A stretch of DNA of 64,000 nucleotides from Candidatus Altimarinota bacterium (GTDB lineage Bacteria; Patescibacteriota; Gracilibacteria; 1-14-2-50-48-13). Positions 1 through 64,000 of the stretch are shown here, piece by piece. The notes beneath the pieces were generated by a model. The model worked only from the letters and a program-made list of their open reading frames with translations, searched no databases and was not told where the DNA came from. Numbering within the stretch: the stretch's first letter is position 1; each line of letters starts with the position of its first letter. The stretch is from the NCBI GenBank assembly GCA_046314355.1, contig JBKBWQ010000001.1, positions 1,555,056 to 1,619,055 of the forward strand, written 5' to 3'. The position numbers and the translations under genes are program-made.

Positions 1-702
1 AGGATATGTGGTACTTTTTAATGCATAAGGCATTGTACTCTCTGGAATGTTCTTTGGAGCTATCCAGATTTTACACATAGTACTTGTCACTGTAGCTTGT
101 CCGTCAATGGACCAGTATGGTATAAACGATACTTCATCAAGATCACCATAATAATTATTGAAAGTTCCACTCCACGTCAACTGTCCTCCAGAGGCATCAG
201 TATAAAATTTCCCCTGAGGATTAGGTGTTCCTCCCATTTCAAATCTTGTATAAGGTGAGGGGAGAGAGTTTGCTCTTTGAAGTGCTGTTGCGTATGTTAT
301 AGCTGAACACGTCTGAGTGCCTAGTCCTGCATCATTACAGGCTCTCATACTATCAACTCTTGTTTTATACTGAGGTTCTCCAGCAATAGTTGTAAAAGTG
401 TGTACACCTAAGTCTATCACTCCATGAGGAAACACGCTTGGACAAGTTGCAAGTGCCCCATTATTGAAACTACATTTGATAGTATTAACTGTATTCTCTA
501 CCACCCAAGATACGGTACCTAAACCTCTTCCTCCGCCTAAAGTATAATCAAACATCGAAACAATAGGAGTGGGAGTGCCAGCCGCAGAAGCAGCAGGGAG
601 CATATCCCACATATTAGCCGGTACCGCATTACATAAGAATGCAGCGAGTGCCATATGGGCTATGAGTTTCTTTAATCTTGTTTTCATAAATATATTTTTC
701 AT
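1..702 (-). CDS. Secreted/surface protein, N-terminal part (runs off window edge; absent from ORF track)
   Basis: Hand translation from ATG 702 (or 687) is open to base 1: MKNIFMKTRLKKLIAHMALAAFLCNAVPA... signal-peptide-like; Thr/Gly/Cys-rich; co-oriented 30 bp after the SLH gene. Confidence 0.8.
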   Translation of the reverse strand, partial: MKNIFMKTRLKKLIAHMALAAFLCNAVPANMWDMLPAASAAGTPTPIVSMFDYTLGGGRGLGTVSWVVENTVNTIKCSFNNGALATCPSVFPHGVIDLGVHTFTTIAGEPQYKTRVDSMRACNDAGLGTQTCSAITYATALQRANSLPSPYTRFEMGGTPNPQGKFYTDASGGQLTWSGTFNNYYGDLDEVSFIPYWSIDGQATVTSTMCKIWIAPKNIPESTMPYALKSTTYP

Positions 703-732
703 ATGTGTATTTGTTTTTTGTAGGGGGTAGAG

Positions 733-3135
733 TTAGGAGTTCTTCTTTATGACTTCCATGATGATCTTCACGGCTTCGGCTCTTGTGATAGAGTTAGCCG
801 GTTTAAAGAGTACACGTCCGTTTTCTCTATATCCCTGTAGGAATGATTGTCCGTAAGAAACATATTTGCCGAACCAGATGCCTGGAGTGATATCCTGGAA
901 TATACTCGCGCTTGGTCTCTCTGATACTTCAGTTTTTGTAGCTTCAACGATAATCTTAAGTGCCTCAGCTCTGTTGATAGAAATATTTGGTTTAAATGTT
1001 CTATCCGCATATCCTGATATCATATTCTCAGCCTTGGCTGTTGCCACCACTGTAGCAAACCAATCCGTAAGACGTACGTCTATGAATGGTTTCTGTGAAA
1101 GATTTGTAATGATCTGTTTCTTGAAAGCATTAACCACTATCTTCGTAAGCTCAGCTCGCGTGATCAAGCTGTTTGGCTCAAAGAACCCAGGTTTTTTACC
1201 TTCGATGAGACAGTTAAGTCTAGCTTCTTCTATATAGTCCTCACCCCAATGATTCCTGATGTCTTTAAAGGACACCGCAGGTGTACATGTGGATCGTGCG
1301 TTATTAGTATTTGTATTCACTTCATCTCTCTTTCCAGCTCCGAAGTAATCTGAAGATTTATAGGAAACTACCCCTGATGAAGAGTAATTTGGAAGAGAGA
1401 TAGGAGGATTATCAGTAAATCTTACAAGTACGCTGTATATTCCGGTAGTAGTGGTATTAAAAGTAATTTGAGCATTAGTCTTTGAAATGATGTCTCCGGC
1501 TGGTACCGCTGTCCATTTATTTGTATAGGTATCGTATACGACAGGAATAATCTCCGCTATCGTCTTTCCTGCAGGTGTGATAGATGCAGGGTTGATGGTA
1601 AAGGTGATCTGTGATGGTATAAAGAAAGTGGTTGGATGAGACCCGTCATTTTTATTTACGAGCTCTACTTTATAGATACCTGTTGCGTAGCTTTTCTGCT
1701 CCGGCGGAGTAAAGTTCTCAGGGCTCTGAGGTATGATGCTTGGATCCACATGCATTAATGTTGCCTTTGCAGGGATGTGAAGAACTATCTCACCATTTCC
1801 TGCACTGAGATTCTTTTCTGTAGAAAGAGTAATCTCGTCTTTTATTAATACTGCAGAGATGAGGTTGCCATCCTTATCATATTTTTTGTCGATGATAATT
1901 TTACTTCCATTCTTATCTGTATACTCTGAATGTACTGTATATGATCCGTCTGGATTATAGGTATATGTTTCTACCAAGGTAGCGCCGTCAGGGTACGTAA
2001 TCTGATGCTTGATCAGTTTACCATCATGATACCACCACTCTTCAGTAGTAATGCCTGCAGGATCATATGTCTTTGTACGGATATACACATCGACATCTCC
2101 AGGGCTATGTTTTTCATACCTGATTTCTCTATTCTGCGTATCGTACCACCAGTGTTCTATTGTGCCATCTGGATATGTTTTAATGATTTCTGTGATATGT
2201 CCGTCTGCGGCATACCGTGTTTCAGTAATGATACCGTCAGGATATGTGGTTTCAATGACAGTCTTAGTGCCATCAGGATACTCAATAGTATGAACAGTCT
2301 TAGTGATGTTTCCGTCAGGATCCTTGTAGGTCTCAAGAGTATGATTGATTGTATCTCCGTTTGGATCTTTTTCAGTCCAAGTTTCTTTTATATATTGTGA
2401 ATCATCAGGGAATGTATGTGTCTCCTTGATCACAGTTCCAGAATTCGTTGTCTCGATGACTTCTGTTTCAACAATATGCCCTGAGGTGATGACAGGTAGC
2501 GCTTTATTTGCGAAATTTACTGCACTGCTCTCTTGATCAAGGTAAAATTCTCCTGAGCTTGCCAATGTTGGTGCAGCAAGTAGACGTAGAGATTTGAGTT
2601 CTACATCTGTATTGATTCTTCTATCATGGGTTGCAAAAGCGATTTGTGCGACCTTTTCTCTTGGTTTTGTAAAAGCTGTGTTTTTGTTAAACTGAAAACG
2701 CAGAGTTCCAGTCTCAGTCCCATTACTGTTTTTTATAATACCTGTTACAAAAGAATCCACCGTGACACCCGGCATTCCCTGTATGAGATTGAGATGTGCA
2801 GAAAGTATTGATGGGTTATAGGTCAGTACACCACTTAAAGAGTTGGAAGTAAGACTCCCACTGCCTGTCACAGAGTAAATATCAACGATCACCAAGCCGC
2901 TGCCGTAGAGTTTTCCATCATTTTCCAAAACTACACCTGTACCTGCTTTCAACACTTCACCGGATGCAGATAGAGTTTTATAGCCAAGATACATACCCTT
3001 TTCCTGAGCTACGGTATTTTGACTAATCAGATCACCACGCAGGAAGTTTCCTAGTGGTGATAAGAGCAGCAGCAGTATCGTCGCTATGGACGTCAAAGCT
3101 ACTCCTAGCCAAATATTTTTTTGTTTTTGTGTCAT
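733..3135 (-). CDS. S-layer homology (SLH) domain surface protein with central YD/'TYPDG' beta-hairpin repeats
   Basis: N-terminal TM/signal; repeated T-Y-P-D-G motifs; three C-terminal SLH repeats (F.D...W, F.PN..ITRAE). Confidence 0.85.
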   Translation of the reverse strand: MTQKQKNIWLGVALTSIATILLLLLSPLGNFLRGDLISQNTVAQEKGMYLGYKTLSASGEVLKAGTGVVLENDGKLYGSGLVIVDIYSVTGSGSLTSNSLSGVLTYNPSILSAHLNLIQGMPGVTVDSFVTGIIKNSNGTETGTLRFQFNKNTAFTKPREKVAQIAFATHDRRINTDVELKSLRLLAAPTLASSGEFYLDQESSAVNFANKALPVITSGHIVETEVIETTNSGTVIKETHTFPDDSQYIKETWTEKDPNGDTINHTLETYKDPDGNITKTVHTIEYPDGTKTVIETTYPDGIITETRYAADGHITEIIKTYPDGTIEHWWYDTQNREIRYEKHSPGDVDVYIRTKTYDPAGITTEEWWYHDGKLIKHQITYPDGATLVETYTYNPDGSYTVHSEYTDKNGSKIIIDKKYDKDGNLISAVLIKDEITLSTEKNLSAGNGEIVLHIPAKATLMHVDPSIIPQSPENFTPPEQKSYATGIYKVELVNKNDGSHPTTFFIPSQITFTINPASITPAGKTIAEIIPVVYDTYTNKWTAVPAGDIISKTNAQITFNTTTTGIYSVLVRFTDNPPISLPNYSSSGVVSYKSSDYFGAGKRDEVNTNTNNARSTCTPAVSFKDIRNHWGEDYIEEARLNCLIEGKKPGFFEPNSLITRAELTKIVVNAFKKQIITNLSQKPFIDVRLTDWFATVVATAKAENMISGYADRTFKPNISINRAEALKIIVEATKTEVSERPSASIFQDITPGIWFGKYVSYGQSFLQGYRENGRVLFKPANSITRAEAVKIIMEVIKKNS

Positions 3136-3241
3136 AATAGTACTTGATAGAAAAATCGCTTTCTGATTATTATACCATTTTCTACTCCGAAAAACGACAA
3201 CAATACTTGCCGTAATTTAATTATTAACCACAATACTATTT

Positions 3242-4321
3242 TTAAATGCTGAAGTCTCTGAGTACATTGATCAATTCTTTTGTCGCACTTACTGAATGCA
3301 TAGGAAAATTAGCGATTCTGATTAATTTATCCTTGTCCTCTCCATAACCGCTTCCTACGATAAAGTTATGAGATTTTGCGTATTCCATCAGATGACTAGA
3401 TCCCCAAGGGGTTGCGATGCCAAATACTGTGTCAGAACGCCACGTTTTGTTTTGTACTAGAGAATGGAGTACAGGACTATGATCAAGAAAGGTATACATG
3501 AGGTCTGCTTTTATTTTTATATCTTTTCTGATAGAAGGTAAATTGGAAAGCATATCTGATGCTACTTTTCCTAAAAGATAAATCCCTAAAATATTAGGTG
3601 TCTCAGGAGTAGAGAAGAGAGCTTCATAATGCGCAAGATTCGGAAAATTGTGATAGGTGCCAATGGATAGACCTTTACTTTGCAGCTTTCTGCTTTTTTC
3701 CAGACATTTTTCATTGATCACAAGTACACCCATTCCAGCGGGTAATCCAAACCCTTTTTGTATGGAAAAAAATACAGAATCTATCTTTGAAAAATCGATC
3801 TCTGCATAGGGTGCAGTGGTCACGATATCAAGGGCAATGAGAGCATTTGGATATTTTGCTTTTAGTGCATAAATCTCCTCAAGAGGCGCCATCACACATC
3901 CGCTTGTCTCACAATGAGACATCGTAATAAGCTCAGTATTTTCAGGCAGATCATAGGATGGAAAGTGAAACCCTTCACCGAGAGATGCAGTATAAATTAC
4001 TGGTTCTTTTTGCAGCTCCACCGCACAGTCATACATTCTCTTTGAAAAAGCACCATTTACAAAATGCACACTGGTTTTCTCTACACAATTCTCTATCAGT
4101 CTCTCCATGGCTTCTGTAGCTGATCCAAGAAAAAAGATATGAAAATCTTCCGGAATATTCAGAAGTTTTTTTAAATTTTCCTGACTTGCCCGGAAAATAT
4201 CGTGAAAAGCAGGACTTCTATGAGATATAGAGAAAATATGATCACGTTTTGCATCCTCCAGAAACTCATAGAGCTTAGGATAGTGCATCGTTGGTCCTGG
4301 TGTGAAATACTGTGGAGACAT
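3242..4321 (-). CDS. serC: Class V PLP aminotransferase, phosphoserine aminotransferase-like
   Basis: FTPGP, SHRS..F, FSIQKGFGLPAG (PLP lysine), TP.TP, RIANFP motifs. Confidence 0.7.
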   Translation of the reverse strand: MSPQYFTPGPTMHYPKLYEFLEDAKRDHIFSISHRSPAFHDIFRASQENLKKLLNIPEDFHIFFLGSATEAMERLIENCVEKTSVHFVNGAFSKRMYDCAVELQKEPVIYTASLGEGFHFPSYDLPENTELITMSHCETSGCVMAPLEEIYALKAKYPNALIALDIVTTAPYAEIDFSKIDSVFFSIQKGFGLPAGMGVLVINEKCLEKSRKLQSKGLSIGTYHNFPNLAHYEALFSTPETPNILGIYLLGKVASDMLSNLPSIRKDIKIKADLMYTFLDHSPVLHSLVQNKTWRSDTVFGIATPWGSSHLMEYAKSHNFIVGSGYGEDKDKLIRIANFPMHSVSATKELINVLRDFSI

Positions 4322-4458
4322 AAAATAACGCGTTGTATAAAACGGAGTGAGTATAGTTGAGGTAGGTAGAAAAAAGCAAAGAAATTGGTGAATTTATTTT
4401 AAGGTGAGTATTTTAAAATAGATAACTATGAAAACCTTCTTCATACCATAAGGGTACC

Positions 4459-4776
4459 TTAATATCTTTCTACGCCTAAATCCGCCTCCTGAGAAAAACG
4501 ATCTATTCCACCTTCCAAGTTGTAAATCTCCGTAAACCCATTTTCATCTAAATACTCACATGCTTGTATACTTCTTATTCCATGATGACAATAGAGTACA
4601 AGAGGAGTATTTCTTGGAAATACGTCTATCTTTAATGGGAGGAGATGGAGAGGAATATGTACCCCTCCAATATTGACTAGTTCACGTTCCTCGGAGGTAC
4701 GTACATCGATCACTATCGCATCGGGGTGTTTTTCCAGGAATGTAGCATACTCTAAAGCAGGCAGCTGATGTATCAT
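4459..4776 (-). CDS. Single-domain rhodanese (sulfurtransferase)
   Basis: IDVRT..E, active-site loop YCHHGIRS, NLEGGI. Confidence 0.9.
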   Translation of the reverse strand: MIHQLPALEYATFLEKHPDAIVIDVRTSEERELVNIGGVHIPLHLLPLKIDVFPRNTPLVLYCHHGIRSIQACEYLDENGFTEIYNLEGGIDRFSQEADLGVERY

Positions 4777-4802
4777 TTTGTATACTTAAAAATCTTATAC
4801 AA

Positions 4803-4830
4803 ATAGTATGCACTTTGTACTAGTAAGCAA
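4803..4830 (-). promoter_or_regulatory. Sigma70-like promoter TTGCTT-16-TACTAT for rhodanese gene
   Basis: Hexamers and spacing read from sequence. Confidence 0.45.
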
Positions 4831-4876
4831 GAGCTAGATCTTTATTTCACTAAGATCTATGAAATCACAGAATAGG

Positions 4877-4904
4877 TTGAACTAAAAAGCCTTTGCACTA
4901 GTAT
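4877..4904 (+). promoter_or_regulatory. Sigma70-like promoter TTGAAC-16-TAGTAT
   Basis: Directly upstream of ATG 4932. Confidence 0.45.
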
Positions 4905-4931
4905 GGGTATATAATAATTAGTTTTCTTTCT

Positions 4932-6308
4932 ATGCAGCTTCCCGAAATCTTTAAGGCGCAATTTGATGAACTTCTTCCTGTAGAGGAACAGAATGCTCTT
5001 TTTGCAACTATAGAATCCGGAGAAGCTTCTACTTCAGTGCGCTATAATCCTTTGAAAAAGGCTCAGAGAATGGATGGAAAAACCATCCCGTGGTCTGAGA
5101 ATGGTATTATTCTGCCTGAACGGCCGGACTTTACTCATGATCCGCTTTTTCAGGCCGGTACATATTATGTCCAAGATGCCAGCACACAGCTTTTGGAATA
5201 TTTTATAAAAGAAATTCAGAAAGAAGCAAAAATTGAAACAGTACTGGATCTCTGTGCTGCTCCAGGAGGGAAAACTACCCATCTCTTGTCTCTTTTAGGG
5301 GAAGATACTCTAGTGATCGCCAATGAAGTCATCGCGACCCGTACCAAGATGCTTTATGAAAATACTGGTAAATGGGGATATCCGAATCTTGTGCTTATCA
5401 ATAAAGATCCTAAATATCTCTCGCATGTGGCAGACTACTTTGACTGTATTGTCGTAGATGCGCCATGCAGCGGAGAAGGATTATTTAGAAAGGATCCAGG
5501 AGCAGTAGATGAATGGTCTCCTGAACAGGTCATGCAGTGCAGTCTCCGGCAAAAGCGTATCCTCTCTGATGCTCTGATTGCTTTGAAGCCGGGAGGCTAC
5601 CTGATCTATAGTACCTGCACATACAATTATCTTGAGGATGAATATATCGTGGAATGGCTGCAGGAGGATTTTGGCTTTGAAGGACAGCATTTCGACTTGC
5701 CTGAGGTGTGGAACCTGTCTGCCACAGAAGCGGAGAATACTTCCTGTTTTAGGACATTCCCGCATAGGATTGAAGGAGAAGGCTTCTTCATTGCAGTACT
5801 CAAAAAACCTCTTGATCAAAGGGCATTAAAGCCTGTGAGAGACCGAAAATCTGCATTTACCCTGAAGCCGCTTGCCGAAAAAGCAGTTACAGCTTGGTTT
5901 AAGGAGCCTAAAAAATATATGCTTTTTGAGGATCATGGAACTATTATTGCTTTCCCAAAAAAGCATTTTGAAAATTTTCAGAATCTTGCAAAGGAACTGT
6001 GGCCGGATAGTTTCGGGATAAAGGTAGCTGAGAGAAAGGGACGCGATATTGTCCCGACTCACGACCTTGCACTCTCCACTATTCTTCGTGAAGATGCATT
6101 CCAAACTCTTGAAGTCTCAAAGGAAGCTGCCCAGCAGTTTCAGAAAAAGGAACCGCTCACTCTTGATGAACTGAATATTTCTGCACAGACTGGAAATCTT
6201 GAGGGATATGTCCTGCTTACATTTCAGCAAATACCGCTGGGATTTATAAAGGTATCCAATAAAAAAATATCCAATCTTTACCCAATGGATTGGCGCGTAA
6301 GAAGATAG
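4932..6308 (+). CDS. rsmF: RsmF/NOL1/NOP2/Sun family RNA m5C methyltransferase
   Basis: YYVQDAS, LDLCAAPGGKT, VDAPCSGEG, YSTCT motifs; C-terminal extension ending NLYP..WR. Confidence 0.85.
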   Translation: MQLPEIFKAQFDELLPVEEQNALFATIESGEASTSVRYNPLKKAQRMDGKTIPWSENGIILPERPDFTHDPLFQAGTYYVQDASTQLLEYFIKEIQKEAKIETVLDLCAAPGGKTTHLLSLLGEDTLVIANEVIATRTKMLYENTGKWGYPNLVLINKDPKYLSHVADYFDCIVVDAPCSGEGLFRKDPGAVDEWSPEQVMQCSLRQKRILSDALIALKPGGYLIYSTCTYNYLEDEYIVEWLQEDFGFEGQHFDLPEVWNLSATEAENTSCFRTFPHRIEGEGFFIAVLKKPLDQRALKPVRDRKSAFTLKPLAEKAVTAWFKEPKKYMLFEDHGTIIAFPKKHFENFQNLAKELWPDSFGIKVAERKGRDIVPTHDLALSTILREDAFQTLEVSKEAAQQFQKKEPLTLDELNISAQTGNLEGYVLLTFQQIPLGFIKVSNKKISNLYPMDWRVRR

Positions 6309-6310
6309 TC

Positions 6311-7078
6311 TTAGTACCTAAGTGTGTGGAGACGCTGCTTGATATGATATAAATTGATCAGTTTCTTAAGGATGAATTTTTCTTCACGAAGTTCTGAATG
6401 CGATAGACTCTTAGTATAGATAGGATCCACTTCCAGCTGAAATGAAATATCTTCAAGATATTTCAGATTTAAGATAGTGAGTGGTTTGTGAAACACAGTA
6501 AGCTGCTTTATATGTCCGCATAGTTCCTGCATATATATAGAATTGCCCTCACAATCCAGTACTGTCTCCAGGTCAGCTTTATAGGTTAGAAAACTATACA
6601 TATAGGTAAGTATAATATAGCTTTTTACAGAAACGGGGTAACAGAGATGTGCATGTTTTGAAATATACTCATTGTAGGCGGCAAGGTATACAATTTCTTC
6701 CAATAATACACTGGCAGGTAAAGTATCCATCTGATCAAAGAGCTCAGCTATTGTGAAGCGTGGAGGACGTTTAAGGAGCTTCAAATCAAACTTACGAAGC
6801 TCCTTATCTATCAAAAAGATATCATCTTCCTGCGTAAGAAACCCTTCCTTTTGATCTTGAAACAGCTGTTTCAATTCTGGAGTGACATCCATATCCCTAG
6901 AAACTTCAAGGGCATTAGCCGAAAGATTCGAGGACTGTACTGTTAGCAGCGACTGTATCTGCTCAATAGTAACTTTTGAAGCTAAGTTGACGGAGGTGTC
7001 TGCACATACTGGATTATTTGGCCAGAGAGGATTTGTACTCGGATCCTTAAGTGTATATCGCTCAAATTGCCGGTCCAT
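6311..7078 (-). CDS. Hypothetical protein
   Basis: 255-aa ORF with an upstream promoter; no motif recognised. Confidence 0.65.
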   Translation of the reverse strand: MDRQFERYTLKDPSTNPLWPNNPVCADTSVNLASKVTIEQIQSLLTVQSSNLSANALEVSRDMDVTPELKQLFQDQKEGFLTQEDDIFLIDKELRKFDLKLLKRPPRFTIAELFDQMDTLPASVLLEEIVYLAAYNEYISKHAHLCYPVSVKSYIILTYMYSFLTYKADLETVLDCEGNSIYMQELCGHIKQLTVFHKPLTILNLKYLEDISFQLEVDPIYTKSLSHSELREEKFILKKLINLYHIKQRLHTLRY

Positions 7079-7105
7079 AAGTAGAGTATGACATTTATTA
7101 TGCGA

Positions 7106-7133
7106 ATATTATTGTATTACTCGTAGTTGTCAA
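7106..7133 (-). promoter_or_regulatory. Promoter TTGACA-16-TAATAT
   Basis: Perfect -35 upstream of ATG 7078. Confidence 0.6.
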
Positions 7134-7147
7134 TTCTCTTCAAAAAT

Positions 7148-7657
7148 TTATACATTTCCTTTGCTAAGTTCGAGCCTCTTATTATATCTCATATGTAAGA
7201 TTACACAGATCAAGATTACAATATATGCCGTCAGTGCAAGGAATGGTATGGTAATAAATCCAAGATATTCCACCTGCAGCGCGCTGCATGGACTATTGAG
7301 AGTACATGGAGTATTGATAGGCAGCTTCACATGCTGAAGCAGGTAGTGAAAGATGCTTAGAGGAATTCCAAGTAAAGGGAAGGGAAGAATATAGTCTGTA
7401 AATTTCTTATCCTTCTTTAGCAGTCCTACAAGACTTATGAATACAAGCGGGTACATAAGTATTCTTGAAAACCAGCAAAGCTCACATGGTGTAAATCCAT
7501 AAGAGACAAAAGGTGTGCCGTTCATGAAATTCATTACAGGGTCTCCGAAGGTAGAGTAATAGAGAGAACCAAGAGTCGCGAGGAGTGCTTGTACGAAAAT
7601 AATATACTGCAGCATTCGTTGTTTTTTTGAGATAGCTACTGCCTGTTTTGTGTCCAT
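7148..7657 (-). CDS. Disulfide bond formation protein, DsbB/BdbC family
   Basis: Four TM segments; PCELCWFSRILMYP first Cys pair; second pair C..NSPC; GFITIPFL. Confidence 0.9.
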   Translation of the reverse strand: MDTKQAVAISKKQRMLQYIIFVQALLATLGSLYYSTFGDPVMNFMNGTPFVSYGFTPCELCWFSRILMYPLVFISLVGLLKKDKKFTDYILPFPLLGIPLSIFHYLLQHVKLPINTPCTLNSPCSALQVEYLGFITIPFLALTAYIVILICVILHMRYNKRLELSKGNV

Positions 7658-7733
7658 GAAAGAAAAATAGGAAATCTGTGTATACTGACTCTACTTGCAG
7701 TGAGTAAAAAGTAAAGTGAGCTTTGAATATATG

Positions 7734-7765
7734 AGAAAAGAGACCCTAGGTAGGATCTCTTTTCT
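7734..7765. terminator. Intrinsic terminator hairpin
   Basis: AGAAAAGAGA...TCTCTTTTCT inverted repeat just after the stop at 7778. Confidence 0.6.
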
Positions 7766-7777
7766 TGCAGTTTGAGC

Positions 7778-9574
7778 TTACTTTATATCCACCAAAGCTT
7801 GTCCGTAGAAGCTAATAATCTTTGGTGCATCTTGAGAGGATTCTACTTTTTCTGCTTCAATGGAATTCATTTGGAATTTAACGCGTAGTTTTTCATTTTC
7901 GAAAAGATAGCTCATTTTTTCTGCTGATGTGGAATTGCCTTTCAGTGCTTCAGAACAGTTTTGTTTTGCGACCTCATTGAGATAGTCCCGCATATTGATT
8001 GCGGCTATCTCCGCTCCTGCTTCTTTTATTCTTACTGTAAAAGTATCATGATCTGTTGTAAGGGTATAGTTTTTACCAGAGATAGACATATTCTGTGGTT
8101 GAGTATTTGGAGAATAGATATTCTCACTTATATTACTGAGATAAAGATCATACCCTGAGACATCTATGCTTGACTCTGTGTTCTCTGTACGAATATAACA
8201 AGTCACTGTTCCCCGATTCCACCCTAAGAAGCTCGTAGCAGGATCAAGATTGAGCAGAGAAATTATTTCACCCCGAGAGAGTGCACTAATATCTTTATCA
8301 AACCATGGGGCAAGCACTTGTATAGAATGGGTGTTATCCAGGTAACTCACAATATTGGATATTCTATCTGCGTCAGATCCTCCAATCGGTGAAGGGATTG
8401 CAACTACTTTGTTGTCCTTGAATGCTCCGTTTTTTTCAAGTAATTCTGAGAGCTCATGCATCTGACTGTTCTTTGAAACCTCTCCTATACTCCATGGACC
8501 TATGGATCCGATGAGTATAATAACCAGCAGTGAGAGTGAGAGAACCTCTAGTCTCTTCTGACGGCTGATAATAAAATAGAGAGACGTAATACTCAGCCAG
8601 ACTCCTCCAGCAAGAAGAGCATATCTGCTTTCAGTGATGCCGACACTATCTATACGGAGCCATGTTGCCAAGAAAAGCATCACTACTTGAGGGAGCAGTA
8701 TCAGGAAGAAGAGTGGCTTCCAAATACGAGCGTTTTTATGTTCAGAAAGTCTGCTATGTAGGATGACAAAGGTAAGTAATCCAATGATAGAGAATCCAAG
8801 TACCAGCAATGCTACTTGTCCATTTGGCCACATACCTGTGAAAAGAATTTTTGCAGAATATGTATAAAGAATAGCAAAATAAATAACTGTAGCTGGAAAT
8901 GCAATATACAAAGCAAACCACTGCAGCGGAAATGCCACCTGGGAATGAGGCTGCACCTTGCTGGATGCTACTGGTATTCTTGAGAGAAAAAATACGGGAC
9001 TGAATAATGCGGTTACTATAATCCAGAAATCCGTATAAGTGGTGCTTGAGATATCTACACTGAAAAGCAGGCTGATACTTCCAAATGCCACAGTAATAGC
9101 TATGAAAATACAAACTGCGCAGAATATTGTGACGATAGCGTTGAAAAGCAGTGATACTACGTGCTCCCAATAATATTCTTTTATATTACTCAAAGGTACT
9201 AGAGTCATCAGTACAAGTCCCAATACAAATATAATAAGCGAATAGATTATATATATTGCAGGAGCAGCACTAAGTGGAAAGGGAAGTATAAAATAATAAG
9301 CTGCAATAAGCGCAACGAAGCCCAGGTAGCTTCCTATCTTTCCTAGGAATGGAAGCTGCTTTTTTTCCAAAAAGAAAGATAAAGCAACGCTTGCTGGAAA
9401 AAGAGTTACAAAGATAAGTAGGAATCTGCGTACTATATCTGAATCCTGATTGTGCGTAAATGAGATGCCAAACACCGTAATAAGTGCAGCAAGTAGTATG
9501 GAGAGAGGAAACCTGTTGATTGATGTACGGACAGCTTGAAATATATTTTCGAAGGACCAGGAAAATATGTGCAT
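7778..9574 (-). CDS. DUF4153-like polytopic membrane protein
   Basis: RFP near N-terminus, many TMs, ILY.Y..KI....WP.G, RI...GITESRY, GPWS...VS..SQ; start moved to ATG 9574, downstream of the promoter. Confidence 0.8.
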   Translation of the reverse strand: MHIFSWSFENIFQAVRTSINRFPLSILLAALITVFGISFTHNQDSDIVRRFLLIFVTLFPASVALSFFLEKKQLPFLGKIGSYLGFVALIAAYYFILPFPLSAAPAIYIIYSLIIFVLGLVLMTLVPLSNIKEYYWEHVVSLLFNAIVTIFCAVCIFIAITVAFGSISLLFSVDISSTTYTDFWIIVTALFSPVFFLSRIPVASSKVQPHSQVAFPLQWFALYIAFPATVIYFAILYTYSAKILFTGMWPNGQVALLVLGFSIIGLLTFVILHSRLSEHKNARIWKPLFFLILLPQVVMLFLATWLRIDSVGITESRYALLAGGVWLSITSLYFIISRQKRLEVLSLSLLVIILIGSIGPWSIGEVSKNSQMHELSELLEKNGAFKDNKVVAIPSPIGGSDADRISNIVSYLDNTHSIQVLAPWFDKDISALSRGEIISLLNLDPATSFLGWNRGTVTCYIRTENTESSIDVSGYDLYLSNISENIYSPNTQPQNMSISGKNYTLTTDHDTFTVRIKEAGAEIAAINMRDYLNEVAKQNCSEALKGNSTSAEKMSYLFENEKLRVKFQMNSIEAEKVESSQDAPKIISFYGQALVDIK

Positions 9575-9599
9575 AGAGTGGAGTAAAGATAATGACTCT

Positions 9600-9627
9600 A
9601 TTGTACTCCTTGAGTATGAAAGGTCAA
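9600..9627 (-). promoter_or_regulatory. Promoter TTGACC-16-TACAAT
   Basis: Near-consensus hexamers 25 nt before ATG 9574. Confidence 0.6.
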
Positions 9628-9651
9628 ATATCACATTTGTGAAGGATATTT

Positions 9652-10347
9652 CTATTTTACTGCAAGCATAATTCCTAGGGTTTTGGAGTATTTTGAAGGC
9701 TTGAGATGTCTAATAGTAAATCCATTTTTTTCAAAAATTTCTATTAATTCTTTGTGACTTCTGCCGAAGTGTTCATGATATTCCATAAAAATAGCCTGTA
9801 TTTTTGAAAAAGTTTCAGGGGAAGTACTTTCAAAAATATCATATTCAGCTCCTTCACAATCGATTTTTAGCAAAGAACAGATTTCAATGTTATTTTCTTT
9901 CATAATATCATCAAGGGAAATACCTGGAACTATTTTGTACTGCTTTGCGTCTTTAGCATAAGGCTCACAGAGAGAGTTATTGTGGTTATTGTTACTGATA
10001 TTGAGGTATACATCTTCAGTGGTCCCAGCTGCTGCCATATGAAATGCTGTAATTTTCTGCAGAGCATTCTGCTTTATATTTTGAGTGAGTAATTCAAAGT
10101 TATCAACTGCAGCTTCATAGGCAATGATAGGTACTGAATGATTGAGTGACCGTACAAAAAACTCAAAGGTACCAATATGAGCACCAATATCGATGATGCA
10201 ATCAGAAGCTTCTTTTATAAGTTTTTTGCAAATCTTATAGTCTTGATCAATAAGGACCTCTTCAATAACTGACTCATCAGTGGAGTCACGAAAGAGGATG
10301 TTATACGTATATTTTCCTACGCTTATTTGTTTAGTACGATGAGACAT
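9652..10347 (-). CDS. FkbM family SAM-dependent methyltransferase
   Basis: IIDIGAHIG, LLKIDCEGAEYDI, MEYH motifs; likely start MSHRTK at 10347. Confidence 0.85.
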   Translation of the reverse strand: MSHRTKQISVGKYTYNILFRDSTDESVIEEVLIDQDYKICKKLIKEASDCIIDIGAHIGTFEFFVRSLNHSVPIIAYEAAVDNFELLTQNIKQNALQKITAFHMAAAGTTEDVYLNISNNNHNNSLCEPYAKDAKQYKIVPGISLDDIMKENNIEICSLLKIDCEGAEYDIFESTSPETFSKIQAIFMEYHEHFGRSHKELIEIFEKNGFTIRHLKPSKYSKTLGIMLAVK

Positions 10348-10499
10348 TATTCGGTGTAATATGCATGATGAGTCGATTGTATCAAATGAATGAATAAGCC
10401 ACAATAATAACACATATTCTTATGTAAATATGTTACTCAGCTATTTACAAAATAAATCTAAAGGTTACAATGAACTATTACATAATAACTTCCTACACT

Positions 10500-10646
10500 A
10501 TGCTTTGGAACATACTAGTAGTATTGCTTGTACTTTGGCTTCTTGGACTCGTAAGCTCCAATACTTTAGGAGGATACATCCATGTTCTTCTTGTGGTAGC
10601 AGTTGTACTCTTTGTGGTGCAGATGCTTACTGGAAAGAGACCATAA
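10500..10646 (+). CDS. Small membrane protein, lmo0937-like (48 aa; below ORF-track cutoff)
   Basis: MLWNILVVLLVLWLLGLVSSNTLGGYIHVLLVVAVVLFVVQMLTGKRP; pattern LWLLG...GG.IH.LLV.A; followed by a terminator. Confidence 0.85.
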   Translation: MLWNILVVLLVLWLLGLVSSNTLGGYIHVLLVVAVVLFVVQMLTGKRP

Positions 10647-10652
10647 AACGAT

Positions 10653-10685
10653 AAAAAAACACCGCATTATGTGCGGTGTTTTTTT
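10653..10685 (+). terminator. Intrinsic terminator
   Basis: AAAAAAACACCGCA-ttatg-TGCGGTGTTTTTTT. Confidence 0.85.
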
Positions 10686-10958
10686 ATGTATGTTTTTTCA
10701 AAAAATTTATTTCAATATTAGAATATTTTCTTTTCTTGCATAGCATTCAGGTAGCTGATGGATGAAAAAGTGATCTTTATTTTCTAGACTATTGACTCCA
10801 GATTGGAAGGTACTAGCGAGAGCAGTTGTCTTGCTTTTGTAGACTCAAATAATATATTTGTCATTTGTCATGTCTACATTCAAAAAAGTCTCCACCAGAT
10901 CCAGCCCAGATTCAAGAAATATGATATTATAGTATGATACCCATTTCATAGCTGTAAT

Positions 10959-13900
10959 ATGCTGCTTTCGTCTTACAAAAAGAATAAATTTGGACTGCTT
11001 ACCAGCATCTTTCTGCCTTTCATTCTTTTGGTTGCATACACCTTGGTGATGCTGCCAAAAGCAGATGCAACCACGATTTCTACAGTTGTTACATCTGCAA
11101 CTGATGTTGGTTTCTATTCTGCAACCAAAGTTGGAACGGATGGCTTTGCCAGAATTGCATACTACGACACGACCGATGGCGACCTCAAATATATCCAGTG
11201 TACCAACGCAGATTGTAGTACAAAAAATACAGCTACCTTGGATACAACAGGAGACGTAGGATCTAGTATGGATATGATCATTGCTCCAAATGGCAAGGCA
11301 ATGATCTCGTACCGGGATGCAACAAACGGAAAAGTAAAGTTTGCAAACTGTAATGATGATGCTTGTAGTGCACCTACCATCAACACCATTGCTTCATCCG
11401 CGCAGGTCGTCTATACTGAAAAAATTTCATTAACCTTGGATTTCGATGAGCGTCCTAGAATGCTCTATCGAAATTCAGGGAACTCCATACGACAGATTCG
11501 TTGTACGGATGTAAACTGTGCAGGTAGTGTTGAGACACAAGTCACTAGTTCTGCAGCGTTTCCAACAATACGAATGGGGCTTGATGGTCTTCCAAGATTT
11601 TTCTTTTTCAGTACTTCAGTTGGAAAGCCATATTACGGTGTTTGTTTTAATGCAGACTGTAATTCAAATACTATAAACCCTACAGATACAGGATCAAATA
11701 CCGGTTATTTTACTACGTTTGAAATTGGCACTGATGGGTTTGGGCGACTGGTCTACTATGATCAGACAAATGGTGATTTACGTTTTGTTCAATGTACAAA
11801 TTATATTTGTACCGCATTTACTGGAACAAATCTCGATAGTAGCGGTACGGTAGGAGCTACGCCAAGCATTACTATTGATGAGAATGATTTGGCACGGATT
11901 ACTTATTACGCTGGTGCACCGACGAATGACTTGAAGTATATTCAGTGTCTAAATGCTACATGTTCTAGCCGAACTACTACGGTACTTGATACGGGAGGAG
12001 ATGTTGGTACAAATAGTTTTGTGACACTAGGCCTGGACGGTTTTCCACGAATTACATACTATGACACAACAAACACTGACTTGAAATTCATACAGTGTAC
12101 AAGTATGGCTTGTGACAGTACCTTTGAACCTAGCAACCTCTATGCAAATACAAGTAACTTAGGTGCACAAAATGGAGACACGCTTCCAAATACTTTGAAA
12201 AATACAAATGTGGTCTTTTCAGCTGTTCATCATGATGAACAAGGTGACTCAGCAGATAAATATGAACTACAAATTGCAACGGATACTGCTTTTAGTGCTC
12301 TCGTCTATGATAGCGGAGGAGCTGGTACAGGAATGAGTACCACTCTGGCAGATGCACGTTCACCAGATATAACTCCAACTGGATTTACACCTGAGGAGGG
12401 AATAACGTACTATTGGCGAATTAAATTTTGGGATATAAATAATAACGAAGGCTCGTTTCCGACCACATACTCGAGGTTTCGAGTACAGCAGACTCCGCGA
12501 GTGACCACGGTGGATAATAGTAAAGATGTGGGTATTTTTAACATCACAAGAGTTGGCAGTGACGGCTTTGCAAGGATTGCATATTATGATTATTCCAATA
12601 AAGATCTGAAGTATACGCAATGTACCAACGCTGATTGTACAACAAAGAATACAGTCGTGTTGGATAGTACCGGAGACGTGGGATCAGATACCGGAATGAC
12701 TATTGACACCAATGGTAACGCAGTCATAGCTTACAGAGATGCCACAAACGACCGGGTGAAGTTACTTCGTTGTAATGATGCAGCGTGTAGCAGCCCAACG
12801 ATCACCACCATTACAGGTTCCACATTGGTAGGAGGGTACCGAATAGATGTCGCCCTTGGACTGGATGACTTGCCGCGTATGATCTATGCAAGGTCAGATA
12901 GTTACCTTTTTCATATTCGATGTACCAATGCATCCTGTAGTACCAATGTGGTGAGTCAGGTTTCCGGTATCAGTAGAGTCGCATTTCCAAGTTTAGCGAT
13001 AGCAAACGATGGCAATTCTCGAATCGCATATTATAATATAGATGTATCGGGGCGTCCCTATTATGCGCAGTGTAGTAATATCAACTGTTCTTCAGCAACT
13101 CAGGTGGAGATCGAAGCTATAAATTACAGCGGGTACTATATATCTCTTGCGATAGGTACAGATGGGTTTGCGAGATTGGCGTACTATGATGCTACAAGTG
13201 AAGATGTACGTTTTTCACGCTGTACAAATGCAAGCTGTTCCACGAAAACTTCTGTGATAGTAGACGGAACCGGCACTATGGGTACGCAAACATCTATGGT
13301 CCTTGATAGAAATGACTTTGCACGTATTGCGTATATGTCTGATACGCCTAATTTTGATTTGAAGTATGCACAGTGTCTGGATATGACCTGTACCACAAAA
13401 ACGACGAATCTTCTCGATACACAGAATGCGGTGGGATATGCGACCTCCATCACGCTCGGGTTAGATGAATTCCCTCGAATTTCGTATTATGATTACACCA
13501 ATCATGATGTAAAATTTGCACAGTGTACGAGTATGGCGTGCGATGGTACCTATGAGCCTAGTAATCTGTTTGCAAATACAAGTGACTTAGGAGCACAGAG
13601 TGGAGAATACCTCCCTAACACGTTGAAAAATACGAATGTTGTTTTTTCAGCAATACATCATGATCACGAAGGGGATAGCGCAAACAAGTATCAACTACAA
13701 ATTGCAACTGATACTTTATTCAGTTCCTTAGTCTACGATAGTGGAGCAAGTGGAACAACAATGACTACTACCGCAGTGAATAGTCGTTCGCCGGATCTTT
13801 CGCCTACGGGATTTACACCAACTTCGGGTACGACCTATTACTTCCGAATCAAATTTTGGGATACAAACGATACTGTTGGACCTTACCCGACAGTATATTC

Positions 13901-16900
13901 ACGCTTTAAAGTGCAGCAGGCAACAACAATTAGTCGTGTAGATACAGCAAACGATGTAGGAATCTATTCTGCAGTGAAAGTGGCTCCTGACGGGTTTGCA
14001 CGTATTGCATATTATGATTCTTTTAATCAGGATTTGAAATATACGCAATGTACCAACACTGATTGTACTACAAAGAATACACGAATACTCGATAGTACCG
14101 GTGATGTGGGAGCATTTCCGGGAATCACCATTGATCCTTCGGGGAATGCAGTGATTGCTTATAAAGATGCAACAAGTGACCGGGTCAAAATCGCGCACTG
14201 TAATGATGCAGCATGTAGTACTCCTACACTTACAACAATTGCATCATCATCTTCAATTGGATCTTACAAAATAGATGTAGTGCTTGGCTTAGACAATTTG
14301 CCACGCATACTCTATGTTAGATCAGACGCAAACATGTTTCATATTCGCTGTACCAACGTATCCTGTAGTACAAATGTGGTAAGTCAGGTTTCCGGTATAA
14401 GTAGAGGAGTGTTTGCAAGATTAGCAATGGGACTAGATGGAAATTCAAAAATAGCTTTTTATAACATAGATACTTCAGGACGTCCTTATTATGCGCAGTG
14501 TCACAATATCAACTGTTCTTCCGCAAGTCAGGCAGAGGTCGAAGCTGCAAATGGATATGGATACTATATGAATATTGCCATCGGAACTGATGGCTTGGGA
14601 AGGCTCGCATACCAGGATGCCGTAAATGAGGATTTGAAATTTGTACGATGTACAAATGCCAGTTGTTCTACAAAGACTATTACTTCTGTAGATACAGTAG
14701 GGAGTGTAGGTTCATATATTTCAATGCTACTTGATAGAAATGACTTTGCACGTATTGCGTACATGTCTGATACGCCTAATTTTGATTTGAAGTATGCCCA
14801 GTGTCTAGATATGACCTGTGCCACAAAAACGATGAATCTTCTCGATACACAAGATGCGGTGGGATATACCACCGATATGGCTTTGGGAGTAGATGAATTC
14901 CCTCGGATCACTTATTATGATTATACAAATCATGATTTGAAATTTGCACAATGTACTAGTATGGCTTGTGACGGAACGTATGAACCTAGCAACTTGCTGG
15001 TCAATACAAGTGACTTAGGAGCGCAAAATGGCGATGTTCTGCCAAACACTTTGAAGAATACTAGTGTGGTCTTTTCCGCCATTCATCATGATCACGAGGG
15101 GGAAAGCGCAAATAAGTATCAGTTACAGGTCGCGACAGACACAGCATTCACCGCGGTCGTCTATGACAGTGGGGCAAGTGGAACAAGTATGACGACCACT
15201 GCTGTCAATGTACGTTCACCAGACTTTACACCGACAGGATTTACTCCTACTCCGGGTACGACGTATTATTGGCGTATTAAGTTTTGGGATACAAGCGATA
15301 CCGCAGGACCATACCCGACCACATATTCGCGATTCAGAGTACAGCAGACTCCGACGATTAGTAGTGTAGATACAGCAAACGATGTAGGTATTTATTCCAC
15401 TACAAAAGTGGCTTCCGACGGATTTGCCAGGATCGCTTACTATGATTCTTTCAATCAAGACTTGAAATACACACAATGTACCAATGCTGATTGTAGTACC
15501 AAAAATACACGTACACTTGATAGTACAGGAGATGTGGGAGCATATCTGGACATGGTACTGGATGTATCAGGTAATGCTTATATATCATATAAAGATGCGA
15601 CCAATGATCGAGTGAAAATCGCACGTTGTAACGACGCCGCATGTAGTAGTCCTACACTTACAACCATAACCGGGTCTTCAGTGGTGGGATTTTATAAGAT
15701 TCCAATCACGCTCGGATTAGATGAACTCCCCCGTATCGTCTATAGCTCGTCAGCTAACAACATATATCATATCCGATGTACAAATGTAACCTGTAGCACC
15801 AGCGCTCACAACGGTATAAGTGGCATCAGTCAGGGTGTATTCGCATCGATCGCGACAGGTCTCAACGGGTATACCCGAATAGCATATTATAATGCAAATG
15901 TGTCAGGTCGTCTGTATTATGCGACCTGTACAAGTGATGCATGTTCCTCAGCTTCTCAAGCAGAAGTAGAAACTATATCAAGTATATACTATCCATCATT
16001 GGCGATAGGTTCCACTGATGGTTTTGCACGTATTGCATATTGGGATACAGCAAGTAGTGATTTGCGTTTTATACGATGTACCAATGAAAGTTGTAGTACA
16101 AAGTCAGCAGTTGCCGCAGATACTACAGGAACCGTAGGTTATTACCCGTCATTAGTGTTGGATGGCAATGATTTCGCGCGTATTGCCTATTTAACTGAAG
16201 TTCCTGATTTTGATTTGAAGTATATGCAGTGTCTGAATACCACCTGTACTACAAAAACAACAAACTCAGTTGATACACAGGATGCAGTAGGGTATCTGCC
16301 GTCCCTTGCTCTTGGCTTGGATGAATTTCCGCGAATTTCTTACTATGATTACACGAATCATGATTTGAAATTTGCACAGTGTACGAGCATGGCTTGCAAT
16401 AACACTTATGAACCAAGTAACTTGCTAGTAAATACAAGCGATTTGGGAGCACAAAGCGGTGATACTTTGCCAAATACTTTAAAAAATACAAGCGTGGTCT
16501 TCTCTGGAATCCATCATGATCATGAAGGCGATAGCGCAGACAAATACCGATTACAAATAGCGACTGATACTGCATTTAGCTCAATCGTGTATGAGAGTGG
16601 TGCCACAGGTACGGCTATGACGACTACATCAGTCAATGCCAGATCTCCTGACTTCACACCCACAGGATTTACACCAACTCCGGGGATCACCTATTACTGG
16701 CGTCTGAAGTTCTGGGATACAACCAATGAAGAGGGACTATTTACCTCAGCATATTCTCGTTTCAGAGTACAGCGAATTCCAACAATTAGTACAGTTGAGA
16801 GTCTCAAAGATACCGGTTTTGCTTCTTCCGTGAAGGTTGGCTCTGATGGGTTTGCACGTATGGCGTATTATGATTCCTACAATAAAGATTTGAAATATTC

Positions 16901-19900
16901 CAGGTGTACAAATGCTGACTGTACTACCAAAAACACGGTTACCTTGGATGGTACTGGTGATGTGGGGGCGTATCTTGATATGTTGCTTGATCAAAATGGA
17001 TATGCACAAATTTCGTATAGAGATGCCACAAATGGAAGAGTGAAATTTGCAAAATGTTACGACAGTGACTGTAGTAATACTACACCACCAACCATTACTT
17101 CAATCCCTTCCGCTACGTCAGTAAGTGAATACATGATCACTATCGGGCTAGGCACTGATAATCTCCCCCGAATGGTCTACCGAAGAGATGATCTGCAGAT
17201 TGTGCATATTCGTTGTACGATTGCTACCTGTGCTACAGCGACTGTAAATACCTCTGGTCTCAGTCAAGGAGCATTTCCTGTTATGAGAGTGGGTACAGAT
17301 AATCTTACAAGAATTGCATATTACAATCATAACATAGGCGGACGTGTATATTACGCTGTATGTAATAATGTGGATTGTACAAGCGCATCTAATACTCAAG
17401 TAGAAACAATTGGTACTAGTTATTATAACTCTTTGGCACTTGATAGTTCTAATATTGCCCGTATTGCATACTGGGATCCAAATAGTAACGATCTGCGTTT
17501 TGTACAGTGTACAAATAGTACTTGTAGTGCAAATGTTGCTACCGCTGTAGATACAGTTGGAAATGTAGGTGCCATGACAAACATGACTCTAGGAAGTGAT
17601 GGTTTTGCCCGTATTGCATATCTCTCTGATACACCGAATTTTGATTTGAAATACATGCAGTGTACCACTATAAGTTGTTCCACAAGCCAAGTAACAAGCC
17701 TAGTTGATACACAGGGAGTAGTAGGATTTTACCCATCCATTGCAATGGGGCTTGATGATTTTGCACGTATCTCCTATTACGATTATTCAACTCACGATCT
17801 AAAATTTGCGCAGTGTGGAAATTTTGCTTGTGATAGCACATTCGTTCCAGATGCACCAACAGTACTTTACATTAATACCCCTGAAAATACTGCCCAAACA
17901 GGTCTTGCCAGTCCCGCAAACTTTACTTCGCCTAATCCGCCAGTATATTCTGCTATCTATAACGCTGGCCAGTCTGGTGAAGCTGCAAATAAATATCGAT
18001 TAGAAATCTCAACCAGCAATGCAAATGAGTCAGCATTCATAAGTGGAATTGTGTACGATAGTGGTGCGGCTGGTACAAGTATGACAAATACAGCAGATGG
18101 AGCCAGATCACCTGATCTTACTGCCACAGGCTTTACGCCAACAGCAAATACTACTTATTACTTCCGGGTAAGGTTCTATACAACGAGCGGTACTATAGGT
18201 GTAAAATCAACAGCTGCGCAATATAACATTATAGCAAATGTCCCTCCGACACCACCAACCATTCCTTATGCAAATACCGCAGCCAATGGTGCACAAAGCG
18301 GCCTCACAAATCCACTTAGTCTCAATTCTACCTCCCTGGTATTCTCAGCAATCCATAACGATCCAGAAGGTGATGCGGCAAATAAATATCAGCTTCAAAT
18401 CTCTACTGACAGTACTTTTGCAACCACTGCTTATGATAGTGGAGCATCAGGCACTTCCATGACTTCGACTGCAAACGGTGCTCGTTCACCCGATATCACA
18501 CCGACTGGTTTCACGCCATCAGTCGCAACTAACTACTTCTGGAGAATCAAGTTCTGGGATACGGCTGGAGCCGCCGGAGCTTACACTACAGGTACACATT
18601 CCTTCTTTTTACCTGGATATTGTGCTCCTTCTCCATCCGATATGGTTTCGTGGTGGAAAGCAGAGGGTAATGCTGCCGATTCCAGTGATGGGAACAGTGG
18701 AACACTGATGAACGGTACTACATTTGGCCCAGGAAAAATTGGACAAGGATTTAGTTTCGATGGGGTCAATGACTACATCACTATCCCTGATGCTGCAAAC
18801 CAAACTCCATCTACAAATCTTCCTCCACTGAACAGTAAAATCACCCTTAGCGCATGGGTAAATCCTTCCACTCTTAGCGGCCATCGTTCAATAATCACCA
18901 AGTATTCTTCTAATATCAGCCAAAGCAGCTGGTATCTCGAAATAGCAGACGGAGGCGGTCTCTCTTTTGGTGTTTATCAAGACTCGAGCACTTATCGAGG
19001 TGTCACAACTCCTGCAGGTACACTCACGGCAAATACATGGCAACATGTCACCGGAGTCTTTAGTTCAGTGGATCAAAGTTTGACAGTCTATGTCAATGGC
19101 GTAGTACAGTCAGTAACAGTTGCAGGAGGTACGGTAACTTCTATAGCCGACTCCTCAGCTCCAGTCTTTATTGGTGCTATTACTCCCGGTAGCGGAGTCA
19201 TCTCTGACTATTGGAGTGGATCCATCGATGATGTACGATTCTTTAATAGAGCACTTACGCAGACTGAAGTAACAAACATTTATAATGAAGCAGCGGGAAC
19301 AGTATGTAGTGCAAATACTCCATCTACACCAACAAATCTTTTCTCAGAAACCTCCTATACAGGTGCCCAAAGTGGACAAACGAATCCAACTCTCAACACA
19401 ATAAGCCCAGCTTTCTCTGCAATATATACCCATCCTGACGATGTTTCAGGAAATAAGTATCAACTACAACTTGCAAGCGATGCCGGATTTAATGACCTCA
19501 TTTACGACAGTGGATCCAGTGGTACAAATATGCCAACGGTCACAAGCGGTGCAAGGTCAACGAATCTCTCTGTGCCAATAACGCTTGCAGATGACACTAC
19601 GTATTACTGGAGAGTAAGATTCTGGGACATAAACGAACATATAAGCGCATATTCTGCCGGTTCTTCATTTTCAACAGCAGCAAACTGTATTCTATCTCCC
19701 TCAGATATGATCTCTTTGTGGGCAGCTGAAGGAAATGCAAATGACAGTACCACTCTCAATTCAGGAACTTTACAAAATGGAGCCACCACTGCTGCCGGAA
19801 AAATTGGACAGGCATTTAGTCTTGATGGGGTCAATGATTATATACATATCCCTGATGATCCTAGTCAGACTCCCGCAAGTGGAAAAATCACTTTAAGTGC

Positions 19901-22900
19901 CTGGGTAAATCCTACTGCTCTTGGCAGCGTACAATCTATTGCCACTAAATATACTTCGAATACTTCTAACATAAGTTGGTATCTTGCAATGACTCCAACA
20001 GGAAAGGCATATTTGGCAACATACTCTAATGGAGGTTCAACTTCACGTGGGATGACTACTACCGCGAATGTTATTACTGCCGGAACATGGACACTTGTGA
20101 CTGCTGTGTATGATACTAGTAACCAGACCAGTGCCATTTATATCAATGGTGTATCGCAACCTATTGATATCACAGGATCCAATCTCACTAGCCTCTTCGA
20201 TAGCACTTCTCCTATTCGTATAGGTAGTGTCGTTACATCAGGTGGAAACCTCAATGAATTCTGGAACGGAAAAATTGATGATGTTCGTCTTTATAATCGA
20301 GCACTCTCAGCAGCTGAAGTTTCAGAACTTTACTCTAGCCAGACAGATGGAAACTGTAATCACGCTCCCACTGCTCCTACTAGTCTTTTCTCAAATACAG
20401 CAAACAATGGAGCACAATCAGGGCTTACAAATCCTACTGCTTTGGATTCTGAGGATGTGGTATTCTCAGCAATACATAACGACCTAGATACAGATGCAGC
20501 AAATAAATACCAGCTACAGATCAGTACAAATAGCACCTTTACAAGTACAGTGTATGATAGCGGTGCAGGTGGTACAACTATACCGACCATTGCAAATAAT
20601 GCCCGATCATCGAATATTTCTATCCCTGGTGGTACTCTCGCAAAAGGTGTGACTTATTACTGGAGAATAAAATTCTGGGATACGGATGGAAATGCTGGAG
20701 ACTTCTCTCCGAGTGGCACAAATGCTTCATATTTCTTTATTCCTGGCCTATGTCCTCTCGTTCCAACAGATATGGTCTCTTGGTGGAAGGCAGATGGAAA
20801 TACAAATGATTCTATCAGCAGTAACAATGGTACGCTTACCAATGGAGCAACATATGGTGAAGGAAAAATCGGAAATGCTTTTAGTTTTGATGGAGTAGAT
20901 GATTACGTATCTGGCACAGCAAGTAACTTTGCTGGAATAAATCAGTTTACGATGTCTGCCTGGGTGAAAGTGAATGCATTTAATGCTACGCAAGTACCTA
21001 TACGTATTGGTCTTGCGGAAGGTAACGGAGGTCGAAGACTTGAAATTAGAACCAACGGTTCTGTATGTAGCGACTACTATCTACAAGGTACTATTTGTTC
21101 ATCAGCTGGTGCAATGGTCGCAGATACCTGGTATCACCTTAGTATTACTCAAACTGCTACTACACAATCCGTATATAAAAACGGTGTATTATTAATATCC
21201 ACACCTAATACTCCATCTCCAATTGGATCGAATGACTTCTATATAGGTCGAAGAACAAACACCGGAGGTGTTTCGTATCCAGTGAATGGTTTTGTGGACG
21301 ATGCCCGTGTCTACAATAGAGCGATAAGTGCCACAGAAGTTGCTGCACTCTATAATGAAGGATCAGGTAATACTTGTAATAATATACCTGCGGCACCAAC
21401 AGCACCTTATAGCAGTATTGCTGCAAATGGTGCTCAGTCAGGACAAACAAATCCTACAAATCTTACTTCAAACACACTCGTATTTTCTGCCATCCATCAT
21501 GATCTGGATACGGATGCTGCAAATAAATATCAGCTCCAGATCTCTACAGATAATACGTTTGCAACTACAAACTATGATAGTGGCTCTACGGGAATCAATA
21601 TGGCCTCAACTGCTGATGGAGCTCGTTCCCCTGATGTTACCACTACGAACTTTACGCCTGTTTCCGGCATTACCTACTATTGGAGAATCAGATTCTGGGA
21701 TACAGTAGGTGATCCTGGAACCTATTCTGTACCTGCTACTTTCACAACAGCAGGATATTGTGTGGCTCCTCCAAGTGATATGACAGCGTGGTGGCAGGGA
21801 GAGGGAAATGCTGACGATACTCCAGGTACCAATGACGGTATTCTTACAAATGGTGCAACATATACTTTAGGTAAACGTGGACAGGCTTTTCAGTTTGATG
21901 GAGTAAATGATTATGTGAATTTACCTGCGGGAGGAGCGGTCAGTAGTGGAGATTTTACAATTTCTCACTGGATTCGGGCTTCTGACTTTGCAAGTGCACA
22001 TGTGATCTACGAGCAGGGAACGAACGGATACATCCAGACTCGTGTCATGCCGGGTGGACAATTTCTCGCTTCCGTAGATGGAACAAATCTAGATTCAGCA
22101 AATACTACTTTAACTGCAAATACATGGTATCTTCTATCCATGACATATCAGGGATCTTCCATGAAACTGTATGTAAATGATAGTTTAGCTGGAACATACA
22201 CACGAACAGCCAATTACCTTCGTGACCGTGCTCAGATTGGATCCAATACTGACGTGAGCGGCAATCCGATTGCATTCTTTGCCGGACTGATCGATGATGT
22301 GCGTATTTATGGGCGAGCACTTACTGGAGGAGAAATAACGAACCTTTATAATGAAGGAGCTGGAACTCCGTGTAACCTGGCACCAGCAGTTGCTTCGAAT
22401 CTTTATTCAAATACTACAACTGCAGGAGCTCAGAGTGGTCAGACAAATCCTATGAATCTTGCTACGGAAAATCTTGTATTCTCAGCAATACATAATGATC
22501 CCGATGCAGATGCTGCAAATAAATATCAGCTTCAGATATCTACTGATAATACATTCTTAAGCTTAGTGTACGACAGTGGGGCTTCCGGTACAAGTATGAC
22601 AAGTACTGCTAATGGGGCACGATCTCCGGATATCGCGCCTACAAGTTTTGTGCCTGATAGGGGAACTACATATTACTGGCGGATCAAATTCTGGGATAGC
22701 CACAATGTACAAGGACCATTCTCACCTTCTGGAAGCAGTGCTGCGAGCTTTAAGGTGGTAGTAAATACTGGTCCTAGTGCACCTACAAATCTTTATGCAA
22801 ACATAGCGAGTATTGGAACAGCCTCAGGAAGGACTAATCCTACTGATCTTACATCTACAAGTATATATTTCTCTGCAATAAATAATGACCTAGATGGAGA

Positions 22901-25900
22901 TAATGTAAATAAATATCAACTCCAGATAAGTACAGATAATACCTTTGCTTCAATAAATTATGATTCAGGAGCTGGCGGATTAGCTCTGACCTCCACCGCA
23001 GACGGAGCACGTTCACCGAATATTGGAACTGCAAGTTTTATACCAGCTGTGGGAACTACTTATTACTGGCGGGTGAAATTCTGGGATATCTATAACAATG
23101 AAGGAACATTCTCGCCAAGCGGTAATGATGCATCTTATTTCTTTATCCCAGGCACTTGTCCATATATTGCAAATGATATGGTGAGTTATTGGTCTGGTAA
23201 TATTACAACGACTGATACGGTTAGTGCTAATAACGGTACTCTTACCAATGGTGCTACCTATGCCGCTGGAAAAGTAGGTCCTTCTTTCAGTTTTGATGGA
23301 GTAAATGATTATGTTACCGTACCTGATAGTAGCTCACTAAAAGTTGGTTCAGGAGACTTTAGTATTTCACTTTGGTTCAAAGCAACAAGTACAGGAAATC
23401 ATCAGGCACTCTTTTCTAAGGAAGGTTCTGCTCCTAATTTTCCTCATTATGGTATCAGAATTGACCCGAACAATAAACTTAGCGCTTTTGCGACCGATTG
23501 TGGCACTGGAGTATGCGGCTATGGTACTTCACGACATGGAGTTACTGGTAATACTACTGTGACGGACAATAGTTGGCATCATGTGGTTTTTGTAAAAAAT
23601 GGTGCTGAGCAGACTTTGTACTTGGATAATATTCTCGATGGAAGTCTGTCTGAAGGTCCTTGGAATACAGATTCTACCGCACCACTGACTATTGGATCAC
23701 AGCAAGGTCTGGCAGGAACATTTGTTGACGGGCGGATCGATGATATACGTTTCTTTAATAGAGCGTTATCTGCTCAAGAAACAACTGACCTCTATCATTC
23801 AGCAACAGGAACGCTCTGTAATGCACACCCAAGTGCACCTACTACTCTCTATGTAAACACTGCTAGTCTTGGAGCTCAATCGGGTCAGACAAATCCTACA
23901 GATCTCGGTTCAACAAATCTTGTTTTCTCTGCGATCAATAATGATCGAGAGACAGGTGATGTTGCAAACAAATATCGATTACAAATCGCCACTGACAATA
24001 CTTTCGCAACGCCCCTCTTTGATAATGGTGTCGCTGGAATGTCTGTTCTAAATATTATTGCTGGCAACAGATCTCCAGATATCAGTCCAACGGGCTTCGT
24101 ACCTGAGAATGACACAACATATTACTGGAGAATAAAATTCTGGGATGACACTCCTTCAGAAGGTGATTTCTCTGCACCAGCGACTTTTGGTATTGCTGTC
24201 AATACTGCTCCTACCGCACCAACAAATCTCTTCAGTAATACAGGCACGGCTCAGGCTGGACTCACAAATCCTACAAGATTAAACTCATCATCAGTTTTCT
24301 TCTCTGCAATTTACAACGATGCTGATACAGGAGATACAGCAAATAAGTACCAGCTCCAAATCTCTACAGATAATACTTTTGCAACTACTGACTATGATTC
24401 AGGTACTACCGGCACAAATATTGCAGATATAGTAAGGGGAAGCAGATCTGCTAATATTACAGCGACAGGATTCACTCCTACCGCAGGTATTACTTATTAC
24501 TATCGAATAAAGTTCTGGGACACGGCAAATGAGGAAGGTGCTTTCTCTGCTTCTGGCAGTTCTGCCGCGAGTTTTTATGTAAATACTGCACCTACTGCAC
24601 CTACTGTTCTTTACACAAATACTGCAGCTGTCGGAGCGCAAAGTGGTCTCACTGATCCTACTACATTAGACTCTGCAAGTATCGTATTCTCAGCTCTTCA
24701 TGATGATGCTGACCTCGATACTGCAAATAAATATCAGATTCAAATCAGTACGGATAATACCTTTGCAACAACGACTTATGATTCAGGAGCTGGAGGTACA
24801 GCTATGGCTACTACCGCCAATGGTGTGAGATCTCCGGATCTTATTCCATCAGGCTTCACGCCTGTATCAGATACTACTTATTACTGGAGAGTGAAGTTCT
24901 GGGATATACATGGACTCTCAGGATCATACTCACCAAGCGGCAGCAGTGCAGCAAGTTTCAAAGTACATCTCAATGCTGCACCTACAGCACCAACAACACT
25001 TTTCTCAAATACTATAGGTGCCCAAACAGGACAAACAAATCCTACAAATCTTAATTCTACTGACGTTGTATTTTCAGCAGTGAATAACGATCCTGATGGG
25101 GATAACGCTAATAAATATGAACTTCAGATTAGTTCCAATAATTCTTTCTCAAGCTTGATCTATGACAGTGGATCTGCGGGGACAGCTATGACCTCTACAG
25201 ATGATGGTGCAAGATCGCCAGATATCACTATTCCAGGTGGTACTATTCTTACTGCAGGCACGTATTACTGGAGAATAAAATTTTGGGATACGAATGGCAA
25301 TATTGGAGCATATTCTCCAAGTGGCTCCTCTGCTGCTTCCTTTGGCATTACGCTTAATAGTGCACCATCAGCACCAACAAATCTTTTCAGTAATACTCCT
25401 GCCGCTACAGCCCAAGCTGGTCAGACGAATCCTACAAATCTTGATTCTTCGAGCATTGCCTTCTCTGCAGTCTATAACGATCCAAATACCGGAGATATCG
25501 CGAATAAGTATCAGCTGCAAATTTCAACTGACAATACCTTTGCCACAACAAACTTTGATAGTGGAAATACAGGTACACCTATTGCAGATATCACTCAGGG
25601 AAACCGCAGTACTGATATTGTACCTGCTGGCTTTACAGCAAGTGATAATACTACTTATTACTATCGAATAAAGTTCTGGGATGACGAGAATGCAGAAGGT
25701 ATATTCTCAAGTACTGCCCAATTTACCACTGCTATCAATGATGCACCAACAGCACCTACAAATCTACTGGTCAATGGTGCCGCGACATCTTCGAATCTGA
25801 CAACAACAAGTCTCGTATTCTCAGCACAGAACAACGATCCGGATACGGGAGATATCGCAAATAAATACCAGCTCCAGATTTCTACAGATAATACCTTTGC

Positions 25901-28900
25901 AGCGACTGATTTTGACAGCGGAGCTGGCGGTACAAGTATGACAAATACAACGCGGGGTACTCAGTCGCCATCTCTTACTGCGTCAGGATTTACACCTAAT
26001 CTTGAGACTACTTACTACTGGAGAATAAAATTTTGGGATGATCAGAATACGGAAGGTACCTTCTCAAGCACTGCTTCATTCTATGTTCATGAAACAACTC
26101 CTCCGGCTCTTGCTTCATCCACACCAGCAAATAATACAACAAATGTAAATCCGACTACGAATGTTGTGTTAGCCTTTACGGATGCAATTTCCGGGGTAAA
26201 TGCTTCAGATGTAAATGTGGTTATAGGTGGTCAAGATGCAATTCTAAACGGAACATGTCAAAGCGGCTATAGCTGTTCTTCAAACGTTATTACAAACGGA
26301 ATTGAAGTAGCTGTGAATCCTGATGTGGATCTTACATTGAGTACAACATATACAGTAAACTATTCAGTATCCGATCTCGCAGATATCCCAAATACATTAT
26401 CAGGGTCTTTCAACTTTGCAGTACAAGCAGGTCCTTCTTCTCCTACAAATCTTTTAGCAAACGGAGAGACAAATCCGACAGCTCTCAATACAACTGACAT
26501 AGTATTCTCTGCTGTTCATAATGATCCGTCAGCAGTAGACGCTACTAAATATAGAATACAAATTTCTACTGATAGTAATTTTGGAACGATATTCTATGAT
26601 AATGGAGCCGGTGGTACTTCATTTAGTATTCCTGTAGAAGATGGAGAAAGGTCAGAGGATATTTCTACGCCAGCAAATTTTGCAGACAATACCACTTATT
26701 ATTGGAGAATTCAGTTTTGGAATAATGCAGGACCAGGAGAATTCTCTCCTTCAAATACCGGAAGCGCAAGTTTTAGCATTCATCTCAATAGTGCGCCGAC
26801 AGCCCCGACTAATTTATTTAGTAATACAGCATCAGAAGGTGCTCAGACAGGAATCACAAATCCTACTCTTGATAACAGTAATCTTGTCTTCTCAGCGATC
26901 TATAATGATCCTGATGTCACAGACACTGCAAATAAGTACCAGCTTCAGATTTCTACAGATAATACTTTTGCCTCCACAGATTATGACAGCGGTACTGAGG
27001 TCTCTATTGCAGATATTGCTGAGGGAACAAGAAGCAGCGATATTACTCATGGATCATTTACTCCTGCAGATGATACTACATATTATTGGAGGATTAAGTT
27101 CTGGGATGATGAGAATACAGAAGGTACATTCTCAAGTGCAGCAATTTTTACTATGAATATTAATGATGCTCCGGATGCACCTACTGATCTGTTTAGTAAT
27201 ACTGCCTCCAATGGTGCTCAGACTGGAGAGACAAACCCGACGGTGGACACTGAAGATATTGTTTTCTCAGCCGTATACACGGATCTTGATACAAGCGATG
27301 CTGCTGTAAAATATCAGCTTCAGATTGCTTCTGATGCAGCCTTTACAAGTGTCAGCTATGATTCAGGGGAGACAACTCTTGGCTCTTCCATAGCAATTGG
27401 TGCGAGAAGTGAAGACATCCAGGCAACTGGATTCAGTCCTTTAGATAATACAACATATTATTATCGAATAAAGTTCTGGGATACGGCAGATACAGAGGGA
27501 GCTTTCTCAGCTGCTGCTACATTTACTACAAATATAAATGACGCACCTGCAGCTCCTACAAATCTCTTTGCAAATGACCAGACGGATGGTGCGCAGACAG
27601 GTCTCACAAACCCTACAAACCTTGAGACTACTTCTCCTGTATTCTCTGCCGTATACAATGATTCAGATGCAGGAGATACTGCAAACAAATACCAGCTTCA
27701 GATATCTACAGACGGTACTTTTGCAACTACAGACTACGATAGCGGCAACACAGGAACTACGATTGTAAATATCACAGAAGGAAACAGGTCTACTGATCTT
27801 ACTCCAAGCGGCTTTACACCGCTCCGAGATACAACATATTACTATCGAATAAAATTCTGGGATGCTTCTGGTGAAGAAGGTGTATTCTCTGCAAATGCAA
27901 CTTTCCGTATTCCGACTATTATTATACCGGATACGACACCTCCTGTACTGGCACTTATTTCTCCTACTAACGGTCAAATAAATGTAAACGTAGGAACCAG
28001 TCTTACTTTTGATGTTACAGATATAGAGTCAGGGATAAAAGATATCAAAATAAACTCAAGCTCTGCAGTCACTAACGGTATTTGTCAGGCAGGGTATACG
28101 TGTGATGTTGTACCAAATGGATACCATATTATTTTCTACCCAGCCCAGCCATACTCCTATGCCTCTACTGTGACCATTCAGATAACCGCTGCAGATAATG
28201 CTGCAAATACTCTGAATACTTCATACAGCTTTACGACACAAAAAGAGCCAATATATTCAGGACCAGGAGGAGGATATAATCCTCCAGCTGCAAATACGAA
28301 TACAAATACTCACGGAGCTCCAACTACGCCTGATACTCAGACAAATACGAATGCAAACGCTCATGTTCCTGGAGCTATGGATAATGAGTTCAAAACTCCA
28401 AGCATCAACCAATCTTTTGAACTTCGCTTAAATGAACGCATGAATATTCTTCTGGATACTATGGAGAAAAAAGAAGATATTCTGCATGATCTTCTCACCA
28501 CTGATCCTGATGGTTTTGTTATGAGAGGTTTCCTTGCAAAGATCCTCATGCAGAGCAGATGCGCAGACAGCTGCGGCGCACTGCCACTTGTACCTCCATT
28601 CCCTGATGTGCCCTTAACCCATGCTAATGTGATCTATATCCATGTAGGCAAAGTGGCAGGAGTAATTACGGGATACTTGATGGATGGATACTTTAGACCG
28701 GATCGCCTCATTACGAGAGCGGAAGCATTGAAAATGATTATAAGATTCTATATTGCAAATCCTCCGCTAGATCCTGCTCTTCCAGTGCCGTTTGTAGACG
28801 TACATAAAGAGGATTGGTTTAACCTCTATGTGTCTCTCGGCTTAAAGTATGGGATGCTGAATGCTTCTGAAAGCGGTTTCTATTATCCAAATGAATACAT

Positions 28901-28958
28901 TACCCGTAAAGAAATCGCTCAGATGATGGCAAAAGCTCTCGATGCCATCAGTAACTAA
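10959..28958 (+). CDS. Giant 5999-aa cell-surface protein: 5 Cys-rich propeller-like units, 21 Fn3-like modules, 5 LamG-like domains, 2 Ig-like domains, C-terminal SLH
   Basis: Signal peptide; RIAYYD...DLK..QC...C repeats; KYQLQI.TD..F...YDSG...YYWRIKFWD modules (21 counted by eye); F.FDGVNDY...IDDVR.YNRAL LamG signature x5; FRPDRLITRAEA and PNEYITRKE SLH motifs. Confidence 0.9.
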   Translation: MLLSSYKKNKFGLLTSIFLPFILLVAYTLVMLPKADATTISTVVTSATDVGFYSATKVGTDGFARIAYYDTTDGDLKYIQCTNADCSTKNTATLDTTGDVGSSMDMIIAPNGKAMISYRDATNGKVKFANCNDDACSAPTINTIASSAQVVYTEKISLTLDFDERPRMLYRNSGNSIRQIRCTDVNCAGSVETQVTSSAAFPTIRMGLDGLPRFFFFSTSVGKPYYGVCFNADCNSNTINPTDTGSNTGYFTTFEIGTDGFGRLVYYDQTNGDLRFVQCTNYICTAFTGTNLDSSGTVGATPSITIDENDLARITYYAGAPTNDLKYIQCLNATCSSRTTTVLDTGGDVGTNSFVTLGLDGFPRITYYDTTNTDLKFIQCTSMACDSTFEPSNLYANTSNLGAQNGDTLPNTLKNTNVVFSAVHHDEQGDSADKYELQIATDTAFSALVYDSGGAGTGMSTTLADARSPDITPTGFTPEEGITYYWRIKFWDINNNEGSFPTTYSRFRVQQTPRVTTVDNSKDVGIFNITRVGSDGFARIAYYDYSNKDLKYTQCTNADCTTKNTVVLDSTGDVGSDTGMTIDTNGNAVIAYRDATNDRVKLLRCNDAACSSPTITTITGSTLVGGYRIDVALGLDDLPRMIYARSDSYLFHIRCTNASCSTNVVSQVSGISRVAFPSLAIANDGNSRIAYYNIDVSGRPYYAQCSNINCSSATQVEIEAINYSGYYISLAIGTDGFARLAYYDATSEDVRFSRCTNASCSTKTSVIVDGTGTMGTQTSMVLDRNDFARIAYMSDTPNFDLKYAQCLDMTCTTKTTNLLDTQNAVGYATSITLGLDEFPRISYYDYTNHDVKFAQCTSMACDGTYEPSNLFANTSDLGAQSGEYLPNTLKNTNVVFSAIHHDHEGDSANKYQLQIATDTLFSSLVYDSGASGTTMTTTAVNSRSPDLSPTGFTPTSGTTYYFRIKFWDTNDTVGPYPTVYSRFKVQQATTISRVDTANDVGIYSAVKVAPDGFARIAYYDSFNQDLKYTQCTNTDCTTKNTRILDSTGDVGAFPGITIDPSGNAVIAYKDATSDRVKIAHCNDAACSTPTLTTIASSSSIGSYKIDVVLGLDNLPRILYVRSDANMFHIRCTNVSCSTNVVSQVSGISRGVFARLAMGLDGNSKIAFYNIDTSGRPYYAQCHNINCSSASQAEVEAANGYGYYMNIAIGTDGLGRLAYQDAVNEDLKFVRCTNASCSTKTITSVDTVGSVGSYISMLLDRNDFARIAYMSDTPNFDLKYAQCLDMTCATKTMNLLDTQDAVGYTTDMALGVDEFPRITYYDYTNHDLKFAQCTSMACDGTYEPSNLLVNTSDLGAQNGDVLPNTLKNTSVVFSAIHHDHEGESANKYQLQVATDTAFTAVVYDSGASGTSMTTTAVNVRSPDFTPTGFTPTPGTTYYWRIKFWDTSDTAGPYPTTYSRFRVQQTPTISSVDTANDVGIYSTTKVASDGFARIAYYDSFNQDLKYTQCTNADCSTKNTRTLDSTGDVGAYLDMVLDVSGNAYISYKDATNDRVKIARCNDAACSSPTLTTITGSSVVGFYKIPITLGLDELPRIVYSSSANNIYHIRCTNVTCSTSAHNGISGISQGVFASIATGLNGYTRIAYYNANVSGRLYYATCTSDACSSASQAEVETISSIYYPSLAIGSTDGFARIAYWDTASSDLRFIRCTNESCSTKSAVAADTTGTVGYYPSLVLDGNDFARIAYLTEVPDFDLKYMQCLNTTCTTKTTNSVDTQDAVGYLPSLALGLDEFPRISYYDYTNHDLKFAQCTSMACNNTYEPSNLLVNTSDLGAQSGDTLPNTLKNTSVVFSGIHHDHEGDSADKYRLQIATDTAFSSIVYESGATGTAMTTTSVNARSPDFTPTGFTPTPGITYYWRLKFWDTTNEEGLFTSAYSRFRVQRIPTISTVESLKDTGFASSVKVGSDGFARMAYYDSYNKDLKYSRCTNADCTTKNTVTLDGTGDVGAYLDMLLDQNGYAQISYRDATNGRVKFAKCYDSDCSNTTPPTITSIPSATSVSEYMITIGLGTDNLPRMVYRRDDLQIVHIRCTIATCATATVNTSGLSQGAFPVMRVGTDNLTRIAYYNHNIGGRVYYAVCNNVDCTSASNTQVETIGTSYYNSLALDSSNIARIAYWDPNSNDLRFVQCTNSTCSANVATAVDTVGNVGAMTNMTLGSDGFARIAYLSDTPNFDLKYMQCTTISCSTSQVTSLVDTQGVVGFYPSIAMGLDDFARISYYDYSTHDLKFAQCGNFACDSTFVPDAPTVLYINTPENTAQTGLASPANFTSPNPPVYSAIYNAGQSGEAANKYRLEISTSNANESAFISGIVYDSGAAGTSMTNTADGARSPDLTATGFTPTANTTYYFRVRFYTTSGTIGVKSTAAQYNIIANVPPTPPTIPYANTAANGAQSGLTNPLSLNSTSLVFSAIHNDPEGDAANKYQLQISTDSTFATTAYDSGASGTSMTSTANGARSPDITPTGFTPSVATNYFWRIKFWDTAGAAGAYTTGTHSFFLPGYCAPSPSDMVSWWKAEGNAADSSDGNSGTLMNGTTFGPGKIGQGFSFDGVNDYITIPDAANQTPSTNLPPLNSKITLSAWVNPSTLSGHRSIITKYSSNISQSSWYLEIADGGGLSFGVYQDSSTYRGVTTPAGTLTANTWQHVTGVFSSVDQSLTVYVNGVVQSVTVAGGTVTSIADSSAPVFIGAITPGSGVISDYWSGSIDDVRFFNRALTQTEVTNIYNEAAGTVCSANTPSTPTNLFSETSYTGAQSGQTNPTLNTISPAFSAIYTHPDDVSGNKYQLQLASDAGFNDLIYDSGSSGTNMPTVTSGARSTNLSVPITLADDTTYYWRVRFWDINEHISAYSAGSSFSTAANCILSPSDMISLWAAEGNANDSTTLNSGTLQNGATTAAGKIGQAFSLDGVNDYIHIPDDPSQTPASGKITLSAWVNPTALGSVQSIATKYTSNTSNISWYLAMTPTGKAYLATYSNGGSTSRGMTTTANVITAGTWTLVTAVYDTSNQTSAIYINGVSQPIDITGSNLTSLFDSTSPIRIGSVVTSGGNLNEFWNGKIDDVRLYNRALSAAEVSELYSSQTDGNCNHAPTAPTSLFSNTANNGAQSGLTNPTALDSEDVVFSAIHNDLDTDAANKYQLQISTNSTFTSTVYDSGAGGTTIPTIANNARSSNISIPGGTLAKGVTYYWRIKFWDTDGNAGDFSPSGTNASYFFIPGLCPLVPTDMVSWWKADGNTNDSISSNNGTLTNGATYGEGKIGNAFSFDGVDDYVSGTASNFAGINQFTMSAWVKVNAFNATQVPIRIGLAEGNGGRRLEIRTNGSVCSDYYLQGTICSSAGAMVADTWYHLSITQTATTQSVYKNGVLLISTPNTPSPIGSNDFYIGRRTNTGGVSYPVNGFVDDARVYNRAISATEVAALYNEGSGNTCNNIPAAPTAPYSSIAANGAQSGQTNPTNLTSNTLVFSAIHHDLDTDAANKYQLQISTDNTFATTNYDSGSTGINMASTADGARSPDVTTTNFTPVSGITYYWRIRFWDTVGDPGTYSVPATFTTAGYCVAPPSDMTAWWQGEGNADDTPGTNDGILTNGATYTLGKRGQAFQFDGVNDYVNLPAGGAVSSGDFTISHWIRASDFASAHVIYEQGTNGYIQTRVMPGGQFLASVDGTNLDSANTTLTANTWYLLSMTYQGSSMKLYVNDSLAGTYTRTANYLRDRAQIGSNTDVSGNPIAFFAGLIDDVRIYGRALTGGEITNLYNEGAGTPCNLAPAVASNLYSNTTTAGAQSGQTNPMNLATENLVFSAIHNDPDADAANKYQLQISTDNTFLSLVYDSGASGTSMTSTANGARSPDIAPTSFVPDRGTTYYWRIKFWDSHNVQGPFSPSGSSAASFKVVVNTGPSAPTNLYANIASIGTASGRTNPTDLTSTSIYFSAINNDLDGDNVNKYQLQISTDNTFASINYDSGAGGLALTSTADGARSPNIGTASFIPAVGTTYYWRVKFWDIYNNEGTFSPSGNDASYFFIPGTCPYIANDMVSYWSGNITTTDTVSANNGTLTNGATYAAGKVGPSFSFDGVNDYVTVPDSSSLKVGSGDFSISLWFKATSTGNHQALFSKEGSAPNFPHYGIRIDPNNKLSAFATDCGTGVCGYGTSRHGVTGNTTVTDNSWHHVVFVKNGAEQTLYLDNILDGSLSEGPWNTDSTAPLTIGSQQGLAGTFVDGRIDDIRFFNRALSAQETTDLYHSATGTLCNAHPSAPTTLYVNTASLGAQSGQTNPTDLGSTNLVFSAINNDRETGDVANKYRLQIATDNTFATPLFDNGVAGMSVLNIIAGNRSPDISPTGFVPENDTTYYWRIKFWDDTPSEGDFSAPATFGIAVNTAPTAPTNLFSNTGTAQAGLTNPTRLNSSSVFFSAIYNDADTGDTANKYQLQISTDNTFATTDYDSGTTGTNIADIVRGSRSANITATGFTPTAGITYYYRIKFWDTANEEGAFSASGSSAASFYVNTAPTAPTVLYTNTAAVGAQSGLTDPTTLDSASIVFSALHDDADLDTANKYQIQISTDNTFATTTYDSGAGGTAMATTANGVRSPDLIPSGFTPVSDTTYYWRVKFWDIHGLSGSYSPSGSSAASFKVHLNAAPTAPTTLFSNTIGAQTGQTNPTNLNSTDVVFSAVNNDPDGDNANKYELQISSNNSFSSLIYDSGSAGTAMTSTDDGARSPDITIPGGTILTAGTYYWRIKFWDTNGNIGAYSPSGSSAASFGITLNSAPSAPTNLFSNTPAATAQAGQTNPTNLDSSSIAFSAVYNDPNTGDIANKYQLQISTDNTFATTNFDSGNTGTPIADITQGNRSTDIVPAGFTASDNTTYYYRIKFWDDENAEGIFSSTAQFTTAINDAPTAPTNLLVNGAATSSNLTTTSLVFSAQNNDPDTGDIANKYQLQISTDNTFAATDFDSGAGGTSMTNTTRGTQSPSLTASGFTPNLETTYYWRIKFWDDQNTEGTFSSTASFYVHETTPPALASSTPANNTTNVNPTTNVVLAFTDAISGVNASDVNVVIGGQDAILNGTCQSGYSCSSNVITNGIEVAVNPDVDLTLSTTYTVNYSVSDLADIPNTLSGSFNFAVQAGPSSPTNLLANGETNPTALNTTDIVFSAVHNDPSAVDATKYRIQISTDSNFGTIFYDNGAGGTSFSIPVEDGERSEDISTPANFADNTTYYWRIQFWNNAGPGEFSPSNTGSASFSIHLNSAPTAPTNLFSNTASEGAQTGITNPTLDNSNLVFSAIYNDPDVTDTANKYQLQISTDNTFASTDYDSGTEVSIADIAEGTRSSDITHGSFTPADDTTYYWRIKFWDDENTEGTFSSAAIFTMNINDAPDAPTDLFSNTASNGAQTGETNPTVDTEDIVFSAVYTDLDTSDAAVKYQLQIASDAAFTSVSYDSGETTLGSSIAIGARSEDIQATGFSPLDNTTYYYRIKFWDTADTEGAFSAAATFTTNINDAPAAPTNLFANDQTDGAQTGLTNPTNLETTSPVFSAVYNDSDAGDTANKYQLQISTDGTFATTDYDSGNTGTTIVNITEGNRSTDLTPSGFTPLRDTTYYYRIKFWDASGEEGVFSANATFRIPTIIIPDTTPPVLALISPTNGQINVNVGTSLTFDVTDIESGIKDIKINSSSAVTNGICQAGYTCDVVPNGYHIIFYPAQPYSYASTVTIQITAADNAANTLNTSYSFTTQKEPIYSGPGGGYNPPAANTNTNTHGAPTTPDTQTNTNANAHVPGAMDNEFKTPSINQSFELRLNERMNILLDTMEKKEDILHDLLTTDPDGFVMRGFLAKILMQSRCADSCGALPLVPPFPDVPLTHANVIYIHVGKVAGVITGYLMDGYFRPDRLITRAEALKMIIRFYIANPPLDPALPVPFVDVHKEDWFNLYVSLGLKYGMLNASESGFYYPNEYITRKEIAQMMAKALDAISN
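12483..17850 (+). repeat. Intragenic tandem repeat, 1428-bp (476-codon) period
   Basis: Equivalent anchors at 12483, 13911, 15339 and 16767; near-identical tract 13302-13369 vs 14730-14797; end coordinate approximate. Confidence 0.85.
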
Positions 28959-28997
28959 TCCGAAAAACAGCACAGTAGCGTCATCCCGTTTGCTGCA

Positions 28998-29687
28998 TTA
29001 AAACCCCTCTTCCATATACTGCTTTTCACTAAAGGAAAGCTCATCCTTATCCAGCCATGAAAGAGCTTCAGGAATATTTTCAAAAATCGCGAGTTCTCTT
29101 ATTTCCTCTTTTGTGACCCACATATTTCTATTTGTCTCCGTACCCTCGGAAACCTCACCTTCAATATGCTGTGCCTCCATTATATAGAAGTATTTATCCT
29201 CAAGCAGATTTCCCTCCGTATCATAATCCATTTTATGCTGAATACCCAAGAGCCTAAAAGCAGCCCTGCATCCTGCATATTCTTCAAATACATGTTCAGC
29301 AGCTCTAAAGATAGTTTCTCCGCTCTGGACTTTACCGCCTATAAATCCTACTTTCCCTGCAAAAGGATCTTTTAATCTTCCTGTAAGTAGAAAATACCTT
29401 TTTCCTCCAGCTTCTCTTTGAGCTGTGATACGGACACTGATCTTTCCCTGCATAGGAATCTCTCTCGTTTTCAGATCAAAACGGTTTGCAAACTCTTTTC
29501 CTCTTGTGGAGAGCAGATAGATCCCATTTACTTTCTGGACATAGCCCCGGTTGATGAGACTATTTACATGAAACGTAAAAGAATCTGTAGGAATTTTATT
29601 CGTATTGAGTTCAGAAAAACGCGCAGTTTTTATCACAAGAAGTCGTGTGAGAATTGAGGCTTGTATTTTATGCGGCTGATCAGACAT
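28998..29687 (-). CDS. N-terminal winged-HTH plus degenerate Nudix domain protein
   Basis: ARFSEL...F.FH...L...GYV.K....Y.L...GKE (wHTH-like); Nudix box GGKVQSGE....AEHVFEE..G lacks the RE pair. Confidence 0.75.
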   Translation of the reverse strand: MSDQPHKIQASILTRLLVIKTARFSELNTNKIPTDSFTFHVNSLINRGYVQKVNGIYLLSTRGKEFANRFDLKTREIPMQGKISVRITAQREAGGKRYFLLTGRLKDPFAGKVGFIGGKVQSGETIFRAAEHVFEEYAGCRAAFRLLGIQHKMDYDTEGNLLEDKYFYIMEAQHIEGEVSEGTETNRNMWVTKEEIRELAIFENIPEALSWLDKDELSFSEKQYMEEGF

Positions 29688-29777
29688 GGTCGTGAATAGA
29701 ATCTTTTGATTTATTTAGTACTAAAACACATTCGAAGTCAAATGCAGGTAAAATATCATATGTTTTACGTATTTCAT

Positions 29778-30308
29778 TTATTTTTTAGACAGCATTTCCA
29801 GAGCAAGTGCTACTGCTTCTTTTGGGCTTGATGCTTCTCTTACTAAAGGCGCATCTTCGCCAAGCAGCGTACAGATTTGAAGAAGATTATCTGCACAAGC
29901 ACCTGATCCTTTCAGTACTATAAGAGGACGCTTCTCTCCGATTGCCATGCAGGCTTCACTTAAAGTTCCCGACTTTCCGTTAATGGTGATCACAGCATCC
30001 GCGCTTCTTATAAAAATAACATTACGACCCTTGTAGCCTGCACCAGTATAAACAATAGTATCCAAATACTCTGATACAGTTTCAAAGTGAGCATCATGTC
30101 TGCCGTCTGCAGGTGCTATACCCAAAGTATTTCCTCCTGCAGATTTTGCTCCCCGTACAGCGCTGACGCCTATTCCTCCGCAGGCGCCTGTTAGAGTTAT
30201 ATGCCCCTGTAATCCAATTTCTTTTCCTACCTCATAAGCTAATTGAAGTATCTCATCGGAAAGTTCTGCACTTGCAGCTCCGGAGATTGCTATTTGATAC
30301 TTGAGCAT
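29778..30308 (-). CDS. SLOG/LOG superfamily protein (TIGR00725-like)
   Basis: TGACGG, A..GAK.AGG.T.GI.P, TG.G..GRN, G.SGTLSE motifs. Confidence 0.85.
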   Translation of the reverse strand: MLKYQIAISGAASAELSDEILQLAYEVGKEIGLQGHITLTGACGGIGVSAVRGAKSAGGNTLGIAPADGRHDAHFETVSEYLDTIVYTGAGYKGRNVIFIRSADAVITINGKSGTLSEACMAIGEKRPLIVLKGSGACADNLLQICTLLGEDAPLVREASSPKEAVALALEMLSKK

Positions 30309-30468
30309 TTTTTTGTAATATAATGAATAAATACTTCAAAGATAGTATGTAGATAAAAAATGCAGAAAAATAGTGAAGTACAATTCACTAGAACCACATC
30401 TGCAATTTGGATAGTATAACTATCGAAGCTTCACTATTTATTTTTATTATACCCATGGAGGTACACTT

Positions 30469-30993
30469 ATGATGAAAAAGATTGCTCTTGATGTCCGGAC
30501 CGTATTATTGCTGCTCGATCCATCCAAAACAAAAATCCTTATTTTGAAGAGGAGTAACACAAAAAAACTGTTTCCTGAACTTATGACAGGTATCGGGGGA
30601 AAGGTAGAGGAAGGCGAGTATACAGATATTCTTGGTTCCATGATGAGAGAGTTCCAGGAAGAGACTTGTATCAATCCTCAAGATCTTGAGAGTATCAATC
30701 TTCGGTTGATCACATTAGATCAGAGAGGAGATAGTACACATCTCTTATACTGGACTACTGGAGTCCTAAAAAATCTTCCTGATGATTTATCATGTAACGA
30801 AGGAGAGCTGGAATGGCTGGATATTCAAAGATTATTGAAAGGGGAATTTGATCAGTATGGAAAAGGATTTATAGCCTCTGCGGAAGTATGTATTAAATAT
30901 ATACTGCAGTTAGATACTCATGATCAGCTTATTCATACGGCAGTAATGCATATGAATGAAGGGAAGCTTAAGCTATCTGCTGGCGCAGCATAA
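30469..30993 (+). CDS. Nudix hydrolase
   Basis: GIGGKVEEGE......MMREFQEET; CNEGELEW. Confidence 0.85.
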   Translation: MMKKIALDVRTVLLLLDPSKTKILILKRSNTKKLFPELMTGIGGKVEEGEYTDILGSMMREFQEETCINPQDLESINLRLITLDQRGDSTHLLYWTTGVLKNLPDDLSCNEGELEWLDIQRLLKGEFDQYGKGFIASAEVCIKYILQLDTHDQLIHTAVMHMNEGKLKLSAGAA

Positions 30994-31009
30994 TTCATTT
31001 ATCATGACT

Positions 31010-31043
31010 AAAAGAGATATCCTTAAAAGATATCTCTTTTTTT
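31010..31043. terminator. Bidirectional terminator between convergent genes
   Basis: AAAAGAGATATC-cttaaaa-GATATCTCTTTT. Confidence 0.75.
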
Positions 31044-31054
31044 ATTTATATTAT

Positions 31055-31795
31055 TTAAGAAGAGAGATAGAGCTCTTTAATAGCCGCAATACTTTTTTGC
31101 TTATCAAAAAACACATGAAGATTCATGGAAAAGTCATGAGATTTTTTTAGGGCAAGTCTCTCTTCAATCGTATAGGAATTCTGCTTGTCGTAGAACATCT
31201 CTCTCATACGGTCTTGCTGTACAAAGATAAAATCCTGAAATATTTCAATATCATCAAGCTGCTTTACACGCATCAGACTTCTTATTGCCATCTCAGAGAT
31301 ATCTTTATTGATATATGAAGCAGCAGGAAGGTTTTTGAGATCAATGAAGAGTGATTTAGTAAGATCGATTGATTCCTTTATGATATCCATGATCTTTAGA
31401 AAATTTACTTTATGCTTTCCAGGAGTTGTATGTTTCTCAACGCATGAGGCAAGATATGAAATTTTGTCAGAAGCTCTTTCAAGATGGCCACACTCCTCGA
31501 TATCAGATAAAATCTCTTTTAAAATAAGATACTTATCTATTTCGGTTTCTTTTTCTTTCTGCTCAGAACCCATGTCCGAGAAAAAGGCAGGTGCCCATAA
31601 ATTGCTAGGGGAAGGCTTACCACCTTTAAAATCTATAACTGAAGTACACTTTTTTCTAATTTTTTCCGCTTCTACCTCTGTTTAATGAAGGAAATCTTTT
31701 ATACTCGAAATACTTCCTTTGGATGTCTCCGTAGTCTCTACACTTTTTCCTTCGGTTTTAGTAGTGAAAACCTTAAACTCAATAATGTCGCCCAT
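31055..31795 (-). pseudogene. Hypothetical gene split by one in-frame TAA at 31682-31684
   Basis: ATG 31795 is in frame with ORF 31055..31573; only one stop in between; promoter upstream of 31795. Confidence 0.55.
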
Positions 31796-31819
31796 AGTTC
31801 AGTAAAAAATATTTGCTTT

Positions 31820-31847
31820 ATTTTAGTAAAAAGGCTTCAGGAGTCAA
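31820..31847 (-). promoter_or_regulatory. Promoter TTGACT-16-TAAAAT
   Basis: Near-consensus, 24 nt before ATG 31795. Confidence 0.55.
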
Positions 31848-31936
31848 TATAATATAATGATTCATATAACCAACTTTGAATGATGAATCTCCTGGAATCA
31901 CTTTATAGAATAATGCAGATTGTTTTAAAAGGTACT

Positions 31937-32902
31937 CTATAATTTTAGTTCTCCATGCGCTAATGACTCGAGTACTCTATTGTGACTTATAAATCTCTTC
32001 TCATTTTGCTCTTTTGCAAAGATTTCATGTTTTTCAAGGAGCATTAATAGAAAATATCCATGGATGAGAAGGAGGTTCTCAGTGGTTTTCAATATATTAT
32101 ATCCTTCCAGGAACGCATCGAATTCTTGGGGATCATAGATATAATGAGTATCATGAAGAAGTAATGAGTAGAGAAACCTTCCGGTATCTCCATATGATTT
32201 CCCGCGCATTGCAGTATCAAAATCAAGAATTCCTGTGATGTGACCTGAGGCGTCTACATGTACATTTTCGAGATGAAAATCGCCGTGCATCGCTACTATT
32301 GGCAAATGTGATGATGCCTTTAACTGCTGTTTAAAATTTGAGAGTATTGATGATGTATAGTCATAGATATCCTGAGATAAGTTGGCATGACTATATACCT
32401 CTACTTTATCAAGTCTCTCTTTTAACCAAAGATCCCAATCCTCTGATGTCTGTATAGGATAGGTCTTACGAAACCAAAAAGGCTGAATCGGAAGTGCATG
32501 AAGTTGGGATAAGCTCGATCCTATTGATCTAAATATAGCTTTTTTCCCCTCGTTATCTGTGTTTCTCAAGTATTCAAGTGCTGTCTCTCCTGGAATAAAC
32601 TCCAAAAGACTAAGCCCTGTATCTTCCCAAATGTCATGATAAAAAATCTTAGGTACAGGCAATTTGCACTCTTTTAAATAGTTGAGGATCTGAATAGACT
32701 TTTCAAAATTCTTTAATCCGCTTTGTCGTGCAATAACAATAAAAGGATGTGAAGAAAGATGAGCTTTGTAAATCTTGCTGTTAAGACCTGAGGTTACCTC
32801 TTCGACGGAAAGAATAGTAGCTTCTGGAAAAGTAAGAGAAATGCTCTCTGATACTTTATCTAAAAGTTTTTTGTCTGTAATATCAGGCAGCATCTTGAAC
32901 AA
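31937..32902 (-). CDS. Aminoglycoside phosphotransferase/choline kinase-like kinase
   Basis: G..S.IY, PVPKI, LEFIPGE, Brenner motif HGDFHLENV, GILDFD. Confidence 0.85.
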   Translation of the reverse strand: MFKMLPDITDKKLLDKVSESISLTFPEATILSVEEVTSGLNSKIYKAHLSSHPFIVIARQSGLKNFEKSIQILNYLKECKLPVPKIFYHDIWEDTGLSLLEFIPGETALEYLRNTDNEGKKAIFRSIGSSLSQLHALPIQPFWFRKTYPIQTSEDWDLWLKERLDKVEVYSHANLSQDIYDYTSSILSNFKQQLKASSHLPIVAMHGDFHLENVHVDASGHITGILDFDTAMRGKSYGDTGRFLYSLLLHDTHYIYDPQEFDAFLEGYNILKTTENLLLIHGYFLLMLLEKHEIFAKEQNEKRFISHNRVLESLAHGELKL

Positions 32903-32918
32903 TAGTATAAAATAAAAC

Positions 32919-33677
32919 TTACTCGCCTATTCTTTTTAATGTTCTCCAGTCAGTACCTTGATGAAGAGCGATTTGCCCATTTTTTAACTTTGCTAAATGT
33001 ATGTTAGCTTTAAGCTCCTCTGGAGTCCAGTTATGTATTTGCTGCAAGAATGTCTTATACCAATTGCGATGACCAAATACTACAATTGTATCAATCTTAG
33101 GAAACTCTTCATCCAGCGTAGCCAAGAATGCTTCTGCCCTAGCTCCAAGTTTACTTCCTTCTGGTCCGCGTGAAGATTCTTCGTTAAGAGAATTCAGTTC
33201 ACGAAGCTGTATATTAGAGCTAAATAACTCTCCATATATTCTTTCCATTTCTTCAATTGCGTGTTTCCTAGTCTCTATGGCACGAAAACATTCAGATGAG
33301 AAAAAATGCTCCGGACGGAATCTATCAAAATATTCTACTAGTTTTTTTCCTGCTTCCTTTGCTTCCTCAATTCCTTCCTCTGCAAGTAGCATCTCAATAT
33401 CTGTTTTTATTGATGTCAGCGCACTAAGATTTGGGCTAATAATGTGTGGGTTTTTCCCTATGTTTTCTGGGAGAGCCTTGTCTGCTGCGTAAGCTTTATT
33501 CCATTCGCTTGTACCATGTCTTACATAAATGAGTGTCTTTATACGTTCTTTTTCATTTTTTGCTATTTCTTCTACCAAGTTTTTTCCTACATTTTCCAAC
33601 GCAAAATTAGTACTGAGGTTCTGCAGATTACTTTGTTCTCCTAGTAACTTTTCACTATCATACATTTTCTTTTCCAT
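32919..33677 (-). CDS. Histidine phosphatase (phosphoglycerate mutase superfamily)
   Basis: VRHGTSEWN, SS...RAIET, LNEE, VFGH motifs. Confidence 0.85.
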   Translation of the reverse strand: MEKKMYDSEKLLGEQSNLQNLSTNFALENVGKNLVEEIAKNEKERIKTLIYVRHGTSEWNKAYAADKALPENIGKNPHIISPNLSALTSIKTDIEMLLAEEGIEEAKEAGKKLVEYFDRFRPEHFFSSECFRAIETRKHAIEEMERIYGELFSSNIQLRELNSLNEESSRGPEGSKLGARAEAFLATLDEEFPKIDTIVVFGHRNWYKTFLQQIHNWTPEELKANIHLAKLKNGQIALHQGTDWRTLKRIGE

Positions 33678-33916
33678 AAGGGATATGGTGACGGATAGGT
33701 ATAGAAACAGTTAATAAAGGTTCTTGTCTTATTTTAAGCTGAAATAAAATATAATTAAAAATTAATTTTGTCAATGATTGTCATTATTCAAAAAACTAGT
33801 TCCTACTAGTGTGACTCAAAATTCTTTTACACAACTTTATAATACTTTATATGAATACTTTTCAAATAGTGTCTTGAAAAGGAGAAAGTTATTTGATGGG
33901 AAAAGAGTATCAATGT

Positions 33917-34999
33917 TTACTGCTTTAGTTTTTCCACATCCACCACACGGTCATAGCGTCTCTCATCAAAAATGATCGTAGGAATTTTGATAGTCTTCAT
34001 CTCCTTTTCTACAATATGCCTTTGCGATGCAAGTGTACGCTTTACTTCTTCCGATGAAGCTCTGCTTTGAATATCCACAATATCCGCATCACTATAACCA
34101 ATGCTCTTCAAAATCTCGTGAAGTTTTGCAGTTACTTCTGTCTCTGTAAACACATTGTTGATTTGGTACTGAAGTTCTGTATCTTTTCCGTCCTTTCCTA
34201 TGAAAATATATTCAAGAAGCTGCCAATCGGCGGGGACATCTCTCGCGTTCGCCGGAATACTTACTTGTTTGACTGCTTCTAGATAAGAGGCAATTAATGG
34301 AGAGTGTTTGAATTTATATCCACTCTCAGTAGTGGTATCTACTATAGGATAGACAATGTAGCTGAGATTATATTTTTTTTCAAAACCTGCTTCTTTGATA
34401 TTTCGAAAGAGTTTCTGACAAAATATACATCCTGGATCTATAGCCTCAACAGCTATTTTTTTCGATGCATCAAAGGTATGGTAATAAGTAGCACTTGGTG
34501 AAAGATATTCTTCTGCCTTCCAAGTCTGAAATCTAGCAGGTACCCTAGATAATGTATCCGCAAATGTAACAAAAGGCTGAACTGCCCATTCGCCTACTTT
34601 ACCAAACTTGATTGCTGTAGAGAGATCCATCTGGTTTGCGCTGATTCCGCAGGACTCTCCGCCCAGTGAGCAGGACTCAGGTGCTGCTGGATCACAGGTA
34701 TCATAGACAAGGAGGTTGAGTCCCGTAATCATAACACTGATGATGCTCCAGATGGTCGCGATCACGAAAGCAAAGGCTATCCAATCGATCCACTTGCCTA
34801 TGAACTTTGCAAGTCTCGGTCTTGTGAGGATCATTTTTCCTATAATTTTTCCTTTTATTTCCTGAGAAAAATTGATATCGCAGGGTTTGAATGTAAGGCG
34901 TCTCCCTACACAATACCAGGCTTTTCCTGCCAGATTGCGGTAGTAGGTGGAGAAAATACCGAGAATCAGAAATACAATGAATGATGCAATACAGAGCAT
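33917..34999 (-). CDS. Cys-rich membrane protein with C-terminal thioredoxin-fold (DsbA/DsbG-like) domain
   Basis: N-terminal TMs; CDP...ESCSL..ESC; DPGCIFC (CxxC); cis-Pro-like IPTI near C-terminus. Confidence 0.7.
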   Translation of the reverse strand: MLCIASFIVFLILGIFSTYYRNLAGKAWYCVGRRLTFKPCDINFSQEIKGKIIGKMILTRPRLAKFIGKWIDWIAFAFVIATIWSIISVMITGLNLLVYDTCDPAAPESCSLGGESCGISANQMDLSTAIKFGKVGEWAVQPFVTFADTLSRVPARFQTWKAEEYLSPSATYYHTFDASKKIAVEAIDPGCIFCQKLFRNIKEAGFEKKYNLSYIVYPIVDTTTESGYKFKHSPLIASYLEAVKQVSIPANARDVPADWQLLEYIFIGKDGKDTELQYQINNVFTETEVTAKLHEILKSIGYSDADIVDIQSRASSEEVKRTLASQRHIVEKEMKTIKIPTIIFDERRYDRVVDVEKLKQ

Positions 35000-35003
35000 A
35001 AAG

Positions 35004-36206
35004 TTAAGAGTGTTTTAGAAGGAGAGATAAAATATTTATGAAATGGTCTACGTCTTTTTTCGTTGAATGAACACCTAGGCTTACTCTCAAAAGAGGAGGA
35101 TACTTTTTCTTATTCTTGAGATAATAATGGCAGCAGAAATAGCCGCTTCGGCACATAATATTCTGCTCAGCGAGATACAGAGCAAGCTGGTGGGAGTCTA
35201 TTTTCTCAGTATAAAAACTGATAGTAGTAGAAGGTTCTTTATTTATGAGACACACTCCTTCCATACTCTCTACAGCCTTGAATAATTCTTCTCCCAGTTT
35301 TTCTGTAGCTTCTGACTTATACTTCTTTTTCCAACGAATAGCTTCCAGAAGCCCGACAATTCCTGCCCAGTTCTGAAGTCCCGGTTCGAGCAGGGAATGG
35401 AGTTCATTTGGATCTGTGACCAATGAGTAGATATTTTCATGCACGTCCTCTACCGTTCCTCCTCCTATAAAGTAAGGCTCCATGGACTGAAGCAGAGATT
35501 TTTTTATCACAATAAATCCAATGCTTGGTCCATACATCTTATGACCCGATCCGAATGCAGCATCAAAATCTACATTTTTCAGAAGATCTGCATGAAAGGA
35601 AAACATTTGTGCACAATCAAAAAGTGACAGACCTCCATGTTTGTGAATCGTGTCTGCCACTTCCTTTACATTTGTTAAAATACGACCGTCAATATTGGAG
35701 ACAGTATTCACTAGAAGGATATTTTTTCTACTAGGCAGTAGATCGACATCAATACTTCCATCTTCTTTTCTTTCTATGACAGCTCTTTTCTTAGTATTCT
35801 TTTCCGCCCAGGTCATAGTTGGAAGGAAGACAGAGTTATGCTCAATGTCCGAAGTGATAATGCCCTCAAAAGAATGGACAGGGAGCTGATGAAGCACCAT
35901 ATTAATTCCCATGGTGGTATTCAGGGTAAAAACCACTGCATAGTCCCTTTCAGATTTACCTATCAATTTCAAAATTTCTTTTCTTGCCTCTGCTACTTTC
36001 TCATCCACCTTTTGTCCCCATTTATATTTTACTCTTCCTCCGCAGGCATTAAATCCTTCATAATATTCACGTTCAGCATCGATTACTTCTTTAGGACGCA
36101 GCGTTTGGCAGGCACTATCAAAATAATAGCTCTCTGCATGAAGATAGCTAAAACTTCCTTCTCCTTTGATTTCTTCTTTTCGTGCACTATTAAACAATTG
36201 AAACAT
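35004..36206 (-). CDS. SufS/CsdA-like class V PLP enzyme (cysteine desulfurase family)
   Basis: YFDSACQT, FT.NTT.GIN, EHNS, D.AQ, SGHKMYGP, GGGTV, EPG..N, RSGYFCC (catalytic Cys region), RVSLG. Confidence 0.8.
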   Translation of the reverse strand: MFQLFNSARKEEIKGEGSFSYLHAESYYFDSACQTLRPKEVIDAEREYYEGFNACGGRVKYKWGQKVDEKVAEARKEILKLIGKSERDYAVVFTLNTTMGINMVLHQLPVHSFEGIITSDIEHNSVFLPTMTWAEKNTKKRAVIERKEDGSIDVDLLPSRKNILLVNTVSNIDGRILTNVKEVADTIHKHGGLSLFDCAQMFSFHADLLKNVDFDAAFGSGHKMYGPSIGFIVIKKSLLQSMEPYFIGGGTVEDVHENIYSLVTDPNELHSLLEPGLQNWAGIVGLLEAIRWKKKYKSEATEKLGEELFKAVESMEGVCLINKEPSTTISFYTEKIDSHQLALYLAEQNIMCRSGYFCCHYYLKNKKKYPPLLRVSLGVHSTKKDVDHFINILSLLLKHS

Positions 36207-36405
36207 GTGTAGAAGTCTACAAAATGAATAATTGTCTGATCTTTCCATGCACTAAAGAAACAAGACTACTTCATTCTAATGAGAATTGAAAGATATGCAA
36301 TACTGAAAACTTCTACAGGTATATAAAAAAGTCTTCAATTCTATATCAGAATCTGCTAGTAATATTCCCTGGCGTGCCATGTGCTCGAGCAAAGCGAGTA
36401 GTACA

Positions 36406-36482
36406 TGGGGTGAACGATGGGGCTCGAACCCACAACCGTCCGGACCACAACCGGAAGCTCTGCCAATTGAGCTACGTTCACC
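36406..36482 (-). tRNA. tRNA-His (GTG), with G-1 and encoded CCA
   Basis: GGTGAACGTAGCTCAATTGGCAGAGC-TTCCGG-TTGTGGT-CCGGA...GGTTCGAGCCCC-ATCGTTCACCCCA cloverleaf. Confidence 0.95.
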
Positions 36483-36500
36483 ATAAATTTGTGCTCGTAG

Positions 36501-36529
36501 ACTATACAAAATGGCTGTGGAAAATGCAA
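36501..36529 (-). promoter_or_regulatory. tRNA-His promoter TTGCAT-17-TATAGT
   Basis: Upstream of the tRNA 5' end. Confidence 0.55.
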
Positions 36530-36614
36530 GGGAATATTCATCGGGATGCCAAGAAACCTACATCTGAATTGATCAGGTAGTAGGTTTCTTTAGCTATTAG
36601 TAACGATACGAATG

Positions 36615-36806
36615 CTAAGAAGACATTTTATAATCACTTTTCAGATACTCTTCCATCATTTCGATGAATTTTTTACGTTCTTCAGAAAGAGTGCTGATAA
36701 ACTTCATACGAGTTCTGAGCAGTTCTGTAGCATTTTGTATCTCCATTGTACTGGGTTCCAGTGCCTGATTTTTTACTTCAAATAAGATATGAGATTTTTC
36801 CAGCAT
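36615..36806 (-). CDS. Small hypothetical protein directly downstream of uvrA
   Basis: 63-aa ORF starting 4 nt after the uvrA stop. Confidence 0.5.
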   Translation of the reverse strand: MLEKSHILFEVKNQALEPSTMEIQNATELLRTRMKFISTLSEERKKFIEMMEEYLKSDYKMSS

Positions 36807-36810
36807 GATA

Positions 36811-39693
36811 TTATTTTAACATTTTCTTAAGCCATTCTCCTGTATAGCTTTTCTTTACATTGGCTACATCTTCAGGTGTTCCTTCGGCAATGATCTCTCC
36901 ACCTCCAGTGCCTCCGTCAGGACCCAGGTCTATGATCCAGTCTGAGGACTTGATCATATCCATATTATGCTCGATTATAAGGACTGTATTTCCTTTGTCC
37001 ACAAGTTTGTCGAGTACAGAGAGAAGCTTCTTTACGTCATCAAAGTGAAGTCCTGTCGTAGGCTCATCAAGGATATACATAGTTTTTCCGGTTCCTCTTT
37101 TTGCAAGCTCAGTGGCAAGTTTTACTCGCTGCGCTTCACCTCCTGAGAGGGTAGTGGCACTTTGTCCGAGATGGATATATCCGAGACCTACTTCCTCAAG
37201 TGTACGAAGTTTATTCTCGATGCTTGGAATAGCTTTAAAGAATTCATATCCTTCGGAGACCGTCATATCTAGTATCTCTGCAATGTTTTTCCCTCTATAG
37301 GTAATCTCAAGTGCTTCTTCATTATATCTTCGCCCCCTACATACTTCGCAAGGCACATATACATCTGGTAGAAAATGCATTTCGATCTTTTTTAAACCTT
37401 CACCCTGACAAGCCTCACACCGTCCTCCTTTTACATTAAATGAAAATCTTCCGGCATCGTATCCTCGTATCTTTGCTTCATTGGTCTTTGAAAAAATATC
37501 TCTTATATCATTGAATACTCCTGTATATGTTGCGGGATTACTTCTTGGTGTTCGTCCGATAGGGGACTGATCTATGTCGATGAGTTTATCCAGCTGCTGT
37601 ACTCCTTCAATTTTCTTAAATCCAGTAGCGATGGATTGAGCTCCGTTGAGCTCGTGAGCAAGATAGTTCACTAGGATATCATTGATAAGCGTAGATTTTC
37701 CTGAGCCGGATACTCCTGTGATAGCCACCAGCACTCCAAGAGGTATATCAATGCTTACATTTTTAAGGTTATGAAGATTTGCCTCTAGGATTGAGAGAGT
37801 TCTTTTCTTATCTACTTTTCGTCTTTTCTTTGGTACTGGGATACTGATTGCTCCTGAGAGATATTGTCCAGTTACTGAATTTTTGTCTTTCATTACTTCT
37901 GCTGGAGTTCCTTGTGCTATGACAGTACCTCCGTGTACACCGGCTCCTGGACCAATATCTATGAGATAGTCAGATGCCATCATTGTATCTTCATCATGCT
38001 CCACCACGATCACTGTATTTCCAAGATCACGCAGTTCATGCAGAGTCTTGATCAGTCGGTCATTATCTTTCTGATGGAGTCCAATGGATGGTTCATCCAG
38101 TACATACAGTACTCCAAGAAGCTTGGATCCTATCTGTGTTGCGAGCCGTATTCGCTGTGCTTCACCTCCTGAGAGGGTGTTTGCACTTCGGCTGAGGGTC
38201 AGGTAAGAAAGTCCTACATTCAGCAAAAATGAGAGTCTATCCTTTACTTCCTTTAAAATAAGATTTGCAACGACCATTTCATTGTCTGTTAGAGACATGG
38301 CATCAAAGAAATCTACGAGATCTGTGACACTTTTTTCAGTCAGATCAATAATAGAAACTTCTCCTATAGTAATAGAAAGAATTTCAGGTTTCAGTCTTTT
38401 ACCTCCACATGCAGGACATGGAGCGATAGTCATATATTTTTCAATCTTCTTCCGTACAAAATCAGATTCTGTCTCTCTGTATCTTCTCTCAAGATTCGGT
38501 ATCACTCCTTCGTATACCGTAGAGTAATCACCTTTGAGCGTCTCACCTTCAAGCTGGACGGTATACTTTTTATCTCCAGTACCCCAGAGTATTTTATCAA
38601 TAGCTTCCTTTGGGAGATTCTCGAAAGGAATGTTTGTCTTAAATCCTTCTTGATGAGCGACTGCTGTCATGATCCTTGTATACCAATTCATTTGCGTCAT
38701 TGTACTGTTCCATGCATGAACTGCTCCTTCATCGAGAGAAAGCGCTTTATTCGGGATCACAAGCTCCTGGTTTACCTCGAGTTTTGTGCCAAGACCATGA
38801 CATGTCTCACAAGCTCCCTTTGGAGAATTGAAAGAAAACATGCTTGGATCAATCTCAGGAAAACTAATGGCTGGATGATCAGGACAAGCAAAATGTTCAG
38901 AGAAGGTATCTTCTTCTTTTGTGTCATTATCTATTACGGTCATGAGACCTTCACCGAACTTCAGTGCTGTCTCTATAGAATCCGCAAGACGTGTCCGATC
39001 CGGGTTTGGTATTTCTATCTGATCTCCATTGGAGAGTGCCTGATACTTTTTTTCAAAATTCTTTACCACAAGACGGTCAATGACAATCTCAATGGTATGT
39101 TTCTTATTTGGATCAAGCGTGAACTCTTCCGCTATGGTAAATACCTGTCCATCTACTCTGAGACGTACAAAACCGTCTTTCTTTATTTTTTCTAAAACCT
39201 GATTGTGCTCACCTTTTTTTCCACGGATTACTGGTGCAAGAAGCAGGATCTTTTTCCCCTCAGGATAGTTACAGATATAGTTGATGATCTGAGACGCACT
39301 TTGTCTTTCTATAACTTTTCCGCAGACAGGGCAGTGGGGATGTCCTACCTTGGCAAATAAGAGACGAAGATAATCATAGATCTCTGTGACAGTACCTACT
39401 GTACTTCTCGGATTTCTAGGTGCAGTTTTCTGATCGATGGAGATAGCAGGGGAGAGACCTTCAATATGATCTACTTCAGGTTTATCAGTAGTTTGCAGAA
39501 ACTGACGTGCATATGTAGAGAGTGACTCTACATAACGCCGCTGTCCCTCTGCATAAAGTGTATCAAAGGCAAGAGATGATTTTCCCGATCCTGAAAGACC
39601 AGTGATCACAGTCATCTTGTTTCTTGGAATCTCTACGGTGATGTTTTTGAGATTGTGGGTACGCGCTCCTGTTACTTTGATAACGTCTTTCAT
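36811..39693 (-). CDS. uvrA: Excinuclease ABC subunit A
   Basis: GARTHNLKN, two Walker A ([16 protein letters not shown]), LSGGEAQR x2, Zn fingers. Confidence 0.98.
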
Positions 39694-39811
39694 GTATTGA
39701 AATTATGTTGAATGTATTTTTCAAGTTAGAACTGAAAAAAGCTTCAAATAAAGCTTTAATCATAATAAGGAAAGCAGGTTTTTTATGCAATGAAAAAACA
39801 AAGAGGATTTA

Positions 39812-40381
39812 TTAATTCAGACTAGCAGTAGTTTCTGAAAGCGGGGTATAAAGCATATCTATATCAAGTATCATCGTATTGTGCCTGATACATTGTCCAT
39901 CAGAGTGTTCTACAATTACTGTAAGAGGTTTTCCATTTGCAGACTTACCCCGCCAACATTCTCCAATTTTAGCGATGAAATGTTTTACCAGTTGATCTCT
40001 TGCTCGGTCACCTGGGCAATATGTAATGAGATGCCCTGCCTTTAAAAAAGGAACATGATAAGGAGCATCACAGGTTGATGAGAAGACACCAGTTTCATTT
40101 AATTCTGTTAGAGTTTTTTCTAATAAAATATCGATCTGTGCTGATTTTTCTTCTCCATCTATAGATGCACCTAAGATGTCTAGAGCTGCTTTTTTATATT
40201 TTGTGATAGTATTTGAAATTTCCTTACTCTTTTTACAAGTATCCTCTTCGATTATTTCCTTTGCTCTCATTACTTTTCCATAAGATGAGTCAAATCTATT
40301 TTCTAGATCTATTTCATCAGGAAGAATATGTGTGTTGTTTTGAATCAAGTTTTTATACGCTGTTTTTTCCATCATTGACAA
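39812..40381 (-). CDS. Hypothetical protein
   Basis: 189-aa ORF; no motif recognised. Confidence 0.6.
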   Translation of the reverse strand: MSMMEKTAYKNLIQNNTHILPDEIDLENRFDSSYGKVMRAKEIIEEDTCKKSKEISNTITKYKKAALDILGASIDGEEKSAQIDILLEKTLTELNETGVFSSTCDAPYHVPFLKAGHLITYCPGDRARDQLVKHFIAKIGECWRGKSANGKPLTVIVEHSDGQCIRHNTMILDIDMLYTPLSETTASLN

Positions 40382-40487
40382 AATATGTAAACAATTCTTA
40401 TTGATAAATTTTCGTGTGCCGATATTAAAGTATAACTGTAAAAAATCAAGTAGAAATGAACATATTTATTTTAGATCAAAAATTTAC

Positions 40488-40515
40488 TTGCGTTTTATTT
40501 TAAAATTCTTATAGT
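40488..40515 (+). promoter_or_regulatory. tRNA-Gly promoter TTGCGT-16-TATAGT
   Basis: Upstream of the tRNA 5' end. Confidence 0.55.
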
Positions 40516-40533
40516 TACCAACGTACGAACTAT

Positions 40534-40609
40534 GCGGGTATAACACAATTGGCTAGTGTAACAGCCTTCCAAGCTGTAAATATGGGTTCGACCCCCATTA
40601 CCCGCTCCA
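40534..40609 (+). tRNA. tRNA-Gly (TCC), CCA encoded
   Basis: GCGGGTA...ACAGC-CTTCCAA-GCTGT...GGTTCGACCCC-TACCCGCTCCA cloverleaf. Confidence 0.95.
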
Positions 40610-40685
40610 AGTATTAAGAATCTAGGTAAAAGCATTACTTCCGCAGGAAGTTATTTTTTTGTATAAAGAAATATTTAAATCAACT

Positions 40686-41531
40686 ATGATCATATCTCGT
40701 AAAGTTTTATTAGTAGTTATTAGCGTACTTGGTGTTCTTCTTGCTCTCTATGCGTTTTACTTTTCGCTCTTTGGACCTGGTGATGAATGGATCAATGGAC
40801 AGATAGGAGTTCCTTTGAAGATGCAGGACGGCAGTGGTGCAAATCTCACTGAGCTACAGGCATATTTTGCAAAAAGTGCTTCAGGTGTAGTTACTCCTAT
40901 AGATATGCCTCAAGGAAATCTTTATAAATATATACGTGTAAGTGAAGATATGCAGGTAGCTCAGATATATAAAGAAGATTCTTGGCTAGAGGATCAGCAG
41001 ATATACCTGAGAACTGAAAAAGGTGCTGAGTGGAAGGAATTATTAGCTCCATTGTCTTCAATGACTATTTCTTTTGAAGGGATAATATATCATAAACAAG
41101 AAGGAAAAATACTGCTTACTGACTGGAAACCCTGGAGTAACTCTGGTCTACTTCGCTATGTTTTGAGTATATTTGATATTACTCAACGCTATGAACGCGG
41201 ATTATATCTTTCTACGTTTGATGGTGAGCTGCAGTATCTGTTTCCTGGAGAATATACTGTGATTTCTCCTGATTCCAAGAAAGTCATATTTGATAGATAT
41301 AGAAATGGTATGTACCATGAGATTATGCTTTGGAATACAGAGAAAGATGTTCTCCAGACGCTTGCAGTGGTGATGGAGAGTGATCCAGGATCAGGAAGAT
41401 CCTTCGAGTATAATTGGAAAGATAATGAGACGCTTTATATCTATGGTGAAAAAGCTTCCATGAACCAGAGAAAATTTGTTCTAGAGTATACCGTGGGTGA
41501 TCCGGTAATAAAAAAGCTGGAGCAGAAATAA
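40686..41531 (+). CDS. Membrane-anchored exported protein, possibly with TolB-like propeller remnants
   Basis: N-terminal TM; ISPDSKKVIF motif; start placed at ATG 40686. Confidence 0.65.
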   Translation: MIISRKVLLVVISVLGVLLALYAFYFSLFGPGDEWINGQIGVPLKMQDGSGANLTELQAYFAKSASGVVTPIDMPQGNLYKYIRVSEDMQVAQIYKEDSWLEDQQIYLRTEKGAEWKELLAPLSSMTISFEGIIYHKQEGKILLTDWKPWSNSGLLRYVLSIFDITQRYERGLYLSTFDGELQYLFPGEYTVISPDSKKVIFDRYRNGMYHEIMLWNTEKDVLQTLAVVMESDPGSGRSFEYNWKDNETLYIYGEKASMNQRKFVLEYTVGDPVIKKLEQK

Positions 41532-41555
41532 TTATAACTATTTTTTTACTTTCTC

Positions 41556-41583
41556 TTGCCAATATTACAGTTTCCATTATAAT
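41556..41583 (+). promoter_or_regulatory. Promoter TTGCCA-16-TATAAT
   Basis: Near-perfect consensus; precedes a non-coding hairpin. Confidence 0.65.
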
Positions 41584-41589
41584 CCGCTA

Positions 41590-41663
41590 AATTTGATCTG
41601 CAGAAACGTATCTTTGTATCTGTCAATTTTATTGATAGATAGGATAGAAAACGGTCTGCTTTG
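41590..41663 (+). ncRNA. Candidate small structured RNA 1 (or leader)
   Basis: Promoter upstream; 11-bp inner stem TATCTGTCAAT/ATTGATAGATA closed by GCAGA/TCTGC; no ORF on this strand. Confidence 0.4.
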
Positions 41664-41688
41664 ACAATAAGGGGTAAAAACATATATT
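41661..41688 (+). promoter_or_regulatory. Promoter TTGACA-16-TATATT
   Basis: Upstream of SD GAGGAG and ATG 41722. Confidence 0.6.
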
Positions 41689-41721
41689 CTAGTTGGAGTT
41701 TCACTCCGAGGAGAACACAAC

Positions 41722-42105
41722 ATGGCAACAGCTCAAAAAAATAATCTTTTCGCAGCATCAGCACCTGTAAGAAGATTCACCGTTCTTAATGGAAGAAAAA
41801 ATGAAGAAGTAAATATGTTGGAAGACAGTATTGTCTTTCTCTTAGCATATTTAACGGTGATACCGGTATTCTTCACTTTTTTATTCGCAAATGTTGAGAG
41901 GTACAATCTTTCAAAAAAGAGAATTGGCGCATTTCTTATGGGTATGGGAGCATATACAGCTCTTATACTCAATTGTTACTACAGTGAACTTGCGCTACAT
42001 TCGCAGTTTGCAGCAGGCTACATCAACTCTCTGGCAATTGTGCCGCTTGTAATGTTGTATCTTGCAAAAAATGGTATCTTCAAAAAAGGTACCAAAGTAA
42101 TATAA
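41722..42105 (+). CDS. Small three-TM membrane protein of unknown function
   Basis: SD GAGGAG; three hydrophobic segments; own terminator. Confidence 0.75.
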   Translation: MATAQKNNLFAASAPVRRFTVLNGRKNEEVNMLEDSIVFLLAYLTVIPVFFTFLFANVERYNLSKKRIGAFLMGMGAYTALILNCYYSELALHSQFAAGYINSLAIVPLVMLYLAKNGIFKKGTKVI

Positions 42106-42148
42106 AAAAATTATTTTTCTTCTTTCCCCTGGAAGAAACGTAATACTG

Positions 42149-42177
42149 AAGCGACACAACGGCGTGTCGCTTTTTTT
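42149..42177 (+). terminator. Intrinsic terminator
   Basis: AAGCGACAC-aacggc-GTGTCGCTTTTTTT. Confidence 0.85.
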
Positions 42178-42225
42178 ATTTAGCCATAGAACTTCCTTTA
42201 GACAATGTAAAGTGTGCAATCCGGC

Positions 42226-42253
42226 TTGTAGTAAGCCTTTTTAAGGATATAGT
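42226..42253 (+). promoter_or_regulatory. Promoter TTGTAG-16-TATAGT
   Basis: Precedes a non-coding terminated unit. Confidence 0.45.
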
Positions 42254-42259
42254 TGGTGA

Positions 42260-42371
42260 GCTGTCTCAAACATTGATCTGCAAAGTACATTCATAGCGAT
42301 ATGGAATAGAAACGCATTGAGCTGTTGCCAATGAGAACGCCCGTAGATCAAAATAATCTGCGGCTTTTTTT
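42260..42371 (+). ncRNA. Candidate small structured RNA 2
   Basis: Promoter and own terminator (CCGTAGAT/ATCTGCGG + T7); TCTCA/TGAGA closing stem; GCGA (GNRA) tetraloop hairpin; no ORF. Confidence 0.5.
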
Positions 42372-42436
42372 AGATTCTTATTGTTTCAGAACAGAGCCTC
42401 CAGTATAGTATATCCAACATATTTTTCTCATAGACT

Positions 42437-43198
42437 ATGAAACTCATCTCTTGGAACGTAAATGGTATCCGCGCAGCTTCTAAAAAAGGCTTCTTTGAAT
42501 TTTTGGATAAGGAAAATCCTGATATTCTTTTTCTGCAGGAGACAAAAGCTCAAGAGGATCAGCTCGATGAGGTGCTTACGAAGCATGCAGTCTACAAGAC
42601 CTATTGGCACTCTGCTGTGAAGAAGGGGTACAGTAGTGTGGCATTATTTACAAAGGAAGAGCCGATCTCGGTACAAAAGGGAATCGGAATAGAGAAGTTT
42701 GATAGCGAAGGGCGAGTGATCCGTGCTGAGTATTCTAAGTTTGTTGTCTATGGTATTTATTTCCCAAATGGAGGAAGACCTGACCGGTTGCCTTACAAAT
42801 ATGAGTTCTATGATACTCTTCTAGATCATTTTATAGCTGATAAAAAAGCAGGAAAAAATGTCTTTATCTGTGGGGACTTCAATGTAGCTCATCAGGAGAT
42901 AGATCTCGCACGTCCAAAGGAGAATGTTAAAACCTCAGGATTCCTTCCTGAAGAGCGTGCTTGGTTTACAAAACTTCTTGATAGCAGATTTGTGGATACG
43001 TTTAGAAAGCTCAATCCTGATTTGCTAGAGAAATATAGCTATTGGGATCAAAGATTTAGAGCACGAGAGCGTAATACAGGATGGAGGATCGATTATTTTG
43101 TCGCTTCAGAGGAGGCTATGCCGATGGTGAAGAGAGCATGGATTATGGATGATGTGCTTGGATCCGATCATTGTCCGGTGGGGATTGAGGTGGAGTAA
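42437..43198 (+). CDS. xth: Exodeoxyribonuclease III / AP endonuclease
   Basis: SWNVNGIRA, LQETK, GYS.VA, YFPNG, GDFNVAH, GWRIDY, SDHCPV. Confidence 0.95.
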   Translation: MKLISWNVNGIRAASKKGFFEFLDKENPDILFLQETKAQEDQLDEVLTKHAVYKTYWHSAVKKGYSSVALFTKEEPISVQKGIGIEKFDSEGRVIRAEYSKFVVYGIYFPNGGRPDRLPYKYEFYDTLLDHFIADKKAGKNVFICGDFNVAHQEIDLARPKENVKTSGFLPEERAWFTKLLDSRFVDTFRKLNPDLLEKYSYWDQRFRARERNTGWRIDYFVASEEAMPMVKRAWIMDDVLGSDHCPVGIEVE

Positions 43199-43241
43199 TC
43201 AGAATATATAGTAGTAATTTATTTTGAAATGATAATTAAAA

Positions 43242-43272
43242 AAATAGCTTCACTTATGTAGTGAAGCTATTT
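43242..43272. terminator. Bidirectional terminator
   Basis: AAATAGCTTCACT-tatgt-AGTGAAGCTATTT. Confidence 0.8.
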
Positions 43273-43281
43273 AGTAATTTT

Positions 43282-43890
43282 CTATTTGTTTAAAGACTCT
43301 GTTCCTAGTGCCAATCTTAGTATGTACTCTTTATCATCTCTGATGAGTATAGCTGCTCTTTTGTAGGATTCACCTATATACATCTCAGCACTACCACATT
43401 GCACTTTGAAATGTTGAGTAAAGAACACTGCATTCTTATCTCCATCAATAACTTCTTCAGGTCTGTCATCAACTACTCTTACCCACTTTTCAAGTCCATC
43501 AAATGTCATATTCTTTTTGTGACTTAAAAGGAATTTTTCTTCATTCTTCACTAATCCTATAAAATCAGGCGAGAAAAATATATTCCATAAAGTCTCTTGA
43601 GGCTTCCATTGATAATCAAGTGGAAGTGTTGGTTCCGATGTAATAATAGTTGCTTGATCACTCTTTGTGTACGTCGGTATAATTCCAACTATTCCTTCTC
43701 CCTTATCCGTTTCTGCTAAGAAAAGAATATAGGTGTAGCCTGGGTCAGTTTCGATTAAAAGCTGCGCACTAATCTTTATTTTTAAGATAATGTCAGAACA
43801 TTTAAGCGTAGTAGAGAAATTTGAATTATTTTTGAATCCTGTCAAATCTCCTAAGATACCTGTTGTTTCTTTTAATTTTAATTGAGACAT
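43282..43890 (-). CDS. Hypothetical protein, paralog A of a three-gene array
   Basis: SD AGGAGG; motif YILF.......IVGIIPTY. Confidence 0.8.
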   Translation of the reverse strand: MSQLKLKETTGILGDLTGFKNNSNFSTTLKCSDIILKIKISAQLLIETDPGYTYILFLAETDKGEGIVGIIPTYTKSDQATIITSEPTLPLDYQWKPQETLWNIFFSPDFIGLVKNEEKFLLSHKKNMTFDGLEKWVRVVDDRPEEVIDGDKNAVFFTQHFKVQCGSAEMYIGESYKRAAILIRDDKEYILRLALGTESLNK

Positions 43891-43931
43891 TTTATTCCTC
43901 CTTTGGGAATTAATAATTTTTGTTTATGCGC

Positions 43932-43959
43932 ATACTAGTATGAAGAAATATTTTGTCAA
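43932..43959 (-). promoter_or_regulatory. Promoter TTGACA-16-TAGTAT (paralog A)
   Basis: Perfect -35; leader resembles those of paralogs B and C. Confidence 0.65.
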
Positions 43960-43966
43960 AAATAAA

Positions 43967-43996
43967 GGGCACCCGCTTTATTATAAAGTGATGCCC
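43967..43996 (-). terminator. Terminator of paralog B
   Basis: GGGCATCACTTTA/TAAAGCGGGTGCCC followed by T-rich run on minus strand. Confidence 0.7.
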
Positions 43997-44007
43997 AGAT
44001 TAATTTT

Positions 44008-44541
44008 TTATTTATTGTAGAGTGAATTGTGCTTAGCAATGTAGCACTGAACTACTACACCTTCTTCTTTTATAATTATCATTGGAACTCTTTGAGCTGT
44101 TCCAACAAGGATTTCTTTACTATCCAACTCCAGTATAGCTTCCTGAGTAAAAGGAAACTCTCTTAACTTCTCCTCAATGGAGACAGATGGATCTTCTATA
44201 GATTCAAATGCTTCCCAAAAAGTAGTTTCTTTATCCCATTTATACCCAGGAGGTATAATTTCTTCCTGCATGATAACATTTGTATAAGGGGTCTTTTCTC
44301 CGTCATCATACGCTGGTGCCAAGCCAAGAATAATTTTTCTGTCAGCTGTTCTTCCTGTGAATAATATCCAAGGTTGAGATTCTTTTTTCTGTTCTTCCAT
44401 AATGTATATCTGAATACTCGAAAGTATCGTGAATACTCCATACACATTTCCCGGAAACCAGATCTTGATTTCTTTGCCCTGAGCCTGTACTACGTCAGAC
44501 CCTAAAACATCACAAATAGTTTCTTTCAATCCTTCTAACAT
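44008..44541 (-). CDS. Hypothetical protein, paralog B
   Basis: SD AAGGAG; motif WILF.......ILGLAPAY. Confidence 0.8.
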   Translation of the reverse strand: MLEGLKETICDVLGSDVVQAQGKEIKIWFPGNVYGVFTILSSIQIYIMEEQKKESQPWILFTGRTADRKIILGLAPAYDDGEKTPYTNVIMQEEIIPPGYKWDKETTFWEAFESIEDPSVSIEEKLREFPFTQEAILELDSKEILVGTAQRVPMIIIKEEGVVVQCYIAKHNSLYNK

Positions 44542-44580
44542 TTTACACTCCTTAAAGTTTTCTAATTTTTATTTGAGCAA

Positions 44581-44608
44581 AATATAATATAAAAAATATA
44601 TTTGTCAA
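44581..44608 (-). promoter_or_regulatory. Promoter TTGACA-16-TATATT (paralog B)
   Basis: Nearly identical to the paralog C promoter-leader. Confidence 0.7.
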
Positions 44609-44623
44609 TTTTTGTTAAAGCAT

Positions 44624-44657
44624 AAAAAAAGCACCTGATTCGTATGAATAGGTGCTT
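44624..44657 (-). terminator. Terminator of paralog C
   Basis: AAGCACCTATTC-atac-GAATCAGGTGCTTTTTTT on minus strand. Confidence 0.8.
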
Positions 44658-44670
44658 AGGGTTATTTTAT

Positions 44671-45186
44671 TTAGTACTGATCTTCTCCGAGTGGAAGCCA
44701 AACTGTATTACTTTCGATAATGATTGGCATTTCCACGTTATAGTTCCTCTTTTCAAATCCAACTACGATATTAAACTCTTCTATCACGAATTGTGGTACA
44801 AATTCATGAATTTTTCCTTTTACTTCAATTTTTGAAGATTGACCTACTGTAAAATTCATATTCTGTGTAGATTGAATGGCTTCAAATCCTTCTTTCAAAA
44901 ATTCTTCTTTTCCTTCCTTTTGGTCTTTACCGAGATACGACATGTATCCAGTTACTGCTTTACCTTTCAATGTCCAGGTTGGCACTAAACCAAAGATGGT
45001 ATCATCATTATCCTTACCGACAAAAAAGATGTAAGAATCCATTCCGTCCACTTCTACTACCTTTGCAGATAGTATATTGATATTTTTATTATCAATTACT
45101 AAACTGTTTCCTTCTGCCTCAGTCACATTTGAAGCAATAATATTGTTGCTTGAGATACCTTTTAATTCTTTTACTAAGCTTGTCAT
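44671..45186 (-). CDS. Hypothetical protein, paralog C
   Basis: SD AGGAGG; motif YIFF.......IFGLVPTW. Confidence 0.8.
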   Translation of the reverse strand: MTSLVKELKGISSNNIIASNVTEAEGNSLVIDNKNINILSAKVVEVDGMDSYIFFVGKDNDDTIFGLVPTWTLKGKAVTGYMSYLGKDQKEGKEEFLKEGFEAIQSTQNMNFTVGQSSKIEVKGKIHEFVPQFVIEEFNIVVGFEKRNYNVEMPIIIESNTVWLPLGEDQY

Positions 45187-45227
45187 TTTTGTTTCCTCCT
45201 AAGGAAAAATAATTTTTATTTGAGCGA

Positions 45228-45255
45228 ACTATACTGCAAAAAATATATTTGTCAA
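45228..45255 (-). promoter_or_regulatory. Promoter TTGACA-16-TATAGT (paralog C)
   Basis: Near-perfect consensus. Confidence 0.7.
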
Positions 45256-45279
45256 ATTTTAAATATAGTATGTAATAAT

Positions 45280-45311
45280 AAAAAAGGCGGTGCATACATA
45301 TGCACCGCCTT
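45280..45311 (-). terminator. Terminator of trhO
   Basis: AAGGCGGTGCATA/TATGCACCGCCTTTTTT on minus strand. Confidence 0.85.
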
Positions 45312-45321
45312 AAATCAACTT

Positions 45322-46236
45322 CTACGCATTCATTGCCATATCCTGTCTCTTCCACTCCTTCCTTGGAGTCTTCGCGCATTCTTCACTACATGCATGATGG
45401 TGAGTCTCTTTACACGCATCACAGCAGACAAAGAGTTTATTACACTCTGCATTCGTACAGTTGAGGTATCTGTCGCATGCAGTATCACAGTGAGTACATT
45501 CTGTAAGTACGTCTTTAGTGACTGGTACTGCTATGCGGTCATCAAATACAAAACATTTTCCTTTATACAAACTCTCTTCTTCCGGGATCTCCTGACTATA
45601 CCGTATGATTCCTCCTTTGAGCTGGTAGACATTCTTAAATCCCTGTTCTTTGAGAAGCGCTGAGGCTTTCTCGCACCGGATACCTCCTGTACAGTACATG
45701 AGGATCTTTTTCTCTTTGATCTCCTCATACTGGTCAAGCGCTTTAGGAAGATCTCTGAAGTTTGCTACATCAGGAGTCACCGCATTTTCAAATTTACCGA
45801 TAGCAGCTTCATAGTTATTTCGTCCATCAAAGGCAATAGCATCAGGGTCATTCAAAAGCATTTCGTGGAATTCCTTCGGAGAGAGATGTTTTCCTCCGTC
45901 CTTTCTTGGATCTAGATCAGGTCTGTCCAAGGCAGCAAGCTCAGGTCGCACCCGTACAAATATTTTTCTAAATGGAGATTCATCGGCATAGTCTACTTTA
46001 AACTCAGTATCAGCAAAAAGCGGATGCTTTCTCATATATTTAATATATTTATCTACCTGATCTGCCGGTCCTGCGCAGGTACCATTGATACCTTCGTGAG
46101 CGATATAGATACGCCCAAGAAGTCCAAGCGCTTTGCACACAGAAAGATGCTCATAGGTCGTGAGCTCAGGATTTTCTACTTTCACATAATTGTAATAGAG
46201 AAGGACTTTGATTTCCTTCGGTTGAAGTTTCTTCAT
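45322..46236 (-). CDS. trhO: Rhodanese-domain tRNA uridine(34) hydroxylase (TrhO/YceA family)
   Basis: LLYY.YV, GRIYIAHEGINGT, RN.YE..IGKF, YCTGGIRCEKAS, GKCFVFDDR, Cys-rich tail. Confidence 0.9.
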   Translation of the reverse strand: MKKLQPKEIKVLLYYNYVKVENPELTTYEHLSVCKALGLLGRIYIAHEGINGTCAGPADQVDKYIKYMRKHPLFADTEFKVDYADESPFRKIFVRVRPELAALDRPDLDPRKDGGKHLSPKEFHEMLLNDPDAIAFDGRNNYEAAIGKFENAVTPDVANFRDLPKALDQYEEIKEKKILMYCTGGIRCEKASALLKEQGFKNVYQLKGGIIRYSQEIPEEESLYKGKCFVFDDRIAVPVTKDVLTECTHCDTACDRYLNCTNAECNKLFVCCDACKETHHHACSEECAKTPRKEWKRQDMAMNA

Positions 46237-46413
46237 AATGTAACGCAGTAAGAAGTAATGTAGGTACTTTATGCAGAAAAAAGTCTACTGAAAAAAAGGA
46301 AATATGCAATAAAAGAATCTTCTACTTTCCTTTCTGCTTAATTTTTTAATACTTTTATCGTTGGTGAGGGAACAAAAATCTTATATAATGCTTGTATACT
46401 TTTATGCTTATTT

Positions 46414-46716
46414 ATGGCGGTCTCAGAATTTACCTTTTCTGCACAGATCTGGATATATGAAGGACCGGCTTCCTGGCATTTTGTAAGCCTGTCAGTTGAT
46501 ATTTCAAAAGATGTTAAAGCACATTTCCATGGTGCATCCCGAGGATGGGGATCCCTCCCAGTGAATGTCTCTATCGGAAATACTATATGGAAAACTTCTA
46601 TATTTCCAGATAGTAAGAAAGCCATGTACATACTCCCTTTGAAGGCGGATATAAGAAAAAAAGAGCAACTTGTCTCTGGTCAGGAAATCACTTGCTCTAT
46701 TGAGATCAAAATTTAG
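46414..46716 (+). CDS. DUF1905-like protein
   Basis: W.Y.G..SWHFV, GWGSLPV...IG...WKTSIFP, LPLK..IRK.E. Confidence 0.8.
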   Translation: MAVSEFTFSAQIWIYEGPASWHFVSLSVDISKDVKAHFHGASRGWGSLPVNVSIGNTIWKTSIFPDSKKAMYILPLKADIRKKEQLVSGQEITCSIEIKI

Positions 46717-46797
46717 AAATTGTATAAGTATTTTGACTACAGCTTGAAAAAGAGCTTTTATGATCTATTATAAACTTATATTTCCAACACGTTTTTT

Positions 46798-47655
46798 ATG
46801 TCATGTTCATATAGTTCACAGACTTCAGATGAACCACTCTATGGCAGTGCAAGCAGTTGTGATATGGAATTTTATTATGCGTTGCCGAAAGCAGAGTGGA
46901 ATAAAGATCAGGTACTCTTTTCTGAGTCGCTTCCTGAAGTATTGAGAGAATGGTATTTTGCAGAGATCAAAGCTGGAAAAAGATGGTCTTTTAGGTGCTA
47001 CGAGGATGAAGAGTTGGATGAAGGTGAGTATTGTGTCCGTATCTACCCGTCAGGAAAAATTCTAAAAACTTCGGATCTTACGATTTTTATGGATGAGCTG
47101 AAGAAATTCGTAAGTGATCCCGAGAGTTCTATCGCTGAGAGTATTAGTGAGGAAGAACTCTATATCTGCACCGACGGTCCTCATGACCAATGCTGCGGAG
47201 AATTCGGATTTCAGGTTTTTGAAAAAGCAAAAAAACTTGCATATGAGTCTTTGAACACATATCAGGTAAGTCACCTAGGAGGACATAAATTTGCTGCTAC
47301 TATGAAATATTATCCTTCTAATGTGATGTACGGACGGGTGAATAAGGATAATATTTCAGGAGTATTGAAGGCAATTGAGGAGGATTATATTTATGCAGAT
47401 TGCTACCGGGGAAGAGGGATATATAACCTTGAACAGACGATAGCGGAGTATGTTTCTGTAAAAAATAATTTTGGCAGCCTAGAAGAGGTAGAAGTGGAAA
47501 CTATAAGCGATACGGTGAAAAATATTATTATTAGTTGTAGAAAAGAAGGAATTCTACTGAATCACTCTTTTAGGATTGAGAGACGGTTCTTTGAGGTGTT
47601 TGGAAGTTGTAAGGACGAGGAGAAAAAGATGGTTCCGAGATGGGTGGTGAAGTAG
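46798..47655 (+). CDS. Sucrase/ferredoxin-like (thioredoxin-like 2Fe-2S) protein
   Basis: ICT.G.HD.CCG..G ... SHLGGHKFA ... YGRV ... YRGR. Confidence 0.8.
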   Translation: MSCSYSSQTSDEPLYGSASSCDMEFYYALPKAEWNKDQVLFSESLPEVLREWYFAEIKAGKRWSFRCYEDEELDEGEYCVRIYPSGKILKTSDLTIFMDELKKFVSDPESSIAESISEEELYICTDGPHDQCCGEFGFQVFEKAKKLAYESLNTYQVSHLGGHKFAATMKYYPSNVMYGRVNKDNISGVLKAIEEDYIYADCYRGRGIYNLEQTIAEYVSVKNNFGSLEEVEVETISDTVKNIIISCRKEGILLNHSFRIERRFFEVFGSCKDEEKKMVPRWVVK

Positions 47656-47774
47656 TCATATCTACATTATGCCGGATCCTATCTGGTATCTCTTGCTACC
47701 TACAAGAGCTGTTACTAAACAAAACGGACGATCGATAAAAAATGAGCAGTCAAAGTAAGTAAGAAAATATAGTA

Positions 47775-47803
47775 CGTCATGCTGAACTCGTTTCAGTATG
47801 ACG
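47775..47803. repeat. REP-like intergenic palindrome
   Basis: CGTCATGCTGAA-ctcgt-TTCAGTATGACG hairpin without a U tract. Confidence 0.4.
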
Positions 47804-47877
47804 CGGAAGGTGTTTTTCCATTTCCTAAAAACCCAATTTCTGATTAAGATACATATATAGTATTTACTCAAAAACAT

Positions 47878-49659
47878 ATGCCTCAAAATAATCTCCCCGA
47901 GTGGGATCTCTCAGACCTTTTCCCATCTCTGGAAAGCCCTGAATATAAAGCTGAACTTGAAAACATTCTCAAAGCAAAGGATGATTTTCTAAAATATAAG
48001 GATGCATTTTTAAACAATGATTTCTCTCCTGCAGATCTTTTGAAAATGATCAAAGACTATGAGCAGCTTGAGATACGGACACTACATATCTACGCATACT
48101 CTCATTTCCAGTATGATGTAGATACTACCAATGAGTTTGTAAAAGCTGAACATGAGAAGGCCAAGAAACTTGTGACGGATATTGCGACAGAGCTTGAGTT
48201 TTTCTCTCAGGGACTAAAAAATATGCCCCATGATGTTTTTGAGGAAATGAAGAAAGCATCCGAACTCTCAGAATATAAAAGATACCTTGAAGTCTTAAAA
48301 ATCTATGAGCCGTACACAAAGTCTGAGAGGGAAGAGCAGATTCTTACAATGAAATCTCTCTACGGCTCTCAGGCATGGGGACAATTCCATACAGAGCTCT
48401 CATCAGGTATGGATTTCGGGACACTTATGGTGGATGGGAAGGAAGAAAAGATGACTCCAGCGCGGCTTGGAAATATTATTACAAATTCTCAGGATCAAAA
48501 TCTTCGATGCGCGGCATATGAGGCAGGAAGAAAGCCTTTCAAGGAAAATAGCCATCTTTTCTCCTTTGCATTCAATGCCGTTGTCTCTGACTTCGAAATG
48601 GATAGCATGCAGATCAGAGGATACACTTCCGGACTTCACAGAGGTACTTTAGGTGAAGAAGTAACTGAGACCCATGTGGAAAATATGAGAAGCTTACTAG
48701 AAGAAAAAATTCCTGTATTTCAGGACTATTATAAATGGAAGAAATCACAGCTTGGCGTAGAGAAGATGCATACCTATGATCTCTCAGCACCACTTTCTTC
48801 AAAGCGGCCCAAGCTTACTTTCGATGAAGCTAAGGATTATGTACTTTCCTGCTATGGCAATTTTAGTGAGGAGTTCAGATCACATGCTTCACGTTTTTTT
48901 GATGAAAAATGGATTGATGCACGCGACAGCGGTACGAAATATGCAGGAGCATATTCTTGGTCTATGAATAAGCATCCATATATTCTACTCAACTTCCAGC
49001 CGAGTATCCAGCAGGCGATGACGATGATCCATGAGCTTGGTCACGGTATACATGCGCTTCTTTCCTCCAAAGGACAGCCTTTTCTGATAAGAGATACTTC
49101 CAAGGTCATTGCTGAGACTGCTTCACAGTTTTCAGAAATGCTCCTGCTTGATTATTTTGAGACGGTATTAGATGACAAGGATGTAGTAAAAGATCTTTTC
49201 GCAGCTCACATTGATGATGTTCTTTATTGTCTTGGAAGCACGCTTACGGTTACAGCCTTTGAAATAGAGACACATAAAAAATCCCTTACAGAAGGAATTT
49301 CCAAGGATGTTTTAAATAATCTTTGGGAAAATTTAATCAAGAATCTGTATGGAGATGCAGTGGAACTTACAGAATATGACAGATATTCATGGTCACGGAT
49401 CCCGCATATTTTTCAGTCTCCGTACTACTACTTCACTTATCCGATGAGTTTAGCGGTAGTGCTTACACTCTACGAACTCTATCTTGAAGATAAGGCGACT
49501 TTTGTAAAAAATTATACAAAGTTTTTAGAAGCCGGCGGAAGTATTGCTACACCGGAGCTTATTGAGAGCTCATTTGGGATTACTTTTGGAGACAGAGCTT
49601 TCTTTGAAAGAGCATTTAGAGTCGTGGAGAGAATGATAGAGAAGGTAAAGACAATGTAG
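47878..49659 (+). CDS. pepF: Oligoendopeptidase F (M3 family)
   Basis: WDLSDLF, WID.....K..GAY, PYILLNF, HELGHGIH, AETASQFSE, WSRIPH....YY.FTY. Confidence 0.9.
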   Translation: MPQNNLPEWDLSDLFPSLESPEYKAELENILKAKDDFLKYKDAFLNNDFSPADLLKMIKDYEQLEIRTLHIYAYSHFQYDVDTTNEFVKAEHEKAKKLVTDIATELEFFSQGLKNMPHDVFEEMKKASELSEYKRYLEVLKIYEPYTKSEREEQILTMKSLYGSQAWGQFHTELSSGMDFGTLMVDGKEEKMTPARLGNIITNSQDQNLRCAAYEAGRKPFKENSHLFSFAFNAVVSDFEMDSMQIRGYTSGLHRGTLGEEVTETHVENMRSLLEEKIPVFQDYYKWKKSQLGVEKMHTYDLSAPLSSKRPKLTFDEAKDYVLSCYGNFSEEFRSHASRFFDEKWIDARDSGTKYAGAYSWSMNKHPYILLNFQPSIQQAMTMIHELGHGIHALLSSKGQPFLIRDTSKVIAETASQFSEMLLLDYFETVLDDKDVVKDLFAAHIDDVLYCLGSTLTVTAFEIETHKKSLTEGISKDVLNNLWENLIKNLYGDAVELTEYDRYSWSRIPHIFQSPYYYFTYPMSLAVVLTLYELYLEDKATFVKNYTKFLEAGGSIATPELIESSFGITFGDRAFFERAFRVVERMIEKVKTM

Positions 49660-50406
49660 TTAACGGGGAAAGTGCAGCCCTCTTTCCAAAATACACTGAG
49701 TATAACTAGTGAATGAAAAAGATTTTTTGAGTAGTATGACAGCTTTTTCTTTGTCAAACGGTTTGCAGGAGAAGATATCCACAAAGAGAGACTGGGAAGG
49801 GATGTGATAGTGCAGAGAAATATGGGATTCAGCAATGACCCGCAGTGCACTGATCCATGTATCCGACTCCGTATGAAATACTTCAGTGAGCGGATGCATA
49901 TCAATCTGAGCGGGTATCTCTTCAAGATAATGGATGATTGTATCCTTAATGTCTTGGAGAGATGCTGCGCCGCTTAGTTGACCTTCAGCCATAAGGTGCG
50001 GTCCATAGATACGGGGGTTGTTAGCATGCTCGACACCGTGAGCGTATTCGAGTTGAGAGCGGACAAGCGTATGCTGGAGAGAGTATTTAGTCTTATATGC
50101 TGTATCAAGTGTAGAAAGTGCAGGTCTGAATTTTTCTTCAAAATTAAAAAAATCCAGAAAGAAACACTTCTTTTTATCATTAGTGTACGTGTGTACCGTT
50201 GCATGCATGCCAGGCGCAAGCAGACATCCCGTTACACCTTCCATATCAATATGCTGATCATCAGGGTAGTACAGGATATGTCTAAAGGCGGCTGTATTTA
50301 CTGTGCTGAAGTATTCTCTCAAGAGAGATTCATCCCGTAAGGATAAAATATCTGACGCATAACCATCGACGCACATATGGACTAATGGAGGCAATGCAGT
50401 TTGCAT
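49660..50406 (-). CDS. Tandem-domain SpeD-like (AdoMetDC-family) pyruvoyl decarboxylase, copy 1, cleavage site intact
   Basis: Domain 1 H..DGY...GVTG.LL.PGMHATVHTY (no ES); domain 2 GPHLM.E...VIAESHISLH...VDIFSCKPFD...ERG; start set at ATG 50406. Confidence 0.8.
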   Translation of the reverse strand: MQTALPPLVHMCVDGYASDILSLRDESLLREYFSTVNTAAFRHILYYPDDQHIDMEGVTGCLLAPGMHATVHTYTNDKKKCFFLDFFNFEEKFRPALSTLDTAYKTKYSLQHTLVRSQLEYAHGVEHANNPRIYGPHLMAEGQLSGAASLQDIKDTIIHYLEEIPAQIDMHPLTEVFHTESDTWISALRVIAESHISLHYHIPSQSLFVDIFSCKPFDKEKAVILLKKSFSFTSYTQCILERGLHFPR

Positions 50407-50437
50407 GGGATAAAATGAAAGTGAAGGATATGTATTT

Positions 50438-52507
50438 TTAAGTATGTACTTCTGTTTCATGTCCGGTAGGAAGAAAAATGCGGAAATGTGTCTCTACTCC
50501 AGGTTCACCTATTTCTTCGATCGTAGCATTATGAAGCTCTAAATAATGTTTTACAGTGCTAAGTCCCATACCTTCCTGATTTTCATCAGTGGTAAACCCT
50601 TCCTCAAAAATCTGTTTCTTCTGAGAATAGAGAATTCCGTCCCCTGTATTGATAAAGTCCATAAAGATACCAATACCTTTTTTCTCTACCTTCATGATAA
50701 TCTTTCCTTCATTTGGTGTAAACTGATAAGCATTATTGAGCAGTTCATCACAGATATTTTTTAGTTTTTCTCTATCAGCAAAAATAGATTCGTTTGTGAT
50801 ATGAAGCTTTTCCCATGTGAAATCAAACTCTTTTTCCTGCATTTTTGCCTGATATGAAGTAAATTCCTCAGTAAAGAACTCCTCCAGAGAGATCTTGCTT
50901 ATATCCAAAATATCCTCTTTCAATTTAAGCTGCTCATCCAGTTCCCAAAGATTTTTTTCCACTGACAAAAATTTCTCATGCCCCTTTTCCTTTTGCAGAT
51001 CCTGAAATACTGCAAGAGCTGACTGTACAGAATTCTGCATATTCTTCATACGTTCTCCCAGACTCTTATTCAATTCAAGAATTGTAGAAGACCGCTCCAA
51101 CTGCGTATTCTTTTCTTCACCTTCGTGACGAAGCAGATCATTCATAAGAAAGATCGCGATATAGTCCGAAAGATTTGTAAGACTCTCTATCTCTTCCTGA
51201 AAATACATATCCCGTGAACGCTTCTTTCCTAAGGTAAGGAATCCAATAAGTTCAGAGCGGAAGAAAAGAGGGAGACATACTGCTGCATTGAGGATATTGA
51301 GATGAAGAAACGCCTTATAATATTCTTCTGAAAGTGGTTTGTCAGAAAATTCTAATTCTTCAGTTACGAGAGGAAGACGATCTCTTTTTAAAAGATCAGT
51401 TAGCTCATTCGATGGGTATACAGGTAAAAATGGATGTTCTTTCTTTTCATTTGTCATAAAAATTTCAGCTCCGCTAATTGCAAGTTTCTGCGCAAAAGTG
51501 GCGTGCATATACTGAGTAAACTCTTTAAATTCTGAGGTAAATTTTAATTGCTCAATTAGGTCGCTTACATTTTTTTGAAAAGTACGTATATTACCTCCTA
51601 ATGTAAAGTTCTTTAAAATTCCAAGATACATTGTAGAGAAAGCCAAAATAGCCATTATACTTGTACAGACTAGTCGTATATTTCTATCTGGTACAAGAGA
51701 GAAAAGAAAATGATCGAGAACAAAAGTGAGACCAAGTGCAAGTAAAAGAGCAATAAACACTCTTAGTACCTTCGAAAAAATAATCTTGATACCAAGAAAC
51801 CGGTATTGAATCATGATAAACAGTACGCATAGCGCTACAGGAGCTGATGCGAGACCACCGATCATATAGTAGTCGACATGACCTAAACTAGGTAAAATTA
51901 CATTGGTAGTAAGTACAACAAGTGCAAATATCAGATATACTATATCAAGGTAAAGTAGCTTTCTTCTTGCTAGACCTGTGGTTCCAAAGCCTTTGAATAC
52001 AAGAGCCAAGAGAATTGTTATAAAACAGATACCATAATGTACAAATAACCATGGTAGCAGAGGTCCGAAGTTATCGGTAAATGAGCTGTCAGGTAAGATA
52101 ACAATTGAATCGTAGACGAGAGGTGTAAAGATAGATAATGCAAAAATCACTAATGCCTGAATCAAAAGCAATTTTCTTACCCAAAAATAGATTTTCTTTA
52201 AAATTGGTTTTTTAAGAAGGGGGGTATTTTCGAAAGGAAAAACAAAGTCACATAAAAATAATAGCATGTAGTAAGTAAATGCTACTGATGTGGCATAGGA
52301 TATACGTGCAATGAAAGTGATATTCTCAGGTGTAGATGAGACATTCTCTAGAGGTACACTATAGTATAGAGAGAAAAGCCAGGCTGCTGTAAAGAATAGA
52401 TAGGTTGAGAAGATTCTATTTATCTTCACATTAGGATTTATTACAAGACTTGCTATACTTGTGCCAAGAAGAGTAATTATTGTGAGAAAAAATAATATTG
52501 ACTCCAT
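50438..52507 (-). CDS. Multi-TM + GAF + HATPase sensor kinase, copy 1, lacking the H-box His
   Basis: About 9 TMs; GAF (LPL...ELIGFL.LGKK.S.D.Y..EE); H-box position reads RMKNMQNSV; N/G1/F/G2 boxes present. Confidence 0.85.
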   Translation of the reverse strand: MESILFFLTIITLLGTSIASLVINPNVKINRIFSTYLFFTAAWLFSLYYSVPLENVSSTPENITFIARISYATSVAFTYYMLLFLCDFVFPFENTPLLKKPILKKIYFWVRKLLLIQALVIFALSIFTPLVYDSIVILPDSSFTDNFGPLLPWLFVHYGICFITILLALVFKGFGTTGLARRKLLYLDIVYLIFALVVLTTNVILPSLGHVDYYMIGGLASAPVALCVLFIMIQYRFLGIKIIFSKVLRVFIALLLALGLTFVLDHFLFSLVPDRNIRLVCTSIMAILAFSTMYLGILKNFTLGGNIRTFQKNVSDLIEQLKFTSEFKEFTQYMHATFAQKLAISGAEIFMTNEKKEHPFLPVYPSNELTDLLKRDRLPLVTEELEFSDKPLSEEYYKAFLHLNILNAAVCLPLFFRSELIGFLTLGKKRSRDMYFQEEIESLTNLSDYIAIFLMNDLLRHEGEEKNTQLERSSTILELNKSLGERMKNMQNSVQSALAVFQDLQKEKGHEKFLSVEKNLWELDEQLKLKEDILDISKISLEEFFTEEFTSYQAKMQEKEFDFTWEKLHITNESIFADREKLKNICDELLNNAYQFTPNEGKIIMKVEKKGIGIFMDFINTGDGILYSQKKQIFEEGFTTDENQEGMGLSTVKHYLELHNATIEEIGEPGVETHFRIFLPTGHETEVHT

Positions 52508-52561
52508 GAAAGGGGGGATTTGCTAATATTGAAATACTGAGGATTACTTATTTATTATACA

Positions 52562-53641
52562 TTATGCGTCTGTTTCCTGACGACCCTTTTTATATTCAGC
52601 TTGGTTACGTTCTATGAACTGTTCTACTGTGGGTGGAAAGTAATCAATATAATCTTGTAGTTTTTTTGCAAATAGCATAAGTTTAATATTTGGAACAATA
52701 CCATCGCAGATATCTATTCCCCCTGCTGCCCTTAGCTGAGCATAGAGTGTAGTTTTTTTATTAGCTTCACCAACAATTGGCAATTGTTTGTATTCTGATG
52801 GCATTTGATCTAAAAATTTTTTGCATATATTGAAAAAATTTTCAAGACCACGATGACCGTTCAAGATCACTAGAATACTCCAGTTATAAGCAAGCGTTTC
52901 ATCATTAAATGTTATATCTAAATGTTCCCCGACTTTTTGCTTATATTCTTCCATCAATCTTTCCTCTTTCTCATAAAATTTTTTAAATTCATGATCATAA
53001 ATCTTTCCAAAAGGAGCCGCATATCCTCCAGCATAACCAACGAGCTCTCCCTCTTCAGTTTTTAGCAATGATATGTGCCCATTTTCGGTAAACTTGCTTT
53101 GAAAGTCATCTTTCACATAATCATGTTCCCAAAATTTTGCTAATTCTGTTGTTGTATGGTCTGTACATGCTAGTTCCTGCAATTTTTGAGCTTTTGTTTC
53201 AGGTAACTCTAATTTTTCAAGGGATTTAATGTTTACATCGGCACCTTTGTCAAATTTAAAGTATTTTTCGGCTGAAACCTTATAATTACATTCCGGATGA
53301 GAGCATTTATAGTATTCTCCCCATGGATATGTAGCAAAACTTTCGATATATTCTTGAACAATAACCTCTACTTCTTCATCGCTAATCTCAGAAAAAGGTT
53401 TTACTTCAACATGATATTTTACTTTCTTCCTCTCCGGAGATTTTTCAGTATCTTTTATATCATTTAAAGCTGCTATAACTTGTTCATGTACCTGTTTTTG
53501 CACAGCTTCAGAGAGTGTTGGTTGTTCAGAAAGTCCAGTCTCTGTAGATATTTCTTTCTCCTTTGCTAAAGGTAACTGTACTGGCATTTCGAGTGAATGC
53601 AGTACATTATTATCTTCTACTGGCTGCTCTGAAAGAGGCAT
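52562..53641 (-). CDS. GNAT-fold acyltransferase-like protein with Cys/His insert, copy 1
   Basis: F...PWGEY.KC....C..KVS, C..H, GELVGY..GY, V....HRG, LY..L.AAG. Confidence 0.6.
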   Translation of the reverse strand: MPLSEQPVEDNNVLHSLEMPVQLPLAKEKEISTETGLSEQPTLSEAVQKQVHEQVIAALNDIKDTEKSPERKKVKYHVEVKPFSEISDEEVEVIVQEYIESFATYPWGEYYKCSHPECNYKVSAEKYFKFDKGADVNIKSLEKLELPETKAQKLQELACTDHTTTELAKFWEHDYVKDDFQSKFTENGHISLLKTEEGELVGYAGGYAAPFGKIYDHEFKKFYEKEERLMEEYKQKVGEHLDITFNDETLAYNWSILVILNGHRGLENFFNICKKFLDQMPSEYKQLPIVGEANKKTTLYAQLRAAGGIDICDGIVPNIKLMLFAKKLQDYIDYFPPTVEQFIERNQAEYKKGRQETDA

Positions 53642-53764
53642 ATCTTGAGAATTAATTAATAATAGTGCTACTTTTATGTTTTGAATGAGATCCGGGATGC
53701 AATGGCTTGTATATTAATCTATATTCTAATTGGAATTTTATATAGGACAATAAGAAAATATTCA

Positions 53765-53802
53765 TTGCTTCCATATATGCTACCTGCTACTATGTTGCAT
53801 AT
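53765..53802 (+). promoter_or_regulatory. Promoter TTGCTT-17-TACTAT overlapped by palindrome ATATGC.AC-N10-GT.GCATAT (possible metal-repressor operator)
   Basis: Inverted repeat 53775-53802 directly upstream of the metal ABC operon. Confidence 0.45.
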
Positions 53803-53820
53803 TGATATGATACTTTTTTT

Positions 53821-54720
53821 ATGAAAAATTTTCGATCCCTTTTCTGTGCTGTTGTACTGCTACTAGCGGTCTCTTGTACAAGCCAAACTAGTATTTCTGA
53901 AAATAATTCTGGTGCAAAACTACAAGTGGTCACTACCTTCGCTCCACTTTATTCCATGACGGTAAACGTGGCAGGAGAATACGCGGATGTAAAAAATCTT
54001 GTTCCCATTGGTTCAAGTGAGCATACCTATCAAGCTCGACCGAGTGATATAGCTCTTCTTTCAAAAGCTGACCTTGTAATAAAGAATGGTGTGAATCTTG
54101 AAGGATTTCTTGATCCATTACTACAATCCTCAGAACATGAAGGGCGGACAATTATTGATACGAGCAGCGGAGTGACATTACTTACGGGATTGGATGAAGA
54201 GGAAACTTCAGGTGATCCTCATATCTGGCTGAGTATTTCAAATGCTGTTATTCAGGTAAAAAATATTGAAAGTGCTCTTAGTCTGAAGGATCCTGCACAT
54301 GCAGATAGATATAAATTCAATGCTGAGACTTACATAACACGCTTAAATACTCTTGAGGCTTCTTTAAAGAATCAAATGTCTTCAACTACAAAAAGACCCT
54401 ATATTCTTTTTCATGATGGATTCCAGTACTTTGAAAAAGAGTTTGATCTTAAGTCCTCCGGTGTCGTAGAAGAGTTTCCCGGTAAAGAACCGAGTGTGGA
54501 ATATATGAAGAATCTCTATGATACTATTGAGCAGGAAAAAGTAAAAGTTGCTTTTACAGAGCCTCAATTTTCTCCTAAAATAATTGATCAGCTCCAGAAG
54601 AGGTTTAATCTTGTGACCGCTGAGTTAGATACAGTTGGTACCACTCTGAGTAAAGAAAGTTATGAAAGATTAATGATGAATAATATAGAGTCTTTTCTAA
54701 ATGCATTCTCTAAAGCTTAA
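53821..54720 (+). CDS. znuA: Zn/Mn ABC transporter substrate-binding protein (ZnuA-like)
   Basis: Lipobox-like LAVSC; EHTY..RPSD, DPHIWLS, FHDGFQYF, EPQF. Confidence 0.85.
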   Translation: MKNFRSLFCAVVLLLAVSCTSQTSISENNSGAKLQVVTTFAPLYSMTVNVAGEYADVKNLVPIGSSEHTYQARPSDIALLSKADLVIKNGVNLEGFLDPLLQSSEHEGRTIIDTSSGVTLLTGLDEEETSGDPHIWLSISNAVIQVKNIESALSLKDPAHADRYKFNAETYITRLNTLEASLKNQMSSTTKRPYILFHDGFQYFEKEFDLKSSGVVEEFPGKEPSVEYMKNLYDTIEQEKVKVAFTEPQFSPKIIDQLQKRFNLVTAELDTVGTTLSKESYERLMMNNIESFLNAFSKA

Positions 54721-54724
54721 TAAT

Positions 54725-55423
54725 ATGTCTAAAGAAACGCTACTGTCAGTGGAAAACCTTTCTCTGCGTATGCAGCAGACAGATATATTAAAAGGTGTCT
54801 CCTTCTCCGTAAAAAGGGGCGAATATGTAGCTCTTATCGGTCCCAACGGCTCAGGAAAAACCTCACTTCTAAAAATTATTCTTGGACTATATGGTCCGAG
54901 TTCTGGTCATTTTAAGCTTCATACTTCTGAGATTGGCTATGTGCCTCAAAAATTAGATATAGATAAAACTATTCCTATTTCCGTAGAAGAATTTCTCAAA
55001 GTATACCATCCTGATTTCGGAAAAATAGAAGGGGATTATGATGTACTTTCTTCTCTTGATGCAAAGAAGCTTCTTAAAAAAAAGCTGGGAGTTTTGAGTG
55101 GGGGAGAATTACAGAAGATACTGATAGCAAATGCAGTGCTCCGAAAGCCTTCATTGCTTCTTCTTGATGAACCAACTGCGGGTATCGATGCGATAGGTGA
55201 AAAATACTTCTATGAATATATGCAGAAATATATCGAAGAATGTAATGCTAGTGTCGTGCTGGTATCTCATGATATGCATATGGTGTATCAATACGCATCT
55301 CAAGTACTTTGTCTCAAGGTCAGTCTCCAGTGCCAGGGGACACCTGATGAGGTTACTTCCTGTAATGCATTTCAGGATATGTTTGGAGCCTCTACTACAC
55401 ATTTTCACCATTATCATAAATGA
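54725..55423 (+). CDS. znuC: Metal ABC transporter ATP-binding protein
   Basis: GPNGSGKT, IGYVPQK, LSGGELQK, LDEPT.GID, His-rich tail. Confidence 0.85.
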   Translation: MSKETLLSVENLSLRMQQTDILKGVSFSVKRGEYVALIGPNGSGKTSLLKIILGLYGPSSGHFKLHTSEIGYVPQKLDIDKTIPISVEEFLKVYHPDFGKIEGDYDVLSSLDAKKLLKKKLGVLSGGELQKILIANAVLRKPSLLLLDEPTAGIDAIGEKYFYEYMQKYIEECNASVVLVSHDMHMVYQYASQVLCLKVSLQCQGTPDEVTSCNAFQDMFGASTTHFHHYHK

Positions 55424-56247
55424 ACATACTTTTAGAACCATTTCAGTATGATTTTTTTGTCCGCGCACTTTTCATGGGAGCTCTCATGGGTGTAGTCTGT
55501 GCACTTCTTGGTATATTTGTGATAATGCGTAGAGAAGCATTGATGAGTCATGCGCTTGCAAATACTGCATTTCTTGGTATCGCGATGGGACTACTTCTGG
55601 GGATCAATCTCCATTGGAGCATGTTTGCACTGACGCTTATTTCTGCAGTGGTGATCTCATATCTTCAGCAGCGGAGGAGTCTGCCTGAAGATTCACTTCT
55701 TGAATTTATCGCCCAGCTTACCTTTGCATTTGCCGTGATTTGTATCTCTTTGCTCCAAGGGTACCGTGTGGATCTTTTTCAATATCTCTTTGGAGATATA
55801 CTAGGGGTTTCCTCATCTGATGTGTGGATACAAGCTCCGATCCTTATTATTCTCCTTTTAATATTTCTTGCACTAAAACGGCAGTTTTTAAAACTTACTC
55901 TCAGCCGCGAACTTGCAGTGAGTCAGAAAGTACCAATATTTTTTCTCAATACTCTCTTTCTTATGCTTGTGGCGATTGTGGTTGCGATAGGTATGAAAGT
56001 AATCGGTGTCATTTTGATCTCAGCCTTTCTTGTTTTACCCGCGAATACTTCCAGAATTCTTTCTTCAAATTTTAAAAGTATGCAGATCGGTGCGGTAATA
56101 GTAGGATTACTTGGAAGTACCCTTGGATTATTTTTATCCTATTATTTCAATATCCCAAGCGGTGCAAGTATAGTTCTTACATTAAGTATATTGCTAATCA
56201 CCGCATTCTTTATTAAGATAGTCAGAGAATCAGCTGTAGGAAAATAA
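55420..56247 (+). CDS. znuB: Metal ABC transporter permease
   Basis: LG.FV..RR..LM.HAL, YLFGDIL, VIG.ILISA.LV.PA, PSGASIV; ATGA overlap with znuC. Confidence 0.9.
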   Translation: MNILLEPFQYDFFVRALFMGALMGVVCALLGIFVIMRREALMSHALANTAFLGIAMGLLLGINLHWSMFALTLISAVVISYLQQRRSLPEDSLLEFIAQLTFAFAVICISLLQGYRVDLFQYLFGDILGVSSSDVWIQAPILIILLLIFLALKRQFLKLTLSRELAVSQKVPIFFLNTLFLMLVAIVVAIGMKVIGVILISAFLVLPANTSRILSSNFKSMQIGAVIVGLLGSTLGLFLSYYFNIPSGASIVLTLSILLITAFFIKIVRESAVGK

Positions 56248-56266
56248 TTATTACCCTCAAAACCCT

Positions 56267-57166
56267 ATGCCTAGAATTATTATCGATGCAGGACATGTGG
56301 ACAATGTGGATCCTGGAGCAGTTGCAAATAACACCACTGAGCACGCAGAGGTGAAAAGAATTGCATTGTATATTATGGAGAAAGTAAAAACTTTACCTGA
56401 GTTTTCAGGATATCAGTTTATACTTGTCCCCACTGACAAGACTCTGACCCAGAAGATTGCATATATCAATAGTGTCGCAACCGCCAGTGACTATACGATC
56501 AGTATTCATCTCAACTCTGCCTCCCCACAGGCGACAGGTACAGAGGTATACTTCCGTACTGAGAATATGACTCACAAGAACAAAGCGCTTCTTTTGCAGG
56601 CTGGTGCAGTGTCTGTATTGAGATTGCAGGATAGAGGAGTCAAAGGTGATACAACTACCGGTCATGGACGGCTTGGTATCATACGAGATACAGTCACCAC
56701 CTCACTTCTCATTGAGCTTGGATTTATTACAAACATCTCTGATCTCAACACTATTCATCGCTCAGGGGGAGATGCGGTTATTGAAGGAATCCGACGTATT
56801 TTTCGACTTAGCCCTTTACCCCCAACGCCAGTGGATCTTACTATACTCAGAAATCTTGAAGCTACTTTTGATACGCTGCTTCGACAGGGACTTGCTCTCA
56901 CCACGCAAGAGCAGACTGTTTTAGCTGCTAGAAAGGAATGGAGGCTTCGCATGGATCAGGTTAGAGGACAAATTCTTGCTCAAATTGCTACTCACCAAGC
57001 TGTACTCAAACCTGAATTTGTTCAGTATGAAACCGTGATTATCAAAGAGTATGCAGTATCAAATCATGATCTTATTGGTAAACTAGATGCTGGTCTGCAG
57101 CAAAGAGCGATCTGGGATGCAAATATGGCACAGATAAGAAGAGATGAAAAACCTTACCAGCCTTAG
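56267..57166 (+). CDS. N-acetylmuramoyl-L-alanine amidase (Amidase_3) with helical C-terminal extension
   Basis: IDAGH...DPGA, TE, SIHLNS, GTEVY, RGVK, LIELGFITN. Confidence 0.9.
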   Translation: MPRIIIDAGHVDNVDPGAVANNTTEHAEVKRIALYIMEKVKTLPEFSGYQFILVPTDKTLTQKIAYINSVATASDYTISIHLNSASPQATGTEVYFRTENMTHKNKALLLQAGAVSVLRLQDRGVKGDTTTGHGRLGIIRDTVTTSLLIELGFITNISDLNTIHRSGGDAVIEGIRRIFRLSPLPPTPVDLTILRNLEATFDTLLRQGLALTTQEQTVLAARKEWRLRMDQVRGQILAQIATHQAVLKPEFVQYETVIIKEYAVSNHDLIGKLDAGLQQRAIWDANMAQIRRDEKPYQP

Positions 57167-57167
57167 G

Positions 57168-57965
57168 TTATTTATAGAGAAAAACCCCCTGTGGAACCTC
57201 AGCATATTTAGATGATTTATCTTTTGGAAAGTACATGCCTCTTTCCAAAAGATTATGAGTACTATTTTTGAAGATAAATTTTTCTTTCAAGAGATAAAGT
57301 ATCTTAGCATCATCAAAAGGGTTACAAGAAAAGACATCTAAAAAAATCATCCGGCTTTCAATATGATAATGGATGGAAAGATGAGCTTCTGAACTTACTC
57401 GTAACGCACTCAGCCACTCTTTCGACTCAATTTGAAAAACCTGTGTGAGAGAATTTATACTTATTTCAGAAGGAAGATCTGTTAAAAATTCTCTAATATG
57501 TTTTCTCATAAATGTTGAGGATCTTTCCTCCACTTGTAGTTCTGTCATGAGATGAGGTATATGGGTGCTCGTCTTAGATGCTGGATATGTCCCCGGCATC
57601 AAGGTTTGGTGTTTTCTGACTATCGTATTTTGGATGCTATAGTCACTTTCATAAGATCCATCCAAGTATATAAGCGCATTTCTATGTTTTCTTTCTTCAA
57701 AACCAAAGAAGTCTAAAAAGTAGCACTTCTTTTTATTATTAGTATAGGTATGTACTGTTGTATGCTGTCCTGGTCCAAGTAGGAACCCTACAACGCCTTC
57801 CATAGCGTTTCCAAGATCATCTGGAAAGTAGAGGATGCGTGTAAATCCTGACTTTTTAACAGAACGGAAGTAAATACTCAAGAGTTCTTCATTCCGGAGA
57901 GAAGAAGTTTCTGCTAAATAGCCGTCAATGCAGAGGTGAATTTTGTTGGGAAAACTATCCTTCAT
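57168..57965 (-). CDS. Tandem-domain SpeD-like protein, copy 2, predicted unprocessable (EAH instead of ESH)
   Basis: Collinear paralog of 49660..50406; domain 2 reads VSSEAHLSIH...DVFSCNPFD. Confidence 0.8.
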   Translation of the reverse strand: MKDSFPNKIHLCIDGYLAETSSLRNEELLSIYFRSVKKSGFTRILYFPDDLGNAMEGVVGFLLGPGQHTTVHTYTNNKKKCYFLDFFGFEERKHRNALIYLDGSYESDYSIQNTIVRKHQTLMPGTYPASKTSTHIPHLMTELQVEERSSTFMRKHIREFLTDLPSEISINSLTQVFQIESKEWLSALRVSSEAHLSIHYHIESRMIFLDVFSCNPFDDAKILYLLKEKFIFKNSTHNLLERGMYFPKDKSSKYAEVPQGVFLYK

Positions 57966-58038
57966 AAGATGATTCTAAGATAATAGATAAAACTATTATA
58001 CAAAAAAAGAGTGAATCAAATGTGAATATTTCCTGTGC

Positions 58039-60123
58039 TTATTTAAATGATGGTGTGGGAAATAGAGTAATAGAAGGCTCCTCATAGGGAAGTATAATCC
58101 TAAAGTGTGTTTCTACACCTGCTGTTCCTATTTCTTCAATGCTTCCATTATGCATTTCGATATATTCTTTTACGGTTGCTAGTCCAATTCCACTTCCTCG
58201 TTCTGTGTCTGTAGTAAATCCTTGTTCGAAAATTTTTTCCTTATGTGTAGGTAGAATTCCATTCCCTGTATTGATAAAATCAATAATAAATACATTCATC
58301 TTCTTCTCTACGCATAGGACTACTTTTCCTTTATTTGGTGTAAACTTATATGCGTTATTGAGTAAATTCTCACAAATACTATGTAATTTTGAACGATCTG
58401 CATATAAAAATTCATTTTCCAAATGTATGCTCTCCAAAGTAAAATCAATTTCTTTTTCCTTCATAAGATCCTGATGTGACAGGAATTCTGACTGAAAAAA
58501 GTCTTCTGCAGAAATAATCTTTTTATGAAGTGTGTCATCTTTGAGTGAGAGTTTATCTTCCATTTCCCAGAGATTTTTCTCTATTTTTAGCACTTTATTA
58601 TCCGACTCTTTTACTTTTATATCCCGGATTACTGCCATAGCAGATTGAAGAGAATTTTTCATATCATGCATACGTTTCTTTACGAGCTCATTTGTTTTGA
58701 ATACTTCCTCAGAACGCTTAAGTTGAGCACTTTTCTCTGTTCCCTCATGTCTAAGAGAGTCATTGACAAGAAATATAGCAATATAATCAGACAAACTCGA
58801 TAGTGCCTCTAACTCCTCCAGGAAATACATATCTTGAGAGAACTTTTTCCCAAGAGTCAGGAACCCTATAAGTTCTGTTCTAAAGAAGAGAGGGATACAG
58901 ACTGATGCATGTAAGATACTCAAATGAACAAGTGCTTTATAATACTCCTCCGATAATGGTCTTTCAGAGAATTCCAGCTCCTCGGTAACTAACGGCTTGC
59001 GGTCCCGCTTAAGAATATCTGTCAGTTCATTTTCTGGATAGATAGGAAAGAAACGGTGTTCAGTTTTTTCATTTGTAATAAAGATTTCAGCTCCGCTAAT
59101 ACCAAGTTTCTGCGTAAAAGCAATACGCATATTCTGGCTGAATTCATTAAACTCAGACGTGAATTTAAGATCTTCAATAAGGTCATCAATACTTTTCTGA
59201 AATGATCCTTGATACTTCGTTTTAAGCACTGTAAAGCGTATCATATAAAAGCTTGCGATTGCGATTATCGCATTAAGAGAAAGGCGCAGCGATATATTCT
59301 TGAGCAGGTAGAGAATAGTATTATCAAAGATATATGCAGTAAAGAGTGCTACACCGAGAGAGAGAACTATACGAAGTACATTGGAAAAGATGATCTTCGT
59401 TCCAAGGAACCTGTAATGCACTATGATATAAACTGTAATAAGTGCAAACGGCGCAGTGGCAATGCCTCCAAGCAAGTAGTAATCAGGCTTACCAAAATTT
59501 GGGAGGATAACATTACATAATATAGTCAGTCCGTAACAGCAGAGGTATGTTACAAAAAGCATAATCAACTTCTTTCTAGGAAGTCCTTCAGCAAAAAAGA
59601 TCTTGATGGTAGGTATGATCAGGCATAAGACAAAATAGAAATAGTGATGCTGAGAAGACCAATCAATCAAGGGACCGAAATAATCAACAATTGACCCATC
59701 AGGATTTACTCCTGTTGATTGATAAATGAGAGGAGTAAAGACAGATATAAATGCGAGTAAAAATGTTTCAACACCAAGAAGAGTCTGAAAAAACTTAATA
59801 TACTTTTTTGAGGATTTTATGACGGGATGATCTATGGATTCGAGAGAAAATACAAATTTGCTCAAGAAGAGAAGAACAAAGTAGGGAAACAGTGCAGCAG
59901 CTCCATAAGCTATCCGTGCAGATATACTGATTCCGGAAACGGTGTATCCCTCATAAGTGGGTATGGCGAGATACAGAGTAAGCAGCCATACAAAAGTGGA
60001 GATAAGGTAATAGAAGAATATTCTATTTACCTTCGAACGGAAATTGTAGAATAGTATAGAAATTGCTGTTCCAAAAACTATGACAATAGTCAGGAAGTAG
60101 AGACTTGTCTGGAAATATTCCAC
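58039..60123 (-). CDS. Multi-TM + GAF sensor histidine kinase, copy 2, H-box intact
   Basis: GTG start; about 9 TMs; GAF; RMHDMKNSL H-box; NLLNNAYKFT, NTG.GI, IFE.GFTT, GSGIGL. Confidence 0.88.
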   Translation of the reverse strand: MEYFQTSLYFLTIVIVFGTAISILFYNFRSKVNRIFFYYLISTFVWLLTLYLAIPTYEGYTVSGISISARIAYGAAALFPYFVLLFLSKFVFSLESIDHPVIKSSKKYIKFFQTLLGVETFLLAFISVFTPLIYQSTGVNPDGSIVDYFGPLIDWSSQHHYFYFVLCLIIPTIKIFFAEGLPRKKLIMLFVTYLCCYGLTILCNVILPNFGKPDYYLLGGIATAPFALITVYIIVHYRFLGTKIIFSNVLRIVLSLGVALFTAYIFDNTILYLLKNISLRLSLNAIIAIASFYMIRFTVLKTKYQGSFQKSIDDLIEDLKFTSEFNEFSQNMRIAFTQKLGISGAEIFITNEKTEHRFFPIYPENELTDILKRDRKPLVTEELEFSERPLSEEYYKALVHLSILHASVCIPLFFRTELIGFLTLGKKFSQDMYFLEELEALSSLSDYIAIFLVNDSLRHEGTEKSAQLKRSEEVFKTNELVKKRMHDMKNSLQSAMAVIRDIKVKESDNKVLKIEKNLWEMEDKLSLKDDTLHKKIISAEDFFQSEFLSHQDLMKEKEIDFTLESIHLENEFLYADRSKLHSICENLLNNAYKFTPNKGKVVLCVEKKMNVFIIDFINTGNGILPTHKEKIFEQGFTTDTERGSGIGLATVKEYIEMHNGSIEEIGTAGVETHFRIILPYEEPSITLFPTPSFK

Positions 60124-60166
60124 AGGAGAGATGATTAGAATTTTATCTTATTCTAGTAGAAAAAAC

Positions 60167-61390
60167 TTACCGCGCAACTGCAATTGGCTGTTTATAGCCG
60201 ATAGTATCCAAGACGGCTACTTCTTCTGGTGATTCTCCTCCTACTGCTCTCCAGCTTTGCTTTTGCATTTTCTTATAGGTTTTATATAAAGGACCGTTCT
60301 CCTGCATATAATTCTCAGGTGTTTTACAAAAAAAGTTCTGTAAATCTTTGACTTGTTTTCCTAGAAGGATCATCACATAACCCTCATATAAACTCTCACA
60401 AATATCACTTGCGCCAGCTGCTTTTAATGTGTTGTAGAAATCAATTCCTCTATTACATTCACCTGGCATTGGGAGATGTGCAAATTTTTCAGGTACTGAG
60501 GATAATATTTTTCTACAGATATGGACAAAATTATCAAAACTTTTTCTATGTGCCTTACTAATACCAAGCATATTCCATACATACACAGAAGAATCTAGGT
60601 TAAATTCCTTACCAAGTACCGTCGAACTTCTTGTAATATACTTAAACATGAGATCTGGATCTTCACTATGAAGCTTAAATTCATGTGCTAGTGCTTCTCT
60701 GAATGAGCTTTTATATCCCCATGTATAACCTACTAGTTCCGCCCCATTTGTTCTCAATAGTGTGATTTGTCCTTCATGTTTAAATTTTCCCTCCAGACTT
60801 TTCCGTAGATCTTCTTTACTAATATAATCAACGAGTTCGTGAGTATCCTTGTGTGCAGGACATTCTGGACAATCATCAGCCTTATTCCCATGAGCTTCCA
60901 ATTCTTTTAAAGGTACATCCACTCCTTTCGTGCCATAGTACTCCTCGACTGAAACCTTGAAAAGACATGAAGGATCACCGCATTTCTTGTATTCACCCCA
61001 AGGTTGAGAACCGAAGTCCTCTCTATAATTCTCTATAAGCTCATTCATATCCTTTACTGTAATTTGATCTAGGCTTTTTGTCTCAAGAAAGTATTTATCA
61101 GAAATGCGTTCTATATCTATCTGCGGTGCAGCTATTACTTCATGTACTTTTGATAGAACATCACTCTTAAATCCTTCAGCATGACGTGACCTATGCGAAG
61201 TTATTTCGGTAGCTCTGAGAGAAAAATTACTTATAAGCTCATTACGCAGAAGTTCAATATCGAATTGTGGAGAAATTGTTTTTGTTGCTGATAGGCTCAC
61301 GGCAAGCGGTATATTTTTTTGTGGCGATTTGGTAGAGGTATTCATTGATAATAGATTATCAATACTCTTTGCCGCTTGAGCTGGTGTCAT
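60167..61390 (-). CDS. GNAT-fold acyltransferase-like protein with Cys/His insert, copy 2
   Basis: F...PWGEYKKC....C..KVS, CPECPAH, ELVGYTWGY, I...HRK, FY..LKAAG. Confidence 0.6.
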   Translation of the reverse strand: MTPAQAAKSIDNLLSMNTSTKSPQKNIPLAVSLSATKTISPQFDIELLRNELISNFSLRATEITSHRSRHAEGFKSDVLSKVHEVIAAPQIDIERISDKYFLETKSLDQITVKDMNELIENYREDFGSQPWGEYKKCGDPSCLFKVSVEEYYGTKGVDVPLKELEAHGNKADDCPECPAHKDTHELVDYISKEDLRKSLEGKFKHEGQITLLRTNGAELVGYTWGYKSSFREALAHEFKLHSEDPDLMFKYITRSSTVLGKEFNLDSSVYVWNMLGISKAHRKSFDNFVHICRKILSSVPEKFAHLPMPGECNRGIDFYNTLKAAGASDICESLYEGYVMILLGKQVKDLQNFFCKTPENYMQENGPLYKTYKKMQKQSWRAVGGESPEEVAVLDTIGYKQPIAVAR

Positions 61391-61481
61391 AGAAAGGGGA
61401 TGATTAAAGTATATATTTACTTTAAAAGATCCTATGTAAATGAATCGTGAAAAAAAACAGTGGAGTAGGAACTATAAGATT

Positions 61482-61509
61482 TTGACAAATAAAAATAATA
61501 AGAGATAAT
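61482..61509 (+). promoter_or_regulatory. Promoter TTGACA-16-GATAAT
   Basis: Upstream of the response regulator, divergent from module 2. Confidence 0.55.
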
Positions 61510-61614
61510 GGAATTATCGGTATGCTAAAAATTAGCGACAATCTTCAAAAAAATAGAAAAAATAAAGACAAATACTGCTCTTTAAAATTTCTATTTCATA
61601 TCACCCTCTCTGAT

Positions 61615-62310
61615 ATGCACAATATACTTATTGTGGAAGATGAACGTGTCATTGCGCAAAGTCTTCAAAAATACCTGCAGAAATCATCTTATAATGTTTC
61701 TGTAGCATACACCTATGATGATGGCTTATCGCAGGCCTTATCGTTGGTGCCAGATATCTTATGTGTAGATATCTCTTTAGGCTGTAGTAAAACAGGTATG
61801 GATCTGTGTGACGAAGTAAGAAAAGTCAGACCGAATATACCGTTACTCATTGTTACGGCAAACTCATTAGAAGACTATATGGAAGAGACCCTCTCACTTG
61901 GTCTTACCGATTACATTTCAAAACCATACCATCCGGAAGAAATACGAATTCGTATTGATCATTTGATGCGCATGCAGAAAAAATATCCACTTTTAGAACC
62001 AATCTCTGCTGAGATTGAGACTATTGCAGATGATTTTGTGGTGATGCACAATAATTCAAAAGTAGTGATTAATGGTGAAGAAAAGCATGTTCCTAAGACT
62101 TTGAAACATCTGCTGGATTTGCTTCTTGAACACCGTAATACTATCGTCTCTCACCAGTATCTGCATGAGAAAATATGGGGAGATTATTTTGACGTAGAAA
62201 AAAAACGTGAAATACGCGCTCATACAAAACGTTTGAGACATATATTAGGTCCAAAGTACGGTCCTAAACTGCAGAATGTCAAATCCCAGGGGTATATTTT
62301 TACTTTTTAA
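61615..62310 (+). CDS. OmpR-type response regulator (REC + wHTH)
   Basis: ILIVEDE, PDILCVD, VTA, YISKPY; LL..LL....IVS...L...IWG, H.KRLR..L, V...GY; start set at ATG 61615. Confidence 0.9.
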   Translation: MHNILIVEDERVIAQSLQKYLQKSSYNVSVAYTYDDGLSQALSLVPDILCVDISLGCSKTGMDLCDEVRKVRPNIPLLIVTANSLEDYMEETLSLGLTDYISKPYHPEEIRIRIDHLMRMQKKYPLLEPISAEIETIADDFVVMHNNSKVVINGEEKHVPKTLKHLLDLLLEHRNTIVSHQYLHEKIWGDYFDVEKKREIRAHTKRLRHILGPKYGPKLQNVKSQGYIFTF

Positions 62311-63013
62311 ATATATCCTTGTCCATTTCAGTAAAGAAACCATACCAGCCTCCCCATGAATTTTGGATGTGATCTGCATAGGTACCGAGAGCTTTTCTAA
62401 TGATGAGAATATGTGCTTTCACACTCATCCCTGTGTAGGAGTCGGCATCCTTCGTTGCCTGAGTGATCTCACTTGAGTGAATATACTGATTTGGTCTTCT
62501 AAATAGATAAGAGAAAACTAGAAGAGATAATCTTCCTAGAGGTATAAGTTTGCCGTTAATAGTTAACATATTATGCTCTTCATCCACATGGATTGCCCGG
62601 TATACTTCATGATCAGGAAGAATATTTTTCTTTTCTTTAGATTTATCTTTTTGTTCTTCCACTAGTTTTATGGCCTTTTTAACGATGAATACATCTAGAT
62701 TTCTTTTTTCGAGGAATGTATTTGCTCCAGCTTCCATCATCTGCGCTATAAGCTCATTATCTACCTCGGAGGCAGTAAACATAATAATAATACTATTTGG
62801 ATTCCGGCTTCTGGCTTTTCTACAGAGTTCTATTCCTTCTGCATATTTTTCACTGAGGTGTATATCAAGACAGAAAATATCATAACTAATATATCCTAAC
62901 CTTTCACTTGCCTCAAAATAGTTATTGTAGCAGTCTACTGTGTATCCATCATGAAAACATCTTTCAAGAATAGAGGTGATAGTAGGATTATCATCTACAA
63001 TAAGTACGCGCAT
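62300..63013 (-). CDS. OmpR-type response regulator (REC + wHTH), convergent with 11-bp overlap
   Basis: VLIVDD, YDIFCLD, FTAS, FLEK; VKAHI..IRK.LG, I.N.WG..Y. Confidence 0.85.
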   Translation of the reverse strand: MRVLIVDDNPTITSILERCFHDGYTVDCYNNYFEASERLGYISYDIFCLDIHLSEKYAEGIELCRKARSRNPNSIIIMFTASEVDNELIAQMMEAGANTFLEKRNLDVFIVKKAIKLVEEQKDKSKEKKNILPDHEVYRAIHVDEEHNMLTINGKLIPLGRLSLLVFSYLFRRPNQYIHSSEITQATKDADSYTGMSVKAHILIIRKALGTYADHIQNSWGGWYGFFTEMDKDIFKK

Positions 63014-63208
63014 ACAGGAGATATGAAGAAATAAAAACTCATATATATTTTCTATAATTATACTCTTTGAACTGTAGTGTATCTATATAAAAAATTAATT
63101 CTATACAAAAATACTCATAATACACATTTTATATGAATATGTGGATAATATAGTACAACATGGGAGTGAAAACTTGGTAAAAAACAATAGGTTTTTACTC
63201 CTATACAG

Positions 63209-63240
63209 AGAAAAGAGACATTTTTTTATGTCTCTTTTCT
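63209..63240. terminator. Intrinsic terminator
   Basis: AGAAAAGAGACA...TGTCTCTTTTCT. Confidence 0.7.
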
Positions 63241-63265
63241 TGTAAATAATGACTGGCTGTTTTTC

Positions 63266-63718
63266 TTACTCTTTTAAGAGTTTGATAGTAATAGGTACGC
63301 CTTTATAAGATCCTGCTGTCTCCTCAATAGGATTCTCACCTCTCTGTACTTTGTCAAGTACAGGACTAATACGGTTCCAGACGCTATCTGAGATAGTTCC
63401 AGGAAGATTTAGCTCTAAGGGAGCCTTAAAGAAACCAATACCAGCAGCTACCTTTGCAACTGCATGATCAGTCTGCCATTCAAGTCCGTTGAAGTCGATG
63501 GAAAGTCCTGCGGAAATCTCGTATTTATAGTTTTGACTTCCAAGGGTTAGATGATCTTTGGAGAGAGTAAGTACTTGAGGCTGTCCGTTTACAGGAACTG
63601 TAAGAGTAAGGGGCTGATTGTTTATGTCCACACTGCTAGCTGCAAGAGTAGTCTTCAACTGCTCATACACTGTATTAAGTTCCTGTGGAGAAATAATAGA
63701 AGCTGGAGCGTCTGCCAT
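63266..63718 (-). CDS. Hypothetical protein
   Basis: 150-aa ORF followed by a terminator. Confidence 0.7.
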   Translation of the reverse strand: MADAPASIISPQELNTVYEQLKTTLAASSVDINNQPLTLTVPVNGQPQVLTLSKDHLTLGSQNYKYEISAGLSIDFNGLEWQTDHAVAKVAAGIGFFKAPLELNLPGTISDSVWNRISPVLDKVQRGENPIEETAGSYKGVPITIKLLKE

Positions 63719-64000
63719 GGAGAAAAGAAAAAGGATAATCTGTAATAATTATATCATAGATCTTGTCATTTGTGACCAAAAATGTGTCATTCCCGTACTG
63801 ATCTTCATCAGCATAAATTCCGACGGGAACCCATTGCGGGGTATTGGTTTATTCAACTAGTGTTCTTATAGTGTTCACAAATGTTCTTATAAGAAATAAA
63901 GGTTCGGGTGAAGTGAAGGGTGTTTGATGACATAGGTGGTTTCTTCTTCACCTGCCGGTGGGGCGTTACTTTTGTGACCAAAAGGTAACCAAAAGTCTTG

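What the first reader, a model, noticed from the sequence alone, without database searches (positions are those of the whole stretch)
49660..63013. Candidate new signalling system: duplicated GNAT / LuxN-like kinase / SpeD-like decarboxylase module with two response regulators
Seen: the same three genes occur twice in the same order and strand (53641->49660 and 61390->57168): a GNAT-like protein, a roughly 9-TM + GAF + HATPase kinase, and a tandem SpeD-like protein. Two OmpR-type regulators lie next to copy 2. No spermidine synthase is in the window. Known: Vibrio LuxN/AinR are multi-TM receptor kinases encoded beside their signal synthases; LuxI-type synthases have a GNAT-like fold and use SAM; SpeD homologues decarboxylate SAM and some are Arg/Orn decarboxylases. 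Inference: the decarboxylase makes an amine (dcSAM or an amino-acid-derived amine), the GNAT acylates it to a diffusible N-acyl-amine, and the co-encoded kinase senses it. That would be a quorum-sensing-like circuit with non-AHL chemistry in a CPR-like organism. I know of no described system with this gene trio.
Basis: partly seen in the sequence, partly recalled or inferred. Interest (0 to 1): 0.9.

Follow-up and report, generated by a model that had tools for sequence, protein, structure and literature searches.

The report
Enzyme-plus-sensor-kinase signalling cassette, duplicated
An uncatalogued acetyltransferase-like enzyme is encoded directly in front of a membrane sensor kinase, here twice and each time with an amine-making decarboxylase, which suggests that these ultra-small bacteria make and sense their own small-molecule signal, although this is unproven.

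Summary
Two paralogous trios lie on the minus strand, with two OmpR-type regulators beside copy 2. Each trio is an orphan GNAT-fold protein, a roughly 9-TM + GAF-like + HATPase kinase, and a tandem SpeD-like protein.

The conserved unit is not the trio but the pair. In fetched loci of the same class, 57 of 66 GNAT-like genes are followed directly by a kinase of this family on the same strand. SpeD is an occasional accessory, found in six genomes. In other loci the GNAT-like protein is fused to a PLP decarboxylase, a SET domain, a class-I methyltransferase or a second GNAT-like domain. None of 80 metagenome loci of SpeD relatives carries the pair.

The two modules here are not independent. Kinase 1 has Lys in place of the phospho-accepting His, the only exception among 51 kinases. 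SpeD2 has Ala in place of the pyruvoyl serine.

Best reading (0.4): an amine-derived signal made by the decarboxylase and the GNAT-like enzyme is read by the co-encoded kinase. LuxI-type acyl-ACP chemistry is unlikely, because no ACP was found in the genome. This scan has noted similar GNAT/7TM-kinase cassettes on other DNA. My searches found no paper describing it.

The parts
52562..53641 (-). GNAT-like protein 1 (359 aa, P0001). It has a disordered N-terminal tail of about 70 residues, a GNAT-fold core, and a Cys/His cluster (C113, C118, C159, H162).
   Evidence: No Pfam or NCBIfam hit. AlphaFold model has pLDDT 65. The top Foldseek hits are arylalkylamine/dopamine N-acetyltransferases, E 9e-5. 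The Atlas structure match to GNAT clusters has TM 0.55/0.82. The family has 373 representative clusters at E <= 1e-3.
50438..52507 (-). Sensor kinase 1 (689 aa, P0003): about 9 TM segments, a GAF-like domain, a short DHp and HATPase. Lys488 stands where the phospho-accepting His should be.
   Evidence: Pfam HATPase_c 2.3e-14 and GAF_2 8e-4, the latter below cut-off. Alignment to relatives: 50 of 51 family kinases have His, and this is the one with Lys. The codon is AAG, against CAT in kinase 2.
49660..50460 (-). Tandem SpeD-like protein 1 (266 aa, P0005; the real start is probably Met19). The N-half is degenerate, with no Glu-Ser and no Cys. The C-half keeps Ser212, His and Cys.
   Evidence: Pfam AdoMet_dc 80.4 bits in 2 stretches. 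Alignment to T. maritima AdoMetDC 1vr7/1tlu. The C-half of the model superposes on 1vr7 with TMt 0.82, but the whole model is poor, pLDDT 55. The database copy P0160 starts at residue 19.
60167..61390 (-). GNAT-like protein 2 (407 aa, P0002), paralogue of P0001.
   Evidence: 35% identical to P0001. Metagenome orthologues P0012 (77%) and P0013 (58%) are closer to it than P0001 is.
58039..60123 (-). Sensor kinase 2 (694 aa, P0004), with the same architecture. His486 is retained in the H box.
   Evidence: Domain identities to kinase 1: TM 39%, GAF-like 73%, DHp 45%, CA 57%.
57168..57965 (-). Tandem SpeD-like protein 2 (265 aa, P0006). Ala194 (GCT) stands at the pyruvoyl-serine position; His and Cys are kept.
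   Evidence: Pfam AdoMet_dc 61 bits. The motif comparison shows Glu-Ala where SpeD1 and homologues P0161-P0163 have Glu-Ser. P0163 is 62.6% identical to SpeD2 and keeps Ser. PDB 1tmi is the T. maritima S63A non-processing mutant.
61522..62310 (+). OmpR-type response regulator 1, divergent from GNAT-like 2.
   Evidence: Response_reg 9.3e-22 and Trans_reg_C 8.7e-11. By my own reading of the printed sequence, the acidic pocket, Asp, Thr and Lys are present.
62300..63013 (-). OmpR-type response regulator 2, convergent with regulator 1 and overlapping its end.
   Evidence: Response_reg 3e-16. Trans_reg_C 3.7e-4, which is below Pfam's cut-off.

Best explanation
The core is a two-gene cassette. An uncatalogued GNAT-fold enzyme, usually with a zinc-ribbon-like Cys insert, is encoded immediately upstream of a polytopic sensor kinase with a roughly 9-TM HisKA_7TM-like domain, a GAF-like domain and a histidine-kinase core. 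OmpR-type regulators lie nearby.

In this genome the cassette has taken up a tandem SpeD-like pyruvoyl decarboxylase, and the whole trio was then duplicated.

Most likely mechanism (all steps inferred, none shown):
1. The decarboxylase turns an amino acid or SAM into an amine.
2. The GNAT-like enzyme N-acylates that amine, probably from acetyl-CoA.
3. The product is the ligand read by the membrane domain of the co-encoded kinase.
4. The kinase passes the signal to the two OmpR-type regulators.

This would be a self-made signal and receptor pair. The head-group chemistry would differ between lineages according to which accessory enzyme is attached: SpeD, PLP decarboxylase, SET, methyltransferase or a second GNAT-like domain.

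In this genome the two modules converge. Only SpeD1 can form its pyruvoyl cofactor. Only kinase 2 has the phospho-accepting His, and only it has regulators next to it. Kinase 1 then probably acts as a co-receptor or pseudokinase through kinase 2, and SpeD2 as a non-catalytic partner.
For: 1. Conserved pairing. I fetched 63 loci from same-class genomes and added the window. Of 66 GNAT-like ORFs with E < 1e-10, 57 are followed directly by a kinase of this family on the same strand, with gaps of -417 to +260 nt and mostly under 100 nt. Three more are followed by a second GNAT-like gene and then the kinase, 2 sit at contig ends and 4 have none. A regulator lies within 6 kb of 57 of 66. One further example comes from another class of the phylum (L116).

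2. The fold is an amine-acetyltransferase-type GNAT.

3. Accessory enzymes of amine or SAM chemistry are fused to the GNAT-like domain directly upstream of the kinase: SpeD-like (G037, G469), PLP Orn/Arg-type decarboxylase (G011), SET (G445, G015, G436) and class-I methyltransferase (G573, G033). Among 31 long metagenome representatives, 10 have SET, 4 a methyltransferase, 2 a PLP decarboxylase and 2 AdoMet_dc. The PLP-decarboxylase and SET domains that I read keep their catalytic motifs (the motifs are recalled). Two unrelated decarboxylase folds joined to the same GNAT-like domain point to amine formation followed by modification.

4. SpeD genes lie with the pair in six genomes of five families: G000, G037, G469, G580, G676 and G735.

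5. Across 47 pairs, GNAT-like divergence tracks the kinase TM domain (r 0.67; partial r 0.54 given the catalytic part) better than it tracks the catalytic part (r 0.51; partial r 0.22). Between the window's paralogues the TM domain (39%) and the GNAT-like protein (35%) have diverged most, and the GAF-like domain (73%) least.

6. A synthase gene beside its receptor-kinase gene is the layout of known systems such as CqsA/CqsS (abstract of PMC13729885).
Against: - There is no chemistry, no expression data and no transporter in the cassette.
- The acyl donor is unclear. The Q/R-x-x-G-x-G/A acetyl-CoA loop is not conserved in the family (alignment; the motif is recalled). The genome shows no ACP, ketoacyl synthase, CoaE or phosphotransacetylase. 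It does encode three canonical GNATs.
- By my recollection, SET domains are known as protein-lysine methyltransferases rather than small-molecule enzymes.
- By my custom models, most loci show no SpeD-type decarboxylase within 6 kb. I did not screen the flanks for other decarboxylase families. The amine source is therefore undefined there.
- 0 of 80 metagenome loci of SpeD relatives carry the pair.
- The best-conserved kinase domain is the cytoplasmic GAF-like one, so the ligand could be intracellular.
- The mirror-tree correlation is confounded by shared descent and by saturation (mean distances 0.67-0.80).
- Kinase 1 and SpeD2 carry disabling substitutions, which could simply mean decay after duplication.
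Confidence: 0.4

Rival explanations
1. Sensor-coupled amine handling rather than signalling. The kinase senses an ambient or host-derived amine or polyamine. The GNAT-like enzyme acetylates that same compound to neutralise or assimilate it, as SpeG-type enzymes do. SpeD-like proteins supply or balance the pool.
For: - The fold is closest to amine N-acetyltransferases, and SpeG is also in the Foldseek list at rank 33.
- Co-divergence of the enzyme and the TM sensor is equally expected if both recognise one external compound.
- Most loci show no SpeD-type decarboxylase nearby.
- The genome has no other route to amines: no PLP ODC/ADC, and SpeD homologues only in these two genes.
Against: - Fusions of the GNAT-like domain to decarboxylases of two different folds fit synthesis better than disposal.
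- The kinase is co-transcribed with the enzyme rather than with its regulator, which by my recollection is unusual for regulated detoxification genes.
Confidence: 0.25
2. The GNAT-like protein is a cytoplasmic partner of the kinase. It would bind a metabolite such as acetyl-CoA or SAM-related compounds and dock on the kinase to set its activity. Alternatively it would be a PanZ/PanM-like activator of the pyruvoyl decarboxylase.
For: - Tight, often overlapping gene pairs.
- Poor conservation of catalytic-type residues: only Gly202 is nearly invariant in 37 sequences.
- Precedents: CqsA binds and inhibits CqsS (abstract of PMC13729885), and the GNAT-fold PanZ/PanM controls maturation of pyruvoyl PanD (titles and abstract starts in the listing: PMC4410942, PMC3398536).
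- GNAT-SpeD fusions exist.
Against: - Fusion to a PLP decarboxylase, which needs no self-cleavage, and to intact SET and methyltransferase domains argues for a pathway enzyme.
- GNAT-like divergence follows the TM domain more than the cytoplasmic catalytic part.
Confidence: 0.12
3. Covalent adaptation of the signalling proteins. The GNAT-like, SET and methyltransferase domains would acetylate or methylate the kinase or its regulators, in the way CheR/CheB tune chemoreceptors.
For: SET and GNAT domains are classic protein-lysine modifiers (recalled). They occur fused together directly upstream of the kinase.
Against: Decarboxylase partners of two folds have no place in protein modification. No conserved target lysine was identified.
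Confidence: 0.08
4. Ordinary polyamine synthesis that merely sits next to a two-component system. SpeD1 would be the cell's AdoMetDC, feeding the 507-aa Spermine_synth-domain protein elsewhere in the genome.
For: - These are the genome's only SpeD homologues.
- One aminopropyltransferase-like ORF exists.
- An archaeal-type SAM synthetase is present.
- Known SpeD-SpeD fusions are polyamine enzymes (passages of PMC10407285).
Against: - The same order of three genes occurs twice, and both paralogue lineages are kept in other organisms.
- SpeD is physically fused to the GNAT-like domain in G037 and G469.
- The NCBIfam AdoMetDC equivalog score is below its cut-off, 63.6 and 44.6 against 75.65.
- The residues after the second His differ from the T. 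maritima enzyme.
Confidence: 0.05

Closest known systems
Autoinducer synthase / membrane receptor kinase pairs (CqsA-CqsS; LuxM-LuxN, AinS-AinR and PhcB-PhcS are recalled)
   Same: An enzyme gene sits beside the gene of a polytopic sensor histidine kinase that has no periplasmic domain. There are several paralogous pairs per genome. CqsA also binds its kinase (abstract of PMC13729885).
   Different: - The enzyme is an orphan GNAT-fold family, not LuxI, LuxM, CqsA or PhcB.
- The kinases have a GAF-like domain and no receiver domain.
- No acyl-ACP source is found in the genome.
- No signal molecule is known.
Arylalkylamine / dopamine N-acetyltransferases (PDB 5gi6, 4fd5) and other amine-acetylating GNATs
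   Same: Best structural matches of the model: E 9e-5, probability 1.0, TM about 0.5 normalised to target length.
   Different: - 10-14% identity.
- No Pfam GNAT hit.
- No PDB chain found by profile search below E 0.16.
- An extra Cys/His insert and a long disordered N-terminal tail.
- The acetyl-CoA loop motif is not conserved.
Class 1b AdoMetDC/SpeD and the SpeD1-SpeD2 fusion proteins of Li et al. 2023 (PMC10407285)
   Same: A Pfam AdoMet_dc member. It has two SpeD-like halves in one chain. The Ser/His/Cys triad equivalent to T. maritima S63/H68/C83 is present in the C-half of SpeD1.
   Different: - In the described fusions the N-half is the true AdoMetDC, and the C-half is an ornithine decarboxylase or degraded. 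Here the N-half is the degraded one.
- The gene is not next to speE but next to a kinase.
- SpeD2 lacks the serine.
- G676 does carry a fusion whose halves resemble the described type (the motif reading is mine).
PanD-PanZ/PanM (pyruvoyl decarboxylase plus GNAT-fold activator)
   Same: A GNAT-fold protein is genetically coupled to a self-processing pyruvoyl decarboxylase (listing and abstract starts).
   Different: The decarboxylase fold is different. The GNAT-like family here is mostly found without any pyruvoyl enzyme, and it is also fused to a PLP decarboxylase.
PrsK (PEP-CTERM system kinase) with its neighbouring N-acyl amino acid synthase (recalled; the paper was not among those listed)
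   Same: A multi-TM + GAF + kinase architecture. Kinase 2 aligns to TIGR02916 over the GAF-to-HATPase region, 66.7 bits. An acyltransferase-fold enzyme is encoded nearby (recalled).
   Different: The score is far below the 300-bit cut-off. OmpR-type regulators lie beside copy 2, unlike PrsK's partner PrsR, which I recall as an NtrC-type regulator. The GNAT-like proteins hit no NCBIfam model.

Membership tests
GNAT superfamily (fold level) | Mixed alpha/beta GNAT fold | tested here: met
   The top 13 Foldseek matches against PDB are GNAT enzymes or GNAT-fold toxins, and so are most of the rest of the list. Best E 9e-5, probability 1.0, TM 0.5-0.58 by target. Atlas structure match TM 0.55/0.82. 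The model is only moderate, pLDDT 65.
GNAT superfamily (fold level) | Acetyl-CoA pyrophosphate loop Q/R-x-x-G-x-G/A (motif recalled) | tested here: inconclusive
   The motif is present in the G037 copies P0007 and P0008. In P0001 and P0002 only the Arg remains, and the motif is not conserved across 37 sequences.
LuxI-type AHL synthases (Pfam Autoind_synth) | Sequence membership and an acyl-ACP donor | tested here: not met
   No Pfam hit at E <= 0.01. TofI ranks only 39th, E 0.018. No PP-binding/ACP and no ketoacyl synthase was found in the 98%-complete genome.
LuxN-type receptor kinases | Hybrid kinase with a C-terminal receiver domain (recalled) and family-specific sequence similarity | tested here: not met
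   Pfam finds no Response_reg in P0003 or P0004, and both proteins end right after HATPase_c. The NCBIfam hits shown (top 25 of 54 and 66) cover only the generic catalytic region, and none is LuxN.
HisKA_7TM (PF16927) sensor kinases | N-terminal 7TM domain matching PF16927 | tested here: inconclusive
   The G037 homologue passes, 34.5 bits against a cut-off of 28.6. The window's kinases give no hit, but they align to that homologue along the whole TM region.
Histidine kinase (phospho-relay competent) | Conserved phospho-accepting His in the H box | tested here: met
   Kinase 2 has His486. Kinase 1 does not meet this feature: it has Lys488, the single exception among 51 family kinases.
AdoMetDC/SpeD (PF02675) | Pfam membership | tested here: met
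   80.4 and 61 bits against a cut-off of 25. The C-half of the model superposes on 1vr7 with TMt 0.82.
AdoMetDC/SpeD (PF02675) | Self-processing Ser, plus His and Cys (T. maritima S63, H68, C83; passage of PMC10407285) | tested here: met
   The SpeD1 C-half has all three. SpeD2 has Ala at the Ser position, so it does not meet this feature. Both N-halves lack the Glu-Ser and the Cys.
AdoMetDC/SpeD (PF02675) | SAM decarboxylase activity (equivalog level) | not testable with these tools
   NCBIfam TIGR03330 scores 63.6 and 44.6, below its cut-off of 75.65. Substrate specificity needs an assay.
OmpR/PhoB-type response regulators | Receiver domain plus winged-helix Trans_reg_C | tested here: met
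   Both regulators have both domains. The DNA-binding match of regulator 2 is weak, 21 bits, below the cut-off of 26.2.

The most novel reading that the evidence does not exclude
These ultra-small, host-dependent bacteria possess a widespread, undescribed autoinducer-like system. A dedicated GNAT-fold synthase and a 7TM-GAF receptor kinase co-diversify. The signal's head group is set by swappable accessory enzymes: pyruvoyl or PLP decarboxylases, SET or class-I methyltransferases, or a second GNAT-like domain. This would give lineage-specific N-modified amine signals. In this genome two such channels would be wired into one output through a His-less co-receptor kinase and a serine-less pseudo-decarboxylase.
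Probability: 0.3. Interest if true: 0.9.

Novelty: new variant of a known kind. Interest (0 to 1): 0.7.

Why it matters
Bacteria of the candidate phyla radiation live attached to, or dependent on, other cells, and almost nothing is known about how they sense partners or each other.

A gene pair present in 66 of 401 sampled genomes of this class, built from an unclassified enzyme family with 373 clusters and a dedicated membrane kinase, gives a concrete and testable entry point. The parts can be expressed, the product identified and the kinase's response measured.

If the product is an N-modified amine, that would add a new chemical class to bacterial signalling. It would also give tandem and fused SpeD-like decarboxylases a role outside polyamine synthesis.

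The natural His-to-Lys kinase and Ser-to-Ala decarboxylase also offer ready-made controls for how paralogous modules merge.

Tried and rejected
The taxonomic range of the 373 clusters is unknown.
With the closer alignment A8 it found no relatives in genome contigs or metagenome contigs.
- Complex prediction, with kinase 1 residues 300-689 and GNAT-like 1 residues 70-359, both supplied with alignments, gave no verdict (score 0.00, controls not run). This is not evidence either way.
- The look-up of sequencing runs listed no RNA holder. The only holder is probably the source sample.
- The promoter and terminator scan of 49000-64000 was at chance level: 54 promoter-like sites against 51 expected, and 6 terminator-like sites against 9 expected. 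I saw no obvious shared regulator site when I read the two upstream regions.
- The tandem SpeD model was too poor in its N-half (pLDDT 55) to judge a pseudo-dimer. Matches to potato AdoMetDC and to the T. brucei AdoMetDC/prozyme were weak, E 0.013-0.026.
- The PanZ-like activator idea was ranked low because of the PLP-decarboxylase fusion.
- Literature searches listed no paper on a GNAT/7TM-GAF kinase cassette. The CPR quorum-sensing survey PMC7567580 contains none of the words GNAT, acetyltransferase, histidine kinase or decarboxylase.
Fig. S5 and the alignments of PMC10407285 might allow a better call on SpeD substrate type.
- From one search's 79 places (2 of them in the window's own genome), I did not fetch the 9 weakest. 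All have E >= 1.2e-9 and match only the core of the model. L103 and L113 fell below my E < 1e-10 threshold. L113 nevertheless shows the pair, and L103 does not.

Full report
**What is in the window**

Two sets of three co-directional genes lie on the minus strand.
- Copy 1: 53641->52562 (359 aa), 52507->50438 (689 aa) and 50460->49660 (266 aa).
- Copy 2: 61390->60167 (407 aa), 60123->58039 (694 aa) and 57965->57168 (265 aa).

The pairs are true paralogues, at 35%, 52% and 48% identity. A ZnuABC transporter and an Amidase_3 gene lie between the copies. Two OmpR-type regulators lie beside copy 2. All eight genes end in TAA and contain no in-frame TGA.

**The three proteins**

*The small proteins.* They are Pfam AdoMet_dc members (80.4 and 61 bits) with two SpeD-like halves.
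- In both, the N-half has lost the Glu-Ser processing site and the Cys but is itself well conserved.
- The C-half of SpeD1 keeps the Ser, His and Cys that correspond to T. maritima S63, H68 and C83 (alignment; residue roles from a passage of PMC10407285).
- SpeD2 has Ala194 (GCT) at the serine position, like the engineered non-processing S63A mutant 1tmi.
- A metagenome protein that is 62.6% identical to SpeD2 keeps the serine, so the loss is recent.

*The kinases.* They have about nine hydrophobic segments, a GAF-like domain (below Pfam's cut-off), a shortened DHp and HATPase_c.
- Kinase 2 keeps the H-box histidine and kinase 1 has Lys488.
- Among 51 kinases of this family taken from relatives, 50 have His and kinase 1 is the only exception.
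- Kinase 1 also has no regulator gene next to it.

*The upstream proteins.* They hit nothing in Pfam, NCBIfam or, by profile search, PDB sequences. They nevertheless model as a GNAT fold.
- The best structural matches are insect arylalkylamine/dopamine N-acetyltransferases and puromycin N-acetyltransferase.
- The ESM Atlas agrees.
- Most members carry a Cys-x2-4-Cys ... Cys-x2-Cys/His insert that looks like a zinc ribbon.
- A full HMMER search found 373 representative clusters at E <= 1e-3, of which 194 are at <= 1e-10.

**What is conserved elsewhere**

The family was found in the following samples:

| Sample | Genomes with a match |
|---|---|
| 40 nearest relatives plus the window's own genome | 3 of 41 (own genome counted) |
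| Phylum sample | 6 of 401 |
| Class sample | 66 of 401 (47 of 229 genera) |

The class sample includes lineages whose matches hold many in-frame TGA codons, that is, TGA-recoded organisms.

I fetched 63 loci covering 68 of the 77 places outside the window's own genome, leaving out the 9 weakest. The 66 GNAT-like ORFs with E < 1e-10 (two of them the window's own) divide as follows:
- 57 are followed directly, on the same strand, by a kinase with the same TM, GAF-like and catalytic parts.
- 3 are followed by a second GNAT-like gene and then the kinase.
- 2 are cut by contig ends.
- 4 have no adjacent kinase. One of these has the kinase 728 nt away, one is a double GNAT-like protein without a kinase, and two are weak generic GNAT matches.

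A regulator lies within 6 kb of 57 of the 66. One further pair comes from a different class of the phylum. The conserved unit is therefore the GNAT-like gene plus the kinase gene.

**SpeD is an accessory**

SpeD lies with the pair in six genomes of five families:
- this genome (G000);
- G037 and G469, where it is fused to the C-terminus of the GNAT-like domain;
- G580, a 130-aa SpeD after the kinase;
- G676, a two-domain SpeD divergent from the cassette;
- G735, 4 kb away.

PF02675 occurs in 50 of 401 class genomes, mostly away from the pair. In the reverse survey, none of 80 metagenome loci of SpeD relatives shows a GNAT-like or 7TM-kinase match. About 35 of those loci are at least 7 kb long, and the rest are shorter.

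Elsewhere the GNAT-like domain that sits in front of the kinase is fused to other enzymes:
- a PLP Orn/Arg-type decarboxylase (G011);
- a SET domain (G445, G015, G436);
- a class-I methyltransferase (G573, G033);
- a second GNAT-like domain.

The same partners appear among 31 long metagenome representatives: SET in 10, a methyltransferase in 4, a PLP decarboxylase in 2 and AdoMet_dc in 2. The PLP-decarboxylase and SET domains that I read keep their catalytic motifs (the motifs are recalled).

**Metabolic context** (genome 98% complete)

| Feature searched | Result |
|---|---|
| Archaeal-type SAM synthetase | present |
| Bacterial MetK | not found |
| ACP | not found |
| Ketoacyl synthase | not found |
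| CoaE | not found |
| PLP ODC/ADC | not found |
| Phosphotransacetylase | not found |
| Canonical GNATs | three |
| Spermine_synth-domain ORF (507 aa) | one, far from the window |

Long-chain acyl-ACP chemistry of the LuxI kind is therefore unlikely. Acetyl-CoA remains a possible donor.

**Interpretation**

The tight enzyme-kinase operon has its regulators encoded separately. The GNAT-like domain is joined to decarboxylases of two unrelated folds and to SAM-dependent methyltransferases. Its fold is of the amine-acetyltransferase type. Together these fit a short pathway that makes an N-modified amine tied to the kinase.

Across 47 pairs, GNAT-like divergence tracks the TM sensor more than the catalytic core: r 0.67 against 0.51, and partial r 0.54 against 0.22. 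Within this genome the TM domain (39%) and the GNAT-like protein (35%) have diverged most, and the GAF-like domain (73%) least. Both are expected if enzyme and sensor recognise the same changing molecule. The statistic is confounded by shared descent.

I rank a self-made signal plus receptor first (0.4). A sensor coupled to modification of an external amine comes second (0.25). A regulatory protein partner, protein modification, and plain polyamine synthesis rank lower.

Because kinase 1 lacks its His and SpeD2 lacks its Ser, the two modules here most likely work as one circuit. The active parts would be SpeD1, both GNAT-like proteins, kinase 2 and the two regulators. Kinase 1 would modulate kinase 2 and SpeD2 would be non-catalytic. 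Decay of redundant copies is the plain alternative. However, both paralogue lineages persist in other organisms.

**Comparison and novelty**

- The layout works like synthase/receptor-kinase pairs such as CqsA-CqsS, where the synthase even binds the kinase (abstract of PMC13729885). It is not a member of the LuxI or LuxN families (membership table).
- The SpeD-like proteins belong to PF02675. They differ from the described SpeD1-SpeD2 fusions in which half is degraded and in their neighbours (passages of PMC10407285).
- My searches listed no paper on this cassette.
- Earlier notes of this scan describe GNAT-like/7TM-GAF kinase pairs, some with a different (histidine-decarboxylase-type) pyruvoyl enzyme, on other DNA. 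I did not test those loci.
- I rate the finding a new variant of a known kind. Its function is unproven.

Noticed in passing
window 53821-57166: A ZnuA/ABC ATPase/ABC-3 permease zinc-uptake operon and an Amidase_3 (N-acetylmuramoyl-L-alanine amidase) gene lie between the two trios on the opposite strand. The GNAT-like proteins carry a Cys/His cluster that may bind zinc. No link between the two was tested.
   Followed up: no
window 63266-63718 (-): A 150-aa ORF upstream of regulator 2 has no Pfam or NCBIfam match and no match to my receiver model.
   Followed up: partly
own genome G000 (C1:1408823-1409920 and whole-genome searches): The genome has an archaeal-type SAM synthetase but no bacterial MetK. 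No ACP, ketoacyl synthase, CoaE, phosphotransacetylase or PLP Orn/Arg decarboxylase was found.
   Followed up: partly
L097 (G676:C2) 7431-8267 (-): A 279-aa two-domain SpeD protein in a TGA-recoded relative. Its N-half looks like canonical AdoMetDC and its C-half has the Glu-Thr-Ser type motif. It sits divergent from a regulator, two GNAT-like genes and the kinase. It resembles the SpeD-SpeDC fusions of PMC10407285.
   Followed up: partly
L062 and L073 (G712:C1): One genome has two double GNAT-like fusion proteins (614 and 641 aa). One is followed by the kinase and the other has no kinase nearby.
   Followed up: no
most related loci, e.g. L055 12725-13111, L058 5091-5480, L066 5948-6352: A small single-domain receiver gene (about 120-140 aa) usually sits right after the kinase, mostly on the opposite strand. 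The window has none. There the SpeD genes occupy that position.
   Followed up: no
P0009, P0017, P0018 (N-terminal tails); L054, L056: A subgroup of GNAT-like proteins shares a short Thr/Arg-rich motif followed by (I/L)-P-(L/I) in an otherwise disordered N-terminal tail. It may be a docking motif.
   Followed up: no
P0164 (metagenome protein, 217 aa): The protein begins like the N-half of this tandem SpeD (58% identity) and ends in a HATPase-like segment of different composition, on an 847-nt contig. It is probably a chimeric or miscalled ORF.
   Followed up: no
window genes 49660-63013; class relatives: All eight genes stop at TAA and have no in-frame TGA. Many same-class relatives have 5-18 in-frame TGA codons in the homologous gene. 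The class therefore mixes standard-code and TGA-recoded lineages.
   Followed up: partly

Follow-up and report, generated by a model that had tools for sequence, protein, structure and literature searches.

Apparent complementary loss of catalytic residues in two diverged copies of a decarboxylase and sensor-kinase cassette of a CPR-type bacterium

Composition of the locus

The window (the whole stretch of 64,000 nucleotides that was analysed) contains two modules of three genes each, coding for a GNAT-fold protein that we call X, a polytopic GAF histidine kinase (HK) and a tandem two-domain SpeD-fold protein; X1 opens module 1 and X2 opens module 2. Two OmpR-type response regulators adjoin module 2, and none adjoins module 1. 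The first-pass annotation had overlooked the third paralogous gene (X) of each module, the two regulators and the tandem arrangement of two AdoMet_dc domains in each SpeD protein. The features are listed below.

52562..53641, minus strand: X1, GNAT-fold protein with a Cys-Cys...Cys-x-x-His insert (AF2 and Foldseek; insert from the family alignment)
50438..52507, minus strand: HK1, polytopic GAF histidine-kinase paralogue with Lys488 (51044-51046) at the phospho-His column (codon check)
49660..50460, minus strand: SpeD1, tandem SpeD-fold protein with Glu-Ser212 (49825-49827) in the C-terminal half (Pfam and codon check)
53821..57166, plus strand: inter-module spacer, given for context and outside the system, with a ZnuA-type binding protein, its putative ABC ATPase and permease, and an Amidase_3 cell-wall amidase
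60167..61390, minus strand: X2, GNAT-fold paralogue with four Cys (35% identity to X1)
58039..60123, minus strand: HK2, polytopic GAF histidine kinase with intact H-box His486 (58666-58668) (codon check)
57168..57965, minus strand: SpeD2, tandem SpeD-fold paralogue with Ala194 (57384-57386) at the pyruvoyl Ser (Pfam and codon check)
61522..62310, plus strand: OmpR-type response regulator, divergent from X2 (Response_reg 9.3e-22, Trans_reg_C 8.7e-11)
62300..63013, minus strand: second OmpR-type response regulator (Response_reg 3e-16, Trans_reg_C 3.7e-4)

In the spacer, Pfam matches were obtained for ZnuA (1.3e-71) and Amidase_3 (5.7e-22), and the ATPase and permease labels were read from the ORF translations.

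Judged from their sequences, the module copies are old full-length paralogues. SpeD1 and SpeD2 share 48% identity over 249 columns, HK1 and HK2 52% over 682 columns, and both pairs align end to end without a frameshift, as had been claimed for these four ORFs; the putatively dead copies SpeD2 (265 codons) and HK1 (689 codons) are likewise intact, at a regional G+C of 36-40%. Reading under table 25 leaves all six cassette genes unchanged. Synonymous sites are saturated between the paralogues (pS 0.70-0.76), with a lower pN of 0.31-0.45; thus, purifying selection dominated their history, and because of the saturation the paralogue dN/dS is uninformative. Neither an upstream motif common to both modules nor a long DNA repeat linking them was found, the best inter-module repeat being 67 nt at 73% within the X genes. 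Promoter-like sites occurred at chance level (51 found, 46.3 +/- 7.1 expected) and terminator-like sites below it (5 versus 7.7 expected).

The assignment of X to the GNAT fold comes from structure comparison. The AF2 model of X1 (pLDDT 84.6) was compared with the PDB using Foldseek, and all top matches listed were GNAT N-acyltransferases, with weak but consistent values (E 4e-4 to 3e-2, TM by target 0.4-0.6; 7k09_D at E 4.4e-4 and TM by target 0.52). By sequence, X1 and X2 gave no Pfam or NCBIfam match and showed neither an acyl-CoA motif nor membership of a curated GNAT family; Acetyltransf_1 was touched by one of 31 members of the X family (E 8.4e-4). A degenerate state of X1 through loss of its zinc-ribbon Cys pair was rejected, since C-x-x-H is a common variant in the family alignment.

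Both regulators retain the residues of phosphorylation: the regulator at 61522..62310, one of five receiver-domain matches in the genome, has the acidic pocket, Asp, Thr and Lys, and that at 62300..63013 has its phospho-acceptor residues. The two are 25% identical over the receiver domain.

Residue states of the decarboxylase and kinase pairs

Both SpeD proteins match AdoMet_dc (PF02675, gathering cut-off 25 bits) in two stretches each (SpeD1 1.4e-22, 80.4 bits; SpeD2 1.6e-16, 61 bits). For the equivalog of bona fide S-adenosylmethionine decarboxylases (TIGR03330), both score below the cut-off of 75.65 bits, with 63.6 bits for SpeD1 and 44.6 bits for SpeD2. SpeD1 probably starts at 50406, since the second Met is where its relatives and the database entry P0001 (248 aa) begin. 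When its AF2 model is compared with known structures, the C-terminal half superimposes on the Thermotoga maritima AdoMetDC (1vr7/1tlu) with a TM by target of 0.75-0.77, and the whole chain on human AdoMetDC with a TM by query of 0.43. The N-terminal half of SpeD1 lacks Ser and Cys, and the C-terminal half carries Ser212, the second His and the Cys; a Ser-less N-terminal half is found in all 12 cassette-linked SpeD-like proteins.

All four residue states claimed by the first-pass annotation were confirmed by frame and codon checks, and alignment to the T. maritima enzyme and to 14 HisKA kinases bore out that they lie in the true catalytic columns. Residue 212 of SpeD1 is Ser (TCC, 49825-49827; context ALRVIAE[S]HISLHYHI), and the corresponding residue 194 of SpeD2 is Ala (GCT, 57384-57386; context ALRVSSE[A]HLSIHYHI). 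The T. maritima residues concerned are Ser63, His68 (the processing His) and Cys83 (the proton-donor Cys). Profile comparison with the PDB chains (1vr7/1tlu) places the Ser column at Ser63, and the family keeps the equivalents of His68 and Cys83; the C-terminal halves of SpeD1 and SpeD2 both retain the two His and the Cys (S/A-H-x-x-x-H, F-S-C). Ser is kept in 11/12 cassette-linked decarboxylases, SpeD2 being the only row without it, and in 6/7 close SpeD homologues.

The S-E-A-H motif of SpeD2 equals that of an engineered non-processing T. maritima S63A protein (title of PDB 1tmi; wild type SESH), and Ser-to-Ala exchange at the processing Ser is described as abolishing cleavage (S79A/S229A) in a recent study (PMC10407285). 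These comparisons suggest that SpeD2 has lost its pyruvoyl-forming Ser and, with it, its activity. A different view would be that neither copy is dead: SpeD2 would be cleaved at Ser191/Ser192 or act without a pyruvoyl group, and HK1 would be phosphorylated elsewhere. In its favour, two Ser lie close before Ala194 (V-S-S-E-A-H), and the two His and the Cys of the site are retained in SpeD2. Cleavage at the upstream Ser was set aside, because the T. maritima enzyme (S-E-S-H) has the same upstream Ser and its S63A form is non-processing; the kinase residues described below also speak against this view, which we consider very improbable overall.

In the kinases, the reverse distribution was found. 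Residue 488 of HK1 is Lys (AAG, 51044-51046; context KSLGERM[K]NMQNSVQS), and residue 486 of HK2 is His (CAT, 58666-58668; context ELVKKRM[H]DMKNSLQS). The column corresponds to the H-box His of 14 HisKA-bearing kinases and holds His in 19 of 20 rows, HK1 alone having Lys; His is kept in 11/12 cassette-linked kinases, again with HK1 as the only exception, and in 5/6 close kinase homologues. Three H-box residues differ (K-N-M-Q-N versus H-D-M-K-N), including Asp at +1 and Lys at +3, the usual companions of the His, which argues against a merely relocated phosphorylation. Other His do lie near the HK1 helix (RHEG, and GHEK in the hairpin), and autophosphorylation via the shared RHEG, 26 residues upstream of the H-box column, had been named beforehand as an alternative. 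However, the RHEG His is common to the clade of HK1, HK2 and P0014 only and absent from P0016, P0017 and P0130, so that this route loses its appeal.

HATPase_c is matched by HK1 (2.3e-14, 54.2 bits) and HK2 (1.5e-17, 64.5 bits) above the cut-off of 26.4 bits, and HK1 keeps the N, G1 and F boxes, with a G2 box one residue shorter (E-G-M-G-L versus G-S-G-I-G-L). The GAF matches of HK1 in Pfam are weak, Pfam HisKA was not reported for either kinase at E up to 0.1, and residues 404-679 of HK2 partially match the PrsK-type model TIGR02916.

Artefacts of assembly or sequencing, or a mixture of strains, could in principle produce such differences, given a metagenome-derived assembly of 28 contigs with an estimated contamination of 3.4%. 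Yet a separately built Logan contig (49,086 nt, depth 20.5) from sequencing run X1 (not to be confused with the protein) covers 49600-61400 with 0 differing letters, which makes an assembly slip unlikely; this run is probably the source sample, so the contig does not represent independent data. Sequencing run X3 covered next to nothing of the stretch. Moreover, the HK1 H-box differs at three residues, with His to Lys alone requiring two base changes, and paralogues of 48-52% identity cannot be mis-joined copies. We therefore give an artefactual origin practically no weight.

The cassette in related genomes and its rates of change

Linkage of the tandem SpeD-like protein, X and the kinase was confirmed in six genomes of the same class, including the present one; across this class of tiny-genome, CPR-type bacteria, the cassette has a scattered distribution. 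In two of the six (G037 and G190), X and the tandem SpeD-like domain form a single chain, and in three others (G177, G014 and G231) they are encoded by adjacent genes; in all five, a kinase of ~700 aa comes after X/SpeD-like. G037 additionally holds a second X and kinase pair without SpeD. The cassette decarboxylase does not go together with spermidine synthesis: a Spermine_synth match occurs in one of the six cassette genomes (this one) at a distance of ~1.5 Mb (C1:66151), whereas the single-domain SpeD genes of G295, G040 and G233 each have such a match no more than a few kb away.

The closest relatives of SpeD2, P0134 and P0004, with which it groups in the tree (support 98/97), both keep Glu-Ser, and neither of the two carries Ala. 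The Ala hence arose on the terminal branch and is lineage-specific, not the mark of a conserved prozyme class. With a length of 0.47, the SpeD2 branch is no longer than those of its Ser-bearing relatives (0.36 and 0.46), which indicates that SpeD2 is not drifting freely. It deviates at 10/88 otherwise invariant columns compared to 5/83 and 7/85 for the relatives, a trend from very few sequences. All three genes of module 2 have close counterparts (X2 and P0138, 76.8% identity; HK2 and P0014, 84.2%; SpeD2 and P0134, 63.5%), which, judged by their matching degrees of similarity, may stem from one organism. Between these modules, divergence of the decarboxylase is 2.3 times that of the kinase, compared to a ratio of 1.14 for the pair G037/G190 (60.8% and 65.6%), suggesting relaxed constraint on the module-2 decarboxylase.

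HK1 evolved about twice as fast as HK2 (branch lengths 0.67-0.78 versus 0.32-0.35 for the HK2 lineage), with its changes concentrated in the phosphotransfer helix. Where HK2, P0014 and P0017 agree, HK1 departs from the shared residue at 14/31 columns in the dimerisation and phosphotransfer helix (DHp), 9/55 in GAF, 17/60 in CA and 31/79 in TM, which again represents a trend from very few sequences; DHp is the most altered domain and the GAF region the best kept. The comparator P0016 deviates at 6/31 DHp columns.

No closer relative of HK1 was found among 5.8 billion protein clusters. A search of genome contigs yielded one true kinase relative, L009, on a 1.7-kb contig; the SpeD-like signal in its genome is a weak C-terminal fragment at a contig edge (E 9.4e-4). 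Across 101 genomes of the family to which that genome belongs, a full-length kinase match was present in it alone (1.1e-201), and the 20 remaining hits reached only the catalytic end. Metagenome contigs searched with the SpeD alignment and with the distant tandem homologue P0006 gave no confirmed relative. A literature search for published work linking Patescibacteria, S-adenosylmethionine decarboxylase and a histidine kinase returned none.

Interpretation and comparison with known systems

The first-pass annotation had proposed subfunctionalised, interdependent copies that perhaps form active/dead heterodimers of both enzyme and receptor. In its strict form, this means obligate heteromers: SpeD2 would act like a prozyme on SpeD1, and the His-less HK1 would pair with HK2, its ATP domain phosphorylating His486 in trans or tuning HK2 in the manner of RetS-GacS. 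The SpeD1+SpeD2 complex model scored 0.72 (best control 0.00), with three runs agreeing in at least 63% of contacts and a partner pLDDT of at least 79. The mark applied was reached by 58/80 solved complexes and 2/110 mismatched pairs, a calibration that is rough here because custom alignments were used, and close cousins of true partners pass the test as well. The predicted interface pairs antiparallel strands, 106-115 of SpeD1 with 107-116 of SpeD2, a strand that is similar in both paralogues; being symmetric between homologous segments, it fits homodimers equally, so that the proposed heterodimers gain a model without gaining a preference over them. Precedents exist in the AdoMetDC-prozyme heterodimer (described in PMC5201418) and the FasB/FasC heterodimer with a proposed pseudokinase (PMC12675982), and the kept ATP-binding motifs of HK1 beside three H-box changes, together with the intact dead ORFs, are in agreement with such partnerships.

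Several observations point away from obligate heteromers. The dead states are not conserved, as the kin of SpeD2 keep Ser and no HK1-type relative was found; the prozyme analogy, for which absence of the dead copies in relatives had been named in advance as contrary evidence, is weakened accordingly. DHp is the part of HK1 most altered (14/31), which makes it less likely that a surface for pairing with HK2 has been preserved, and each SpeD is already an internal live/dead pseudo-dimer, which makes a second dead partner unneeded for the active site. We therefore consider obligate heteromers unlikely, though worth keeping in mind. A bolder version, in which two pseudoenzyme partners are being born, appears rather improbable: SpeD2 would be a bacterial prozyme dimerising with SpeD1 via the conserved linker strand, and HK1, with sensor and ATP domains kept, would signal only through HK2 and the two regulators, in one circuit making and sensing an undescribed acylated amine.

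The explanation that we favour, with modest confidence, is complementary degeneration following duplication, or a second acquisition, of the cassette, leaving one working kinase and one working decarboxylase. According to this explanation, the locus would hold two anciently diverged copies of one cassette, in which the decarboxylase may make an amine, X may acylate it, and the kinase and regulators may sense the acylated product or a related cue. With two cassettes present, each catalytic function would have been redundant and one of its two copies free to degenerate: HK1, having lost its phospho-acceptor H-box, would no longer autophosphorylate at the canonical site, and SpeD2, having lost the pyruvoyl Ser, would persist as an uncleaved, inactive proenzyme. 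The resulting composite system would rely on SpeD1 for decarboxylation and on HK2 with the adjacent regulators for phospho-signalling. Neither module would then be self-sufficient, and dependence at the pathway level would do without live/dead heterodimers. The earlier proposal is borne out in part, one kinase and one decarboxylase function apparently being left; the dead states are conserved nowhere.

HK1 is probably kept as a non-phosphorylating sensor or modulator, since the GAF region is its best-kept part, and SpeD2 may be a relaxed copy, early in decay or shifting toward a non-catalytic role. There are counterpoints to decay: both dead ORFs are intact, the SpeD2 branch is no longer than those of live relatives, and the ATP motifs of HK1, kept despite the H-box changes, hint at a retained function that uses ATP, for instance phosphorylation of HK2 in trans. 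Little weight can be placed on the reciprocity as such: with one loss per gene family, chance alone would put the two losses in opposite modules in half of all cases. Overall, the complementary losses look like post-duplication decay and not like a proven live/dead partnership.

Most known examples of regulatory dead paralogues (prozymes) and of His-less kinases are old, conserved pairs. With both losses in one duplicated cassette and close kin that carry the live residues, this locus could show how such pairs begin, or how redundancy decays; a natural S-to-A proenzyme beside a live paralogue also offers a clean experimental pair. The larger point is the cassette, which recurs in CPR-type genomes, has X and decarboxylase fused in two and is not coupled to the presence of spermidine synthase. 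In organisms that have very few regulatory systems, it may specify an undescribed pathway to an amine-derived signal or metabolite.

In classic duplication-degeneration-complementation, duplicates each lose a different subfunction and both must be kept. The present case is similar in that two duplicates each lose a different function; there, however, the subfunctions belong to one gene, and here the losses lie in different genes of a multi-gene cassette. In DivL, a Tyr stands in place of the phospho-His, and its structure (PDB 4q20) is among the HK2 structure matches listed. FasB/FasC and RetS/GacS are further cases of non-catalytic kinase paralogues, described in PMC12675982. Like these proteins, HK1 is a full-length, non-canonical kinase beside a competent one and may act through it; unlike them, its dead state is without a known orthologue and the phosphotransfer helix is its most diverged part.

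Among decarboxylases, the trypanosomatid AdoMetDC and its catalytically dead prozyme (PMC5201418 and PMC6221367) offer a close parallel, with a dead paralogue of a two-lobed AdoMetDC-fold enzyme beside a live copy in one genome and, for SpeD1+SpeD2, a predicted heterodimer that passes controls. The prozyme is conserved across trypanosomatids and required for activity, whereas the Ser loss reported here occurs in one genome only, with kin that keep Ser, and the live site lies in the C-terminal half. Bacterial SpeD-SpeD fusions, including one from Victivallis vadensis whose second domain is degraded, have also been described (Li et al., J Biol Chem 2023, PMC10407285). They resemble the cassette protein in combining two SpeD domains in one chain, one of them without key site residues, and have a live N-terminal AdoMetDC followed by an ornithine decarboxylase or degraded domain, upstream of speE. 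In the cassette, by contrast, the dead half is N-terminal in 12/12 proteins, the gene is accompanied by those for the sensor kinase and the GNAT-fold protein, and five of the six genomes show no Spermine_synth match.

Catalytic residues and gene content of the two modules

The reciprocal pattern of catalytic residues described in the first-pass annotation was confirmed at all four codons by a frame and codon check: SpeD1 carries Ser212 (TCC, 49825-49827) and SpeD2 Ala194 (GCT, 57384-57386), and HK1 carries Lys488 (AAG, 51044-51046) and HK2 His486 (CAT, 58666-58668). The ORFs are also intact and full length as claimed, with open frames and end-to-end alignment of the paralogues (48% identity for SpeD, 52% for HK), and they read identically under table 25. 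Moreover, a 49-kb contig assembled separately from the run labelled X1, probably the source sample, is identical over 49600-61400 at a depth of 20.5. Based on the family profile alignment, the Ser column corresponds to the S of S-E-S-H in the T. maritima AdoMetDC chains, and the second His and the Cys of that site align as well. In an alignment (MAFFT) that includes 14 kinases with HisKA, His486 of HK2 falls on the canonical H-box (phospho-His motif) residue; His occupies 19 of the 20 rows, and HK1 has Lys.

Protein X and the response regulators listed here were overlooked in the first-pass annotation.

Genes of the two modules and their surroundings
46798-47655, +, Sucrase/ferredoxin-like (PF06999) protein, just outside module 1
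47878-49659, +, M3 oligoendopeptidase, following the PF06999 gene and ending at the base that adjoins the stop codon of SpeD1, which is read from the opposite strand
49660-50460, -, SpeD1 (module 1)
50438-52507, -, HK1 (module 1)
52562-53641, -, X1, 359 aa, upstream of HK1
53821-57166, +, ZnuA-type binding protein, two ORFs resembling the ATPase and permease of its ABC transporter, plus an Amidase_3 gene
57168-57965, -, SpeD2 (module 2)
58039-60123, -, HK2 (module 2)
60167-61390, -, X2, 407 aa, upstream of HK2
61522-62310, +, OmpR-type response regulator adjoining module 2, acceptor residues intact
62300-63013, -, OmpR-type response regulator adjoining module 2, acceptor residues intact

Because the ZnuA-type, ABC and Amidase_3 genes lie between the modules on the opposite strand, these are not a simple tandem duplication. 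No response regulator adjoins module 1. X1 and X2 are 35% identical and have no match in Pfam or NCBIfam; among 1.84 billion representative proteins, X found 33 matches including itself. An AF2 model of X (31 sequences, pLDDT 84.6) retrieved GNAT N-acyltransferases alone among the top PDB matches listed (E from 4.4e-4, TM by target about 0.5). Both copies contain the family insert Cys-x4-Cys...Cys-x-x-Cys/His.

Also absent from the earlier account was the architecture of SpeD, as Pfam assigns two AdoMet_dc stretches in tandem to both SpeD1 and SpeD2. The N-terminal half has Gly and a non-Ser residue in place of Glu-Ser and lacks the Cys in every family member, so that a live and a dead domain already form a pseudo-dimer within every single chain. 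The predicted structure of SpeD1 (AF2, pLDDT 72.4) supports this two-domain reading: T. maritima AdoMetDC superposes on its C-terminal half (TM by target 0.76), and human AdoMetDC matches the full-length chain (TM by query 0.43, about 297 columns). With 63.6 bits, SpeD1 stays below the AdoMetDC equivalog cut-off of 75.65.

Distribution of the cassette within the class

The trio of X, kinase and decarboxylase was looked for in 201 sampled genomes of the same class: 41 contain X, 25 have a Pfam AdoMet_dc match and 27 match the tandem SpeD profile. In two genomes (G037, L047:5944-7686; G190, L049:344-2107), X is fused to a tandem SpeD-like domain in one ORF of 580 or 587 aa, followed directly by a kinase of about 695 aa of the 7TM-HisKA-HATPase type. 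These fusions show Thr-Ser at the would-be cleavage site, compared to Glu-Ser in SpeD1. Three further genomes (G177, G014, G231) carry a tandem SpeD-like gene and X side by side in varying order, then a kinase of 687-709 aa. Counting the genome of the window, these layouts bring the trio to 6/201 genomes; the cassette is thus real and recurrent. An OmpR-type regulator is also found near the G014 cassette. One narrow literature query on S-adenosylmethionine decarboxylase together with a histidine kinase in Patescibacteria returned nothing.

A Spermine_synth match was present in one of the six cassette genomes, namely that of the window, about 1.5 Mb from the cassette. The single-domain SpeD genes of three other genomes (G295, G040, G233) have such a match within a few kb. 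The cassette decarboxylase probably plays no part in spermidine synthesis and would instead supply an amine to X. Trimmed modules occur as well: G037 harbors a second X (291 aa) with a kinase (722 aa) and no decarboxylase (L048:5776-8829), about 18 kb from its full cassette on the same contig and adjoining a Bro-N domain protein.

Some partial relatives were also recovered. P0005, a database protein of 217 aa on an 847-nt contig, matches the SpeD-like N-domain over its N-terminal 150 residues and then the C-terminal end of HATPase_c; either a genuine gene fusion or a chimera from assembly would explain this. The only genome outside the class found with a relative of the cassette kinase (G041, labelled a Pseudobdellovibrionaceae MAG) contains a SpeD-like C-terminal fragment at a contig edge (L017:2-202), with Asp-Ser-Gly at the site and Tyr in place of the processing His.

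In several genomes of the class (G295, G268, G225 and others), the X and SpeD homologues contain 5-16 in-frame TGA codons, indicating that TGA is read as sense there. In the window's genome, genes are intact under table 11: ORFs of at least 150 codons cover about 96% of the window, and 5/46 long ORFs have TGA as their stop. Two genetic codes thus occur side by side in the class. A single ORF at 10959-28958 (+) spans 5,999 codons under table 11, a giant protein for a 1.69-Mb genome; if TGA is read as sense, it lengthens to 6,056 codons, one of which is TGA.

Divergence of SpeD2 and HK1

The close family of both proteins is tiny, comprising P0002, P0003, P0004, P0134 and the distant P0006 for SpeD (SpeD1 and SpeD2 as queries), and P0014, P0016 and P0017 (HK2 as query) plus P0130 from a genome contig for the kinase. 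Glu-Ser is present in 6/7 close SpeD rows and M-H-D-M-K-N-S in 5/6 close kinases; with class relatives added, Ser and His are each retained in 11/12. Among these sequences, the dead states occur at this locus alone, which weakens the analogy with the trypanosomatid prozyme that the first-pass annotation drew.

SpeD2 groups with P0134 and P0004 (support 98/97; branch lengths 0.47, 0.36 and 0.46, respectively). Since both relatives retain Ser, Ala194 is a change on the terminal branch and not the mark of an old dead class. P0014 and P0134 both lie on contigs of 4281 nt, and with P0138 they resemble a module-2 trio from a single relative (identities: X2-P0138 76.8%, HK2-P0014 84.2%, SpeD2-P0134 63.5%), and in this presumed relative module 2 carries both His and Ser. 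The module-2 decarboxylase diverged 2.3 times as much as the module-2 kinase, compared to a ratio of 1.14 for the G037/G190 pair, which points to relaxed constraint on this decarboxylase in both lineages. Otherwise invariant columns are changed at 10/88 positions in SpeD2 and at 5/83 and 7/85 in its relatives, a trend on very few sequences; the SpeD2 changes beside the site include I191S, S194A, K215N, Y135H and G136I.

HK1 is sister to HK2 and P0014, with a branch of 0.67-0.78 vs 0.32-0.35 for the HK2 lineage, and no relative closer to HK1 was found in the searched protein collections. Three changes fall in its H-box (H488K, D489N, K491Q), of which His to Lys by itself takes two base changes. 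HK1 retains boxes N, G1 and F, and its G2 box is shorter by one residue. P0016, P0017 and P0130 lack the RHEG His, which was suggested earlier as an alternative place of phosphorylation.

Deviations from columns conserved in HK2, P0014 and P0017, with P0016 as comparator (few sequences, trends only)
Domain; HK1; P0016
DHp (dimerisation/phosphotransfer helix); 14/31; 6/31
GAF; 9/55; 15/55
CA (ATP-binding domain); 17/60; 6/29
TM; 31/79; 32/80

P0016 itself (621 aa, on a 31.6-kb contig) has the H-box and ends soon after the N box, without G1, F and G2. Its decay is opposite in kind to that of HK1 and shows that decay also happens elsewhere in the kinase family.

Predicted dimerisation and proposed complementary degeneration

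Synonymous differences between the paralogues have reached saturation (pS 0.70-0.76; pN is 0.31-0.45). The event that produced two cassettes, whether a duplication or a second acquisition, therefore lies far back. Over their long-term history, the span to which these values speak, both copies evolved mainly under purifying selection. A single complex model of SpeD1 with SpeD2, built from a separate 7-row alignment for each chain, reached 0.72 vs 0.00 for the best control; the runs share at least 63% of contacts, and partner pLDDT is at least 79. The mark applied is reached by 58/80 solved complexes and 2/110 mismatched pairs, counts that hold only roughly here because own alignments were used. 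The model supports a predicted capacity of the SpeD proteins to dimerise and is compatible with the heterodimer idea of the first-pass annotation. However, the predicted interface pairs the linker strands symmetrically and in antiparallel orientation (residues 106-115 with 107-116), an arrangement that fits homodimers equally well, so that live/dead pairing is not established. Reciprocity by itself also carries little weight, as two independent losses land in opposite modules half the time. Overall, we consider obligate live/dead heteromers unlikely.

Complementary degeneration once the cassette became redundant is the best-supported reading. HK2 and the two adjoining regulators would then form the remaining phospho-signalling arm and SpeD1 the remaining decarboxylase, and HK1 may have lost canonical phosphotransfer and kept its sensor part. 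SpeD2 would represent a relaxed copy and a natural counterpart of an engineered variant that fails to process, the S63A enzyme (PDB 1tmi). Tandem SpeD fusions have been published before; in those described in PMC10407285, the live AdoMetDC domain is N-terminal and the gene lies beside speE, whereas the SpeD1 family described here shows the reversed polarity.
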